Below, piece after piece: positions 1 to 64,000 of a stretch of DNA of 64,000 bases. Position 1 is the stretch's first letter. Every line of letters starts with the position of its first letter. The notes under the pieces are model-generated. The model was not told the DNA's origin, made no database searches, and saw nothing but the letters and a program-made list of their open reading frames with translations. The position numbers and the translations under genes were made by a program. The DNA is from Octopus sinensis (taxonomy: Eukaryota). The stretch covers positions 64,728,001-64,792,000 of the forward strand of contig NC_043006.1 of NCBI RefSeq assembly GCF_006345805.1, written 5' to 3'.

Positions 1-50
1 AGGAAAGATCAAGGGTAGACGGAGGAAAAGAAAATCGCCAACGGTACATA
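1..50 (-). mobile_element. Truncated copy of the Penelope-type/hammerhead repeat also seen at 7456-7655
   Basis: aggaaagatc..gacggaggaaaagaaaatcgccaacggtaca matches 7601-7655 (ggaaagatcc..gatggaggaaaaaaataaatcgccaacgataca); runs off the window edge. Confidence 0.6.
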
Positions 51-63
51 TATATACACGGCG

Positions 64-540
64 CAGGAGTGGTTGTGTGGTAAGTAGCTTGCTTACCAAC
101 CACATGGTTCCGGGTTCATTTCCACTGCATGGCACCTTGGACAAGTGTCTTCTACTATAGCCTTGTTTCAGTCATTTGACTGTGGCCATGCTGGAGCACC
201 GCCTTTGGTCGAGCAAATCAACCCCAGGACTTATTCTTTATAAGCCTATTACTTATTCTATCGGTCTCTTTTGCCGAACCGCTAAGTTACGGAGACGTAA
301 ACACACCAGCATCGGTTGTCAAGCGATGTTGGGGGGACAAACACAGACACAGAAACATACACACACACACACACATATATATGACAGGCTTCTTTCAGTT
401 TCCGTCTACCAAATCCACTAACAAGGCTTTGGTTGGCCCAAGGCTATAGTAGACGACACTTGCCCAAGGTGCCACGCAGTGGGACTGAACCCGGAACCAT
501 GTGGTTCATAAGCAAGCTACTTACCACACAGCCACTCCTA
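64..540. mobile_element. Inverted pair of family-A tRNA-derived SINEs (OR/CORE-type): + head 64-162 and near-complete - copy 163-540
   Basis: Head ggagtgg(c/t)tgtgtggtaagtagcttgcttaccaaccacatggttccgggttca at 64 and its reverse complement at about 440-540. Confidence 0.85.
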
Positions 541-879
541 CAACTAATGTTTTTCCCTTTACTATACAATAAAGAACAATTCTCTATACTTTGACTCATC
601 ATGTCACAGTTAAATTTGTTTGACACCAAGGCACATTACCAAGTCCATTATATAACTTATAAAAGTTATTTATATTTGTTATTCAATCTCTGATGATTTA
701 ATGATGTGGTATTTCATCATATAACAAATATTGTGGTTAATGAAATATGTGTAAGACATAATGAATAATGTAAAAATTTATCTCCATATTTGTTTTACAT
801 TTGTACTTGCCTATATCATGAGCAATAAACCACACACAAACGTGTGTAAGTGTATGTATGTGTGTATACATATGTATGT

Positions 880-1200
880 ATATCATCATCATTTAACATC
901 CATTACCCATGCTGGCATGGGTTGGATGGTTTGACTGGGCTGGCATGCTGGAAGGCTGCACCAGACTCCAGTCAGATTTGGCATGGTTTTCTACGGCTGG
1001 ATGCCTTTCCTAATGCCAACCACTCTGAGAATGTAATGGGTGCAATTTGCATGACATGGGGGTGCGTTTATATGCTAATTTGCATGACACAGGTAGCTGC
1101 CACAACTGCGATTTTGCTCAGCTTGATAGGTGGTGTTCTCAAGCATGACATAATGCCAAAGGTCTTGGTCATTGCCTCCATGATGCCCAACACTCGAAAG
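880..1200 (-). mobile_element. Family-C repeat (RTE-LINE-related 3' tail), CpG-decayed
   Basis: Reverse complement of ggaaggcatccagc..ccaacccatgccagcatgg..gttaaatgatgatg. Confidence 0.75.
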
Positions 1201-2329
1201 GAACTCAGCCATGAAGCATGGCTGTGATAAGAAGTTTGGTTCCTAACTACATGATTTTAGGTTCAGTCCCACTGCATGGCACTTTAGCTAAGTGCCAAAA
1301 CCATGTGAGTGGATTTGGTTGACGGAAACTGTGCATTAGCATGTTGTATATATACATGTGGAAGTGCATATTTGTGTGTGTGTGTGTGTGTGTGTATGTT
1401 ACTGTTTCCCTGACTTGACATCACATGATAGTTGTAATCGAGTGTCACCATCATGCAAATGGTGTCCTTTTCCAATCAGGTGATAACAGATCTGCCCATG
1501 AGGAAATTTTACCTTATTAGGAAGCAGGCAAGGGTTGGTGACAGGAAGGGCATCCAACTGGAAAATTTGCCTTATCACATTCTGTCTGACCATGCAAGCA
1601 TGGAAAAGTGGATGACAATGATATCCAGTGTATCCATTTTTCTAGGTCAGTAATGAGGGGTAATTCGAGAGAGGTTTGGCCGATATTTCTAACAAGTCAA
1701 CCAACCTCTTTAAAAACATTAGATGCTGTTTAACTCCTGGTTGAGCAGGTCTATGATTAAATGCATTCCAACAGTGACAATCCAGTTTCTTTTTGTGTGT
1801 ATTATGAGATATAAAAAAAAAGCAGGACACTGAATAATTTAAAGGTAGAATGAAATCTGAGGAAGATTTGGTTGCTGTATACAGTCGGTTGTAATGTCAC
1901 ATATGGAGGTTCTTTCATTGGTTTGTTTGTGTATTTCTGGTTGCAGTTTAGCCTTTGGTCAACCATAGCTGTCTTAGCAACATTATAGGTCCCCAAGCAA
2001 AGCAATGTTTTGGGCCTGTTTACATTAATTTTATATATATTTTTGACAACAAACCACAGTGTATACATCTTAATTGGACCCCTAGACCTACGAGATTCCC
2101 AAGCAACTGCCCAGTATGTCCAAGCTTTAGGACGGCACTGCAGTCAGCCCTGGTTGAGCAGACTTATCAAAGGCATTCCAGCCATGTTCATGCCACTATT
2201 TTGTGTGAGCTGTTTCATACAACATTAATCTGTACCTCCCTTTATAGCATAACTATAGATGTGTACCTGCACTCTGAATTTGTTTCTTAATAACATTCTG
2301 ACAAAGGTATATTTTTTCAATGGGACACA

Positions 2330-2800
2330 TTTTAGAAAATGTAAATAAGGAAATATTGGAGTTTGTTGTGAAATGTTTTTTTTTCTGGTGATGTGGATAA
2401 TTCACACACCTCGATTTGTTTCCACACAAATTTCTGAAAAATTAATATTTTTAGATTTAATTTTCAATAAATACGTTTCAGATGGTGTAGATTACGATTA
2501 GGTTGGGATCTGATGAGGAAAATAATAATAATAATAATAATAATTGGCTAGGGATCAGATAATTCATAAACTTTGGCTTTGTTTTAATCACATGATTTGA
2601 TGAGGTGTCCGAATAATCCGTCTCCACTCTCTTCAATTATTTCTCACATCCAATTCTGATATATATGTAATCTAAGCCATCTGAAAGATACTTGCTGAAA
2701 TTTTTATTAAAAAATATCAAGATTTTAGCAAGTAATGAGGAAACAAAGTCAGCGGGGCATACATCTCTAGTTATGCCCCACTTATTTTCATGATGGTGAT
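2330..2800. mobile_element. Degraded non-autonomous DNA-transposon-like repeat (related pieces at about 15280-15650, 16020-16085 and 21235-21360)
   Basis: Shared words (gaatttgttgtgaaa, gaggaaacaaagtc..ggggcac, ataactttccgaaaa) recur at four loci; superfamily not determinable. Confidence 0.45.
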
Positions 2801-4334
2801 GTGAGATGAGAGATATTTGGATGCTGTTTCTAGAAGATCGAGCGACTTATCGTATAGGCTGGTATATATGTTATAAGTTAAACTGTATTAAAAGGCATTC
2901 TACCCATGATAAATCCATTTTATTTTAAAAGCCAGTGTGATGTGGAATGAGATTTAGCTTCTGTTTCTAGCTGTTGTTGACCCTTTGCCTTTCCTGTGTA
3001 TTATCTGTGATATATGGGATAGACATATTTCCCTGGTGTCCATACATTATATATGATACACATTAGCAATTTCCCAATCACAAGAGTATTCTGGGACTTA
3101 TGAAATGGAAAATTTTATATTACTCAGAATGAATGAAACAAGGCTTAAAGAAGAAAACATGTCTAAAAACGTCTAGAACAAGCTTATGAAAATGCCTTGG
3201 ACAGGAAACATGTTTATACTTTGGTTTATTTAAATAGCATGAAATAATATTGAAATAGAATTAAAAGGAACACAAGAATAAATAATGGATTTAAATTTAG
3301 AACAAAATTAATAACAAAATGAATTGAATAAACAAGTCAAGAAATAAATGAATAACGGTTAAAGTTTGATAAACAATGGAAGATCAGGTTGAATAAATGA
3401 GTGTCACGAATTAGAACTGTTTAAGTAATTACAACAGCAGATGAGAAGAGTGAAATTGGGTAGAGTGTATGTGTGTGTGTGTGTGTGTATGGGGGGGGGA
3501 TAGTGCCAAGAAGTGGTTAGTGTAGTCTTGCCTCAAGTCAACACTGAATAGGCAGATACATGATCAAAGGCTTTCCAGTTATGACCATCTTGTCTATTTA
3601 CTAGACACAGTACACACACAATCATATTATCCAATATATATGTGTGCGTGCGTTATTTTTAAGGCAGGAGAGAACAGTTTTTTTTTCTTTTTGATGGCAT
3701 GTGGTTAGAAGCTCGCTTTACAATCATGTGGTGTCTGGTTCAGCCTGCTGTGCAGCAGCGTTTACTATAACGCTGGGACGACTGATGCCTTGTGAGTGAA
3801 TTTGGCAGACAGAAACTGTGTGGAAACCTGTTGTGAGTGTGTGTGTGTATGTGTATATATATTGTCAGCAAATCATATATCCTAAAAAGAAACACACTTT
3901 AAACATTAGGGCAGTAATGTATTTATAAGGAAGTTAATTATATGGTCAGTCATAGAGTGATTGGATGTGAAACCAGTGGTCACCATGACTGGCCATATAA
4001 CTTACTATATATATAAACACAAAAGATTGGAGATTTATCCATAATTTATTGGCTACGTACGTTTTAAATAGAATAGCATACCTCAAAAATGCTGCGATGC
4101 AACATTTATGCACAATTTAATTGATAAAAATGTTAGAGAAAGAGAGGAAAAGAGAAAGAGAGAGCAAAAGAAAGAGAGAGGACTTCAAACCCTTCCTATC
4201 TTATCAAAACTGCCATCATGCCTACATGTTTCTGCCTTATATTTTCAAGCAAGGGAATCTAGATTCAGCAACATTACAGCAACATTAGTCCTAAACCAGG
4301 ACTGCCATGTTATGTTGGCAAACAATCTTTTACT

Positions 4335-4843
4335 ACAAAGTACTGTTGCTGAATGTCCCACGTTGTGAGATTTAAAAATAGTAATTTACTTCATAACATT
4401 GCAGAACTTGCAATTGAAGATCTAGTCCTGGGAGATGAATTCTTGATACACAATACCACATTTGGCAAGTCTTCCAGATTGCTCATCGTCTTCCTGGGAC
4501 ATTCTTCCACTTTTGAAGTGCTTGTGCCACTCGAAATATTGTGTACGACCCATTGCTTCATCTTGTTGCCATAAGTTTGCCAAAGCATGCTCAATATCTC
4601 TGTAGCAGACTTCCCAAGTTTAATGCAAAATTTCATGTTGGCTCTTTGTTCCTGTTCATGACAAAACCGCAGACTACAGCATACACGTGATCACAAAAAT
4701 ATAAATTCCACAACATAGCAATGTCACTCTGCACACTACTGCCACGTGAAGTTCATTACTAGCTCTCATTGCGCACACAACCAAGTGTTGCCATCTGTTG
4801 GTGCACTACAGAACTAGTTCGGGAACTTTTTGATACCACCTTG
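4335..4843 (-). mobile_element. mariner transposon relic: 5' TIR plus frameshifted N-terminal HTH of the transposase
   Basis: Minus strand TA|caaggtggtatcaaaaagttcccgaactag; translates EQRANMKFCIKLGKSATEILSML then, after a frameshift, DEAMGRTQYFEWHKHFKSGRMSQEDDEQSGR. Confidence 0.9.
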
Positions 4844-5309
4844 TAGATAACACACACACACACACATACATACATACACATGTGCATGTGTGTAAGCCAA
4901 CATTAACGCTTGGCTTCCGGTGTTGGTTTATTTACGTCTCAATAACTTAGTGGTTTGGCAAAAGAGACAGACTTAAAAATTACTGGGCGCCGTCTAATGA
5001 CTGAAACAAGTAAAAGATGCTATGGTAGCCAAACGGAAACGTTAAAGCAACTGAGAGTGAAAGAGCAAAGAAATAATCGTTAATAATTAATGATAATACA
5101 ACTGTCAACAAACGATATTAAAGGCCCTGAATTTAAAATGCGGTTGATTTATTATTTCGATATGTTCTGTTTATTGTATTTATCAAACGGAAAATTTTCA
5201 TAATTGATACAAAATTATGCGATACAGGGTGGCAGTGCTTTCCTTTCATGGCCAAACTATGCAAGCCAGCTTTCCCCTAATCTCTAGGTACTGAAAATTC
5301 TTGTGTGCG

Positions 5310-5388
<79 letters not shown>

Positions 5389-5494
5389 GTTGACAGAGGT
5401 GGGGAAGCAAGAGAGACGGGGATTCTATTTTCTTTGAACGACTTTAAATGCAAATCCTGGTGGGATTTGAATGCTGAACGTATAAAGTGAACTA

Positions 5495-5875
5495 CAATAA
5501 TCCCTCGACTATCGCGGGTGTAACGTTCCAAATCTACACCCACCAACACCACCTGTGTCATCTCTTGTGAAAGGTAAGAGAGTCCAGTTTGCTGGACATT
5601 GTTGTAGAGCTGAAAAAGAGGTAATTTCTACTCTTCTCCTCTGGAAGCCATCAACTCGCAATACCAGAGGGCGCACACTCTCCTACCCTGATGTAATCTC
5701 CAGGGATACAGGCATCCAGCAACAGGACCTCCTTAATGCCATGATGGACCGTGAAGTCTGGCGTAGCATGGTAAATTCCATTGTCTCGACCACAGTCGAA
5801 CAATGATGAATGATGATGACCCATCTGCAATAGGTGAAAATCCGCAAAGTAGAAGTACTGTATATATTTAAAAAA
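5495..5875 (+). mobile_element. pogo/Tigger-like MITE left end, interrupted by a LINE fragment
   Basis: TA|caataatccctcgactatcgcggg at 5495; resumes after the LINE as gcaataggtgaaaatccgcaaagtag; no right TIR found. Confidence 0.55.
5530..5820 (+). mobile_element. 5'-truncated non-LTR retrotransposon 3' end (ORF2 C-terminus plus (TGA)n tail)
   Basis: ORF 5555-5806 RVQFAGHCCR..LLLWKP..RGRTLSYPDVISRDTG..AMMDREVWR matches the usual post-RT C-terminal motif; tail tgatgaatgatgatga. Confidence 0.85.
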
Positions 5876-6529
5876 AATAATTTTTATAATTTGTATATAT
5901 TTATTTTATTATAAATACATGACAACATCACGGAGGAATCGGTGTAAGCTTAAATAATAAACCATGATAGGTGAACTGTGATATGGCGAGGGATTACAAG
6001 TAAGTACTAAGTAAATACTAATTCATGGAGTGCAAAACAAAACAGCGCGAATCTAAACAATAACGTATTTATTCATTCTCAATGTTATGGCAGATTTTAA
6101 CGTGAATATATCAGAACACTTGTTTTTCGTAGTCGGCGCTCATTACCGTTTAGACAAAGTACGATCATTAGATGACACAAATGAGACATTTACAACGTTG
6201 CTCTGTAAGTATTTCCTACTGAACTATTTGTCTTTTTTTAAAGTCTGGTACATAATCAGTCGGTTTCTCTTCCCGAAATCGCTAAGTTGTCAAGCATCAA
6301 GCAGTGTGTGTACGGGAAGCGGAACAAACACAGACACATATGGGCCTCCATAGTTTCCGTCTATTAAATTCACACACAAGCAATTGATCGGCTTGGGGCT
6401 ATAATAGGAAACACACACACACACACAAACTTTCCCAAGATGTCACGGAGTGGGATCGAACCCAAAGCCAAGTGACTGCAAAGCGAGCTGCTTAACCACA
6501 TAACTATGCCGGTGCCAATGATAAACAAT

Positions 6530-7235
6530 AAATATTCTTTTCTACTCAAGACACAAGGCCCGAAATTTTGGGGAGGGCCCAGTCGATTAGATCGACCCCA
6601 GTACGTAATTGGTCTTTAATTTATCGATCCCGAAAGGATGAAAGGCAAAGTCGACCTCGGCGGAATTTGAACTCAGAACATAAAGACAGATGAAATACCG
6701 TTAAGTATTTTGCCCGGTGTGCTAACGATTCTGCCAGCTTGCTGCCTTAACAATAAATATTGAAAGGACGAACGACCTCGGCGTGTTATAACAAGTTTTA
6801 TGTTAGGATCAACTTCATCTCATATGAATCTCTGATCTCTTTTGATAAAATATTTTGATAAAATATATATGTGTTTGCGTGACTGTGTGTGTGCATGGTT
6901 AACATATGTGCGTGTGGTTTTCTCTACGTAAGTGTGAACAAGTACAAATAGATACAAGGCCTGAAAATCGTCGATGCAATCGACCCCAGGGAAAAAAAAT
7001 ACAGCAGACTGCTAAAATCCTTTCTACTATAGGCACAAGGTCTGAAATTTGGGATGAGGGGAACAGCCGATTACATCGACCCCAATGTTTCACTGGTACT
7101 TAATTTATCAACCCTGAAAGGATGAAAGGCAAAGTTGACTCCGGCAGCATTTGAACTCAGAAAGTAAAGACAGGCGAAATATCGCTTAAGCATTTTGCCT
7201 GGCATGCTAACGATTCTGCCAGCTCGCCACCTTAG
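6530..7235 (-). mobile_element. Two family-B tRNA-derived SINEs (Meta-domain-like core gcctttcatcctttcggggtcgataaa)
   Basis: Reverse-complement matches at about 6530-6750 and 6950-7235. Confidence 0.85.
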
Positions 7236-7423
7236 ACTCTGCTATAATGAATCCATAAACATATAAAACATTCAAGGGTATATTTTTCCCCCCTTTGAAG
7301 ATATTATGCTCAGGTCATATAAATTTAATATTTAGTGCGTATTCATTGAAACAGCTGTAAGGGATGATGATTAATTTGCTGTTAATAAGAAACAATTATT
7401 AACTTTCCATCTCCATTTTCTTG

Positions 7424-7455
<32 letters not shown>

Positions 7456-7458
<3 letters not shown>

Positions 7459-7655
7459 ATCCAAACATGTAAACACAAAGAGAAAACACAACAATGCGAG
7501 GACGTGGAACAAGTATAGTGTTATTGGACGCTCAGGAAAGGAAAGAAAGAAGGAGGACCTAACGTTTCGAGCGGAGCTCTTCGTCAGAAACATAGGAAAA
7601 GGAAAGATCCAAGGAAGGGAAGATGGAGGAAAAAAATAAATCGCCAACGATACAC
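7456..7655 (-). mobile_element. Penelope-type non-autonomous repeat carrying a hammerhead motif
   Basis: Pyrimidine-rich minus strand with central CTGACGAAGAGCTCCGCTCGAAACGTT; homologous to 19400-19570 and 1-50. Confidence 0.65.
7556..7592 (-). ncRNA. Minimal type-I hammerhead ribozyme motif
   Basis: CUGACGA (7587-7581), extra A, stem II GAGC/GCUC with UCC loop, GAAA (7568-7565), palindromic ACGU helix III, GUU site; stem I weak (mostly G-U). Confidence 0.65.
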
Positions 7656-7689
7656 ATGCAGTCTGGCAAAGACCCCCTTTGGTAACAAA

Positions 7690-8300
7690 TGACCAAGAGA
7701 TTGCACCTAGAAAGTTCCCCTTCGAGACACAAACCTGAGCAAGGTTGTTTATGGAAGACTATCAGTCGCCCACACATACCAGTCTCCTGTTTCCCTCCTC
7801 TATGCTACCAATGTTATACAAGGGAAAGGCAACTCATTTCTTCAGCTGGATGAACTGGAGCAACGTGAAATCAAGTGTCTTGCTCAAAAACAAAATACAC
7901 AGCCCTGTCTGGGAATCGAACTTACAACCTCACAATTGTAAGCTCAACGCCCTAACCAATGTGAGCTATGCGCCTTCACATTGTCTGTTACAACAATAAC
8001 GAGAGTTCCAGTTGACCCGATCAACAGAAAAACCTGTTCGTGAAATTAACGTGCAAGTGGCTGAGTACTCCAGACACTCATATACCCATAATGTAGTTTT
8101 CAGGGAGATGCAAAGTGATACAGAATGTGACAAAGCTGGTCTCTTTTGAATGAGACATTATTCACTTTTACCAGCTGAGTGGGTGGGAGCAACGTGAAAT
8201 AAAGTGTCTAGTTCAATACCATAACGCACTGCCAGGAATCGAACTCACAACCTTATGATCGTAAGCCGAATACCCTAACCACTAAGCCATGCGCCTTCAC
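7690..8300. mobile_element. Cluster of degraded tRNA-derived SINEs
   Basis: Reverse-complement B-boxes gggaatcgaactt (about 7911) and aggaatcgaactc (about 8234) with matching A-box remnants. Confidence 0.6.
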
Positions 8301-8679
8301 ACACACACACACTAAGGCTCCTATCCTTGCAGGATTTAGTTTCATACTACTACAATGAGGAATCCAATCTAAATCAATAGCTGACAATATTTATTCTGCT
8401 GCTGTTTTCTCACATTGTCTGATGATGAGTTCTGATTGAAACCTCAGCTGTTTCCTATTCTCATATCATCATCCAGTATTTTTCTTTATTCTACTTTTTT
8501 TTTTCCGCGATGCAGTGACTACCACCTCTGCATATACTTGCCGATACATAGACAATCAAGAGCCAACTTGGTCACTCGAAAAGTTAAAAATAGCAAAAAA
8601 ATGAAAGGCATCAGATTGTATCTAAAAACAGGAAGGTCACAACTGAAAGCCTTGAGTCTGCTCAATCAAGGCCGATATA

Positions 8680-8905
8680 TATTTCTTTATTGCCCACAAG
8701 GGGCTAAACGTAGAGGGGATAAACAAGGACAAACAAAGGGATTAAGTCGATTACATCGACCCCAGTGCAAAACTGGTACTTTATTTATCGACCCCGAAAG
8801 GATGAAAGGCAAAGTCGACCTCGGCGAATTTGAACTCAGAACGTATCGACAGACGAAATACCGCTAAGCATTTCGCCCGGTGCGCTAACGTATCTGCCAG
8901 CTTAT
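8680..8905 (-). mobile_element. Young family-B SINE with a perfect 15-bp target-site duplication
   Basis: TSD atcaaggccgatata at 8665-8679 and 8906-8920; CpGs largely intact. Confidence 0.92.
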
Positions 8906-10488
8906 ATCAAGGCCGATATAAGTAAACAACACTGATTCATCAACACGTGAAAGACCTGCTTCCGGTGGTTGTTACCGAGGGTCATAAATTATAATAGTGA
9001 GAGACAAAAGAAAGGAAGGTGTGTGCGTGTGTGAGTGAGAGAGAAAGAGAGAGAGAGAGAGAGAGATATGGCTACACAATGAAAATGTAAATTGCAAAGA
9101 AAAGGATTAGAAAATGTCCAGACAATGCAATGCTTGTTTATGCAGTGAAGAAGAACAGTTTAATGTTTCTAGTAGTGAGATGAACCTGGTTGCTGGTGTT
9201 GAACGATAAATCAATTGATTCCCAACTTATTTGTACAGCAAACATTTCATCTCTATTTATGAAAGTAGAACATCAATAGTTTCATTGGACTATGTTACAA
9301 CCAGCCGTCACGGGTGAGCGAGAATATGGCCTTCTCTTTATGTCTTAGATATCTATGTAGTCACCAGAAAACAAGACACCCTCTCGGCCTTCCTCCACTT
9401 GAATGTTATAGCTAGAGGGAGAACGGCTGTAAGAAGTTTTAGGCTAAGAAAACTGTAACCATGCATGACCAAGTTTAAGGATTGAACCAATGACAGCAAT
9501 CCATGGGTCGAATATCCCTAACCATTAAGCTATTGGTATGCCTCTAGATAAGTGCATCTCATGCCACCAACTTTGTTTCCACATAACTTTCTGAGACATG
9601 GGTAGTGGCAGTGTGGTTTGAAGCTTGCTTCCCAACCACATGGTTCCAGGTTCAGTCCCACTGAATGGGACCTTGGGCAAGTGTCTTCTACTATGCTCCC
9701 AGACCAATCAAAGTTAGTGGATTTGGTAGATAGAAACTGAAATAAGCTCGTCATGTGTATGTATGTGTGTATATATGTAAGTTTTAAAATAGAGAGATTT
9801 AATGGATGTAATTTTATTTATTAAATTATTTAACATTGCCTTCAATTGTTTCATTTTGTCAATTTATATCCATTGAATCTCTCCATTTTCAAACTTATTG
9901 ATATTTGATGTTTTATAATATATTAATTGAAGAAATATCTCTTCACAAAATAATATATTAAACCAGGGTATCTTGGATAAAACTACCCCTGTAAGAGATT
10001 TAAATATCCTCATAGTGAATATACATACACATATATATATATATATATATATATAAATGAATTTAGAGGGATATATTATCTGGGCAGACACCATATTACC
10101 TCTCAGTTAATGGCTAGCCACTTCGATCAGTACTTAACATCTGTGACTAGAATTTATTGCAAGTCAATCCCCAAATTCTTTCGATTTGTAATTCCACGTT
10201 TCACTATGTATATATGTATGTGTATGTATGTATGTATATATATATGTATATGCATATATGTGTATAAATATAGATGTTTATATATATATATGTATATGTG
10301 TGCATATATAAATATATATATATATATGTGTGTACATATATGTATATATAAACATATGTATGCATGTGTGTGTGTGTATATATATATATAGTCAGGCACA
10401 TGTATATATACACATGTATATATATATACACACGTATATATATATATATATATATACACGTATATATATATATACACATGTGTATATA

Positions 10489-10884
10489 GGTGCAAGAGTG
10501 GCTGTGTGGTAAACAGCTTGCTAACCAACTACATGGTTCCGGGTTCAGTCCCACTGCGTGGCATCTTGGGCAGGTGTCTTCTGCTATAGCCCCGGGCCGA
10601 CCAATGCTTTGTGAGCGGATTTGGTAGACGGAAACTGAAAGAAACCTGTCGTATATATGTATATATATATATGTGTGTGTGTATGTGTTTGTCCCCCTAG
10701 CATTGCTTGACAACCGATGCTGGTGTGTTTATGTCCCCGTCACTTAGCGGTTCGGCAAAAGAGACCGATAGAATAAGTACTGGGCTTACAAAGAATAAGT
10801 CCTGGGGTCGATTTGCTTGACTAAAGGCGGTGCTCCAGCATGGCCTCAGTCAAATGATTGAAACAAATAAAAGAGTAAAAGAGT
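10489..10884 (+). mobile_element. Full-length family-A SINE
   Basis: tRNA-like head, internal (TA/TG)n, tail ..aaaagagtaaaagag. Confidence 0.9.
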
Positions 10885-11366
10885 ATATACACACACATGT
10901 ATATATATATATATACACACACATGTATATATATATATATATACACGTTTATATATACGCACACACACACATATATATATACATACATGTACACAGATAT
11001 AACCACGTTTATGTATACATGTATATATGTATACATATATATATACACACGTATATATATATATATACACACACACGTATATATATATATATATATATAT
11101 TTCTTTACTACCCACAAGGGGCCAAACACAGAGGATATATATATATATATATGACAACCGATGCTGGTGTGTTTATGTCCCCGTCACTTAGCGGTTCGGC
11201 AAAAGAGACCGATAGAATAAGTACTGGGCTTACAAAGAATAAGTCCTGGGGTCGATTTGCTTGACTAAAGGCGGTGCTCCAGCATGGCCTCAGTCAAATG
11301 ATTGAAACAAATAAAAGAGTAAAAGAGTATATACACACACATGTATATATATATATATACACACAC

Positions 11367-11404
<38 letters not shown>

Positions 11405-11640
11405 TTTTATATACGCACACACACATAATATATACATACATGTACACAGATACACACACGTTTATGTATACATGTATATATATGTATACATATATGTACA
11501 CAGATATACACACACGTTTATGTATACATGTATATATATGTATACATATATATATATACACACGTATATATATATATATATATTTCTTTACTACCCACAA
11601 GGGGCCAAACACAGAGGGGATATATATATATATATATATA
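10708..11640. repeat. Tandem duplication of a ~444-bp unit (SINE 3' half + microsatellite + cut SINE-B tail)
   Basis: tgacaaccgatgctgg.. starts at 10708 and again at 11152; non-microsatellite parts appear identical. Confidence 0.9.
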
Positions 11641-11644
11641 CATA

Positions 11645-13150
11645 TATTTATTATTATTATTTATTAATTATTATTATTCTGATCCCCCTAGTCGCCACTC
11701 TGTTTACTATTTCAGCCTCGCCTCGTTTTTGCATATTCTGTATAATTCACTAGTTATCGTTATAGATATTTAAGATCTATCTCCCTTACAGGGCTGATTA
11801 GAAATTGGCTGCCGGTTCTTCCCGGGGTTTTCCCTCCCCCTCTTTTTACATTGTCTGTCTGGACTCCTCTTCCTACTCCTCGACATGGCTATGCATACTT
11901 AAGCTAGTAACCTGCCTCACTCTTGATTCCGAATTCCTTTTGCCAAGTCTGTCGGTAAACGAAGTGATCCCAAGATAAGAAATCTTTGAACTTTAATTCA
12001 TCCGTATCTCTATTTATTATTATTATTTATTAATTATTATTATTCTGATCCCCCTAGTCGCCACTCTGTTTACTATTTCAGCCTCGCCTCGTTTTTGCAT
12101 ATTCTGTATAATTCACTAGTTATCGTTATAGATATTTAAGATCTATCTCCCTTACAGGGCTGATTAGAAATTGGCTGCCGGTTCTTCGCGGCGCGCCCCC
12201 GCCCTGCCCACCCCCCCACCAATACCGGATATCTCTATTTTGCTCCAACTATACCGGATGTCGTTTCTCCCACCATTATAGGTGTCTACTCTTTGAACCC
12301 CTCTCTTCAATACGCTATTTCACCATGCATTACCCCTCTCTCGATATCCTACCTACTAGTTCTACTTGCCTAGAACCTGTCCTCTGAACCACCCCTCCCA
12401 CTGGTGCTCCCCTATATTTCTGCACCCCCACCACCATTATAGGTGTCTACTCTTTGAACCCCCCTCTTCAATACGCTATTTCAACCATGCATTACCCCTC
12501 TCTCGATATCCTACGTTCTACTTGCCTAGAACCTGTCCTCTGAACCACCCCACCCCTCCCGCTGGTGCTCCCCTATATTTCTGCACCCCCACCACCACCA
12601 TTATAGGTGTCTACTCTTTGAACCCCCCTCTTCAATACGCTATTTCACCATGCATTACCCCTCTCTCTCGATATCCTACGTTCTACTTGCCTAGAACCTG
12701 TCCTCTGAACCACCCCTCCACTGGTGCTGCTCCCTATATTTCTGCACCCCCACCACCATTATAGGTGTCTACTCTTTGAACCCCCCTCTTCAATACGCTA
12801 TTTCACCATGCATTACCCCTCTCTCGATATCCTACGTTCTACTTGCCTATTACCTGTCCTCTGAACCACCCCTCCCACTGGTGCTCCCCTATATTTCTGC
12901 ACCCCCCCATAAAAAAGCACCATCCGAACGTGGCCGATGCCAGACCCCTCTGGCACCTGTGCAGGTGGCACGTAAAAAACACCCACTACACTCGCGGAGT
13001 GGTTGGCGTTAGGAAGGGCATCCAGCTGTAGAAACACTGCCAGACTAGACTGGAGCCTGGGGCAGTCCCGAGCTCTCCAGACCCCGGTCGAAACCGTCCA
13101 ACCCGTGCTAGCGCGGAAAACGGACGTTAAACGATGATGATGATGATGAT
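11645..13150 (+). mobile_element. Composite element copy 1: ~370-bp unit x1.5, GC/G4 junction, ~160-bp VNTR x4, RTE-type tail (GAT)n
   Basis: 370-bp unit period 11681 to 12047; VNTR starts 12271, 12432, 12596, 12754; tail ..ggacgttaaacgatgatgatg; inverted homologue at 48241-49548. Confidence 0.85.
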
Positions 13151-13708
13151 ATATATATATATATACATACACGTATATATATACATGCACGTATATATAC
13201 ATATATATATATTACATACACGTATATATACATATATATATATACATACACGTATATATACACATACACGTATATACATATATATACACATACACGTATA
13301 TATATATATACACACATACACGTATATATATATATATACACATACACGTATATATATATATATATACACATACACGTATATATATATACACATACACGTA
13401 TATATATATATATATACACATACACGTATATATATATATACACATACACGTATATATATATATACACATACACGTATATATATATATATACATACACGTA
13501 TATATATATGAAAATGGCATAACCAGAGATGTGAGTGTTCGACTTTGCTGCTTTAACTTTTTAATGCATTTTTTTTCTTATGGCATGGATACGTGATAAG
13601 AAATTTGATTCCAGGTTTAGTTTCGCTGCGTGGCACCTCGAACAAGTGTCTTCTACGGTAACCTCGGGCTGACCAAATCCGTGTAAGAGGATTTGGTAGA
13701 TGAAAACT

Positions 13709-13746
<38 letters not shown>

Positions 13747-13757
13747 CTCTCTCCTCC

Positions 13758-13788
<31 letters not shown>

Positions 13789-14234
13789 ATATTATATATA
13801 TATATATATACGTGTATGTATATACGTGTATGTATATATTATATATATAATATATACGTGTATGTATATATATATATATATACGGTATGTATATATATAT
13901 ATATACACATACACGTAATATATATATATATATACATATACATACACGTATATATATATATACATATACATACACGTATATATATATAACATATACATAC
14001 ACGTATATATATATATACATATACATACACGTATATAATATATATTATATATACATACACGTATATATATATATATACATACACGTATATATATAATATA
14101 TACATACACGTATATATATATATACAACAACGTATATATATATATCATACATACACGTATATATATATATATACATACTACACGTATATATATATATATA
14201 CATACATACACGTATATATATATATATACATACA

Positions 14235-14269
<35 letters not shown>

Positions 14270-14808
14270 ATATATATATATATACATACACGTATATATA
14301 TATATATACATACACGTATATATATATATATACATACACGTATATATATATATATATACATACACGTATATATATATATATATACATACACGTATATATA
14401 TATAATACATACACGTATATATATATATATACATACACGTATATATATATATATACATACACGTATATATATATATATACATACACGTATATATATATAT
14501 ATACATACACGTATATATTATATATACATACACGTATATATATATTATACATACACGTATATATATATATATATACTCACGTATATATATATATATACAT
14601 ACACGTATATATATATACATACACGTATATATATATACATACACGTATTATATATATATACATACACGTATATATATATACATACACGTATATATATATA
14701 CATACACGTATAATATATAACATACACGTATATATATATACATACACGTATATATATATACATACACGTATATATATATACATACACGTATATATATATA
14801 CATACACG

Positions 14809-14841
<33 letters not shown>

Positions 14842-14844
14842 TAT

Positions 14845-14848
<4 letters not shown>
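13150..14848. repeat. (TATATA)nCATACACG compound microsatellite arrays, interrupted by 13508-13750
   Basis: Direct inspection; motif orientation flips near 13895. Confidence 0.95.
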
Positions 14849-14890
<42 letters not shown>

Positions 14891-15092
14891 GAGTTTTCAT
14901 CTACCAAATCCTCTTACACGGATTTGGTCAGCCCGAGGTTACCGTAGAAGACACTTGTTCGAGGTGCCACGCAGCGAAACTAAACCTGGAATCAAATTTC
15001 TTATCACGTATCCATGCCATAAGAAAAAAAATGCATTAAAAAGTTAAAGCAGCAAAGTCGAACACTCACATCTCTGGTTATGCCATTTTCAT
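13508..15092. repeat. Inverted duplication: 13508-~13895 is the reverse complement of the block ending at 15092
   Basis: atgaaaatggcataaccagag..gatgaaaactctctc (13508-13720) versus gagagttttcatc..ctctggttatgccattttcat (14880-15092), about 200 unique bp with no mismatch seen. Confidence 0.9.
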
Positions 15093-15654
15093 GATTGGGT
15101 TCCACTATTTTACCAAAGAAAGATAAGTTTAGTATCTGTTTCTTTGTATGTTCCTCTGCTTTTCAACATTTACCCCAGAACGAATCATTTCTCTTTATTT
15201 TTCCTTACTTCGCTTGCGTGCGATAAAAGTTTTTTTAATGGAATAACCACAATTGGTGTGTCCCACGCTGGACTTTGTTTGTTTCTAACTTTCTGGGAAA
15301 ATTCACATTTATTTAATGAAAACTTCCAGAAATACATTTTAGAGATGATGTTGATTAGAGTTATATCGGAATTTGTTGTGAAAAGTTTTCGTCGGAGAAG
15401 AGAGGAGTTTTGGAAAAATGAGGAGTTTCTGAAAAATGGACATTTTTTAATAAAGCTTCCCACAAATATTGTAGATAATGACTATGTCAGAATTTAATGG
15501 GGAAAAACATATTAAAAGCCGGGGAGTTGAATAATTCATAAGGCTCAATTTTGTTTCCTCGTACATTTTGACGCGGTGTGTCGCCTCCCCACTAAATATT
15601 TCCACATCAAATTTAGATATAATGGCAATATACACCATCCGAAACATCTTTTAT

Positions 15655-16015
15655 CTTTTATTTGTTTCAGTCATTGGATAGCGGCTGTGCTGGGGCACCA
15701 ACTCGAAGTGTTTTAATTGATCAAATCGACCCCGGTACATTTTCTTTGTTTTCACTTTGGTATTTATTCTATCGGTCACTTTAACCGAACGGTTAAGGGA
15801 TCGTAAACAAACCAAACCAAGTCTGGTTGTCAAACGACGCTGGAGACACACATACACATGACGGGTTTCCACACAGTTTCCGTCTATCAAATCCACTCAC
15901 AAGACATTGGTCGGCTCGGGGCTATTGTAGAAGACACTTGCCCAAAGTGTCGAGCAGTAGGATTGAACCCAAAAATATTTGGTTGCAAAGTGAACTGATT
16001 AACCACACCTTTTAA
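15655..16015 (-). mobile_element. Family-A SINE
   Basis: Reverse complement of head, body and tail. Confidence 0.8.
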
Positions 16016-16479
16016 AAATTCTATTAAAAAAATATCCATTTTTCGGAAAGTTATGAGGAAACAAAGTCGGTGGGGTCGGGGCACACATCAATAATTAGGC
16101 TATTTTAATGTGTGCATATGTATGTATGTATATAAGTTTAAAACCCTAAGAAAATAATACTGAAATAGAGAAAAATAAGATGTCGAGATAGCTTGATAAA
16201 TAAACTTAAAATTCTCATCGTCCTTAAATGGGCTGTGAGTTTAATACCGAAAAGTTTTGTACAACCCTCCTTCTGAAATACGGTCCATCACATGTCTGAG
16301 AAAGTGATTGACCTCCGGTCGAAAATCAATTGCACTCAAAGAAGTGAAATAAAATAAATAGATGTGACTCAACGGAGAATCGAATTTGCATCCTGGCAGA
16401 CTCAGTTTGCTAAGAATTCAATTCCACTTTCTATCGTACACGTACAAATTTTAAAAAAGTTCCAAATATTCCAAATAAT

Positions 16480-16690
16480 ACTCTTTCAAACACAAGGCCA
16501 GCAATTTTGAAGAGAGGGGGTGCAAACCGATTACACCGACTCCAGCACTTGACTAGTAGTTTATTTTATCGACCCGAAAGATGAAAAGGCAAAGTCGGCC
16601 TCAGCGGAATTTGAACTCAGAACATAACGAGCCGGAAGAAATACCGCAAAGCATTTCTTCCGACGCTGCAATATTCTACCAGCTCGTCGC
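16480..16690 (-). mobile_element. Family-B SINE
   Basis: ..gacccgaaagatgaaaaggcaaagtcggcctcagcggaatttgaactcag..agctcgtcgcc. Confidence 0.85.
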
Positions 16691-16855
16691 CGTTAGGTCA
16701 CAAATAACATTGATTTCTAGTATTCTATACTATTCTATACAAGGCCATCATACACAGTTTAGGGAGTTAAACTACAGTCGAATATAATCAGCGTTCTACC
16801 ATTTCTGCCACTCACCGTTCATACACAAAAGGCACATAATAAATAAAAGTCTTAC

Positions 16856-16862
16856 CTGCCAT
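16856..16862 (-). CDS. Start of CDS: ATG GCA G (Met-Ala-x, phase-1 intron); product unknown
   Basis: aattATGG has A at -3 and G at +4; first ATG after the predicted TSS; immediately followed by GTAAGA. Confidence 0.6.
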
Positions 16863-17031
16863 AATTAATTTTTTTTTTTTATCACTTGGTTCCTGTTTTT
16901 CTTGTTAACTTATATCACTTAATGTATTTAGCAATTCTATTAAAATCGGGAACACAAGACACACACACACTCAACGAAGCGAAGCTCAACGTCTTCCAAT
17001 GTTCGCTTACGACGCGACTCGGAAAAAAACT
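16856..17031 (-). other. Putative first exon (about 170-nt 5'UTR plus 7 coding nt) of an unidentified protein-coding gene
   Basis: Begins at Inr-like tcgAgtt about 27 nt below the TATA; no upstream ATG; ends at consensus donor CAG|GTAAGA (intron starts at 16855). Confidence 0.7.
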
Positions 17032-17171
17032 CGATTGTGGAATGATTCACCTTTTATAGTCGGTACTTCGAAAAAGATCGCAATTTGTGTGCTGTGACGT
17101 CACAATGTGATTGGATTGGCATGATAAACAAGCCAACGACACATTACATCCTAATCTATTGTTGTCACGTG
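17028..17171 (-). promoter_or_regulatory. TATA promoter with full CRE, tandem CCAAT boxes and E-box
   Basis: TATAAAAG 17058-17051; TGACGTCA 17095-17102 inside the 12-bp palindrome tgtgacgtcaca; CCAATCCAAT 17119-17110; CACGTG 17166-17171; all in canonical order and orientation. Confidence 0.78.
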
Positions 17172-19009
17172 GTTTCGTCTTATTTCTTTTCTGCTTTTTG
17201 TTTGTTAATTGTATAATTAATGATCTTCCTAACCCAACCCCAACAATATGCGTAGCAGACAATAAAACACTGTGTTCGTAGATAGAGTGGCACAGCATAT
17301 TTACTATCATGCACAATGGAAGATATACACGTATGTTTACTATCATGCACAATAAAAGATACACACGTATATATTCATACATAAATTCATACCTACAACT
17401 TGTGTGCAGCTAAGTTAGTAGGTTAAAAGTGTCCACTGAAAAACCTGTTAACGGGAATAAAAACACACACACACACACTCACACACATATACATACATTA
17501 GAGCAGTCGTCACAATCTGTCAGTTGACATTACTTTTCAGCCTGCAGAAAAGAAAAGAAACAAAAAAAGTTATCGATGAAATAAAACAAACAAAAATGGA
17601 TCGTTGTTTGCAGGACATACTTAAGATATGGTTTCACTAGTTGGTCGCTAAAACAAAGACAAACTGTTGAAACAAACGGATATCACCAGACATGATAAAA
17701 CCACTCCTTTACTTATTAAACTTATCCAACGACACGTCCAATCGAAGTCCATCTAAGGCAAAGAGGAATCTGGAGAAACCGGTTCATACTTATTACTTCA
17801 TTGTATTTGTAAATAATCATAAGCAAACAACTTGATAACACTGTTGTACATAGAAACAGGACAACCAGGAGGGGAATATATTTATCGTCAGCGCTGTCTG
17901 CTATCGTCTGCTTTGCTTTACTTCACAAACGCCGTGCTGCATATGGTTCCGCCAACGCCATAGCATTTGTGATATTTCTCCTTCATCCCCCACCCTTCGT
18001 GAAATGAAACTTGTAAGGATCTAAAGTAAATAGTAGGAAGTAGAGTTCCGGCTAAGATACTTATAAACGTAGTGGTTCTCGAACTGACAAATAACCACTC
18101 GCCAAAAAAACAATAGTGAAAATTTTCACTCTCCAACTTTATTAATGAGAAAATATCAAGAAAGACAGTTTACATCAATATAATTCTTCCTTCACCATGG
18201 TGTTGAACAAATTTAAATAGTTAATTTTATTAAACATGGCAATTTGTTAGCTTCCTTTTAACAATCTTCACAGAGCCAAGCCCCCAGGGAGTTCTGCCAC
18301 CCCTATCTTTCAATGAAAAACATAGCTATAAAGAATTCAGCATTACTGAAGTTGGATCCACCAAATATTTTGATTGGCATTCGTAATTAAACTGAGCAAA
18401 GCTTGGCTTTTAACTACCCATTAATAATAGGTCTTGACATCAGTTCTAGAAGATTTTTATTTTTCTGGTTGCAGTAATGATAAAACAAGCGCAACACTGT
18501 CACAGATATACTACAACATTGTTTTACCAGTAACAACAGTTGTAGACGATTTCTAGACTCATACAACACCATCAATCAGATTGGTTTTTAAGCACTCGGC
18601 AGTCAAATTACTGCCTACATTTCATTAATCCAGTTATACGTACATCAACAAACCGTGTACAATCGTTGTGTAATTGTACAAAAAGAAACAAACTAGACAT
18701 TGGTACTCGTTGCACACATTAAAATTCACATTTAATCAAATTTACGAGGCATTATGCCTTTCTTAAAGGGTTTCAACAATTATTGGCATCGTTGCAGTGG
18801 ACAGGCTTCTTTTCAGATGTTCTTTCTTCATTGTATTTCATAATTTGTCATGTGGTTTCAGGCTTGGACAAGTGTTTTCTAATATAGCCTCCAGGACGAC
18901 CACTGTCTTGTGAGAGAATTTGGTAAATGAAAACTGAGTGGAAGCATATTTGAAATAATTCTTTTTTTTTTGGAAATGGATCTCGAAACACATATATGCT
19001 ATAAATGAT

Positions 19010-19230
19010 GGTTTCAAATTTTGACACAGGACCAGCAATTTCGAGGAAGAAGTAGGTGGATTACACTGATCCCATCAGTGCTCAACTGGAACTTATTTTA
19101 TCGGTCCCGAAAGGATGAAAAGCAAAATCACCCTCTACAGAATTTGAAATCAGAACTTAAAGACGGACAAAATACTGTTAAGCCTTGTGCCCGGCAAGCT
19201 GACGGTTCTGCCTGCTCTGCCGCCTTATAT
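19010..19230 (-). mobile_element. Family-B SINE (diverged)
   Basis: tcccgaaaggatgaaaagcaaaatc..gaatttgaaatcagaac. Confidence 0.75.
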
Positions 19231-19300
19231 GCTATAAATAAATAAATAGCGTGCAAATAATTTTGGGTTGAAAGACCCTTTTGGATAGAAAACGTCGACG

Positions 19301-19370
19301 ACTGTCCGTAGGACTCGAACCCATATCTCCTGTAGACATGACAGACGTTCTACCATCGAACCAAAGTAAT
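19301..19370 (-). pseudogene. tRNA-like sequence (pseudo-tRNA or isolated SINE head)
   Basis: D-arm GTTC/GAAC, anticodon arm TCTGT/ACAGG with 7-nt loop, B-box GGTTCGAGTCC; acceptor stem and anticodon loop non-canonical. Confidence 0.55.
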
Positions 19371-19399
19371 CCTTCAAATTTCTCTATCCCTTTCAGAAA

Positions 19400-19570
19400 C
19401 TTTATTCTTAGCAGCGAATATGACGTCAACAATATTCTCTCCATCTGTTTTCTCTCCTCATTCCTTTCTGCAGAAGAGCTTAGGCTCGAAACGTCAAAGA
19501 CTTCTTTTATTTTTCCCGAGCGGCAGACTAATACACACAGTTATTCATTCACCTGTCACTGTTTTTTTTT
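19400..19570 (+). mobile_element. Penelope-type repeat with hammerhead motif (second copy)
   Basis: Homologous to 7456-7655 around ctg.agaagagct..gctcgaaacgt..cttc..tttcc.gagcg. Confidence 0.6.
19464..19499 (+). ncRNA. Minimal hammerhead motif with one core mutation (CUGC for CUGA)
   Basis: Stem I CUUU/AAAG, CUGCAGA, A, stem II GAGC/GCUC with UUAG loop, GAAA, CGUC (GUC site after 19495). Confidence 0.6.
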
Positions 19571-19584
19571 GCATATTCCGAATA

Positions 19585-19920
19585 TCTCTATATATAAACA
19601 GCAAAATGTCTGTCTGTGTGTGTGTGTGTATCCTTTATACAAATCCACAATTTTTCAGTTAGAGGGCTCGCACTTTCTATGGTCATTCAAAACCGTCCAA
19701 GGGTGGTCATGCACATCTTTACATTTCCCCAGTCATCCCGCAAAGCCATTAAAAAATCAATAGAAGTGACTTTTTTTGTGAATTTTCTATCCAAAACCCA
19801 ATCAAAATGCCCGAAACTTGATACGCCAATTGAATGCCAGCTAGCTGTATGTGCGCACGCACGCAGCTGTATATGCATGCACTAGCACTATGACCCGGCA
19901 ACGCCGGGTCATAGTACTAG
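19585..19920 (+). mobile_element. Non-autonomous Helitron
   Basis: A|TC start (tctctatatataaa), 12-bp subterminal hairpin actatgacccgg/ccgggtcatagt (19887-19915), CTAG|T end. Confidence 0.9.
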
Positions 19921-19939
19921 TACATATATATATGTATAT

Positions 19940-20148
19940 ATGATTGCGTGTGGCCAAGCGATTATGGTGTTGGTTTCGATTCTCAGCCTGGGCAGTGCGT
20001 TGTTCTTGAGCAAAACACTTTATTTCGCGCTGTTCTGCGATCACTTAGACATCTGACTTCAATCACTATAAACAAATCCTCTGTGCAGGTTGTTCAGTAA
20101 GGAATTGCGGAGTCCCTTATCTGTCGTTTACGACAGGAGAGTCGTGTG

Positions 20149-20191
<43 letters not shown>

Positions 20192-20350
20192 CGTCCCACC
20201 GCTTGACAACTGGTGTTGGTTTGTGTACATCCCTGTAACTTAGCGTTTTCATCAAAACGGACCAAAAGTATAAGTACCAGACTTTTAAAAAATAGGCACT
20301 GGAGTCGATTTGTTCGACTAAAAGTTTTTCAAATCGGTGCCCCAGTAAAA
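19940..20350 (+). mobile_element. SINE variant with family-A 3' half
   Basis: B-box ggtttcgattctc; tail ccgcttgacaactggtgttgg..gtcgatttgttcgactaaa. Confidence 0.7.
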
Positions 20351-21364
20351 GACAAAATCTATCTTAGTGTGATGATATGAGCGGAAACGAGTAAGAGAAA
20401 CCTCAACGTTTCAATTTGGTGGATGAAACGGTCTCAGAAAACACGGAACGCTTCTTTAAGTTACACAATCTCGACGATTTCAAATTCGTCCCAACAGAAA
20501 CAAATCTTATTAAAGCATCAAAAAACTCCGTTAAGACAGGATTTCAGTGAATATAAAAAAATTATTGAGTTACAAGTAGCCTGATTCTAAATGTCTCAGA
20601 TTTATAGGCAAAATGTATGTGGGAGGAAGGAAAGAGAAAGAGAGAGTTAGAGGGGGCAAGAGCAAGTGAGAGGGAAAGAGAATAGTAGGGAGGCAACCTG
20701 AGTACTGTTTGACTTTTGTAACTTTCGCAAACGTTTATTAAAGATCACAGGTCGTTGTAGAAAAACGGTCAAAAACCAAGAACTAGCACGCGCGTACACA
20801 TACAACGTCACAGAAGGGCTCGTATTTCATTATAACCACAGTTAATGTTATAAACAGTGTTTCTTTCAGACAAATATCACCAGTTTTTCTCCACCATCGA
20901 GGGAGTAATTTTCTACCAACCAGAATTTCGCGATTAAATATATTTCAACACACACAGATAATACCAAAGAAAAAAAAAATAGAACGATTATCGATTAACA
21001 TCATCTCATCAATATTAAAATGGTTGCTATTGGTTACATTGGTAGGTAATCAGAAGATCATTACCATAGAAATACAATATTTTATAGTCTATTAAACACT
21101 AATTTCTTCGTTATTCCGCTCTGCTTCCATTCTAATTTCTGATCAGGATCAATTTCACATTAACGAGCCTCTATGCTGGCGCCTGACCTGCTAGAAATAG
21201 CAGCCAGCCCTCGGTATAATTACAGATGGATGGTCACCGTCCGACTTTTGTTTTCTCGTAACTTTCCGAAAAGTGGATATTTTAAAATAAAATTTTCTAC
21301 AAATATATCTCACATGGTGTAAATTACAATTTTATCAGAATTTGTTGTGGAAAAGGAAAAAAAA

Positions 21365-21590
21365 AAACTAGACGAAAACTTAACGGACGGGAAATTAGAC
21401 AAACATACGATACACGGAATATTCGCCTCTAAGTTTACCTCGTCGGTCAATGATCCAAAATATCAGTGGTTTCGCGCCATTATCATTGAAACCACTCAAT
21501 CTTGGAAGCACCAGTGTTGTTATTAAGCCTCTAAGAAAAAGCTAGCGAATGTACACTGAGACAGAAGCAAACAAGACATATAAATACAAC
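21365..21590 (-). repeat. Dispersed repeat, copy 1 (copy 2 at 22720-22910); possibly Penelope-derived
   Basis: Shared actagacgaa..taacggacgggaaa..accactcaatcttgga.gc.ccagtg.tgttattaagc. Confidence 0.75.
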
Positions 21591-21667
21591 AGACGAAGAA
21601 TTATGCATATAGAACAGCACGAAGCCCTACGGCTATATACAACATAGGAAAGAAATAATAATTATAA

Positions 21668-22030
21668 GGCACAGGAGTGCTGTGTGGTAAGTAGCTTGCT
21701 TACCAACCAGAAGTTTCCGGGTTCAGTCCCACTGCGTGGCACCTTGGGCAAGTGTCTTCTACTATAGCCTCGGACCGACCAAAGCCTTGTGAGTGGAGTT
21801 GGTAGACGGAAACTGAAAGAGGCCTGTCGCATATGTGTGTGTGTGTGCGCGCGCGCGTCTGTGTTTGTCCCCCACCATCGCTTGGCAACTGATGTAACTT
21901 AGCGGTTCGGCAAAAGAACGGTAGAATAAACACTGGGCTTACAAAGAATAAGTCTTGAGGTCGATTTATTTGACCAAAGGCGGTGCTCCAGCACAGCCGC
22001 AGTCAAATGACTGAAACAAATAAAAGAATA
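21668..22030 (+). mobile_element. Full-length family-A SINE, CpGs mostly intact
   Basis: Head to tail match with 10489-10884. Confidence 0.9.
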
Positions 22031-22199
22031 CAAATACCACAAATACAACAGAAAGAGCTTTGGAGCTATCGAACGAACTTAGTGGGATTGCGCAAGGTGA
22101 AATGGAAGTCCTAATGGACGAGGCAGGAGCCCAGATCATCATGACCAGTATGGTCAAAAGCAGGGCGAAAAAGAACACTGCCTTCACTGGTCACGTCGT

Positions 22200-22428
22200 A
22201 GGGAAGAGGCAGTATATAGAGAGGGAAAGAATGGGATACAGTGAGAGAGAGAGAGAGAACGAAGGGGCAGAGGGAAAGGAGAAATAGAGAGAAAGAGAAA
22301 AGTATAAGGGAGGCAGGCGAGGGTGGAAAGAGAGGGTAAGAGTGGAGAAAAAGATAGAGTAAGAGTAGAGGTGGAAAGAGATAGAGTAAAAAGAGAGAGG
22401 GGGTCAGAAGGAGAGAGAATACAAAGAA

Positions 22429-22471
<43 letters not shown>

Positions 22472-22580
22472 GAGAGAGAAGAGAAAGGTACAAGGGAGAC
22501 AAACAAGGGCGGAAAGAGAGAGTAAGAGTGGAGAAAGAAATAGTGTACAGGTGGAAAGAGACAGAGTAAGAGAGTCAAGA
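22200..22580. repeat. Polypurine (GA-rich) block with an internal imperfect duplication
   Basis: ggaaagagag.gtaagagtggagaaa occurs at about 22325 and 22510. Confidence 0.85.
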
Positions 22581-22719
22581 ATCGCACAAATAATATTCAA
22601 GGAATATTTTTTACAATAAAGTAAACAAACAGGGTGTGCGTTGCTCTACAAAGATGTATCAAGAGTTGAACAGACAGAACACAAGGAGAAAAAAAATTAG
22701 ACGAAAGCAGAGCAAAGAG

Positions 22720-22910
22720 GAAACTAGACGAAGGATTAACGGACGGGAAATACAGACAAAGACACGGAGTATTCGCAACTGAGTTTTCTTCGTCAGACAA
22801 TGAGTCAAAATATCATAATGGTTTCGTACCATTATCACTGAGACCACTCAATCTTGGAGGCGCCAGTGCTGTTATTAAGCTACTGGGAAAAAGCGATCGA
22901 ATATATTTAT
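22720..22910 (-). repeat. Dispersed repeat copy 2, with hammerhead-like scaffold
   Basis: Minus strand CTGACGAAG..CGAATACTC at 22796-22767; 8-bp hairpin ataatggt/accattat nearby. Confidence 0.7.
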
Positions 22911-22998
22911 ACATCTCTTTTCTTTCTTTCTTACGTTTCAGTAATTAGACTGCAGCCATGGTGTGTGTGTGTGTACGCGCGTGTGGAAACGAACACAA

Positions 22999-23049
<51 letters not shown>

Positions 23050-23519
23050 CATACATATATATACATATATACATACATACATACGACGGGCTTCTTTCAG
23101 TTTCCGTTAACCAAATCCACTCACAAAGCTTTGGTCGGCCCGAAGCTATAGTAGAGGACACTTACCGAAGGTGCCAAGCTAAATGGATTTCTTTGTTCCC
23201 CTTCTTTCAATCGTCGCAGCCTTTCCCCCAACACACAGCTATTACAAATACCAAGCTAAATGGCTTAATATCATGCAATGCATCTCTTTACATTTGTATC
23301 CAGATGTGTGAAATAGCAGTTTACACTGTTGAATCAGTTGGGTTCGAATTCATTGCTGGCGTTGCTTCCTTGCAGGAGCAGGTGTTGAATGTCATTAATA
23401 CTATGAAAACAACATTATATTTATAAAACAACCATAATATCAATAAATAAACAAGTATATTTATATATCAATACTCTAAATCTTATAATTATACATAACA
23501 ATTAAGTCATTTATATATT

Positions 23520-24240
23520 GTGGGTTAAGCCATTAAGAAGATGCTAGCTGCTAGGGCCGCCCCCTCAGACCTACATGCAACAGCAAACGCTGGGAGCAGA
23601 ATGTCGACCTGGGGAAGCAACTGAAGTTTCCAGAAATTCTTTTCTTTATTAGCCACTAAAAAGCTCAAGATAGAGGGACGATATAGGACAAACGGGTGGG
23701 GGTCTTTCAAAAAAAAAAATGCGTACATAGGTTTTAACAAAAGGTAAAAGGCTAAAAATTTCAGTTGTAAATATAAAAACAAACGTGGTTCCCAAAGAGG
23801 GAGTATTCTGGGTTGATCGTTAGGACAAAGCCTACAAGTTCATGCCCAAGACAAGCCTATTCGTGCAACTTTTACACCATTTTTCTCGAATTTGCGCGAG
23901 GGCAGCACCTTCCTCTCCAGTTTCAGTTTTCTTTTCAAGTGATAGCTGAATAGAATAGTTAATCAAACCATTGCCGGAAAGAAAGGTACCCGTCTTACAA
24001 TCCTTTCACCCACAACAGCCACACAACCTCTTTTGCAATAGCCATTAGTCAGAGAAACATTGCCTGTCTTTCCTTGTTAAAGGAAAGCGGCGGGGCAATC
24101 ATTATGTAGTTTCCAGAAATTGTTGTCTCAGTCTCTAAGGTTGGATATGGTACTGATTATAGAAGCAGTCAAACAGGCGGTTCTGTTGGAACTCTACGGT
24201 TCCTGGGTGGGGGGGGGGTGCGCATCGATTAGGCAAATGA
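23520..24240 (-). mobile_element. L1/Tx1-clade LINE 3' relic
   Basis: Minus-strand translation with stops and frameshifts: QAMFL*LMAIAKEVVWLLWVKGL..FLSGNGLINY..YHLKRKLKLERKVLPSRKFEK, resembling Tx1-type ORF2 C-termini; followed by a pyrimidine-rich 3'UTR. Confidence 0.55.
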
Positions 24241-24633
24241 GAGCAAGACAAGGAAATCTGCTGAGATGGTGGAGCTGTGCCAAAGCAACGGAAGAGGGGA
24301 GCAAGCAAGATGTGATGTCATGGAGGCAAGACGCAGAATGGAAGCCCGTTATGTGTGTGTGGAAGCCCATTGTATGTATTTGCCTGCGTTTGGTCCCCAC
24401 CACCACTTCTCAACCAGGGTTAGTTTACGTCCCCGTAACTCGATCAATAAAGTACTGGACTTAAAAGTAAGTACTGGGCTCGATTTGCTCGACTGAATAC
24501 TCCAAGGCAGTGCCCCAGCATGGCCGTATTCCAATGACTGAAACAAGTAAGATATATACCTTTTAAACTGCGGTTACGCTGGGGCATCGGTGTCTTTATA
24601 TATATATATAACGTATATATCTTAGCAGAACAC

Positions 24634-24687
<54 letters not shown>

Positions 24688-24816
24688 ATATGGAGGAAGG
24701 TAAAATGCACATTGGATATAAAGAAGAAAGGCTTTATTCTTTATATCCAATGTGCATTTTCTTTCCTCCTATTCATACCAGGTGTAGTTACTTTTCTGTT
24801 TGAAACCTATTTCTAT

Positions 24817-24893
<77 letters not shown>

Positions 24894-24935
24894 AATAAAT
24901 GTTTTTATATATAATGAACGTGAAATACAGGAAGG

Positions 24936-24983
<48 letters not shown>

Positions 24984-25362
24984 GGGAGGGAGGGAGAGAA
25001 ACTTCAAAGTTTCACCTTATGTAGATTTCCAAGTTACTGGCACGTTTTATAACTAAACTAACTAAATAAATTTAATCACTTCGCAGCGCAGAACACCAAG
25101 TTAGCCTAATTTCCGACTGACGGCCATAGTAGCAATTCTCTCTCTCTCTCACACACACACACACGTTTCTGTTCATTTTCCTTTTTCTTTATTTGCCCAT
25201 CAATCCGTTGGTCCGTCTACCTGAGTAGGTAGGTCTTACACACCAAACAGTTTTACGACAAAACCTGTTAGCCGACGCAGTTGTCACTACGAGATCGCTG
25301 GACCTATAAAGAGGTAGCAGTTAGCTCGCTGTGTCTTGAAAAGAAGGAGGAGTGCGTTAGAT

Positions 25363-25578
25363 CAGTGGTTCTCAACCATTTTTGCCTATGGATCTTTTTG
25401 ATTCCTATTTAACCTTATTGGACCCCATGCTAAAAAAAACCTCCAAAAAACAAACTATTTTTATAATTAAGCGCGTAAAAAAAATTATCAAAATATTTTG
25501 AACATTGCTGAAATATAACCAATTTATTGCGGATAAATTTTAACAAAATCTTATATGAACCCAGGTTGAGAACAACTG
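25363..25578. mobile_element. hAT-type MITE
   Basis: TIR CAGTGGTTCTCAACC / GGTTGAGAACAACTG; 8-bp TSD cgttagat / cgtcagat. Confidence 0.9.
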
Positions 25579-25710
25579 CGTCAGATGGTGAAGCCTCTGG
25601 TCAAACAGTATATGAAGAAAATATAAAAGAGAAACAAAATGGGATGATCACGGTTTAAACATCTTTGCTGCTCAACCAAATCATTTTGAGCAAATCCATT
25701 GATTGCTCAA

Positions 25711-25937
25711 TCAAGTCATCTGGAGTCAACAATACCAACCGACTTCAATTTGACCCTTAGGTGTGTTAATTATAATTCAATCTGTTGTAAGCTTTTGGAG
25801 CAAACATCCCTACATCCTCTATTCAAGTCATCTGGAGTCAACAATACCAACCGACTTCAATTTGACCCTTAGGTGTGTTAATTAGAATTCAATCTGTTGT
25901 AAGCTTTTGGAGCAAACATCCCTACATCCTCTATTCA
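25711..25937. repeat. 112-bp tandem duplication
   Basis: tcaagtcatctggagtcaac starts at 25711 and 25823; one mismatch seen (ttataattc / ttagaattc). Confidence 0.92.
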
Positions 25938-26354
25938 ATCGCTATGTTCCCCGTAGATAAGCTGGGCAATTGCGCGTGTAAATCTCAGGCTTGTAGGAGA
26001 GGGACCTCCAAAATCTCATGGACGTTGCTCCTACACCTACCTTCCATTGTTTTCTTTATCAGGAATCTCATTTGTATATGCCTATTTAAGTACTATTTAC
26101 TTTTTTCTGGAACGCCGACCGCCAGTACTACCACACAATCAAAACGTACCCGGATATCTTCACACAAAAGATGAGTCAGCTCTACAGGGCATTAATGAGT
26201 ATTAAAGAACAAAAGAATTGTCGAACAATGCTTGGATAAATAAAGAAATCAGTTTCGAGCTATTGCAGTGTTGATTTAGCTCTATCATTTAGTCACATGC
26301 GCGCGCGTGTGTGAGTAGTAGTAGTAGTAGTAGCAGCAGCAGCAGCAGCCAGCC

Positions 26355-26635
26355 TTGTGATCTACATTATAAAAATCTTGCGAGTCTTTAATGCGCAGAT
26401 CCAGGAACAAGATCAAATCAAAGACAGCGACTGAAGTACAATGTTGAGGGTAAAGGAACGCCTTGTGTTGCGTACATCTTGAGAAAATTGGAAGAACAAT
26501 GAAGCTATGAAACCCCAATCTACGTCTCGTTGATTACACCAAAAGCATTGATGAAGTAAACCAAGAAGAAATTAAAATGTTAAATGATAATAATCTAGAT
26601 GGAAAATATTTACGAATAATCATAAACATTTACAC
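26355..26635 (+). mobile_element. RTE-clade reverse-transcriptase relic, part 1
   Basis: ILRVLMRRSRNKIKSKTATEVQ..VEGKGT..VDYTKSIDEVNQEE..LDGKYLRII, with frameshifts. Confidence 0.8.
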
Positions 26636-26849
26636 GCATACCTCAACATATGTCCTTTTCAACTTCACGTGTTTTTTTAAAAATTAATGGTAAAATTAAA
26701 CTCAACTTCAGTCGGTTTATCTGACTTTACGTCGGTCTCAGCGAACAAATTTAAAAGCATAAAAATTAAAAACCAAAACCTAAAAACTGAAGTGGAAAAT
26801 TAAAATACACGTGGAAATATGCACAAATCATTTATTAAATTTTCTACTC

Positions 26850-27575
26850 TAGGTACAAGGCCCGAAATGTTTTGGAGAGGGGACCAGTCGATTAGATCGA
26901 CCCCGAAAGGAATGAAAGGCAAAATCGACCTCGGCGGAATTTGAACTCAGAACAAAGACAGACGAACTACCGCTAAGCATTTCGCCCGGCATGCTAACGT
27001 TTCTGCCAGCGCGTCGCCTTACACAAATCATTTATTAAAGCAGATACGAGCTGATAAAGTTTTTAAAATGTTTTTCGTGTTACGTTGCTTTTCGAGTAAA
27101 GTCGCACAGGTCTTGGAACCAATTACTGTCGTAAGTTGAGGTATGGTTGTAATGGCAACAAATAGTAGCAATCAGAATTAGAAGTGAAAGGAAAATATGA
27201 GAACATGAGGTATACATCAGGGACATGTATTAACTACCGGACCTGTTTTCATTATGTAAAGATACAATTATGCGATCTATTGAACATTTATCGAGTCTAC
27301 AGATACGAGGACAAAGCATCAACGATATCCATTGTGCAGACGACACAATACTGGTTCTTAACTAGTCTCTCCCAGGACAAACAAAACGCCCCAGAGACAA
27401 TATTTCGTCTGTCGTTACGTTCTGAGTTCAAATTCCGTCGAGGTCGACTTTGCCTTTCATCCTTTCGGGGTCGATTAAATAAGTACCAGTTACGCACTGG
27501 GTTGATGTAATCGACTTAATCCATTTGTCCTTGTTTGTCCCCTCTATGTTTAGCCTCTTGTGGGCAATAAAGAAA
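26850..27575. mobile_element. Family-B SINEs: - copy 26850-27020 and + copy 27390-27575
   Basis: Core gcctttcatcctttcggggtcga in both orientations. Confidence 0.85.
27165..27360 (+). mobile_element. RTE-clade reverse-transcriptase relic, part 2 (catalytic motif region)
   Basis: ..PDLFSL..IMRSIEHLSSLQIRGQSINDIHCADDTILV (YADD read as CADD). Confidence 0.85.
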
Positions 27576-27999
27576 TAAATCATTAGAATATCAGATGAGA
27601 AAAACGAAGATACTTGCGGCGAGGTGAAACATATCCTCGTTTATCGCGGGTTGGGGAAAAAAACAAAAACAAAAAACAACAGTGATAAATAAATCATCTC
27701 CACGCACTTTGTAAAATAGGAACGAATGGTAAATTGATTAACACCAAACTCGTGGCCCACAACAGCAAAGCTTCCACCACCATGTATTTTCTGGATTATT
27801 CTTACCTATTCCGTGTGTGCTGTTAGGATTAACCACCTTCGGACTTTTCACTGGTCCCATGTTGATGGGTACAAGTACGCAAATCCGTATAAAAAACACG
27901 CAGCCTTGTAGTGTGGTTATGTAAACACAAGCAATAGGCAGTGCATTCTGAGTGGTCGCTGTATTTATTAAATGATTCTTATCTGTCGTTGGCTGGAGT

Positions 28000-28117
28000 A
28001 CTTTTTTTCTTTCAGTATCCATCTACCAAATCCACTCACAAAGCTTTGGTTGGCCCGATGCTATAGTAGAAGAGGCCTTGTGAGCGGATTTGATAGACGG
28101 AAACTGAAAGAAGCCCG

Positions 28118-28190
<73 letters not shown>

Positions 28191-28410
28191 CATGTGCGTT
28201 TCTGTATGTGTTTGTCCTCCCCCCGCTACCATTTGACAACCAGTGCTAGTGTTTACGTTCCCGTAACTTAGCGGTTCGGCAAAAATGACCGATAGAAATA
28301 AATAAAAGGCTTTTAAAAAATAAATACTAGGGTCGATACATTCGACTAAAAATTCTTCAAGGCGATGCTCCAGCGTGGCCTCAGCCTAATGATTGGGACA
28401 AGTAAAAAAA
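28000..28410. mobile_element. Rearranged family-A SINE pieces around (TA)n
   Basis: Short inverted segment ctaccaaatccactcacaa / ttgtgagcggatttgatag, then the 3' half. Confidence 0.75.
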
Positions 28411-29214
28411 TCAAAGATATATATGATGAAAGAGCAAAATAAATAATTTCCGTACCAAATCCTGACTAACTCCTCTTAGTATATAAATTCTGTACACCAC
28501 TTCAAACGATCTATCTATGCAAAGTCTAAAGTTCAAAATGACTTATAAACTAACCATCAGTCACTGACACAGAGAAACAAACATACAAGATCGGCCACTC
28601 GCGAGCCTACACACACACACACACACACCATAAACTATAAATATTGAAGAAAAATACTAAGAAATCAATTTGTGACATCAAGAGCAGATGAGGGCTGTGC
28701 AATCGATAAGGTAGTGAACAGCGACGAAGAGTCTGATGAATCAGACGATTAAACAATTGAATAAAAACAATTGATTAGATAATTAATTAGTTAACCGAGT
28801 GTAATAATGATAGGAACAAAAATGAAATACAATTAGTGCATTTGTTTTTATTGGTAAAACGGTCCTCTCAGGGTACATCTGTTTCAACACACGATTTCAC
28901 ATCAAGGATCTTGCAAGAAAACTAGAGAAAAAAAAAAAAAAGTAAAGACATTTTTATACACACACATACACACATATATACACGGGAAGGTGAAGGGAAT
29001 TAGCACATTTAGTTGGAGTTGTAAGTATTCAATAACAGGTTGACTCGGCGACATATAACTTAAGGTTTCTTTGGCGCAGAACGCGCTCAACATCCTTAGA
29101 TTTTATGTCCGAAAATTTTGAGGTAAGAAATTTCGCCGTATAAGAAAATTCATTGTATGGATAATGATAAAGCGTATTATTCCAGCATTAATAATAATAA
29201 TCGAAATCAAATTC

Positions 29215-29480
29215 GATGACTGGCATCCGTGCAGGTGGAGCGTTAAGAGAACCATCCGAGCGTGATCGTTGCCAGAGCAGCTAACTGGCTTCCGTGCTGG
29301 TCGCACGTAAAAGCACCCACTACACTCTCGGAGTGGTTAGCGTTAAGAAGGGCATCCAGCTGTAGAAGCTCTGCCAGATCGGATTGGAGCCTGGTGAAAC
29401 CATCTGGTTCGCCAGGACTCAGTCAAATCGTCCAACCCATGCTAGCATGGAGAGCGGACGTTAAACGATGAATAATAATG
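29215..29480 (+). mobile_element. Family-C RTE-tail repeat, CpG-rich
   Basis: gcacccactacactctcggagtgg..ggacgttaaacgatg. Confidence 0.85.
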
Positions 29481-29559
29481 GCAAAAATGTTTAGGGTGAA
29501 ATTTCCTATAACCCTTAGATATATGGTACCTTCAAGTTGTCATTATTTAGATTCATTAC

Positions 29560-30420
29560 GGCGGCGAGCTGGCAGAAACGTTAGCATGCCGGACGAAATG
29601 CTTAGCAGTATTTCGTCTGCCGCTACGTTCTGAGTTCAAATTCCGTCGAGGTCGACTTTGCTTTTCATCCTTTCGGGGTAGATTAAATAAGTACCAGTTA
29701 CGCACTGGGTCGATGTAATCGACTTAATCCGTTTGTTTAACCCCTTGTGGGTAGTAAAGAAATAGGTATTTCGTCTGCCTTTACGTTCTGAGTTCAAATT
29801 CCGCCAAGGTCGACTTGCCTTTCATCCTTTCGGGGTAGATAAATTAAGTACCAGTTGCGTACTGGGATCGATCTAATCGACTGGCCGCTTTCCCTCAAAT
29901 TTTAGGCCTTGTGCCTAGAGTAGAAAAAATTATTTAGGTTCATTAAAGCAGCGAGCTGGCAGAAAACATTAGGACGCCAGGCGAAATGTTTAGCGGTATT
30001 TCATCGGTCTTTACGTTCCGAGTTCAAATTCCGCCGAGGTCGACTTTGCTTCTCATCCTTTCGAGATCGATAAATCAAGTACCAGTTGCGTACTGGGGTC
30101 GATGTAATCGACTACACTCCTCCCCCAAATTTCAGACTTTATGCCTTTAGCAGGAAGGATTATTTAGGTTCATTTCTAAGGCAGCAAGCTGGCAGATTTG
30201 TGAGCACGCCGGGCAAAATGCTTCGCGGCATTTCGTCCGTCCTCACGTTTTGAGTTCAAATTCTACCGAAGTCGACTTTGCCTTTCATCGATGAAATAGG
30301 TCGACGAAGCTATTTCCTTTTGAATGAAACACGTACCAGTTACGCACTGGGCCGATGTAATTGACTAGTCCCCTCACCCAAAATGTCAGGCCTTATGCCT
30401 TTAGTAGAAAAGATTATTCA
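29560..30420 (+). mobile_element. Head-to-tail cluster of family-B SINEs including a dimer
   Basis: Four repeats of the core between 29560 and 30420; dimer junction aaagaaatag|gtatttcgtct at 29765. Confidence 0.9.
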
Positions 30421-30827
30421 AGTTTATGTCTAGATTTCTTGCCAATGGAGAAAGAGCCGGTTTCTAAACTAAATCCAAAGCTTCATTAAAATTTCAATAA
30501 CATCAACAGGGTACTTCTGCACTGTATGTATGTAGTTATGTTTTCTTAGCTTTAGAAGTCGGTTGAATGCATTAGATCAATGGTAAATCTTGGATATATG
30601 TATAAGATGTGGTTTGGATAGGGAGAGTGTTCTGGATATGAGACGTTTTGGCACAGCCGTTTTGGCGTCACTGACTTGTTTGACATCAGACGTTTTAATG
30701 CTTCTCTCGTCTCTCTCTAATTTTATCGGTATGTGTACGTATATTTCTGCACGCGCGCGCACAGATACATGATCTTCCGCGATCTAATTGCTTGAAATAT
30801 TATTAGCTGGCGAAAATCCTGATTTTA

Positions 30828-30987
30828 CCGTATTTACTCGTGTATAAGACGCACCCGTACTCCACCTTGGTTCAAACTGTTTTCCCTTCGTTGTTTTATC
30901 TTTGTCCCATATATAAATCGCAATCCCAGTATTTTCCAGTGAAAAATTAAGTACAAAATACTGCGACGTATACACGAGTTAATACAA
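30828..30987. mobile_element. pogo/Tc2-like MITE
   Basis: TA|ccgtatttactcgtgtataagacgca ... tgcgacgtatacacgagttaatacaa|TA. Confidence 0.8.
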
Positions 30988-31482
30988 TACGCTATCGTAT
31001 ATCACAATTTTTAACCCTACATTCTCTCCCGATTCTGTCCGATCTAATGAACCGACAATTATCTACTGTATGTTGATGGTGTGTGTAATTACGCTTTACC
31101 CGTTAATTATCAATTCATTAACCTATGTTTCATTTAAATTTAAATCGACAGTTGTTTTCTGACCTAACGGTTCAATAATTTTCATTTCATGATTATGAAG
31201 TATATATAAAGATAATGAAAATACTTAATTAAACTTAGATTTGTTCATTCACTCATTTATTAAAGCATTTACTTTCACTTATCCGTTCTCTTTTCCGTGC
31301 CGTAATTACTTGACATCAATTTTTGAATAATTTAAACCGTCTATTCATTAATCTGGTTCTCATTAAATTTGATTTATTCAGCTATTCTCATCATTTTCTC
31401 CGTAGATACTAATAATAATATTAACTATAATTATCACAAGCTAAATAACTGCTTTCATTCAGCTAATTAATTTTCCTACAAA

Positions 31483-32075
31483 GGCGGCGAGCTGGCAGAA
31501 ACGTTAGCACGTCGGGCGAAATACTTAGCGGCATTTCGTCTGCCGCTACGTTCTGAGTTCAAATTCCGCCGAGGTCGACTTTGCCCTTCATCCTTTCGGG
31601 GTCGATAAATAAAGTACCAGTTACGCACTGGAGTCGATCTAATTGACTTAATCCTTTTGTCTGTCCTTGTTTGTCTTCTCTACGTTTAGCCCCTTGTGGG
31701 CAGTAAACAAATAAAAAACGTTTGCACGTCGGGCGAAATGTTCAGCGACATTTCGTCCGTCGCTACGTTCTAAGTTCATATTCCACCGAGGTCTACTTTG
31801 CTTTTCAACCTTTTCGAGGTCGATAAATTAAGTACCAGTTACGCACTGAGGTCGATGTAATTGACTGGTCCCCTCCACCAAAATTTCAGCCCTTGTGCCT
31901 GTAGTAGAATTATTAGTATCATCATAACAGCGACATTTCGTCCGTCGCTACGTTCTAAGTTCATATTCTGTCGAGGTCGGCTTTGCCTTTCATCTTTTCG
32001 ATGTCAATAAAATAAGTACCAGTTGAGCATTGGGGTCGATGTGATCGACAGGCCCAGACCCCCAAATTTCAGGGT
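31483..32075 (+). mobile_element. Cluster of three family-B SINEs or fragments
   Basis: Head ggcggcgagctggcagaa at about 31484; cagcgacatttcgtccgtcgctacgttctaagttcatattc repeated at about 31743 and 31928. Confidence 0.88.
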
Positions 32076-33126
32076 TTGTGCATATAAGAGAGTTAATAGT
32101 ATCATCATTTTTGTGCAGAGCATTCAGTAGATCGCCCCTTTTCATTACACACACGTTAGTTGACAGCTCTCACTTTCTATGTCTCTTTGTCAAGGCTACC
32201 GGACAGCTACGAGTCCCTCAACTGCAGTTGAAGGAAGAAAAGAGACCAAAAAGAGAAAGGAGGGAGAGACCTGGATACACACGGGTGTGTGGAGAGAGAA
32301 AAGATCTTGTCAAGGAGACAAAGAACAAACGATAACTGCACTAAAGGGGAATCAACGAAAATAATTTGATAGCTTACAAATATCTCAGAGAGAGGGGGAG
32401 AGAGAGAGAAAGAGGTAGAAGTGGAAAAGAAAAACTCGTGTGTTAATATAATTCATTTCAGACAGGAGCTTCAATGTTTTTTTTTGTCTCATTTTATTTC
32501 CTTATCGAACACGCACGCACACACACACACACACACACAAGTTCTAAGAAAACAAGGAAGAATTTAAGCTGATTTGCCGTGTGAAGTGAATATTCTAGTT
32601 TCGAACTCCAACACGGGGTGTGAGTGAGAAAGCAGAAGAAAATGAAGTCAATCGGATTATGTATGAATATTTACTCGTTTCAGTGATTGCACTGCGGTCA
32701 TGCTGGAGCAACGACATGAAGGGCTTTAAGGCGAACAAATCGACCTCAGTACATGTTTTAAAACAAGTCTGACACTTATTCTAGCGGCGTCTTTTGCCGA
32801 ACCGCTAAGTTGAGGGAACGTAAAGTAATATCGACTGTGAAGCAGAGGAGACACACACACACACACACACACACAAAGGGCTTCTGTCAAGTCTCTTAAC
32901 CATACTGCTATGCTTGTAAACGAGGTAAATGTAAATAAAGGCAACGTTTAAAATTTTACATTCTTATGGCGTGACACGGTTATAGAAATCTGGTTTGTAT
33001 GAAAACATGTTAGCATATTTCTATACTCATAACTTAGCGGTTTAGTAAAAGGGAACGATATAATAAATACCAGGCTTTAAAAGAAAATAAGTACTGGGGT
33101 CGATTACTTCGACTAAAATTCCTCAA

Positions 33127-33410
33127 CGCAATGGCCCAGTGGTTAGGGCAGCGGACTCGCGGTTTCGATTCCTAGACCGGGCGTTGTGTTAGTTTATTGA
33201 GCGAAAACACCTAAAAGGTCCACGAGTCTCCGGCAGGGGGTGGTGGCGACCCCTGTTGTATTCTTTCGCCACAAATTTCTCACTGTCTCTTCCTGTTTCT
33301 TGAGTAACGCTTCGATGGACTGGCGTCCCGTCCAGCTAGGGGGAACACATATGCCACAGAAACCGGGAAAATGGCCCATGAGCCTGGCTAGGCTTGAAAA
33401 GGGCGACAAA
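33127..33410 (+). mobile_element. tRNA-derived SINE with a Deu/Nin-like central domain, inserted into a family-A tail
   Basis: TSD aaaattcctcaa (33115) / aaaaatcctcaa (33411); domain gatggactggcgtcccgtccag..gaaaccggg (family name from memory). Confidence 0.75.
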
Positions 33411-34439
33411 AAAAATCCTCAAGGGTGTACTCCAGCATGGCCGCAGTCCAATGACTGGAACAAGATAAAAGATATACATACATACATAAACAATGACTTG
33501 GATTAAAGCCTGTTTATTCAATTATCTATTTCAAATTTTAAATGGTGCATTCCTGCTGTATGATAGCATATGGTAGCCGAATACAGTAGAGAGGCTTTGA
33601 AATGCATGTTATGAGGTTATTATCCAGATTATATCACACACACACACACACACACACACACAATGTAAATATATATATATATATGACGAAAAATAGCCTC
33701 AGTAAATATTTTTTTACTGGAATTAGTTAGAAACCATGGTCTAGGAACTAAATGAGATGGTAAACGTTTTTAATTTTCATTCCTTTCGAGAATTTATCTC
33801 TAATTAAGTGGTTTGAGTTTTCTACTGCTCTTTCTAGCACAAGGCTTTCCTATTTGGAAGCCTCTGATGTGTTTTAATGTACAAGATATATATATGTATT
33901 ATTTATACTAGCTTTTGGTATGTAGCTTTTAAGCAACTAACCCCGATTGGGAAGATCTGCAAACAGATCTCTGACTTGTTTTGGAGAATTTATTGCAATT
34001 GCTTCCTCCAGGGTCATATCCCAATGATCACATTCGTCGCTAAAAATCATGTAAAAAAAAAAAAAAAAAAAAACATCACCGAAAACAATCGCAGTAATGA
34101 AAACACAGGAATCCAAAATTTCAGGATTGCAGGTCCGCATTCGGCCCGAAATGTTTTTAATTTACTCACGGAGTTAACCTAATTCCAAAATGGTATATGT
34201 TGGGCTAAGGCCTCAGTAAAGTTGAAGGAGTGTGGTACAATGACTGACATTTGCATTTATTATATTAGATATGTTTAAATTTGGGGAAACTGTATTTCAA
34301 TTAAAGTGTATTTTATGTATGGGTGTGTGTGTGTACACACACATATATCCGTATGTATGTATTAAAGAAAGCAAAAAATAAAACAAAAACGAGTGTTCAG
34401 TAGTTGGTTCAGTATGCTGGCCACAAGAATTTCTGTATA

Positions 34440-34531
<92 letters not shown>

Positions 34532-35734
34532 CAGATAAAGAGAGACAGAGAAGAGAAGTTGGATAACTTTGCACAAAAAGATACGGGTGTCACTTGTACA
34601 GAAATTATCGGACGGGAAACAAAGTGAAGAAAAAATGAGATTTAAGAAAATTGCTCAGTACCTAGGTCGTGAAGACAAAAAAGTCAGGGCAACAGAATAG
34701 CAAAGAAAGGAGAGCAGAGCAGACAATAGCATAATACGAAATTTAAATGGAACAACAGGTTGGATACAAAGACAGGAAGGTAGGTTGTGTGGAATGCAAG
34801 GTATGAGTCGATGCACGAAGTGGAGACGAGGGGGAGTAAATGTGCAGAGAAGGGAGATAACTCAGTGCTTCTTGTAAAGAGAAAAACAAAATGTAAATGC
34901 AAATAAAGTGAAAAGGGGTGGAGCGAATACAGAGAAAGGGGCGTGGCAGACAGAATAGAAAGAAAGAGAGACGGAGTAATGAGTAGACGCACGAAAACAA
35001 AAAAGTGAGTAAAATGCAATACAACGAAAAGTTACGTATGGCGAGGGAATAGATAGAGAGAGAAAGAAAGAGTGTAGTACTATAAAAAGAGAAAATGAAG
35101 ATAAACAGTGAGTGACGAGATGATCAGAGGAAGAATGAGATTACAGAAAATAAAGAAAAAGCGGAGGAAGACGAGAGAGAGAGACATGTAAAAAAAGTAA
35201 GCTAAAGCGATAAAAGTAGAAATGTAGGTAGAGGGAGGAGCAAAAGAAGTAGTGGTGGGAGAAGAAACGGTAAGAGGGGGAACACATGATTTGGGGGTGG
35301 AGCTTCATTTTGAGAGGAAAGCGTTAAATGGATGTTTCGGTAGCTTTTGCTTGTGAGAGGGGCGAGGAGGCTGTCCGCTCTCTGCGATGCTTATGTGGAT
35401 GCGGCCCTCGGGTGGGGGAGAGCAAACTGGTGTATACTACCATAGGAACAAACCACGTGATTTTACGATATTGTCACCGCTTATTGCAGCGGTTGTATCA
35501 TGTGGTTCCTAATTACAGCTAGACAGACTGTGCCGCTGAGTGGTATCTACTGACAGCTAGGCGAACTGCGTCACAAAGGGATCGTACAGCTATTTGGACT
35601 GTATAATCGATTGGTACAATTTCAGCTCGAGCCAACGAGAAAGCCTCTATGTAGTCGCCTGACCTGCTGAAATAACAGCCAAATGTTTCATGTCCCATTA
35701 ATAGAAAAAAAAAGTCACACTTATTGTTTTAAAT

Positions 35735-36075
35735 CAGGAGTCGCCTAATTACAAGGGGTCGATGCTAGCGAATTACAGGGGGTCGATGCTAGCGCAGGAG
35801 TCGAATGGGGGTCGGCGTGCGAAAGACTAGCTCACTCAGATGAACTGCTTGAAATACTTAGCGCCATGAAACGTGGGAAAACATGAGGCGTTTTTCACAT
35901 CTTTTAACCGTGAAAACAGTTTCATAAAAATTGAAAGTTTAATACTCGTACACGTAGTTTGAAATGAGGAGGGTAGTCGATGCGGAAGAGGTGGCTAAAG
36001 GGGGTCGATGCAGAAGGAAAAGTGGTTGAAGTAGGGGTGGAGGCGTCGATGGTCGAAAAAGTTTGGCGACCCCTA
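35735..36075. mobile_element. hAT-type MITE
   Basis: caggagtcgccta ... tttggcgacccct; imperfect 8-bp TSD ttttaaat / tcataaat; internal ~24-bp repeat. Confidence 0.65.
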
Positions 36076-36109
36076 TCATAAATGCAGAATTTGCACAATG
36101 GATATAATC

Positions 36110-36495
36110 TTTTCTCCTCTAGGCACAAGGCTCGAAATTTTGGGGCAGGGGGCTAGTCAATTAGATCGACCCCAGTACGCAACTGGTACTTAACTTGTCG
36201 ACCCCGAAAGGATGAGAGGCAAAGTTGACCTCGGCGGAATTTGAACTCAGAACGTAAAGACAGACGAAATACCTATTTCTTTACTACCCACAAGGGGCTT
36301 CACAAAGAGAGGACAAACAAGGACAGACAAACGGATTAAGTTGATTACATCGACCCTAGTGCGTAACTGGTACTTAATTTATCGACCCTGAAAGGATGAA
36401 AGGCAAAGTCGACCTCGGCGGAATTTGAACTCAGAACATAAAGACAGACGAAATACCGCTAAGCATTACTGCCCGGCGTGCTAACGTTTCTGCCA
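36110..36495 (-). mobile_element. Dimeric family-B SINE
   Basis: Two cores joined at cgaaatac|ctatttcttt (36272). Confidence 0.88.
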
Positions 36496-36602
36496 AGGCC
36501 AAGACACATCCCTAAGAGACGAGACGGGTGCAAGATTCAAACTGTGGACATTGCACCTTGACTTGCAGGTAACCATGGTAACTTACTGATATGGGTTGGC
36601 GC

Positions 36603-36838
36603 TGTGGTTCTCAACCATTTTATGTCTATGGACCTCTCTAGTTCCTATTTTACTCGAATGGAACCTCATTACCATTCCAGGATTTTAAAATGCCTATAAT
36701 ATTTTTATAATTGAATATTATTAGGAATCGTATTTTAAAAAAAATTGTTTAGATATTTTGTTTATTGTAAAAGTAAAAGTAATTTATTGTAGATAAACTT
36801 GAACAAAATCTTATACAGATCCCAGCGGAGAGCTATTG
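36603..36838. mobile_element. Degraded copy of the hAT MITE at 25363
   Basis: gtggttctcaaccattt..ctatgga ... aacaaaatcttata. Confidence 0.65.
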
Positions 36839-36844
36839 AGTCTG

Positions 36845-37160
36845 AGAGAGAAGGTGGGAGGAGAGAAAAGTGGGAGGAGAGAAAAGTGGGAGGAGAGAAC
36901 AGAGAGAGGAGAGAAAAGAGGGGGTAGAGAAAAGAGGGAGGAGAGAAAAGAGGTGGGGGAGAAAAGTGGGAGGAGAGAAAAGCGGGAGGAACGAAAAGCG
37001 GGAGAAGAGAAAAGAGGGAGAAGAGAAAAGAGGGAGAAGAGAAAAGAGGGAGAAGAGAAAAGAGGGAGGAGAGAAAAGAGGGAGGAGAGAAGAGAGGGAG
37101 AACAATTAAGATCGTGAAAGAGAATAAAATTGCAATGAAGGAAAGAGAAAAAAAAAGGAG
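36845..37160. repeat. Polypurine minisatellite (GAGAAAAGAGGGAG(G/A)A-type, ~16-bp unit)
   Basis: Direct inspection. Confidence 0.9.
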
Positions 37161-37543
37161 AGACGGTTTATATTCTTTTCTTTTATTCTTATACTTGTAA
37201 CAGTCATTTGATTGCGGTCATGCTGGGGCACCGCCTAAAAATGTTTCAGTCGATGAAATCGACCCAGAACTTATGCTTTTTAAGCCTTCTATGGGTCGCT
37301 TTTGCCGAATCGAGGACGTGAACACACCAACACCGGCTGTTAAGCGATGGTTGGGGGGAAACGGACACATACACACACATAATTAATGTGACAGAAGCAG
37401 TATGAATACCAGAAAGTAATATTTATCTCCAACTTAACGTGGAGGTTGTTTTAGATCACAGAATATTGAGTTATTCACATTGAGAGGACCTCTCATAGAC
37501 TCGTGGTGCATAAAAGAACTCTTATTAATATCGTTGACAAACG

Positions 37544-37598
<55 letters not shown>

Positions 37599-37751
37599 GT
37601 TTTTTTGTTTTCGTTACTTATTGCGTCTAGGTTTTTTTTTGATGTCCTGTGCCCATATATGCCTGTATACATATACATATATATGTAGGTATGTACATGT
37701 GTGTATGTATACATGCATATATATATATACGCACACGCGCGCGCGCATATA

Positions 37752-37970
37752 TTGGTACAGGACGTCACCAACGGTGCAAAATAATATAAAATGCGTAAGC
37801 AAACGAGGGAAAAACGAGTGAAATGCGTAAAGAAAAAAAAAATGGAAAATAGGACAAGGTCCTTTCTCTGTGTTTATTTGTCCTGTTTTCCATTTTGTCT
37901 TGTTTACATATTTCAGTTGTTTGCTTACGTATTTCATGTTATTTGCATCGTTGGTGACGTCCTGTACCCA
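37752..37970. mobile_element. Foldback MITE (near-complete imperfect hairpin) in a TA context
   Basis: ggtacaggacgtcaccaacg..ggaaaataggacaa versus ttgtcctgttttcc..cgttggtgacgtcctgtacc; spacer about 20 nt; degraded right end also at about 37640-37660. Confidence 0.85.
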
Positions 37971-38004
37971 TATATGCATGTGTGTGTTTGTGTGTGTGTG
38001 TGTA

Positions 38005-38335
38005 TATTCTTTTATTGGTTTCAGTCATTTGACTGCGGTCATGTTGGAGTACCGCCTTTAGTCAAATAAATCGACCCCAGGACTTATTCTTTGTAAGCCT
38101 AGTACTTGCTCTATCGGTGTTTTTTGCGAAACCGCTAAGTTACAGGGACGTAAGCACACCAGCATCGGTTGTCAAGCGATGGTGGAAGGGAGACAAACAC
38201 AGACACACAAACATATATACATGTAATATATACGACGGGCTTCTTTCAGTTTCCGCCTACCAAGTCCACTCACAAGGTTTTTGGTCGGCCCGAGACTTGC
38301 CCAAGGTGCCACGCAATGGGACTGAACCTGGAACC
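38005..38335 (-). mobile_element. Family-A SINE
   Basis: Reverse complement match. Confidence 0.85.
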
Positions 38336-39418
38336 ACACACTCACAAACGTACTCAAACCTATTAGATGGCACGGTGCAAGCATGGCATTGTCGTCAGCA
38401 AATTCGTTTCGAAACCACGTAATTCGATGCCACTATGTAGGGCTTTTAGTAAGTATCTGATTCTTTCAATATATTGCTTGAAATTTGGTAAAATAGAAAC
38501 TGTACGAAAGCCTGTCATACGCATGCGGATACATACATATATGCCTGCTTGCGTGCATATAAGGTAATCTTATGGAATTTGTTCCGTAAAAAGATGTCCT
38601 TGAAATTAAAAGTGGAAATTATGTCAGTAATGAAGACAATAAAAGGGAGATAGCAGCTGATATCTAACATAATAATAGAGACAGAAACACAATAACATAT
38701 ACAAGTAGTCTCAGTTATCACTGATTCATTCAACAATGATCCAGGATAGCTTGGTACGTTCAATTGTGAACCGTGTTACGCTGATCACGGATTGATCTGT
38801 GATAGCACGGGTTGGCGATCAAAGATACTGCTCGGGCCACAAAAACGTACACCAGGGACCTTTAATACTGATTAGTTATCCAGAATGTAATGACTATTGC
38901 TCCTGTTCACATGACAGTGTTGCGAGGCTGCTTATTTTTTATATGGATTTTCGTACTTGGATTCATAAGCATGGGCGCAGGGAATAGTAAAAAATACGAA
39001 TGCACCTGATCCTTAAAAACGACACATACGAGTGTATTCTCTACAGGAAAAGGTAAAGATTATCAAGTGATGACAGAAGCTTCTCTGCTGTGAGCCGCTA
39101 GTTTGGTGTCAATGAATCTACCATTCATTCCAGAACAAAAGAGCTTGATCCTAATAAACGATGCAGATGAGTGAATTCTCTGCAGGAAAAGGTAGAGACG
39201 AACAAGAAAATACGCGATGGTGGAAGCTTTTGCTGCTGTGGGCTGATAAAATAAGAAACCGATAGAATAAGTAACAGGCTATCAAAAAAATGTCCTGGGG
39301 TCGATTCTTTCGATTAAAATTCTTTAAAGCGGTACCCCAGCATGGCCACAATCTAATGATTGAAGCAAGTAAAAGATAAAATATTACATATTGGCATTCC
39401 TTCCGTATTAGTCTAGAG

Positions 39419-39736
39419 CAGGCCTGGCCAACTTGAATTACGTTGCGGGCCACTTTAATCACAGAAAGGTTTTTGAGGGCTGCTTGTATACTGACAGAAT
39501 TGAAAGCATTTTGCTTTCTCGTGCGATTATTACAATAATGAATGAATGACCGTTGATTCAACATGAAATATTATCTTTGCAAAAACAGTAGTATCTTCCT
39601 TTTTTACTTTCATTTCAATCTTAAGTTTTTGATAAAATTTTTGAAGTGTTTGTTTAAATAAGCCCATTTCAAGAAAGTATCAAGCGGACTGCAAGATAAA
39701 AGTCTGCAGGACGTATGCGGCCCTCAGGTTAGCCTA
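39419..39736. mobile_element. Degraded hAT-like MITE
   Basis: caggcctggccaac..gcgggcc ... gcggccctcaggttagcct; TSD unclear. Confidence 0.45.
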
Positions 39737-39793
39737 AAGTGTTGATATGAAGAGACAACGTCAGTCACATTGTTTTTCAGTTTAGCCTCTTAA

Positions 39794-40397
39794 CCCTTCG
39801 TTAGTCACATGGGGTGTGTTGTCACAGCAAACTTTATTAAATGCTCGTAATTTCTAGTTGGCAACTTATTTAATTTACTTCCTCCGACTCAGTGAAGGTG
39901 TGTTGCAGGTGGTGTGACGCAGTCGTGACTCGGTTGTCGTGGGAGGGAGACGTTGCTTTTGTGACTAACGCAGGTGTCATTTCAATAAATAATTATATCT
40001 TTAGTTCAAGTTTTGATTTAATACATATTGCGACGGAGATTGACTTATGTTATTTTTTTAAATGTTAATATTCACCATAACTATTTAAAAATTCCACAAA
40101 ATGGTGTATTCTGGAGATTTTCAAAATAATCAAAATGGAGATTTTCAAAATAAATGTGATCTGAATCTAAGATTTTTTAAAGTTTTTCCTTAGTTTTATA
40201 ATATAATATATTATATTAATATCAATCAACTACAAGAGTTTCAAACTTCTCAGCAGTGATTGCAGATATATCCTGAACGAACAGAATGAGAATTTTTTTT
40301 TTACCTAATACTAAAACGATAAGTATTTTTGTATTGGGGTTTGTTAACACGTCATCTGACTAAGCATGTTCAGAAAGGTCAGGTGATAAACGAAAGG
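39794..40397. mobile_element. piggyBac-like MITE
   Basis: TTAA|cccttcgttagtc ... gataaacgaaagg|TTAA. Confidence 0.65.
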
Positions 40398-40474
40398 TTA
40401 ACCTATATCATAAGGGAAGGTTGTGTGAGTGAATGACGCCATGTATCGATATTGAAGGATTGCCACACACTCAC

Positions 40475-40516
<42 letters not shown>

Positions 40517-40517
<1 letters not shown>

Positions 40518-41318
40518 TGGCTGATGACATACCCGGTAAATTCCCGGAAAAGCAGGGCTTATCTCTTGATTCCGTTTTCATAATTGTTTCACTAATCCAA
40601 TAACAATACAAAGTCTGTAGCTCTTAAAACGATTTTTGCGTATTTACAGAGAGTACCGAACTGTCTTACACAGGATCTTGTTTTTAGGAATTCCCAACAA
40701 GTTATGAATACCCAAACTGTGAAATTAGTTACCCGATAGTAAGAATTCAAATAAAGTAGCCCCGAAAAGGGCTTTAATGTGTTCCCAGAGTATATAAAAC
40801 ATAAGACGAAATACTAATAAGGTATGTATACTAAAATCGCGAAGCATGTTACGTAATAACAGGTTAATCAGATATGAGATAACAGTTGAAAGTAAATAAC
40901 TCTGAAAAGAGTTTTTGTGTGTTCCCAGAAAATATTACTCTCAGGGACGCTACTGTTGGTATATTTGTGAATAAGTCACGGACAGAAATAAGTGGGACAA
41001 TTGTTTAGGAAAATACTATTTACTTGTTTAAGGTTTGTACTGGATAGAATGTGAAAATAACTAAGTTTAAATACTAAGAAATAAGCATACTCAGTTTCAT
41101 TTTTACCAAATAATTTTGGAAAATGAATGGGTTATTTCCCTTGGATATATATAAGGATCCCTTCCAGGGACCCTATTATCATTTTTTTTCAACAATCTGA
41201 GTATGCCATGAGGTTTCCAGACATGAGTTCTACTCACGTGTCAAGTTTCATCAAAATCGATAAAACGATGTAGGAGTTAGCTAACAACTCCACAAACACA
41301 CACACTGACAGAATTCCC

Positions 41319-41325
<7 letters not shown>
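40517..41325 (-). mobile_element. Non-autonomous Helitron (degraded)
   Basis: Minus 3' end ccgg..ccgggtatg..CCAG|T; near the 5' end the typical aagtttcatcaaaatcg..acacacacactgacaga segment. Confidence 0.6.
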
Positions 41326-41350
<25 letters not shown>

Positions 41351-41364
41351 CACGCACATACATA

Positions 41365-42436
41365 CATAGGGTAAATTGTCTCCACTTTATACTTTTAATT
41401 TCGCATATGCGCATTGTTTGTTTTTGATTTTATCGACTGCACAGTATAGTGGGGTCAGTTGGGCACCATCTGTGAGAAAAATAGCATCATGATGCAATTC
41501 CCTCTGCCAGAAATTTGGAAACGACATGCTGTACTGCTTAGCATTCACACCGGAAGTGATAAAAACAGTGTCGAGAGTAATGAAAATCAAATATCCAATC
41601 AACATTATGAAGTTTGGAGTGATCATTAGTGATGGCAACATCATGCCTCCAATCATCTTCCCTCACGGCTTCAAACTCAACACAGAAGCCTACATTAAGT
41701 GCCTGGAGGAGGTAGTGCTGCCCTGAGTCTAGAGGGTGGCTGTTGGAAGACCCTATTCTGGCAACAGGACTCTGCACTATGCCACACAAACAGGAGAACC
41801 CAGTCATGGTTGTCAGACAATTTCTGCGACCACACTGCCCCCTAATATCTAGCCACCTGTCTCCCTAGATTGCAACCCTCTTGATTATTATGTGTGGGGT
41901 GCAGTTGAGTGAGAGACCAACAAAACGCCTTGTAGCACCAAAGATATACTGAAGGCAAGGATTATGGCAGCATTTACCAACTTAAACAAGGAGACCATCT
42001 AGAAGAATTGCAGGAGATTCCGAAGTCGTCTGGAGGCCATGGTTGAAGCCAATGGCGATTTTATTGGATAAATTTACTCTTTAGTATTTCAAGATATTTT
42101 TGTGTAATTTTGATAAATATATACTATAGGAGTGGCTGTGTGGTAAAAAGCTTGCTTCCCAACCACATGGTTCTGGGTTCAGTCCCACAGCATGGCACCT
42201 TGGGCAAGTGTCTTCTACTATAACCTCGGGCCAACCAAAGCCTTGTGATTGGATTTGGTAGACGGAAACTGAAAGAAGTCCGTCATATATATATATGTTC
42301 AACTAAAGGCAGTGCTCCAGCATGGCTGCAGTCAAATGAAACAAGTAAAATAAAAAAAAAAGAATATTTGTTGAAAGGAGATATCAGTGTTATTTCCATT
42401 TTTGTGTAATTTAGGCGACAATTTATTCACTGCACC

Positions 42437-42440
<4 letters not shown>
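41365..42440 (+). mobile_element. Internally deleted DD37D (maT-type) Tc1/mariner relic, interrupted by a family-A SINE at about 42126-42365
   Basis: FGVIISDGNIMPP..EAYIKCLEEVVLP..WQQDS..DCNPLDYYVWGAVE..RLEAMVEANGDFIG; 37 residues between catalytic Asps in the reconstructed consensus; 3' TIR ..tgcaccctg|TA. Confidence 0.88.
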
Positions 42441-42492
<52 letters not shown>

Positions 42493-43141
42493 CAGATGGT
42501 GGTCACAGTTGGAATGCTGTTAATCATTAAGTTTGTCCGATTCAGAATCATCTGAGCTAAACAATAACGAATATTGCATGCACACACACAATATGTTGCA
42601 ATACCATTGTTATTCAAAACAGTCATTTATTTATAATTGTTATCTAGCAAGAACTACATTATGTTGATAATGTTTTTTAAAACATTAGCAAAAATGGTGC
42701 CACCACTCCCACTACTACTAACGAGAATAATGACAACAAATGTAATTTGTCCTTGATCTTTTTTATTGTAGGGAAACAATGTTGTTTTAATACTTCACTG
42801 ACAAAGTACGGAAATTTTAGGCTCTTAGTTTCAAGCATACAACTGGTGAATGCCCTTGAATGACATAGGAGTCAAATAGAGATCTTTTCTATCCACTTTG
42901 TCAAGTGTGGCTGATGGACGTAAAAACACAACAAACTGATATATCTTTACATTATAGGCGAAGGTGTGGCTGTGTGGTAAGATGTTTGCTTCCCAACGAC
43001 ATGGTTCTGGGTTCAGTCTTGCTGCATGGCACATTTGGGCAAATCTCATCAATTGTAACCCTGTGCTGACCAAAGTCTTGAGAATGGATTTGATAGATGG
43101 AAACTGAAAGAAACTCGTTATGTGTGTATGTATACACATAC

Positions 43142-43184
<43 letters not shown>

Positions 43185-43320
43185 TAAGTTGTTGGTGTTA
43201 GGAAAGGCATCCAGTTGTAGAAACTGTGACAAAGTAGACAGTACAGCTTAGTGCAGTTATCTGACTTGCCAGCTTCTGTCAAAACATCCAATCCATGCCA
43301 GCATGGAAAATGGACATTAA

Positions 43321-43539
43321 CCCTTTCGATACCAACCCGGCTGAAACCGCCTCTGGCTCTGTAGTACAAATGTCTTGTTCTCATAAGTTCTGAATTAAAA
43401 TCTTCCACCAAACCTTAGTCACAATTTATGTTCCTAACACTAGCTTAACGATAACATATTTTACTAAATTCTTTGTTATATTTAAAATCAATTGAAAGAA
43501 ATACAGAGCTTCTCAAAATAAAATACGGTAACGAAAGGG
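43321..43539. mobile_element. piggyBac-type MITE
   Basis: TTAA|CCCTTTCGATACC ... GGTAACGAAAGGG|TTAA (12/13 TIR match); sits in the TTAA of a family-C tail. Confidence 0.92.
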
Positions 43540-43732
43540 TTAAATGATGATTGTGTGTGTCTTTATTTTAACATTTGTTACTTGTCAATAGGTGTTACTG
43601 TCATACAACCAAGGTTTTTCATTCCCAGTCTTCTTTACAAGCATGTCTGGCCATGAGGAAATATTATTTTGCTTGGAAACATGTGAGACTTGGTGACAGG
43701 AAGCACATCAAGCCATAGAAAATCTGCCTTAA

Positions 43733-43955
43733 GCCTCTAGCATTTAAACCAGCCATACTCAACTCAATTGCTCTATTTGTTTTATGCTCAAACCAGCCAG
43801 ACCTGGCCTCTCTCACCTTCCCTATGATGTCATTCTAAAAGTAATCAATCACATCATCAAAATATTAAAGCTCTGAGATAATGTAGGATTAATTAAAAAC
43901 AACCTGAATAAACAGGCAGCATTATATTTGAGAGAGTAATGTGAATGCTAAACTG
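43733..43955. mobile_element. Degraded piggyBac-like MITE
   Basis: ttaagcctctagcattt ... gaatgctaaa. Confidence 0.45.
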
Positions 43956-44798
43956 ACCCCAAATATTGTTTAAAACGGTCATTAATAAGGTATCCAGTGA
44001 ATTGGTCTATAACAATTCATCTACTACCACACAACGACCACACGCACACACATACAACCACACACGACCACATACAACCACAGACACACATGACCACACA
44101 CACACACACGAACACACATATGAACACACACATACAACCACACTTACACGCATACAACCAAAAACAAATTGTTGTGGACGAATTCACCTAGAACCCATTA
44201 ATAAGCATATTTAGCCCATAAAGCACTGGGATTTGCATTTACATAGCATGGACTGCTGAGCACATTGTATGAAAATGAGACTACCATGCACACATAAAAA
44301 ACAAAAAATAATTAAAATATCTTCTTAGTATATAATGGTGGCAAGTTTTACATCATCTGAAAAGCCATTAGTTGAACTATTAGTCGCCTTGCATTCTGGG
44401 GGGTATTGGAGTGTTTGAGTGACATTAGACCCCCAACAAACACCCGTAGATTAAATGCATCTATCTGGGCCATGATTATGGCCTGTCGACCTATGCCTGA
44501 TGGCCACAATTGTGACCCATCACGCTTTATGTGTTAATAGGAAGATAAACTATAAACTTCAAGAGAATACAATATTAAATACAAACTGAATCTCAATACA
44601 TCCCTTCTCAGGGAAAATATTTCCCAACTTAAGTGTAAACAAAAAAATGATTGGACAAAGTTAAAAGAATAAGTTCATCTAATTGAATAGACTCTCCTAC
44701 TTTAATAATAATATTGGTTTCATATATTGACACAAGGCCAGCAATTTTGGGGAGGGGTTAAGTTGAATACATCAACCATCAGTATATGACTGGTACTT

Positions 44799-44958
44799 GT
44801 GCAAGAGTAGCTGTGTGGTAAGCAGCTTGCTTACCTACCACATGGTTCCAGATTCAGTCCCACTGCATGGCATCTTGGGCAAAGTGTCTTCTACTATAGC
44901 TTCGGGCTGACAAAAGCCTTGTGAGTGGATTTGGTAGATGGAAACTGAAAGAAGCCTG

Positions 44959-45006
<48 letters not shown>

Positions 45007-45640
45007 TTGTCCCCTCAACATTGCTGGTGTGTTTATGCCCCCATAACTTAGCGGTTTGGCAAAAGTGACCAATAGAATAAGTACTAGGCTTACAAAGAAT
45101 AAGTCCTGGGATCGATTTGCTTGACTAAAGGCAGTGCTCCAGCATGGCCACAGTCAAATAACAAACAAATTAAAAAGAAAAAAAGAATAATTAATAAGTA
45201 TATTATAATCCTTACTACTGGAGGCACAAGGCCTCAAATTTGTGGGGAGGGGACTAGTCCATTACATTGACCCCAGTGTTTCACTGGTACTAAATTTATT
45301 GAGCCTGAAAGGATGAAAGGCAAAGTTGACCTCCACAGAATTTGAACTTAGAACGTAATGATTGGCGAAATACCGCTAAGGATTTCGTCCAGCATGCTAA
45401 CAATTCTGCCAGGTCACCGCCTTAATTATAATCATTATTATGGTGGTAGTAAGCTGGCAGAAATCATTAGTATGTTAAACTTGCTTGGTAGCATTAATTC
45501 AGAGTTCAAATACCACCGAGGTTGACTTGGCCTTTTGTTCTTTCAATATTGATAATATACATACCAGTTAAGTACTGGGGTCAATGCAATCAACTTAACT
45601 CCTTCATCGAAATTGCTGGTCTTGTGCCAAAATTTGGAAT
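44799..45640. mobile_element. Family-A SINE (+, 44799-45190) followed by two family-B SINEs (-, +), CpG-decayed
   Basis: 6 of 7 consensus CpGs in the family-A head region read TG or CA. Confidence 0.85.
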
Positions 45641-45689
45641 CATGATGTGATGATGATAATAAATAATAATAAATCAAAATCAATCAATA

Positions 45690-46040
45690 TCAATGGAAAT
45701 TGTAGCTGTGATACCAGTGCCGGTGGCACATAAGAGAATCATTCCAAACGTGGCCGTTGCCAGTGCAGCTCTGACTGGCCTCCGTGCCGGTGGCACGTAA
45801 AAAGCACCATCTGATCATGGCCATTGCCAGCCTCGTCTGGCACCTGTGCTGGTGGCACGTAAAAAGCACCCACTACACTCATGGAGTGGTTGGCATTAGG
45901 AAGGGCATCCAGCTGTAGAAACATTGCCAGATCAGACTGGGCCTGGTGCAGCCTTCTGGCTTCCCAGACCCCAGTTGAACCGTCCAACCCATGCCAGCAT
46001 GGAAAGCGGATGCTAAACGATGATGATGATGATGATGATG
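45690..46040 (+). mobile_element. Family-C RTE-tail repeat
   Basis: ggtggcacgtaaaaagcacc x2, ..ccaacccatgccagcatggaaagcggatgctaaacgatgatgatg. Confidence 0.85.
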
Positions 46041-46178
46041 AAGAATAATCAATACAATAGCATGTTCCTATTTGCCTTTTGTGTAAGGCTAAGTAACTCA
46101 GAAAGTAAAAACAAACAATTGGTATTTATGATAGTGGTGGTGGCAGCGGTGGGGGTGATATTGTTGACAATGGTGAAT

Positions 46179-46217
<39 letters not shown>

Positions 46218-47679
46218 GCAAGGGAGTTAAAACATGCAAGAGGAGAAGTACAAAACTGAGAGAGTGAATATGATACACAGAGAGAGAAGGAGAAGAAAGA
46301 AGATAAAATGTAGTGGAACTTGTGACATCACTGCTTCTTTAGTCATCTCATTCTCTCTCTTTCTCTCAAGTATTTTTTAAGTGGATCTTAGTATAGGAAA
46401 TAATGGCATGATTAGTTGGAATTATTACATTTCATTACCGGAAAATTCACTGTAAACATTTTTGCTGTAGGAAAATTTGTCTTTAGAAATTCCACCATAA
46501 AGGAGGCACACAAGATACTGGAAACTAGACTGTAAATATCTTAAAGAAACAACCTCTCTCTAAATGGTTGGGTTCGATGATGAAATTGCCATTTTAGGAA
46601 GATAAAAAAACCCACAAATTTGTTTTTCCAATTTATTATTTTTTTTACAGCAAATTTTCCTATAGCGAAAATGTTTATGATAAAATTTCCTATAACCATT
46701 ACATCTGTACAGCAAACTAAATACTAAGGTTGTCTGTATGTAAGTAAGTAGATAATTATGTATGTCAGTATGTTTCCATCTACTACATTCACTTCCAGTA
46801 TATCAGTGTGTGTATGTGTGTATAAACTTCCAATCATCTTACAGTTTTACAGTAACTGTGGCCTACTGTTAAGGGAACTGCTTATTACTATTTTTATTAG
46901 GGTCTCCTTTTGGAACATTACCATAACTTTTAAAGTGCGTATACTATCACTGTTCATCCCATCTCATTCGATTTCAATGCAAACTCCAAAATTTTCTGTA
47001 ACCAGTAATAAATATCTCATTCCTTGAGCTTGTCTCAATAATGAAGAAGTCGTTAAATGACAGAATTGTCTAAATCAGTGGTTCTCAACTGGGGTCCATA
47101 TGATCCTTGGGGTGGGGGAGCTCTATATGACCCTTGGAGGGTCCATGTATGATTTTGTTGTTAATGTTTATGTGGAATAAATTGGTTATGCTTCTATGAT
47201 ACACAAAATATTTTAACGATTTTTTTTTTATTCAACTCCTAATAATAGGCTCAGAAGTGGCTGTGTGGTAAGAAGCTTGCTACCCAACCACATGGTTCTG
47301 GGTTCAGTCCCATTGTATGGCACCTTGGGCAAGTATCTTCCACTATAGCCTTGGCCTGACCAAAGCCTTGTGAGGGGATCTGGTAGACAGAAACTGAAAG
47401 AAGCCCATCATTTGTGTGTGTGTATATATATATATATTTGTTATTTGTGTCTGTTTGTCCCTCCACCATCACTTGACAACTGACGTTGGTGTGTTTACAT
47501 TCCTGTGTGTGTCTACTTGGATGCCCAGTGTGTGTGTGTGTGTGTGTGTGTAATCACAGTATCAATCAGACCATCAGATGCTGTTATACACTACTGATAA
47601 CAATACACTTCCAATTCTATCTTGATTGCATCATTCTTTTTGGTGCCATTGTTTCATCTTGATAGCTAAAATAGCATGT

Positions 47680-48225
47680 GCGCATGTGAGAACAGCTTGT
47701 AAAGAAGTGCCGATCTCTAATTTTGGAGGGAACCTGTGGTAGAAGTAGACCCAAGGAGACGTGGGATGAGGTGGTGAAGCACGAGCTTTGAACTTTGAGT
47801 CTCTCAGAGGCAATGACAAGTGACTGACATCTTTGGTGATATGCTGTGCTTGAGAAGACCTAGCAAGCCAAGCGAAATCATAGTGATGACTGATGCTGGT
47901 GGCACATGAAAAACTTTTGAGTGCTGGGTCTCATGGAGGCAATGACTGAGACCTTTGGCATTATGCTGTGCTTGAGATTGAAGACTCATCAAGCCAAGTA
48001 AAATTGCAGTCATGGCAGATACTGGTGTCACACAAATGGCACACATGCCAGTGGCACATAAAAGCACCCATTATACTCTTGGAGTGGTTGACATTAGGAA
48101 GGGCATCCAGCTGTAGAAACCACGTCAAATCAGACTGGAGTCTGGTGTAGGCTTCCAGCTTGCCAGCCCTGGTCAAACTATCCAATCCATGCCAGCATGG
48201 ACAACAGATGTTAAATGACGACAAC
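47680..48225 (+). mobile_element. RTE LINE 3' end (ORF2 C-terminus plus tail)
   Basis: KKCRSLILEGTCGRSRPKETWDEVVKHEL*TLSLSEAMTSD*HLW*YAVLEKT*; the three internal stops fall where CGA(Arg) to TGA is expected. Confidence 0.85.
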
Positions 48226-48240
48226 GATAATATATATATA

Positions 48241-49548
48241 TCATCATCATCATCATCGTTTAACGTCCATTTTCCGCGCTAGCACGGGTTGGACGGTTTC
48301 GACCGGGGTCTGGGGAGCTCGGGACTGCCCCAGGCTCCAGTCTAGTCTGGCAGTGTTTCTACAGCTGGATGCCCTTCCTAACGCTAACCACTCCAGAGGG
48401 GTCTGGCATCGGCCACGTTCGGATGGTGCTTTTTTGGGGGGGGGTGGGGGTGCAGAAATATAGGGGAGCAGCACCAGTGGGAGGGGGGTTCAGAGGTCAG
48501 GTTCTAGGCAAGTAGAACGTAGGATAGGATATCGAGGAGAGGGGGTAATGCATGGTGAAATAGCGTATTGAAGAGGGGGGTTCAAGAGTAGACACCTATA
48601 ATGGTGGTGGTGGGGGGGTGCAGAAATATAGGGGAGCACCAGTGGGAGGGGTGGTTCAGAGGACAGGTTCTAGGCAAGTAGAAGTAGGATATCGAGAGAG
48701 GGGTAATGCATGGTGTGAAATAGCGTATTGAAGAGGGGGGTTCAAAGAGTAGACACCTATAATGGTGGTGGGAGAAAGAAACGACATCCGGTATAGTTGG
48801 AGCAAAATAGAGATATCCGGTATTGGTGGGGGGGTGGGTAGGGCGGGCGCGCCGCGAAGAATCGGCAGCCAATTTCTAATCAGCCCTGTAAGGGAGATAG
48901 ATCTTAAATATCTATAACGATAACTAGTGAATTATACAGAATATGCAAAAACGAGGCGAGGCTGAAATAGTAAACAGAGTGGCGACTAGGGGAATCAGAA
49001 TAATAATAATTAATAAATAATAATAATAAATAGAGATACGGATGAATTAAAGTTCAAAGATTTCTTATCTTGGGATCACTTCGTTTACGGACAGACTTGG
49101 CAAAAGGAATTCGGAATCAAGAATGAGGCAGGTTACTAGCTTAAGTATGCATAGCCATGGTGAGGAGTAGGAAGAGAGGAGTCCAGACAGACAATGTAAA
49201 AAGAGGGGGAGAGAAGGGAAGAGAACCCCGCGAAGAATCGGCAGCCAATTTCTAATCAGCCCTGTAAGGGAGATAGATCTTAAATATCTATAACGATAAC
49301 TAGTGAATTATACAGAATATGCAAAAACGAGGCGAGGCTGAAATAGTAAACAGTGTGGCGACTAGGGGGATCAGAATAATAATAATTAATAAATAATAAT
49401 AATAAATAGAGATACGGATAAATTAAAGTTCAAAGATTTCTTATCTTGGGATCACTTCGTTTATGGACAGACTTGGCAAAAGGAATTCGGAATCAAGAAT
49501 GAGGCAGGTTACTAGCTTAAGTATGCATAGCCATGGCGAGGAGTAGGA
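48241..49548 (-). mobile_element. Composite element copy 2: RTE tail, ~160-bp VNTR x2, G4 junction, ~375-bp unit x1.8
   Basis: Reverse complement of 11645-13150; unit period 48861 to 49237; flanked by (TA)n on both sides. Confidence 0.88.
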
Positions 49549-50615
49549 TATATATATATATATACACTTACATACATATAACACAAGCACACATACATAA
49601 GCTTCCACACAGTTTCCATCTCCCAAATTCAGTCTCAAGGCATTGGTTGGCCCACGGCTATAATAGAAGATGCTTAACTAAGGTACCATGCAGTGGGACT
49701 GAACCCAAAACTCGTGGTTGCAAAGCAAACTTCTCCACCAGACACTCAAGCCTATACCTATAGCAGAATTAGTAAAATGTTATCTGTCTTTTTCAATTCT
49801 GTGTTCAAACCCTGCAGGAATTGACTGTTTTATAAGCTTCCAGGGTTGTAAAATAAAGGATCAGTTTAGTACTGAGATCAATCAAATCAACCTTTTCTCC
49901 TCTTCTAATAAAATGTGATCATGTCCCTACATTAGAAATCATTATTAATGGATATTTTTATGATTCACTCAAAAAGCAAAGAACAATGGTTGTGACCTTT
50001 TCCATTGTGTCTAAATCAAAAGTTGGGGGAAAGCCAGAAATATTAGATCAAATCCTTTAGGGATTGATTGAGTGCTAGCTCTTAGACTACAATTTTTGGC
50101 TTTCTGTCAGAGAGGGGGTGGAGAGAGAGAGAGAGACAGAGATAGACAGTGAGATAAAGAGAGAGATGAGTGAGATAAAGGGAGAGAGAGGAGAGATGCT
50201 ATCTATCTTATGAGCTGACTCTCCACTGGGAGCTGACAGTAGGTAGGTATTTATGTAGGTAAGTACAACTAATTCTAAATGTGAAGGAATGACGCAACAA
50301 TGGTAATTTTGTACCACTTGGATTGCTATTGTTCAATGAGTTGATCCAAGCACAGGGAATTAAACAAACTGGTTGGTCACCAAAGCTTCACAGGATGTAA
50401 AAGGCAGATATATCATTTAATGCATTCTGTATTAAGAGCTACAAACAGCTTCTTTCTATTGAAACACATGGTTAGGCAGAATTTTGTAACATGCTTTGTG
50501 TCTCAATGGCAAGAAACTATTTGTAGCCGTTATCTTAATATTGTGTATATTAAATGACATTTACCTCTCATTGGATGGTGTACTTTCTTGTTGGTCCTTT
50601 CTTAACAGATAAGTA

Positions 50616-50650
<35 letters not shown>

Positions 50651-50654
<4 letters not shown>

Positions 50655-51192
50655 GTTGAAGGAAAAGTTCGTGCACCGTGTTAAAATAATGCTTTTTTTA
50701 TATATATTTTTGTGGCGTGTGTGTTCATTCAGTTCATGCCATGTTCAATGGTGATTCTCTGTTGAAAAGTACCCAAGACTTGTTTGTCGAAAATGCGCTT
50801 TGTTTCAAGAAAACAATTCAAATCTGCATACCGCCAGAAAGACCAGCAACAAGATTGAAGAATTGGACAGTGTGGAAGTTCTGCCACATCCAGCCTATAG
50901 GCCAGACATCGCTCCATCTGACTACAGTCTCTTCTGATCAATGCAGCATTTTATGAAAGGTCGCCAATTTGAGTCATTCGATAAAGTTAAAGAAGCTTGT
51001 CAAGAATTTTTCGATTCAAAGCCGAAGGATTGGTTCTTTGACCAAATCTGAAAGCATCCAGATCATTGGCAGAATGTTGTGGAAAATGATGGTCTTGATT
51101 TTGAAGAATAGTTGCTGTTGATTTTGAATAAATTCTTGCATTAAAAAAAATCATTATTTTAACACAGCACACAAACTTTTTCCTCAACCTAG
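50651..51192 (+). mobile_element. Internally deleted mariner (DD34D) with both TIRs
   Basis: TIRs tcaggttgaaggaaaagttcgtgcaccgtgttaaaataatg / cattattttaacacagcacacaaactttttcctcaacctag in TA; HTARKTSNKIEELDSVEVLPHPAYRPDIAPSDYSLF..WQNVVENDG. Confidence 0.92.
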
Positions 51193-51199
51193 TATGTGT

Positions 51200-51500
51200 A
51201 TATATCATCATTGTTTAACGTCTGCTTTCCATGCTGGCATGGGTTGGACAGTTTGATTGAGGACTGGCAAGCCAGGAGGTTGCACCAGGTTCCAATCTGA
51301 TCTGGCAAGCCAGGAGGTTGCACCAGGTTCCAATCTGATCTGGCAAGGTTTCTACAGATGGATACCCTTCCCAACACCAACCACTCTGAGAGTGTAGTGG
51401 GTGCTTTTTACGTGCCACCAGCATGGGGGCCAGTCAGGCAGCACTGGTAGCAACAAAGCCCGAATGGTGCTTTTTACTTGCTACTAGCATGGGACCAGTC
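51200..51500 (-). mobile_element. Family-C repeat with an internal perfect 38-bp tandem duplication
   Basis: ctggcaagccaggaggttgcaccaggttccaatctgat at 51264 and 51302. Confidence 0.85.
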
Positions 51501-52053
51501 AGACGGCACATATATATATGTGTGTGTGTGTGTGTATATGCATGTATTAAAAAGGAAGAACTCTTAGGAATGCAATCTGTTTGCTCCATCAATTTACTTT
51601 TTCCAACATAAATGAAACCATTCGAACAGAGTATATACCTGGGTACTAACTCTTCTCTGACACGTCATTGTTACACACCACAACGTCAGCAAGAATGGCT
51701 TTTGCAATAATTCCATCAACACAGCTTCTTACCACACAGCCACTCCTGTGCCTATAATTGCTTAAATTTAATTTCATGAAAGAGAAAGAAGACTAAAAAC
51801 GACATATATTAATTTTTATGTAGTGAGGTTGGGGTGGGGTGGTTTCTGAGACATAGAATATATTTCGAGGGTTTTCCAAAAGTGAAAAGCTGCGAAATAT
51901 TGCTTTATGTGATGCTAGAAATAGCAGCCAAATCTCCCTCAAATCATATCTAAGAAAAAGAAATTGCATAATGTTGTCCTAGATAACTAAAAAAAAAGAC
52001 AGGACAATTACAGAACGTTTTTTGTATCAGATTTGCTCTATCAGAGATGAACT

Positions 52054-52419
52054 GTGCAGGAGTGGCTGCATGGTAAGAAGCTTGCTTCCCAACCACATGG
52101 TTCCAGGTTCAGTCCCACTGCATGGCACCTTGGGCAAAGTGTCTTCTACTACAGCCTCAGGCCAACCAAAGCCTTGTGAGTAGATTTGGTAGATGGAAAC
52201 TGAAAGAAGCCCATCATGCGTGTGTGTGTGTGTGAGTTTGTCCCCCACCACCACCATCGCTTGACAACCAATGCTGGTGTGTTTACATCCCTGTTACTTA
52301 GCGGTTCTGCAAAAGTGACCAATAGAATAAGTACTGGGTTTACAAACAATCAGTCCTGGGGTTGATTTGTTCAACTAAATGTGGTGCTCCAGCATGGCCA
52401 CAAGTAAAAGAGTAAAAGA
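52054..52419 (+). mobile_element. Family-A SINE, CpG-decayed
   Basis: Head to tail match. Confidence 0.88.
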
Positions 52420-53261
52420 CCACAACGTGGAACTAGACATAAATTATTGAGGTAACTAACTTCTGGCTCACTATTTCAATAAGCTGTGTGATCTCTCTCA
52501 TCACTATAACACATATTCACCATGACCACCATCATCACCGTCAGAATCAAACTCAACAAAACAATTTTCATTATAACCACCCCCACCACCATGACCACCC
52601 CTTCTAACATCACCACCACATGTAGGGTGGAGAGTGTGTCTGTATCTTGAAGGAAATTAGATTGAGTGGCAAGTTAAAGGTTAGCTTTAATGTCAGACAT
52701 TGAGTCACTCCGGCAAAACTCCAAAAATCCCGGAAGTCACTTCACAAGGAGAAAAAAAAGACAGTCTCAAACAGTGAAATAATCATTGTGTGTGAGTGTG
52801 TGTGTGTGTGTGTGTGAATGTGTGTGTGTGTGTGAATGTGTGTGTGTGTGTGAATGTGTGTGTGTGTGTATACACACACACACAGCTGTAAACACATACA
52901 TGCGGAAAAGGCAACAGAAACCATAAGTTATTCAATAATATACATACACATTACACATATATTATACACACATACATTCAGACACATGTACATAATGTAT
53001 ATAACATAACAATATTTTGACAGAAATATATGAAAGTGCATTCAACCTTAGATTTATTGATTCCATTATTATAAACCATATTTATAACTAATACATACAC
53101 ACACACAATTATGTCATGTAAACAAATGATTTTAGATGTTACAATGTATATATAGAGAGAATGAGAGAGAGAAAGAGTGGAAGAGGAAGGAGAAAGGGGA
53201 GAGAGAGAGAAATAGTGGAAGAGGGAGGAGAAAGGAGAGAGAAAGAGTGGAAGAGGGAGGA

Positions 53262-53311
<50 letters not shown>

Positions 53312-53659
53312 CCATTTCCTTTTGACATTTTACCATCACACAAGGTCTGTAATATGTCCCCACAACCCCACACACACCACATGATCCACAGCTGATGTAC
53401 AAGCAGCTGTTTATAAATACCAAACACAAATAAACATACTGAGGCATGCACATACACACACACACAAGACAAAGGAGAGAGGATGGACCCCCTTTCGCCC
53501 TCCTCCCCCACACACCACCCCCATCGAGAAAGTAAAGCAAATTTCAATTTGAGAGATTTTCTGTAGAAGTCATTCAGTACATCACCCCCCCTCCTCCGCT
53601 CCACCTCCCACTCCCCGAAATATTTATGCTCATGCCACTGATCCAGTTGGGTTCTTTCC

Positions 53660-54075
53660 CTTCACTTGTTTATCTTTTACTTGTTTCAATCATTGGACTC
53701 TGGCCATGCTGGGGCACTCTCTTGAAGAGGTCTATCAAACAAATCAGCCCCCAGCACTTATGCTTTTATTTATTTATTTATTTATTTTTGAAAGCCTGTA
53801 TCTTTTGATGAACCGCCAAGTTATGTGGATGTAAACAAACCAGCACTGGTAATCAAGCTATGCAGTGGTGGTTGGGGAACATACCCAAAGACATACAAAC
53901 ACATACACATTAAACATAGATATCTCATTTTGGCATTAGTAATGGCATTAAGCCATAGGAACCATGCAAAAATCTGACAATGGAGCTTAGCACATCACCG
54001 TGGCTTGCTCCTCCTGTCAAACCATCCAACCCATGCCAGCATGGAAAATGGATGTTAAAGTTTAATGAAGATGAT

Positions 54076-54142
<67 letters not shown>

Positions 54143-55180
54143 GCATGGCTATGTGGTAGGTAGCTTGGTTCTAGGTTCACACGGTTCCAGGTTCAGTCCC
54201 ACTGTATGGTACCTTGGACAAGTATCTTCTACTATAGCCTCGGGCCAACCAAAGCCTTGTGAGTTTATTTGGTGACAGAAACTGAAAGCCCACCGTATAT
54301 ATATATATATATATACACACGATGGGCTTCTTTCAGTTTCTGTCTACCAAATCCACTCACATATACCCTTGTGTGTTTGTGTTTGTCCCCCATCATTGCT
54401 TAGCAACTGATGCTGGTGTGTTTATGTCCTTGTAACCTAGCGATTTGGCAAAAGAGACTGATAGAATAAGTACCAGGTTTACAAAGAATAAGTGTAGGCG
54501 TTGATTTCTTTGACTAACAGGCGGTGCTCCAGTATGGCCACAGTCAAAATGACTGAAACAAGTAAAATAAAAAAAAAAAAAAAGAATATTGTGCGAATGG
54601 TTTTGTTAAGTACTGTAGAGTTTTACAATTCTGTAATTGTTTTTGTAAACAAACTTTATATGCTTTTGGCATGAATGGTTTTGTTAAGCAGTGTCAAGTG
54701 TGTGAGTGAGTGTAATGTGTGTGTGTGAATGTAATGTGTGTGTGTGAGAGAGTGAGTGAGTGTAATGTGCGTTTAAAATTTTTTTAAAGTCAAATCAATG
54801 CAACTTATAAAAAATAATACAAGTTGATAGTATGTACTTTTACCTCATACTTCAGTATTTCGGGTTAAGACCTCTTCTTCAAGAAATCTTAAAAGAAATG
54901 GTGCTGTGAACTGACTTCTCTGTTCTGTAGTGTGTGTGCATGTGTGTACTGTTGCCTTGACATCCCATGATGGCTGTAAAGCAGTATCACCACCATACAA
55001 GACCTGTGATCCATTTCCAGTCTTTCATGGAACACATATCTGGCCAAAGGATAATATTACCTTGCCAGGAAATAGGCAAAGGTTGGCAACAGCAAGAGCA
55101 TCCAGCCATATAAAATCTACCATGACAAATTCTGTCCAACCCATGCAAGCATAGAAAAGCAGACATTAAGTGAAGATGTT
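53660..55180. mobile_element. Cluster of family-A and family-C repeats, CpG-decayed
   Basis: A(-) about 53660-53900, C(+) about 53930-54075, A(+) about 54140-54590, C(+) about 54940-55180. Confidence 0.75.
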
Positions 55181-55504
55181 TAACCTTTCCAGGAAAATAG
55201 ACAGAATATCTTATCTCTTCAACAGATTCTTTCACCATAAATAATAACCTTGGAATTGAGAGGTGTCTACTGAAGTAGTGATGTTGGTGGTGGTGGCAAT
55301 CACAACATTGTGATGGTGGTGGTGGTGGTAATGACAGTGCAGGTGGTGTTGAAAGTGATTTATTGCAAGCAGTTAGTGATGATGATGATTACGATGTTGG
55401 TGATTATAATAGTAAAAATGATTTATCGTTGCTGGTAGCTGAAGTGGTAGTAATGACAGTGTGGAGAAGATAGAGACAAGATATAATAATAATAAATATA
55501 ATAA

Positions 55505-56790
55505 TTCCTTCTACTGGAAGCACAGGACCTCAGATTTGAGGGAAGGGAGTAAGTCGATTATATCAACCCTAGTGTGTAACTGGTACTTAATTTAACAACC
55601 CTCGAAAGGATGAAAGGCAAAAGTCAACCTCAGCAGAATTTGAACTCAGGGCGTAAAGACAGACAAAATACCATTAAGCATTTCACCAATAATAATAATA
55701 ATAGTAATGATAATAATAATAATGCTTTCTACTAAAGGCACAAGGCCTGAAATTTTGGGGGAGGAGAAAGAGGATTATATCGACCCCCAGTATTTTATTG
55801 ACCCTGAAATGACAAAAGGCAAAGTTGATCTCAGTGGAATTTGAACTCAGAATGTCAAGATGGATCTCAGAACATAGTGGGAGACGAAATACCTAATTCT
55901 TTACTACCCACAAGGGGCTTCACAAAGAGAGGACAAACAAGGACAGACAAACGGATTAAGTTGATTACATCGACCCCAGTGCTTAACTGGTACTTAATTT
56001 ATCAACCCCAAAAGGATGAAAAGCAAAGTCGACCTTGGCGGAATTTGAACTCAGAATGTAACAGCAGGCGAAATACTGCTAAGCATTTCGCCCGGCGTGC
56101 TAACGTTTCTGCCAGCTCGCCATTAATAATAATAATAATAACTTTTCCCTAATTTTGACACTATACCAGCAAATTGAGAAGGAGAGGGTTAGTCAATTAC
56201 ATCAATCCCTAGTACTTTATTTTTACTGACCCTGAAAGAATGAGAGGTAAAGTCAGCCTCAGTAGAATTTTAACACAGAATGTAAACAGTTGGAAGAAAT
56301 GCGGTTAAGTATTTTGTCTAGTATGCTAATAATTCTGCCAGTCCACCCACCACCTTAGTAGTAATAATTCTTTCTAGTTTAGGTACAAAGCCTGAAAATT
56401 GTGAGGTGGGTGTTAGTCAATTACATCAGTCCCAGTATTTGACTGGTGTTGGGTTAAAATTTGATAGGAGGGGAATAATTAATTTTATTGATCCCTGTAC
56501 TTTGACCTCGAATGGTAAAGTTGACCTCAGCAGAATTTGAACTCAGCTCGAAGAAATTCAACTAAGTATTTTATACAATGCAATAATTATTCTTTCCTAC
56601 TCTAGGCACAAAGCCTGAAATTTTGGTGGAGGGGGGGGGGCAGTCGATTACATCGACCCCAATATGCAACTGGTACTTAATTTATCGACCCCAAAAGGAT
56701 GAAAGGCAAAGTCGACCTCAGCGGAATTTGAACTCAGAACGTAAAGATAGATGAAATACTGTTAAGCATTTCGCCCAGTGAGCTAATGTT
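55505..56790 (-). mobile_element. Co-oriented cluster of about six family-B SINEs including a dimer
   Basis: Repeated gaaaggatgaaaggcaaagtc.acctc.gc.gaatttgaactcag; dimer junction at 55892. Confidence 0.88.
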
Positions 56791-56859
56791 TCTGCCAGTT
56801 TACTGCTTTGATGCAATAATTATTCCGTCAGTTCACTGCTTTGATGATGAAGAAGTAGA

Positions 56860-57150
56860 AAGCGGAGGAGAAATAGGAAGAGAAAGAGGAGGAGGAGAAA
56901 GAGGAATGACAAGAAGAGGTGCAGTAGAAGAAAAAGGAGAAAGAGAAAGAAGAGGAGAAAAAAGAGCAAAAGAAGAAAAAGAAAAGGAAGAGAAAGAAGA
57001 AAAAAAGGGAGAGAAAGAAGAAGAAAAGGGAGAAGAAAGAAGAAGAAAAGGAAGAGAAAGAAGAAAAGGGAGAGAGAGAAGAAAAAGAAGACGAAGGAGG
57101 AGAAGCAACAGTAGCAGCATGAGAAAAATGAGGAGAAAAATAATAGCAAT
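56860..57150. repeat. Polypurine (GAA/GGA) low-complexity block
   Basis: Direct inspection; a similar block lies at 59650-59860. Confidence 0.9.
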
Positions 57151-57326
57151 TTTCTGGGAAAGATTATCCTAATCTGAGTGGGTTTCTCTGAAAGACAGAT
57201 TGTGTGTCTTTCATGAATTCAATAGGATGAAGAGAAGAGATAGAACAGTGATAGGCAGGGAGTGGGTGATGACAGGGGATGAGATAAATATGGTGGAGGT
57301 TGGAGGGCATGGCTGTGATGGCAAGG

Positions 57327-57362
<36 letters not shown>

Positions 57363-57752
57363 TATTTACCATAACACAAAATGGTGTGCATGTCTCCTGT
57401 CTTGTGTGTCAGTCACTCACTATTATTATTATTATCATTATTAGTATTATTAGTATCAGTATTATTATTATTGGACAAGAAAGTGGATGACAGCAATTGG
57501 TTGGTGGCAATGGCTGAGAGAGGAGATGGTGGGAATGACAGAATACACAAAGCAAGGTTCTAAAAGACGAAGTTGGCGGTGACGAAGAAGAAGGGAGATG
57601 GAGATTAAGAGGGGTGAGGGGGAAGGGGAATATGAGCAATGTTATGTAACCTTGACTTAAATCTGACTGGTGGATGGTTTACCTGTCTGGACAGATCTCA
57701 GTGAGGAAAAAAAGCAGAGATTAATTAGCTTTGTCATATAGACATGTTTATT

Positions 57753-57783
<31 letters not shown>

Positions 57784-57794
57784 ATGTATATACA

Positions 57795-58632
57795 CATAGG
57801 GAATGATGGTAAATCGTTACCCTTCTATATTTTTAATTTCGTGCATTTGCATTGTTTGTTTTTGATTTTGTCGACTACACAGTATAGTTGGGTCAGTTGG
57901 GCACTGTCTGTGAGAAAAACAGCACCATGACACAATTCACTCTGCCAGAAATTTGGAAATAACATGCTGTACTACTTGCCATTCATGTTGGAAACTCCAA
58001 TACAAACATTTTGAAGTGTTTGGTGGTCAATCTGAGGACTGTGTAGAGGATTTGGAAAGAGTTGGAGGAGTCTAATGGTGATTACGAAGGTATTTGACGG
58101 AATCACTAGTGATGGCGATGTTATGCCTACATGGCCTCACACTCAACACAGAGGTCTAAATCAAGTGCCTAGAGGAGGTAGTGCTGCCCTGGGTCAAGAA
58201 GCTGGCTGCTGGAAGATCCTATGTCTGGCAACAGGACTCTGCACAATGCCTCACAAGCAGGAAAACCCAGTCATGGCTGTCAGAAAATTTCTGCGACCAC
58301 ATCACCCCTAACTGCAGTCCCTTGATCATTATGTGTGGGGTGCAGTTGAGAATGAAACCGACAAAACTTCTAACACCAAAAATGAACTGAAGGCAAATAT
58401 TATGGCAACATTCACCAACTTAAACAAGCAGACTGTCCAGAAGAGTTGCAGGAGATTCTGAAGTCGTCTGGAGGCCGTGGTTGAAGCCAATGGTTATTTT
58501 ATTGAATAAATTTACTCTTTAATATTTCAAGATATTTTTATGTACTTTTGGTAAATATATCTGTTAAAGTGAGATGTCAGTGTTATTTTCATTTTTGTGT
58601 AATTTAGACAACAATATATTCACTGCACTCTG
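57795..58632 (+). mobile_element. Second internally deleted DD37D relic
   Basis: LPEIWK*HAVLLAIHVGNSNTNI.. jumps to ITSDGDVMP..WVKKLAAGRSYVWQQDSA..RLEAVVEANGYFIE*; 3' TIR ..tgcactctg|TA. Confidence 0.88.
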
Positions 58633-58664
58633 TATGTATGTATGTATATATATATATATATATT

Positions 58665-59251
58665 GGTCAAGCATGACCATCGAACGTTGGGCCTCACAGA
58701 GGCAATCACAAAAGACCGAGATCTCTGAAGATATGCTGTGACTGCGAAGACCTGACAAATAATGTGAGTTCATGGCTGTTTCCTGCACCAGTTTCACATA
58801 GCAGCCCCAGCCTATCCGAAGTACTTTGGATCGCAGAACGGCCTGCTATGCTTACCTTGGATTGAAGGGCAACCTGCTGTGCTTGAGGAGACCTGGTGTG
58901 TCAAGTACATCAACATCAAAAAAAAAATCAAATGGAAATTGTAGTTGTGATACCTGTGCCGGTGGCACATAAAAAGTACCATCTGAATGTGGCTAAGGCC
59001 AGCGCCGCCTTGACTGGCTTCCGTGCTGGTGGCACGTAAAAAGCACCAACCGATCATGACTGCTGCCAGCCTCCCCTGGCACGTAAAAAGCACCCACTAC
59101 ACTCACGGAGTGGTTGGCATAAGGAAGGGCATCCAGCTGTAGAAACACTGCCAGATCAGACTAGAACCTGGTGCAGCATCCTGGCTTCCCAGACCCCGGT
59201 AGAACCGTCCAACCCATGCTAGCATGGAAAACGAATGTTAAATGATGATGA

Positions 59252-59255
<4 letters not shown>
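58665..59255 (+). mobile_element. RTE LINE 3' end plus family-C tail
   Basis: VKHDHRTLGLTEAITKDRDL*RYAVTAKT*; tail ..gttaaatgatgatgatg. Confidence 0.85.
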
Positions 59256-59291
<36 letters not shown>

Positions 59292-59302
59292 TATATATAT
59301 AT

Positions 59303-59374
<72 letters not shown>

Positions 59375-60699
59375 CACAGAGAGAGAGAGAAGGATTGATG
59401 GATACAGGGAGAGTTTGTAAATGGTATTTTATCTGCTAGAAATAGCAGCTAAACCTTCTTGAAATCATATCCTACAGTTTTAGAAACGATACAATTGGGG
59501 AGTGTGATCCTTGGGTACATTGTATGTAATTAAACAGTTAGATAGTCACAGCTGTTTAGACATTGGTGGTTTAGCATGACTAACTGGACATTGATCTGGT
59601 TTTTTGACTACTTTTTGGCACACATGTGCACAGGAATAGAGGCATACAGATAGAAAGAGTAAGAAGAGAATAAGGGAAAGAAGGGAGGAGAAGAAGAGAG
59701 GAGAGAGAGGAAGGAAAGAGGGGGAAGGGGGAGAGGAGTGAGAGAGGGGATGGAGAGAGGAGGGAAAGAGGTGGGAGAGAGAAGGAGAGAGAGAGAGGAG
59801 GGGGAGGGAGGGGAGGGAGGGGGAGAGAGGAGGGAGAGGAGAAAAGAAAGAGGTGGAAAATATTAAAAGGTTTGCTTTTAAATAAATCAGCAACAGTGAA
59901 CAGGTGAGAGACCAAAAGATCTGATATTCCTGGCTGAGACAGTTCAGATCAGAGTGTGAGAACACAGAGACAAGGAACTGCCTGCAGTGGATTTGAACCG
60001 CTCATCTATGAGCAGGTAGTCTAATATCTTGACCATTTGGCCAGTTTACTTTTAAGTAAACCTAACACAGTAACGAGGTGATTCATCATAATTACAAATT
60101 TCAGATTTTGGCCCAAAAGTAGCAAGTTTGGGGTGTATGAGTCGATTACATCAACCCCAGTGCTCAACTGGTATTTTGTTGACCCTGAAAGGGAAAGGCA
60201 AAGTCAACCTCAGTGGAATTTGAACTCGGTGTGATTCATTATAATTATTAACACTCATTTGTATACTTCTTTCAGGCAGCTGGTATACATACAGGAATCT
60301 ATGGTAATGAAGAGAAGCACAGCTCACATATTACAGCAGGGCATGGTGTTGTTTAACCCTAGGTCAGTCTTGGTCATGTAGGTCTGTGATCAAAGTTGGT
60401 CAACTGTGACCATCCTTTTTTTAGGCGTATCCAGGAATGCATTGCTCAAAGTATCTTTTTAAAATTTCTTTTTAAGATGGTAAGAGGCTTGTCTTGTGAG
60501 TTACTTGGTGACCTCACTGGTGCTGGTTCCACATAGAAAGCACCAAGTACATTCTGTAAAGTGGCCGGCATTAGGAAGGGCATCCAGCTGTAGAAACTAT
60601 GCCAAAGCAGACATTGGAATTTGGCGTAGACCTCTGATTCATTGGTTCCTGGTAAACCTTCTGCCCCAATCCAACATAGAAATGATGTAGGGTGTACCA

Positions 60700-60937
60700 G
60701 ACAGGTGATATGTGTGATAAACAACAGCACAGCTCACCAATGATAAGGGATATTCTTATAGACAGGTGATGAACATATATATCTACACTGATAATCACCA
60801 GCACAACTCACCAACATTATAGGATATTCTTACATTTCAGGTAACATATATATATATATATATATATAAAATAAACGCATATACAGCTCACTACCTTATA
60901 AGATATTCTTACATTTCAGGCAACATTATACATATAT

Positions 60938-60968
<31 letters not shown>

Positions 60969-61700
60969 AAATAAACGCATATATAGCTCACTACCATATA
61001 GGATATTCTTATAGACAAGTGGTGTACATATATATACCTACAGGTGATAAACACCAGCACACTAACAATATAAGATATTCTAAAAGACAGGTAACATACA
61101 TGTATATCTACAGTGATAAACACCAGTACAGCTCACTTACAATATATAATATTCTTATAGACAAATGATATACATGTATATCTACAGGTGATAAACATCA
61201 GCACAGCTCACAATATAGGATATTCTAAAAGACAGGTGACATACATATACATCTATAGTGATAAACACCAGTACTACTCACCTACACTATAGGATATTCT
61301 TATAGACAGATGACTGACATACATACAAACATACATAGAGATAAACACCTGCACAGCTCACCTACAATATAGGATATTCTTATAGACAGGTAGCATACAT
61401 ATTTATCTACAGTAATACGCATATATATCTACAGTGATAAATAGCAGAATAAGTCACTTGCTACAGACAAATGCCATAGATCTGTGATGATAAACAGCAG
61501 CACAGTTCACCTACAAGACAAAGCATTTCTTTCACTCTACCTCCGCAAACTGCACAGCTAATCTACTATAGTGAAACATTTCTCACATGTGACATACTTA
61601 GATCTGTAACAATATATGCTGGCATAGCTCAGTCACCTACAAGACAGAATATCTTACATGATACTAGTAGCAGCAAGCTGATCTGATGCAGCATAACGGA
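60700..61700. repeat. Degenerate ~70-80-bp minisatellite, about 12 copies
   Basis: Recurring gataaacaccagcacagctcac..ataggatattcttatagacaggt..acatatat.tctaca. Confidence 0.85.
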
Positions 61701-61984
61701 ATCTCTCTCTCTCACAGACAGGTGATACACAAAGATTATCATCATATTCATTATCATCATTTAACATCTGCTTTTCCATTCTTGTGGGGGGTCAGATAGA
61801 ATTTATTGAGGTAGATTTTCTATGGCAGCATACTCTTCCTGTTACCAACACTAACTTATTTTCCTATAGTGAAACAGGTTTTTCCTGAAAGACTGGACAT
61901 GAACAACCTCGCTTATATGACAGTGATGCTCATTTACAACCATCAGGTGATGTCTAGACAGGTACACACAAATATACACACACA

Positions 61985-63300
61985 CACACATTGTCGTTTT
62001 CAGTTTTTACCAAATCCGTTCTCAAAGTTTTGATCAACCCAGGGCTATAGCAGAAGGCACTTATCCAATGTGCTATGCAGTGGGATGAACCCATTGGGAC
62101 TGAACCCAATACACATGATTGGGAAGCAAGCACCTTAACCACACAGCTACACCTGCACCTAGGGCCTACAAGAAGGGCCAGTGATCCAGCCCAGGGTCCA
62201 AAGAGTAAGGAGGAGTCCATGACGAGGTTCTGGAACCTCCTCACTACAAAACAATAAAAAAAAGAAGTAAAATGTAAAAAAAACTTTCCTTCACAGCTTT
62301 CTTGAATTATGAGAGAACCATTCCTTTTAGCCTGAAAATAATCTTGTTCTGTTAATCCAAATTTCTGGTGTGGCTGTGAGGTAAGAAGCTTGGTTCCCAA
62401 ACACATGGCTCCGGGTTCAGTCCCACAGAGTGGTACTATAGCCTCAGGTTGACCAAAGCCTTGTGAGTGGATTTGGTAGATGGGAACTGAAAGAAGCCTG
62501 TCATATGTGTGTGTGTTTGTGAGAGAGAGAGAAAGTGTTTGTGTTTGTCCCCCACTGCTGCTTGACAACTGGTGTTGGTGCATTTACATCCTTGTAACTT
62601 AGCAGTCCAGCAAAAAGGAACTGATAGAATCAAGTTTAAAAAGGGGAGAAAAAGTACTGCAATTGATTCATTTGACAAGATATTCTTCAAGAAAATGCCC
62701 CAGCATGGTCCTGCAACAATGTGGTTTCAGGTTAACTCCTGCTACATAGCACATTGGACAAGTGTCTTCTACTATAGCTCAGGGCTGATCAATGTATTGT
62801 GAGTGGATCTAGTAGACAGAAACTGAGTAGAAATGTGTGTGTGTGTGTGTGTGTGCATCTTTGTACTTCATCCTCATCACCTGACAAATTACATGCAGTA
62901 CGGAATTTTGTCAGTGAACAGGTTGCGGTCTCAAACTGACAAAAATATTTTGGCAAATTAAATTTAAATGTTGAAGTGAATCTAACAGTTTTTGTGTGTT
63001 TCTTAAATGGCTTATAAACACCTTCCACACTGCAATTGTTTTCGTTTCAGCACATGAGCTCAGATAAGGTCACATGCTATGCAAGTACATCTCCGTAATA
63101 TATATATATATTATAAATTTCAACTAGCACCCACTACACTCTCGGAGTGGTTGGCGTCAGGAAGAGCATCAAGCTGTAGAAACTCTGCCAGATCAGACTG
63201 GAGCCTAGTGCAGCCATCTGGCTCGCCAGTCCTCTGTCAAATCGTCCAACCCATGCCAGCATCGAAAGCGGATGTTAAATGATGATGATGATTATATATA
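61985..63300. mobile_element. Family-A SINE pieces in both orientations and a family-C repeat (63125-63290)
   Basis: Motif matches as for the other copies. Confidence 0.75.
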
Positions 63301-63603
63301 TATAAATTAGAAAAAAAACACCTTTTATCAATTCAATAATGAAAAATTAAATTATACCATTTAGAAAAATTACTACCAAATATATACGTTTTATTTACTA
63401 TTTTGCATATTACTTAATCATTGTTATATGTTATATCTTACATTTAATCTTTCTATAATATGTAATTTTTCTAAATGGCATAATGGTGTTTTTTTTTTCT
63501 AATTTATATATATATATATATTATATTTTGTGAAATTTGATTTAGTATTTCTAAATTGAATTTTTCCCTGTAAGTTTGGAATAATATTCCCTCATATTAT
63601 TAT

Positions 63604-63674
<71 letters not shown>

Positions 63675-64000
63675 CACACACATACACATCATCATCATCA
63701 TGTAACATCTGCCCTCCATGCTAGCATGGGTGGGACAAATGTGTGTGTAATTTTCTTCCAATCACTTGACAACTGGTTTGTTTACATCCCCCATAACTTA
63801 GGGGTAACCCCAACATGACCACAATCCAATTATTGAAATGAATAAAAAATAAAAAAAGAATAGCTAAGTCAGAGGAAGAAAAGCAACTAGTACCCTTTGA
63901 TTGGCAGGGGGAAGTTATCCTCAGACCAGAAACCTGACCTCAGAGATAGAGTTCAACTAGGAAATAGATAAAGTTTGCTATTTACAAACAACAAGTCACC

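What the first reader, a model, noticed from the sequence alone, without database searches (positions are those of the whole stretch)
11645..13150. Composite VNTR-containing retroposon (SVA-like architecture), copy 1 of 2
Seen: 5' [~370-bp unit x1.5][GC-rich junction][~160-bp VNTR x4][RTE-type tail ..gttaaac(GAT)n] 3'. The same assembly recurs inverted at 48241-49548. The copies share the VNTR-tail junction and the 3' end, but differ in 5' end point within the 370-bp unit, in VNTR number (4 vs 2), in several SNPs and by a ~44-bp deletion in the tail. Both sit in (TA)n. Established: a fixed 3' end with variable 5' truncation is the signature of target-primed reverse transcription, and SINEs borrow LINE tails for mobilisation. 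Inference: a non-autonomous composite element that uses RTE machinery to spread tandem repeats, analogous to hominid SVA. I do not recognise a described family for it.
Basis: partly seen in the sequence, partly recalled or inferred. Interest (0 to 1): 0.75.

Follow-up and report, generated by a model that had tools for sequence, protein, structure and literature searches.

The report
Octopus SINE-tailed tandem-repeat composite, two copies
Two inverted, about 97%-identical copies of a 1.3-1.5 kb unit in an octopus genome join two kinds of tandem repeat to the tail of a very common octopus SINE; it looks like a jumping element built like human SVA, but with only two copies, 35 kb apart, a local DNA duplication is not excluded.

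Summary
Copy 1 (11645-13150, +) and copy 2 (49548-48241, -) share the order: 376-bp tandem units (1.45 vs 1.85), GC-rich linker, 161-bp minisatellite (4 vs 2 units), tail ending GTTAAAC(GAT)5-6, with (TA)n on both flanks. The tail is not private. It is the 3' ~240 bp of a very abundant Octopus SINE ("SINE-A"): 45 tails in 206 kb, a fixed 3' end, staggered 5' truncations, and frequent insertion into (TA)n. An RTE partner was not shown. Both composite copies end exactly at the SINE-A terminus. Their 5' ends cut the 376-bp periodicity at different phases. Their flanks are unrelated. All of this fits target-primed reverse transcription. However, no third copy and no diverged relative of the 376- or 161-bp units was found in 142 kb of O. 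vulgaris, the rest of the window, the protein databases or the metagenome scans. TSDs cannot be read inside (TA)n. Two copies 35 kb apart is unexpected for a low-copy dispersed family. Verdict: SVA-like composite retroposon about 0.5; local (TA)n-mediated DNA duplication about 0.3; 3' ends of a longer element about 0.1. It is an analogue of SVA, not a member. Moderate interest.

The parts
11645..11678 (+). Copy 1: 5'-most partial 376-bp unit (last 34 bp, the irregular ATT-rich end of the unit), directly abutting (TA)n
   Evidence: Identical to 12011-12044 and to both copy-2 units
11679..12044 (+). Copy 1: full 376-bp-type unit (366 bp here; lacks 8 bp + 2 bp relative to copy 2)
   Evidence: MAFFT of units; K2P 0.022 to the copy-2 unit
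12045..12191 (+). Copy 1: last, partial unit (first 147 bp of the unit)
   Evidence: 99.3% identical to 11679-11825
12192..12269 (+). Copy 1: GC-rich linker
   Evidence: Shared with copy 2 (48851-48772), 4 transitions + 2 indels over unit end + linker. GC 61% and CpG o/e 1.26 were measured on 12186-12273
12270..12906 (+). Copy 1: 161-bp minisatellite, 4.0 units; units about 80-92% identical to each other (all six units of both copies)
   Evidence: TRF score 1068; unit alignment
12907..13132 (+). Copy 1: 5'-truncated SINE-A module (positions 4-227 of a 227-nt 3' consensus), with predicted terminal hairpin and GTTAAAC end
   Evidence: Aligns with 17 near-full SINE-A copies; 10% from consensus; private substitutions absent from all other tails
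13133..13150 (+). Copy 1: (GAT)6 terminal microsatellite, then (TA)n flank
49375..49548 (-). Copy 2: 5'-most partial 376-bp unit (last 174 bp), directly abutting (TA)10 at the tail of an older, unrelated tRNA-type SINE
48999..49374 (-). Copy 2: full 376-bp unit
   Evidence: TRF period 376, 98%
48852..48998 (-). Copy 2: last partial unit (147 bp)
48772..48851 (-). Copy 2: GC-rich linker
48446..48771 (-). Copy 2: 161-bp minisatellite, 2.0 units. The first unit differs from copy-1 unit 1 by 1 substitution in 154 aligned bases plus 3 indels; the second is about 7% from copy-1 unit 4
   Evidence: TRF
48258..48445 (-). Copy 2: SINE-A module with a 44-bp internal deletion; carries the same private substitutions as copy 1
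48241..48257 (-). Copy 2: (GAT)5GA terminal microsatellite, then (TA)5, then the tail of an older SINE-A in the opposite orientation (48037-48235, +)

Best explanation
The two loci are copies of a composite, non-autonomous non-LTR retroposon of an Octopus genome. Its RNA reads 5'-[376-bp monomers in tandem]-[GC-rich linker]-[161-bp minisatellite]-[3' two-thirds of SINE-A]-(GAU)n-3'. Shown: the module order; the identity of the 3' module with an abundant SINE; the coincidence of both 3' ends with that SINE's own terminus; different 5' end points; unrelated flanks; (TA)n at all four junctions. Inferred: a 5'-truncated SINE-A became joined to a tandem-repeat-bearing sequence. Transcripts starting upstream must be made by RNA polymerase II, because the sense strand has six T4-5 runs that would stop polymerase III. 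These transcripts carry the SINE-A 3' stem-loop and (GAU)n. The reverse transcriptase of SINE-A's LINE partner (unknown; RTE is plausible) recognises that end. Target-primed reverse transcription at a nick in a (TA)n tract then copies the RNA from the fixed 3' end, stopping or switching at variable 5' points. The minisatellite changes unit number by slippage. The 376-bp monomers may serve as an internal promoter, as tandem monomers do in mouse L1 (speculative).
For: (1) The 3' module aligns over about 224 bp with 17 near-full SINE-A copies and ends at the same GTTAAAyGAT(GAT)n. (2) SINE-A itself behaves as a TPRT element here. There are 45 tails in 206 kb with one 3' terminus and 5' truncation points scattered along the consensus, at 197, 189, 188, 110, 104, 95, 90 ... 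12. Truncated copies have (TA)n-containing TSD-like flanks: window 63121-63290, L001 ~11540, L003 363-566. About a quarter of tails run straight into (TA)n, against about 3% tract coverage. The composite has the same terminus and the same kind of site. (3) In both copies the 376-bp periodicity is cut at the very 5' end, at different phases, directly against (TA)n. This is expected if both are truncations of a longer array, and is a coincidence if either were the original locus. (4) There is no homology between the flanks of the two copies. Copy 2 lies between the TA-rich tails of two older SINEs. (5) The SINE module does not look like a copy decaying in place. Of 14 consensus CpGs, 0 were lost as TG/CA (2-8 in the 17 other copies) and 6 CpGs are new. 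Only 1 of 40 predicted pairs is broken against 4.2 expected (P about 0.03), with an A:U to G:C double change in the terminal hairpin. (6) No TIRs or inverted repeats.
Against: Only two copies are known, and they lie 35 kb apart. For a low-copy dispersed family, a neighbour within 37 kb has probability about N x 2.7e-5 (assuming a genome of about 2.7 Gb). No third copy, no short 5'-truncated derivative carrying the composite's diagnostic substitutions (0 of 43 other tails), and no diverged relative of the 376- or 161-bp units was found in 142 kb of O. vulgaris plus the window. TSDs cannot be distinguished from the microsatellite. Both copies have the same (GAT) count while SINE-A copies vary from 2 to 8, which fits a DNA copy better. 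The structure-conservation statistic is weak: several ordinary copies reach P 0.06-0.1. It could also reflect the SINE subfamily's history before it joined the repeats. The LINE partner was not identified.
Confidence: 0.5

Rival explanations
1. Local DNA-level duplication. A single old locus (tandem repeats next to a 5'-truncated SINE-A insertion) was copied once, in inverted orientation, to a site 35 kb away. The mechanism would be replication template switching or ectopic repair between self-complementary (TA)n tracts. No RNA intermediate and no family.
For: Two copies only, 35 kb apart, inverted. None in 142 kb elsewhere. All four boundaries lie in (TA)n/AT-rich sequence, which is palindromic and breakage-prone. 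The (GAT)5GA(TA)n ends are identical. Copy 1 is a simple subset of copy 2 at the 5' side, 140 bp shorter. The window is dense in (TA)n, 1.6 tracts per kb.
Against: It needs the longer copy (copy 2) to be the original locus. Yet its tandem array also starts mid-unit exactly at a (TA)n boundary between two older SINE tails, like an insertion. The 3' boundary coincides with the SINE terminus in both copies. Copy 1 has more minisatellite units (4) than its supposed parent (2). The same junction pattern is produced routinely by SINE-A retroposition in this genome.
Confidence: 0.3
2. Both loci are 5'-truncated 3' ends of a longer element, possibly the autonomous LINE partner. Its 3' UTR would contain the 376-bp and 161-bp repeats, and SINE-A would have taken its body and tail from that UTR's last ~240 bp.
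For: Heavy 5' truncation is the rule for this tail family. LINE-derived SINE bodies are documented (PMC5786205). Octopus RTE-2_OV has a long, repeat-filled 3' UTR (PMC9115989). The module is 10% from the SINE-A consensus, with private changes.
Against: No ORF or RT fragment is associated. No other truncated copy carries the diagnostic substitutions among 43 tails. The homology starts inside one of SINE-A's own ~65-nt subrepeats, which looks like a truncated SINE rather than a donor.
Confidence: 0.1
3. Assembly artefact: one copy is a misplaced or duplicated patch.
For: Repeat-rich, microsatellite-flanked sequence is error-prone. Several differences are homopolymer-length changes.
Against: The copies differ by about 2-3% substitutions, a 44-bp deletion, two minisatellite units and 140 bp at the 5' end. 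They are embedded in different unique or older-SINE flanks.
Confidence: 0.04

Closest known systems
SVA and the other hominoid VNTR-composite retrotransposons (LAVA, PVA, FVA)
   Same: Non-autonomous. Modules of unrelated origin in a fixed order. A central GC-rich VNTR whose unit number differs between copies. A 3' module taken from another retroelement that supplies the end used for mobilisation. Variable 5' ends. T-runs that exclude polymerase III. 1-2 kb size.
   Different: No sequence relationship. The 3' end is a SINE stem-loop plus (GAT)n, not AATAAA plus poly(A), so the presumed driver is a tail-specific LINE rather than L1. The 5' domain is a 376-bp tandem monomer, not (CCCTCT)n plus Alu-like. 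The minisatellite unit is 161 bp, versus my recollection of 35-50 bp in SVA (not checked here). Only two copies are known. PMC4432496 and PMC7353768 describe this class as specific to hominoid primates.
The abundant Octopus SINE with GTTAAAyGAT(GAT)n tail (called SINE-A here; its published name, if any, was not determined)
   Same: The last ~240 bp of the composite is about 90% identical to its consensus. Same terminal hairpin, same terminus, same (TA)n insertion context.
   Different: The composite lacks the SINE's 5' part (at least 60-140 bp). It carries 12+ private substitutions seen in no other copy and has about 1.1-1.3 kb of unrelated tandem-repeat sequence upstream.
Mouse L1 5' monomers; molluscan 'LP-SINEs' with LINE-derived polymerase II promoters (PMC4758252)
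   Same: Tandem ~200-400-bp monomers at the 5' end, with the outermost monomer truncated at variable positions. Non-autonomous elements that need a polymerase II promoter.
   Different: Promoter activity of the 376-bp unit is untested. It has no similarity to any LINE 5' UTR available here.
5'-transduction / read-in retrocopies of SINE- or LINE-tailed transcripts
   Same: Upstream genomic sequence is carried along because the transcript ends in a recognisable retroelement tail.
   Different: A one-off transduction would not be expected to land 35 kb from its source, and would not show both copies as truncations of a longer array.

Membership tests
SVA-type VNTR composite retrotransposon (hominoid) | Composite of unrelated modules with a central VNTR that varies between copies | tested here: met
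   Module map and 4 vs 2 units of 161 bp
SVA-type VNTR composite retrotransposon (hominoid) | 5' (CCCTCT)n + Alu-like region; 3' SINE-R; AATAAA + poly(A); L1-type mobilisation | tested here: not met
   None of these sequences is present. No AATAAA/ATTAAA; the end is (GAT)n. It is an analogue, not a member
SVA-type VNTR composite retrotransposon (hominoid) | Many dispersed copies with TSDs | tested here: inconclusive
   Two copies in the window, none in 142 kb of O. vulgaris. TSDs are masked by (TA)n. No whole octopus genome was searchable
Octopus SINE-A (GTTAAAyGAT(GAT)n-tailed SINE) | Sequence identity over body and tail, same 3' terminus | tested here: met
   224 bp aligned, 10% from consensus, same terminus. 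This holds for the 3' module only
Octopus SINE-A (GTTAAAyGAT(GAT)n-tailed SINE) | SINE head / 5' region present | tested here: not met
   Homology starts at consensus position 4 of the 3' 227 nt. Standalone copies extend at least 60-140 bp further
RTE-mobilised short retroposon | 3' tail shared with an RTE-clade LINE of the same genome | not testable with these tools
   No LINE or RT in the window or in the 7 loci. A microsatellite tail is compatible with RTE but not specific to it
TPRT-inserted retroposon in general | Fixed 3' end, variable 5' end, unrelated flanks | tested here: met
   (n = 2 only)
TPRT-inserted retroposon in general | Target-site duplications | tested here: inconclusive
   Candidate TSDs are (TA)n(CATA) for copy 1 and (TA)5-10 for copy 2. 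These cannot be told apart from the microsatellite
Segmental / inverted duplication | Homology continuing into flanking unique sequence | tested here: not met
   Homology stops at the element ends. A duplication bounded by (TA)n is not excluded
Helitron / TIR DNA transposon carrying tandem repeats | Fixed termini (TC...CTRR with 3' hairpin) or terminal inverted repeats | tested here: not met
   No inverted repeats of 12 bp or more. The ends are CCTACTCC/TTTATTATT at 5' and GATGATGA at 3'; one end differs between the copies
Satellite DNA | Long homogeneous arrays | tested here: not met
   Arrays of 1.5-1.9 and 2-4 units embedded in an interspersed unit

The most novel reading that the evidence does not exclude
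This is a living or recently active family of VNTR-composite retrotransposons in octopus. It would be the first SVA-like element outside hominoid primates, assembled independently from tandem 376-bp promoter-like monomers, a 161-bp minisatellite and a borrowed SINE tail. It would be driven by a tail-specific (RTE-like) LINE into (TA)n microsatellites, spreading minisatellites around the genome.
Probability: 0.3. Interest if true: 0.65.

Novelty: new variant of a known kind. Interest (0 to 1): 0.42.

Why it matters
The papers I read (PMC4432496, PMC7353768) describe VNTR-composite retrotransposons as specific to hominoids. An independent invention in a cephalopod, using a stringent tail-recognising LINE instead of L1, would show that this architecture is a recurrent solution. 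It would also give a route by which minisatellites and CpG-rich sequence are dispersed in octopus genomes, where SINE and LINE activity is already debated in relation to the nervous system. If it is only a local duplication, it is an ordinary structural variant in a microsatellite-rich region.

Tried and rejected
1. Protein-database search to find other copies through spurious ORFs. The VNTR sense ORF and a 1241-aa concatenate of all open frames of the 376-bp unit, linker and VNTR on both strands gave no hits. Only the antisense SINE-tail ORF hit, giving 7 O. vulgaris 'hypothetical' proteins that are plain SINE-A copies.

2. Exact-pattern scans. Metagenome contigs were scanned with a VNTR 27-mer and a unit 32-mer. 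Viral contigs were scanned with the VNTR 27-mer and the SINE core. Prokaryote genomes were scanned with the SINE core. All gave 0 hits, so these collections hold no octopus DNA.

3. Rfam (gathering and E-value modes) and ARAGORN found no tRNA or known RNA. The only hits were spurious miRNA matches in (TA)n.

4. Exact look-up of 8 window ORFs to identify the assembly: none is in the collection.

5. Search for a LINE partner. There are no long ORFs in the window. Of the three large ORFs tested in the fetched loci, two are C2H2 zinc-finger genes and the third (L004, 842 aa) has no Pfam match.

6. Empty-site reconstruction from the 444-486-bp tandem duplication upstream of copy 1: the expected continuation is not present downstream.

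7. MFE-based test of tail structure conservation: not significant, P 0.36 and 0.15. The pair-count test is only marginal.

8. 'Concerted evolution' of the 376-bp units within each copy: on inspection only one site supports it, so the claim was dropped.

9. Low-stringency blastn and nhmmer for an origin of the 376- and 161-bp units: only CT-rich low-complexity matches.

10. Literature search for a described octopus composite, satellite or SVA-like element: none found. The 2026 O. vulgaris repeat annotation lists 893 unclassified 'recently active' SINE families without describing them.

Full report
OBSERVATION. The described structure is present at the stated coordinates. Copy 1 is on the + strand at 11645-13150 (1506 bp). 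It reads as follows:
- 34 bp, the ATT-rich end of a 376-bp-type unit;
- one full unit (366 bp here);
- the first 147 bp of another unit;
- a GC-rich linker (12192-12269; the stretch 12186-12273 has 61% GC and CpG o/e 1.26);
- four 158-168-bp units of a minisatellite (12270-12906; TRF period 161, 4.0 copies, 92% matches);
- a ~226-bp tail ending GGACGTTAAAC, followed by (GAT)6.

Copy 2 is on the - strand at 49548-48241 (1308 bp) and has the same order. It has 174 + 376 + 147 bp of the unit (TRF 1.9 copies, 98%), the same linker, two minisatellite units, and the same tail with a 44-bp internal deletion. Outside the minisatellite the copies differ by K2P 0.018-0.029 plus a few indels. Units within one copy differ by 0.7-1.7%. 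All four junctions abut (TA)n. This pair is the only >93%-identical repeat longer than 300 bp in the window. Everything else repeated is 80-90%-identical SINE copies.

WHAT THE TAIL IS. The tail is not peculiar to the composite. Blastn finds at least 9 other copies in the window, and they align over the whole ~224 bp. The antisense ORF through the tail hits only 'Hypothetical predicted protein [Octopus vulgaris]' entries. So the window comes from an Octopus genome. The species was not determined: exact look-ups of window ORFs failed. I fetched seven 20-kb O. vulgaris loci around those entries (142.6 kb). Window plus loci contain 45 recognisable tails, about one per 4.6 kb. I call the family SINE-A.

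SINE-A HAS THE RETROPOSON SIGNATURE IN THIS GENOME.
- It has one 3' terminus, GTTAAAyGAT(GAT)2-8.
- Its 5' truncation points are scattered along the consensus.
- Truncated copies have TSD-like (TA)n-containing flanks: window 63121-63290, L001 ~11540, L003 363-566.
- About a quarter of tails run directly into (TA)n, although (TA) tracts of 6 or more repeats cover only about 3% of the sequence.
- Tail-to-tail SINE-A pairs separated by a short TA tract occur twice (48235/48241 in the window; L003 ~10111).

THE COMPOSITE'S SINE MODULE. It begins inside one of SINE-A's ~65-nt subrepeats and lacks at least 60-140 bp of the SINE's 5' part. No LINE or RT is present in the window or the loci. The literature shows only that RTE-BovB, CR1, Dong-R4 and L1-Tx1 are the active or abundant octopus LINEs, and that RTE-2_OV has a microsatellite-rich 3' UTR (PMC13282606, PMC8967140, PMC9115989).

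The module is 10% from the SINE-A consensus, within the range of ordinary copies (5-17%). But its differences are unusual.
- At least 12 substitutions are shared by both composite copies and by none of the other tails.
- None of the 14 consensus CpGs has decayed to TG/CA, against 2-8 in the 17 other near-full copies. Six CpGs are new.
- Under the consensus MFE fold, only 1 of 40 pairs is broken where 4.2 are expected (P about 0.03). The inner stem of the terminal hairpin carries an A:U to G:C double change plus a U:A to U:G change.

The control on ordinary copies shows this statistic is only marginal, and an MFE test is not significant. So this is weak evidence that the tail evolved under constraint. 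That constraint could have acted within a rare SINE subfamily before the tail joined the repeats.

THE UPSTREAM MODULES. The 376-bp unit, the linker and the 161-bp unit have no detectable relative anywhere else in the 206 kb, even at low stringency. They match no Rfam family or tRNA. They have no ORF with homologues. The sense strand has six T4-5 runs and no AATAAA. A full-length transcript would therefore have to be made by polymerase II and would not be polyadenylated in the usual way. There are no terminal or internal inverted repeats.

The 376-bp units were almost identical to each other when the two copies separated: within-copy divergence is no greater than between-copy divergence. The minisatellite units are about 8-20% apart, so that array is older. 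Using the calibration in PMC13282606 (Jukes-Cantor 0.065 about 18 My), the two copies separated very roughly 2.5-4 My ago. This is an inference and assumes the same rate applies in this species.

HOW THE TWO COPIES AROSE. In favour of RNA-mediated copying (target-primed reverse transcription using the SINE-A tail):
- Both copies end exactly at the SINE-A terminus.
- Their flanks are unrelated.
- Both sit in the kind of site that bona fide SINE-A insertions use.
- In both, the 376-bp periodicity is cut off at the very 5' end, at different phases, directly against (TA)n. This is what truncation of a longer array predicts. It makes it unlikely that either copy is the original locus.
- Copy 2 lies between the TA-rich tails of two older SINEs, like an insertion.

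Against it:
- There are only two copies, and they lie 35 kb apart.
- In 142 kb of O. vulgaris and the rest of the window there is no third copy. None of 43 other tails carries the diagnostic substitutions, although about half of SINE-A copies are truncated to under 227 nt. There is no older relative.
- If the family were low-copy, as most 'recently active' octopus SINE families are (893 families, 4510 insertions; PMC13282606), two independent insertions within 37 kb would be very improbable. That assumes a genome of about 2.7 Gb.
- The identical (GAT) count at both ends also fits a DNA copy better.

A local inverted duplication mediated by the self-complementary (TA)n tracts therefore remains a serious rival. 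It is weakened by the insertion-like context of the longer copy and by copy 1 having more minisatellite units. A third reading is that both are 5'-truncated 3' ends of a longer element from which SINE-A took its body. It is possible but has no positive support. An assembly artefact is unlikely given the many differences and the distinct flanks. My estimates: retroposed composite 0.5, local DNA duplication 0.3, end of a longer element 0.1, artefact 0.04.

COMPARISON WITH KNOWN ELEMENTS. Functionally the closest analogue is the SVA/LAVA/PVA/FVA class: modules of unrelated origin, a central GC-rich VNTR that varies between copies, a borrowed 3' retroelement end, and non-autonomy. It is not a member. 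There is no sequence relationship, no hexamer or Alu-like region, and no AATAAA or poly(A). The presumed driver is a tail-specific LINE, not L1. The 5' tandem monomers recall mouse L1 promoter monomers and molluscan LP-SINEs (PMC4758252), but promoter activity is untested. I found no description of such an element in cephalopods. The papers I read (PMC4432496, PMC7353768) describe VNTR composites as specific to hominoids.

VERDICT. If it is real as a family, this is a new variant of a known kind: an independently assembled SVA-like composite. If not, it is an ordinary local duplication. The decisive test is a genome-wide search for the 376- and 161-bp units in octopus assemblies.

Noticed in passing
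window 48037-48262; L003 ~10090-10140: Tail-to-tail pairs of SINE-A copies in opposite orientation, separated only by about 10-30 bp of TA-rich microsatellite. With the roughly 10-fold excess of (TA)n directly after SINE-A tails, this suggests that the partner LINE targets (TA)n, often at the ends of earlier insertions.
   Followed up: partly
L001 3699-4596 (O. vulgaris OX597840.1): Six to seven head-to-tail repeats, period 137 bp, of the 3' half of SINE-A including its (GAT)n tail: a SINE-derived tandem array.
   Followed up: no
window 12907-13132 and 48258-48445: The composite's SINE module has lost none of 14 consensus CpGs by TG/CA decay and has gained six. Ordinary SINE-A copies lost 2-8. 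The linker is also CpG-rich (o/e 1.26). This may indicate a germline-unmethylated, CpG-island-like state.
   Followed up: partly
window 10708-11637: Tandem duplication (period 444-486 bp, 88% identity) of a block made of the second half of a tRNA/CORE-type SINE, a TA/CA microsatellite and the motif TTTCTTTACTACCCACAAGGGGCCAAACACAGAGG. Copy 1 of the composite starts where a third repeat would begin.
   Followed up: partly
window 29765-30289: A 230-bp unit repeated 2.3 times (80% matches). By eye the unit resembles a tRNA-derived, Deu-core-like SINE (GAGTTCAAATTCCGCCGAGGTCGAC...TTTGCCTTTCATCCTTTCG); this is my recollection of the motif, not a database match. Another SINE arranged in tandem.
   Followed up: no
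window 13150-15092: Nearly 2 kb of imperfect (TA)n/(TATACACG)n microsatellite, self-complementary over 1.6 kb (13508-15092 matches its own reverse complement at 83%). This is a potential cruciform or fragile site immediately 3' of copy 1.
   Followed up: no
window 25711-25938; 51264-51347; 60985-61417; 36844-37100: Other tandem repeats: 112 bp x2 at 99%; 38 bp x2.2 at 100% inside a SINE-A copy; 74/145-bp units x3-6; (GAGAGAAAAGAGGGAG)16.
   Followed up: no
L007 8118-9785 and 15090-17225: Two intronless C2H2 zinc-finger genes (555 and 711 aa, 13-19 fingers) next to SINE-A copies in O. vulgaris.
   Followed up: no

What the first reader, a model, noticed from the sequence alone, without database searches (positions are those of the whole stretch)
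16851..17171. Immediate-early-style promoter and micro-coding first exon of an unidentified gene
Seen on the minus strand, in order: E-box, CCAAT x2, perfect CRE, TATAAAAG, Inr-like, ATG-free UTR, strong-context ATG GCA G, consensus donor. Established: a full CRE close to a TATA box marks cAMP/Ca2+-inducible CREB targets, central to molluscan long-term memory. Inference: an activity-regulated gene (or alternative promoter) with a first intron likely over 16 kb; the ORF track misses it entirely. The gene cannot be named from 7 coding nt.
Basis: partly seen in the sequence, partly recalled or inferred. Interest (0 to 1): 0.7.

Follow-up and report, generated by a model that had tools for sequence, protein, structure and literature searches.

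The report
Likely CRE/TATA promoter with tiny first exon
A single-copy stretch of this repeat-rich animal genome has the sequence anatomy of an ordinary RNA polymerase II promoter (E-box, two CCAAT boxes, a perfect cAMP-response element, a TATA box), followed by an ATG-free leader and a first exon that codes only "Met-Ala-G"; it is probably real, but the gene it serves and its inducibility could not be determined here.

Summary
The "Inr-like" element is the one item I could not support.

The cluster is more than chance. The ordered CCAAT-CRE-TATA pattern occurs in 0 of 100 dinucleotide shuffles. With two CCAATs it occurs in 0 of 400 Markov simulations. The 257 nt before the ATG are ATG-free (top 2% of gaps). 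The donor is in the top 0.3% of GT sites. The segment is single-copy in the window, and CpG o/e is 1.3-1.6 against 0.65 overall.

The most likely reading is a real TATA-type Pol II promoter and first exon.

"Immediate-early/CREB-inducible" is a reasonable inference from vertebrate CRE/TATA architecture, but it is untested. No SRE or AP-1 site accompanies the CRE.

No orthologous sequence could be obtained. One look-alike module in an unrelated invertebrate contig is intriguing, but it is not conserved in that contig's sister contigs.

This is an ordinary kind of feature of low to moderate interest.

The parts
17166..17171 (-). Palindromic E-box CACGTG, about -143 from the predicted start
   Evidence: Read directly. 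It is the only CACGTG within -600..+250. There are 8 per strand in the whole window.
17110..17119 (-). Two abutting CCAAT boxes (CCAATCCAAT), about -91 and -86
   Evidence: It is the only CCAATCCAAT in the window. The position falls in the -60 to -100 range typical of NF-Y sites (established knowledge).
17093..17104 (-). Full cAMP-response element TGACGTCA (17102-17095) within the 12-nt palindrome TGTGACGTCACA, about -74 to -67
   Evidence: There are only two full CREs in 64 kb, against 0.66 expected.
17051..17058 (-). TATA box TATAAAAG
   Evidence: It is the only TATAWAW within -600..+250, and it lies 36 nt downstream of the CRE.
17025..17031 (-). Predicted transcription start zone (inferred as 28-33 nt from the first T of the TATA). 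No canonical initiator is present.
   Evidence: Inference from TATA spacing. The motif scan finds no YYANWYY or TCAGTY here. A T7 run lies at 17029-17023.
16863..17024 (-). Putative 5' untranslated leader (~165 nt). It is ATG-free and contains a (GT)n run at ~16973-16958 and an A12 tract at 16880-16869.
   Evidence: The ATG-free stretch is 257 nt (top 2.1% of inter-ATG gaps). An in-frame stop lies at 16907. CpG o/e is 1.3-1.56.
16856..16862 (-). Putative start codon and 7 coding nucleotides, ATG GCA G (Met-Ala plus the first base of a codon for Gly, Asp, Glu, Ala or Val)
   Evidence: The Kozak context is A at -3 and G at +4. If unspliced, the frame gives only MAGKTFIYYVPFVYER*.
16850..16858 (-). 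5' splice donor CAG|GTAAGA. The exon ends at 16856 and the intron begins at 16855.
   Evidence: It matches the consensus at 8/9 positions. Only 21 of 7,572 GT sites in the window score that high.
1..16855 (-). Putative first intron, at least up to the window edge, filled with repeats. A SINE copy lies at 16528-16715.
   Evidence: No recognisable coding exon was found. Stop-free segments give only a weak Mos1 HTH hit in Pfam. tblastn with several candidate proteins was negative. SINE copies are listed.
19421..19428 (.). Second perfect CRE, about 2.4 kb upstream. It may be a distal element of the same gene.
   Evidence: It lies in single-copy DNA. Its link to this promoter is conjecture.

Best explanation
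This is a genuine TATA-containing RNA polymerase II promoter on the minus strand, together with the first exon of a spliced gene.

Proposed mechanism (inferred throughout):
- TBP/TFIID binds TATAAAAG (17058-17051) and sets the start near 17030-17025.
- NF-Y-type factors bind the double CCAAT at about -90.
- A CREB/ATF-family bZIP dimer binds the perfect CRE at about -70.
- A bHLH-ZIP factor (USF, Myc or TFE type) binds CACGTG at about -143.
- The transcript carries a leader of about 165 nt with no ATG. Translation starts at the ATG at 16862, which has a good context.
- After 7 coding nucleotides the transcript is spliced from CAG|GTAAGA to a second exon that lies beyond the window, more than 16.8 kb away.

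A full CRE this close upstream of a TATA box makes the promoter a candidate for cAMP/Ca2+-CREB/CRTC-dependent induction.

Shown: the motifs, their order and spacing, their statistical rarity, the ATG depletion, the donor quality, single-copy status and local CpG enrichment.

Inferred: factor binding, the start site, use of the ATG, the splicing, the intron length, inducibility and the identity of the gene.
For: - Motifs and coordinates were read directly.
- The ordered CCAAT-CRE-TATA pattern occurs in 0/100 dinucleotide shuffles. CRE+TATA+2xCCAAT occurs in 0/400 simulated windows.
- ATGs occur about every 36 nt upstream of -94 and resume at +166, +191, +206 and +226. None lies between. The 257-nt gap is in the top 2.1%.
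- The first ATG has A at -3 and G at +4. It is followed at once by a donor in the top 0.3% of GT sites. Only 0.4% of ATGs have such a donor within 30 nt.
- These features are independent in random sequence. Multiplied together, they give an expected chance frequency far below one per 64-kb window, and roughly one or fewer per genome of a few gigabases.
- The segment 16716-17300 is single-copy in a window otherwise full of SINE and other transposable-element (TE) copies.
- CpG o/e is 1.3-1.56 over 16801-17300, against 0.65 for the whole window.
- No Rfam family or tRNA explains the site.
- No LTR-like direct repeats or terminal inverted repeats (TIRs) bracket it.
- A second full CRE lies 2.4 kb upstream.
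- CRE/TATA promoters are the class preferentially induced by activity (PMC5740062).
Against: - There is no transcript, cap, chromatin or splice-junction evidence.
- No orthologous sequence could be retrieved, so conservation is untested.
- No exon 2 was identified, so the ATG and donor cannot be checked against a protein.
- No canonical initiator lies at the predicted start. A T7 run, a (GT)n run and an A12 tract give the leader a low-complexity look.
- The motifs were chosen after the fact by a reader looking for promoter grammar, which inflates the apparent significance.
- No SRE or AP-1 site supports an immediate-early character.
- The only external look-alike (L001) lies in DNA that is not conserved even between 91%-identical sister contigs.
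Confidence: 0.68

Rival explanations
1. Chance cluster: short A/T-rich and common factor motifs, an ATG and a GTAAG happen to line up in non-functional intergenic or intronic DNA, and nothing is transcribed from here.
For: - Each motif is short, and TATA-like strings are very frequent in this AT-rich window (about 800 TATAWAWR per strand).
- There is no initiator at the predicted start.
- The leader is low-complexity.
- No partner exon was found.
Against: - The ordered pattern occurs in 0/100 shuffles and 0/400 simulations.
- Independent features coincide: the ATG-free 257 nt (2%), a top 0.3% donor directly after the first ATG (0.4%), local CpG enrichment and single-copy status.
- The joint chance probability is several orders of magnitude below the prior density of real start sites.
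Confidence: 0.14
2. A real promoter, but not a protein-coding first exon as read. The transcript would be a long non-coding RNA or an alternative non-coding leader exon. The ATG would be incidental, an upstream ORF start, or the start of an unspliced 16-codon micro-ORF (MAGKTFIYYVPFVYER).
For: - Only 7 nt of coding sequence are claimed, and no downstream exon confirms the frame.
- The unspliced frame closes after 16 codons.
- The surrounding 64 kb has no host exon at all. That fits either a gene desert with non-coding transcription or a very long first intron.
Against: - Strong ATG depletion ends exactly at an ATG in good Kozak context. That is the pattern expected of a true start codon.
- First exons that carry only the start codon or a few codons are well known (established knowledge: vertebrate calmodulin, alpha-tubulin and cofilin genes).
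Confidence: 0.12
3. The motif block was brought in by a mobile or retroposed element, such as a solo LTR or a poly(A)-ended retrocopy bounded by ATTAATTAT at 17221-17213 and 16871-16863. It may or may not have been co-opted as a promoter.
For: - The segment ends in an A12 tract and is flanked by a 9-bp direct repeat.
- The only look-alike module elsewhere (L001) lies in a segment that is absent from 91%-identical sister contigs, as an insertion would be.
- That look-alike shares near-identical CRE flanks (TGTGACGTCACAGCA.AC) with the window, although the rest cannot be aligned.
Against: - The 9-mer repeat is at chance level. Three of 15 poly-A tracts in the window show one, and about 12% of AT-only 9-mers recur nearby.
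- There is no other copy in 64 kb, while true repeat families have more than 20 copies.
- No LTR or TIR structure was found.
- No polyadenylation signal precedes the A12 tract.
- No TE protein remnants were found in L001's segment.
Confidence: 0.06

Closest known systems
CRE/TATA class of CREB target promoters (for example vertebrate c-fos, Nr4a1/2, Dusp1, somatostatin, ICER P2), as defined in the CREB Target Gene database and used in PMC5740062
   Same: A full palindromic CRE lies within about 100 bp of the start, with a consensus TATA box close downstream (a 36-nt gap here). This is the arrangement linked to CRTC/CREB-dependent induction by cAMP or activity.
   Different: There is only one proximal CRE. 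No SRE/CArG or AP-1 companion sites were found. Binding, induction and conservation are untested. The gene is unknown. The rule itself was established in mammals, not in this organism.
NF-Y/ATF/TATA promoters of non-inducible or cell-cycle/stress genes (for example fibronectin CRE+CCAAT, replacement-histone and chaperone promoters)
   Same: The combination of CCAAT boxes at -60 to -100 with an ATF/CRE site and a TATA box is the same.
   Different: Those promoters are largely constitutive or respond to the cell cycle or stress. Sequence alone cannot tell which behaviour applies here. This comparison rests on recalled knowledge, not on a test.
Genes whose first exon carries only the initiator or a few codons (vertebrate calmodulin, alpha-tubulin, cofilin, VAMP)
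   Same: A leader exon ends within the first few codons and is followed by a long first intron.
   Different: Here the intron is in phase 1 inside codon 3 (ATG GCA G|), not directly after the ATG. tblastn with calmodulin, H3.3, eIF5A, cofilin and a CREM/ICER-like sequence found no exons in the window.
Look-alike module in metagenome contig Ga0056114_1020813 (L001, invertebrate host DNA)
   Same: CCAATCCAAT, then 6-7 nt, then TGTGACGTCACAGCA.AC, then about 30-36 nt, then CTATAAAAG, followed by a long ATG-free stretch. The search pattern has 0 matches in 596 Gb of prokaryotic genomes and 0 in IMG/VR.
   Different: Everything outside the motif blocks cannot be aligned. The downstream content differs: a RING/TRIM-like ORF lies 1.4 kb away, and there is no ATG-plus-donor. 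The module lies in a segment not shared with 91%-identical sister contigs. It is therefore neither an orthologue nor a demonstrably conserved promoter.

Membership tests
TATA-containing RNA polymerase II core promoter | Consensus TATA box (TATAWAWR) | tested here: met
   TATAAAAG at 17058-17051. It is the only TATAWAW within -600..+250.
TATA-containing RNA polymerase II core promoter | Initiator or start site about 28-33 nt downstream of the TATA | tested here: inconclusive
   No YYANWYY or TCAGTY at 17031-17025. The nearest Inr-like heptamer is 15 nt from the TATA. An Inr is not obligatory for TATA promoters.
TATA-containing RNA polymerase II core promoter | Capped transcripts initiating at the site | not testable with these tools
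   No transcriptome or CAGE data are reachable by DNA search. Protein-based look-ups found nothing.
CRE/TATA CREB-target promoter class | Full CRE TGACGTCA within the proximal promoter (-500..+300) | tested here: met
   17102-17095, about -74.
CRE/TATA CREB-target promoter class | [quoted passage not shown] | tested here: met
   The gap is 36 nt. The definition is taken from PMC5740062.
CRE/TATA CREB-target promoter class | CRE conserved between species | not testable with these tools
   No orthologous locus was retrievable. L001 is not an orthologue.
CRE/TATA CREB-target promoter class | CREB/CRTC occupancy and induction by cAMP/Ca2+ | not testable with these tools
   This needs an experiment.
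Immediate-early gene | Rapid induction that does not depend on protein synthesis | not testable with these tools
   This needs an experiment. SRE/CArG and AP-1 sites, which are common but not defining, are absent from -600..+250.
Protein-coding first exon with a micro coding segment | Start codon in favourable context after an ATG-free leader | tested here: met
   A at -3 and G at +4. 257 nt are ATG-free, and an in-frame stop lies at 16907.
Protein-coding first exon with a micro coding segment | Consensus 5' splice site at the exon end | tested here: met
   CAG|GTAAGA matches 8/9 positions, in the top 0.3% of GT sites.
Protein-coding first exon with a micro coding segment | A downstream exon that continues the reading frame | tested here: inconclusive
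   None was recognisable in 1-16855 on the minus strand. It may lie beyond the window or be too short to detect.
Retroposed element, SINE or solo LTR | Multiple dispersed copies | tested here: not met
   16716-17300 has no other copy in the window, while the SINE family has more than 20. Genome-wide copy number is untestable here.
Retroposed element, SINE or solo LTR | Target-site duplication with a poly(A) tail, or LTR/TIR ends | tested here: inconclusive
   A12 plus the ATTAATTAT repeat are present but at chance level. No LTR or TIR was found.
Small-RNA gene promoter (snRNA or Pol III type 3: E-box/PSE/TATA) | A known small RNA gene directly downstream of the TATA | tested here: not met
   No Rfam hit at gathering score in the window, and none meaningful at E<=5 over 16300-17400. 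A T7 run at the predicted start would terminate Pol III.

The most novel reading that the evidence does not exclude
The CCAATCCAAT / TGTGACGTCACAGCA / TATAAAAG block may be a discrete promoter cassette shared between distant invertebrate lineages. It could be deeply conserved, or it could be carried by an unrecognised mobile element, so that a ready-made CREB/NF-Y-responsive TATA promoter can be placed next to unrelated genes. This would explain why an unrelated invertebrate contig carries the same block with near-identical CRE flanks in lineage-specific DNA.
Probability: 0.06. Interest if true: 0.55.

Novelty: new member of a known kind. Interest (0 to 1): 0.25.

Why it matters
If confirmed, this would add one well-defined CRE/TATA promoter, with a very short coding first exon that ORF-based tracks cannot see, to the annotation of a repeat-rich invertebrate genome. 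It would also give a compact (~150 bp) candidate element for testing CREB-dependent transcription outside the vertebrates. On its own it changes no concept: the architecture is textbook. Its practical value lies in annotation (finding the true 5' end of a gene with a first intron longer than 16 kb) and as a possible reporter element.

Tried and rejected
- **Naming the gene by guess.** tblastn of calmodulin, H3.3, eIF5A, cofilin and a CREM/ICER-like sequence against the window found nothing.
- **Unbiased exon hunt.** All stop-free minus-strand segments of at least 28 aa from 1-16855 went to Pfam. The only hit was a sub-threshold Mos1 HTH. The rest of the window, on both strands, shows only TE debris.
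- **Fetching the same or orthologous locus through a spurious ORF that overlaps the promoter (17047-17382).** It is not on record and has no homologues.
- **Small-RNA gene.** No Rfam hit at gathering score or at a permissive E-value, and no tRNA.
- **Dispersed repeat or LTR/TIR element.** BLAST of the region against the window and the repeat finder were both negative for the promoter block.
- **Retrocopy with target-site duplication.** The signal is at chance level.
- **Look-alike L001.**
  - Its RING ORF has no counterpart in the window and only three relatives in the protein database.
  - Its module is not shared by sister contigs.
  - It has no TE domains.
- **Relaxed patterns in the prokaryotic and viral collections.** 0 hits.
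- **Naming the organism through the LINE tail.** Only unnamed ENA contigs were returned. The sample accessions were not found in the literature.
- **Mis-specified search.** One pattern search had the wrong gap length and is uninformative.

Full report
**1. What is in the sequence**

On the minus strand the window reads, in order:
- CACGTG, 17171-17166.
- CCAATCCAAT, 17119-17110.
- TGACGTCA, 17102-17095, inside the 12-nt palindrome TGTGACGTCACA.
- TATAAAAG, 17058-17051.
- About 190 nt with no ATG.
- ATG at 16862-16860, with A at -3 and G at +4.
- GCA G, then GTAAGA.

The putative exon therefore ends at 16856 and the intron begins at 16855.

The exception is the "Inr-like" element. Nothing resembling YYANWYY or TCAGTY lies 28-33 nt downstream of the TATA. 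The only nearby match is 15 nt from it.

If the donor is not used, the frame closes after 16 codons, giving MAGKTFIYYVPFVYER*.

**2. Is it more than chance?**

- The window holds only two full CREs, against 0.66 expected.
- The ordered pattern CCAAT-(0-30)-TGACGTCA-(20-50)-TATAWAW occurs once in the window and in none of 100 dinucleotide-preserving shuffles.
- In 400 Markov-1 simulations of 64 kb, a CRE followed by a TATA within 90 nt appeared in 31, with at least one CCAAT in 5, and with two in none.
- The nearest upstream ATG in any frame is 257 nt away, a gap in the top 2.1% on this strand. ATGs occur about every 36 nt upstream of -94 and again straight after +166.
- The donor CAG|GTAAGA matches the consensus at 8 of 9 positions. 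Only 21 of 7,572 GT sites in the window do as well.
- Only 9 of 2,413 ATGs are followed within 30 nt, in an open frame, by such a donor.

Multiplying these roughly independent probabilities gives a chance expectation far below one per window, and about one or fewer per genome of a few gigabases. Allowing a generous penalty for after-the-fact motif choice, a real promoter is still several times more likely than coincidence.

**3. Context**

- The window is eukaryotic, AT-rich (38% GC) and packed with microsatellites and transposable-element (TE) remnants.
- It has no long ORFs, no Rfam family at gathering score and no tRNA.
- A SINE family with more than 20 copies has one member at 16528-16715, just inside the putative intron.
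- The block 16716-17300 itself has no other copy in the window.
- CpG o/e rises to 1.3-1.56 over 16801-17300, against 0.65 overall. This fits an unmethylated promoter, but young repeats elsewhere in the window reach similar values.
- No LTR-like direct repeats or terminal inverted repeats (TIRs) bracket the block.
- A second perfect CRE lies at 19421-19428 in single-copy DNA, 2.4 kb upstream in the sense of the putative gene.

**4. The rest of the gene**

- I translated all minus-strand stop-free segments from 1 to 16855. By eye they contain only SINE translations, microsatellite translations and a decayed mariner transposase.
- Pfam agrees. Its single hit is a sub-threshold Mos1 HTH.
- Candidate proteins with very short first coding exons or CRE promoters (calmodulin, H3.3, eIF5A, cofilin, a CREM/ICER-like sequence) have no exons in the window.
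- The other 47 kb, on both strands, also shows only TE debris.

If this is a first exon, exon 2 lies beyond the window edge or is too short to recognise. The gene cannot be named from Met-Ala plus one G. The third residue would be Gly, Asp, Glu, Ala or Val.

**5. Attempts at external evidence**

None of the tools searches eukaryotic genomes by DNA, so I tried indirect routes.

- A spurious 111-aa ORF overlaps the promoter. It is not on record and has no homologues.
- A gapped pattern of the motif block found exactly one match in JGI metagenome contigs: L001, contig Ga0056114_1020813.
- The same pattern has no match in 596 Gb of prokaryotic genomes or in IMG/VR. A relaxed version also found none.
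- L001 is invertebrate host DNA. Its GC is 43% and its CpG o/e about 1. A RING/TRIM-like ORF lies 1.4 kb downstream, and its nearest named relative is a Mytilus TRIM56.
- L001 cannot be aligned with the window outside the motifs. However, 9 of the 10 bases flanking the CRE are identical (TGTGACGTCACAGCA.AC). Part of that may reflect the flank preferences of CREB/ATF sites.
- Sister contigs are 91% identical to L001, but only from position 2978 onward. The module at 2431-2491 therefore lies in lineage-specific DNA.
- That segment has no TE domains or terminal repeats.

I conclude that L001 is an intriguing look-alike. It is evidence neither for orthology nor for conservation. It keeps a small probability alive for a portable promoter cassette.

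**6. The mobile-element rival in the window**

The block ends in an A12 tract and is flanked by ATTAATTAT at 17221-17213 and 16871-16863. That resembles a retrocopy with a target-site duplication. Against this reading:
- Three of 15 poly-A tracts in the window show a comparable 9-mer repeat.
- About 12% of AT-only 9-mers recur within 600 nt.
- No polyadenylation signal precedes the tract.

This rival has weak support.

**7. Mechanism and comparison with known systems**

The best-supported reading is a TATA-type Pol II promoter with NF-Y-type CCAAT boxes at about -90, a CREB/ATF site at about -70 and a bHLH-ZIP E-box at about -143. It would drive a transcript whose first exon carries a leader of about 165 nt and 7 coding nt.

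By the working definition used for mammalian CREB targets, the site qualifies as a CRE/TATA promoter: a full CRE in the proximal promoter with a TATA less than 300 bp downstream. That is the class preferentially induced by neuronal activity through CRTC1 (PMC5740062).

This makes cAMP/Ca2+ inducibility a fair hypothesis and no more than that. CRE plus CCAAT plus TATA also occurs in constitutive and stress or cell-cycle promoters (recalled knowledge). No SRE or AP-1 site is present. The rule has not been tested in this organism, and no tool here named that organism.

**8. Verdict**

- Observation: confirmed.
- Interpretation: partly supported.
- Probability of a real promoter with a first exon: about 0.68.
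- Given that, probability that it is an activity/cAMP-inducible gene: roughly one in three.
- Kind: a new member of a well-known class.
- Interest: low to moderate. The main practical value is in gene annotation.

Noticed in passing
window 19421-19428: A second perfect palindromic CRE (TGACGTCA) in single-copy DNA, 2.4 kb upstream (minus sense) of the putative start. The window has two full CREs, against 0.66 expected.
   Followed up: partly
window ~19290-19370 (minus strand): A tRNA-like sequence with a GGGTTCGAGTCC T-arm, probably the head of a tRNA-derived SINE. ARAGORN does not call it as a tRNA.
   Followed up: partly
window 16528-16715 and more than 20 other sites (clusters at 29.5-32 kb and 55.5-56.8 kb): A dispersed SINE-like family, 75-83% identical between copies. 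The clusters are among the most CpG-rich parts of the window.
   Followed up: partly
window 12270-12906: A tandem array of four copies of a 161-bp unit (92% matches).
   Followed up: no
window 13150-14850: About 1.7 kb of TA/CA microsatellite and 24-26-bp minisatellite sequence. It creates long spurious ORFs on both strands.
   Followed up: no
window 17297-17368: A 36-bp unit repeated twice (89% identity), about 240 nt upstream of the TATA. A telomere-like TTGGGGTTGGGTTAGG lies at ~17244-17229.
   Followed up: no
window 4394-4690 (-), 41493-41723 (+), 50755-50934 (+), 58160-58387 (+): Decayed mariner/Mos1-type transposase fragments. The first has a weak Pfam HTH_48 hit. The others were recognised by eye from DDE-region motifs.
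   Followed up: partly
window 5501-5803 (+): An open 101-aa C-terminal tail of a LINE ORF2-like protein. Its relatives (61-87% identity) occur only in short unnamed ENA metagenome contigs. One of them (L007) is 89% identical at the DNA level.
   Followed up: partly
window 25711-25938: A 112-bp unit duplicated in tandem at 99% identity, which suggests a recent duplication.
   Followed up: no
L001 2431-2491 (contig Ga0056114_1020813): Invertebrate host DNA in a metagenome carries a look-alike module: CCAATCCAAT, TGTGACGTCACAGCA, TATAAAAG, followed by about 320 ATG-free nt. It lies in a ~3-kb segment that is absent from 91%-identical sister contigs (L002, L003, L005).
   Followed up: yes
L001 3863-4441: A 192-aa ORF with an N-terminal RING finger, a duplicated coiled-coil segment and a C-terminal hydrophobic stretch. 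It has only three relatives in the protein database.
   Followed up: partly
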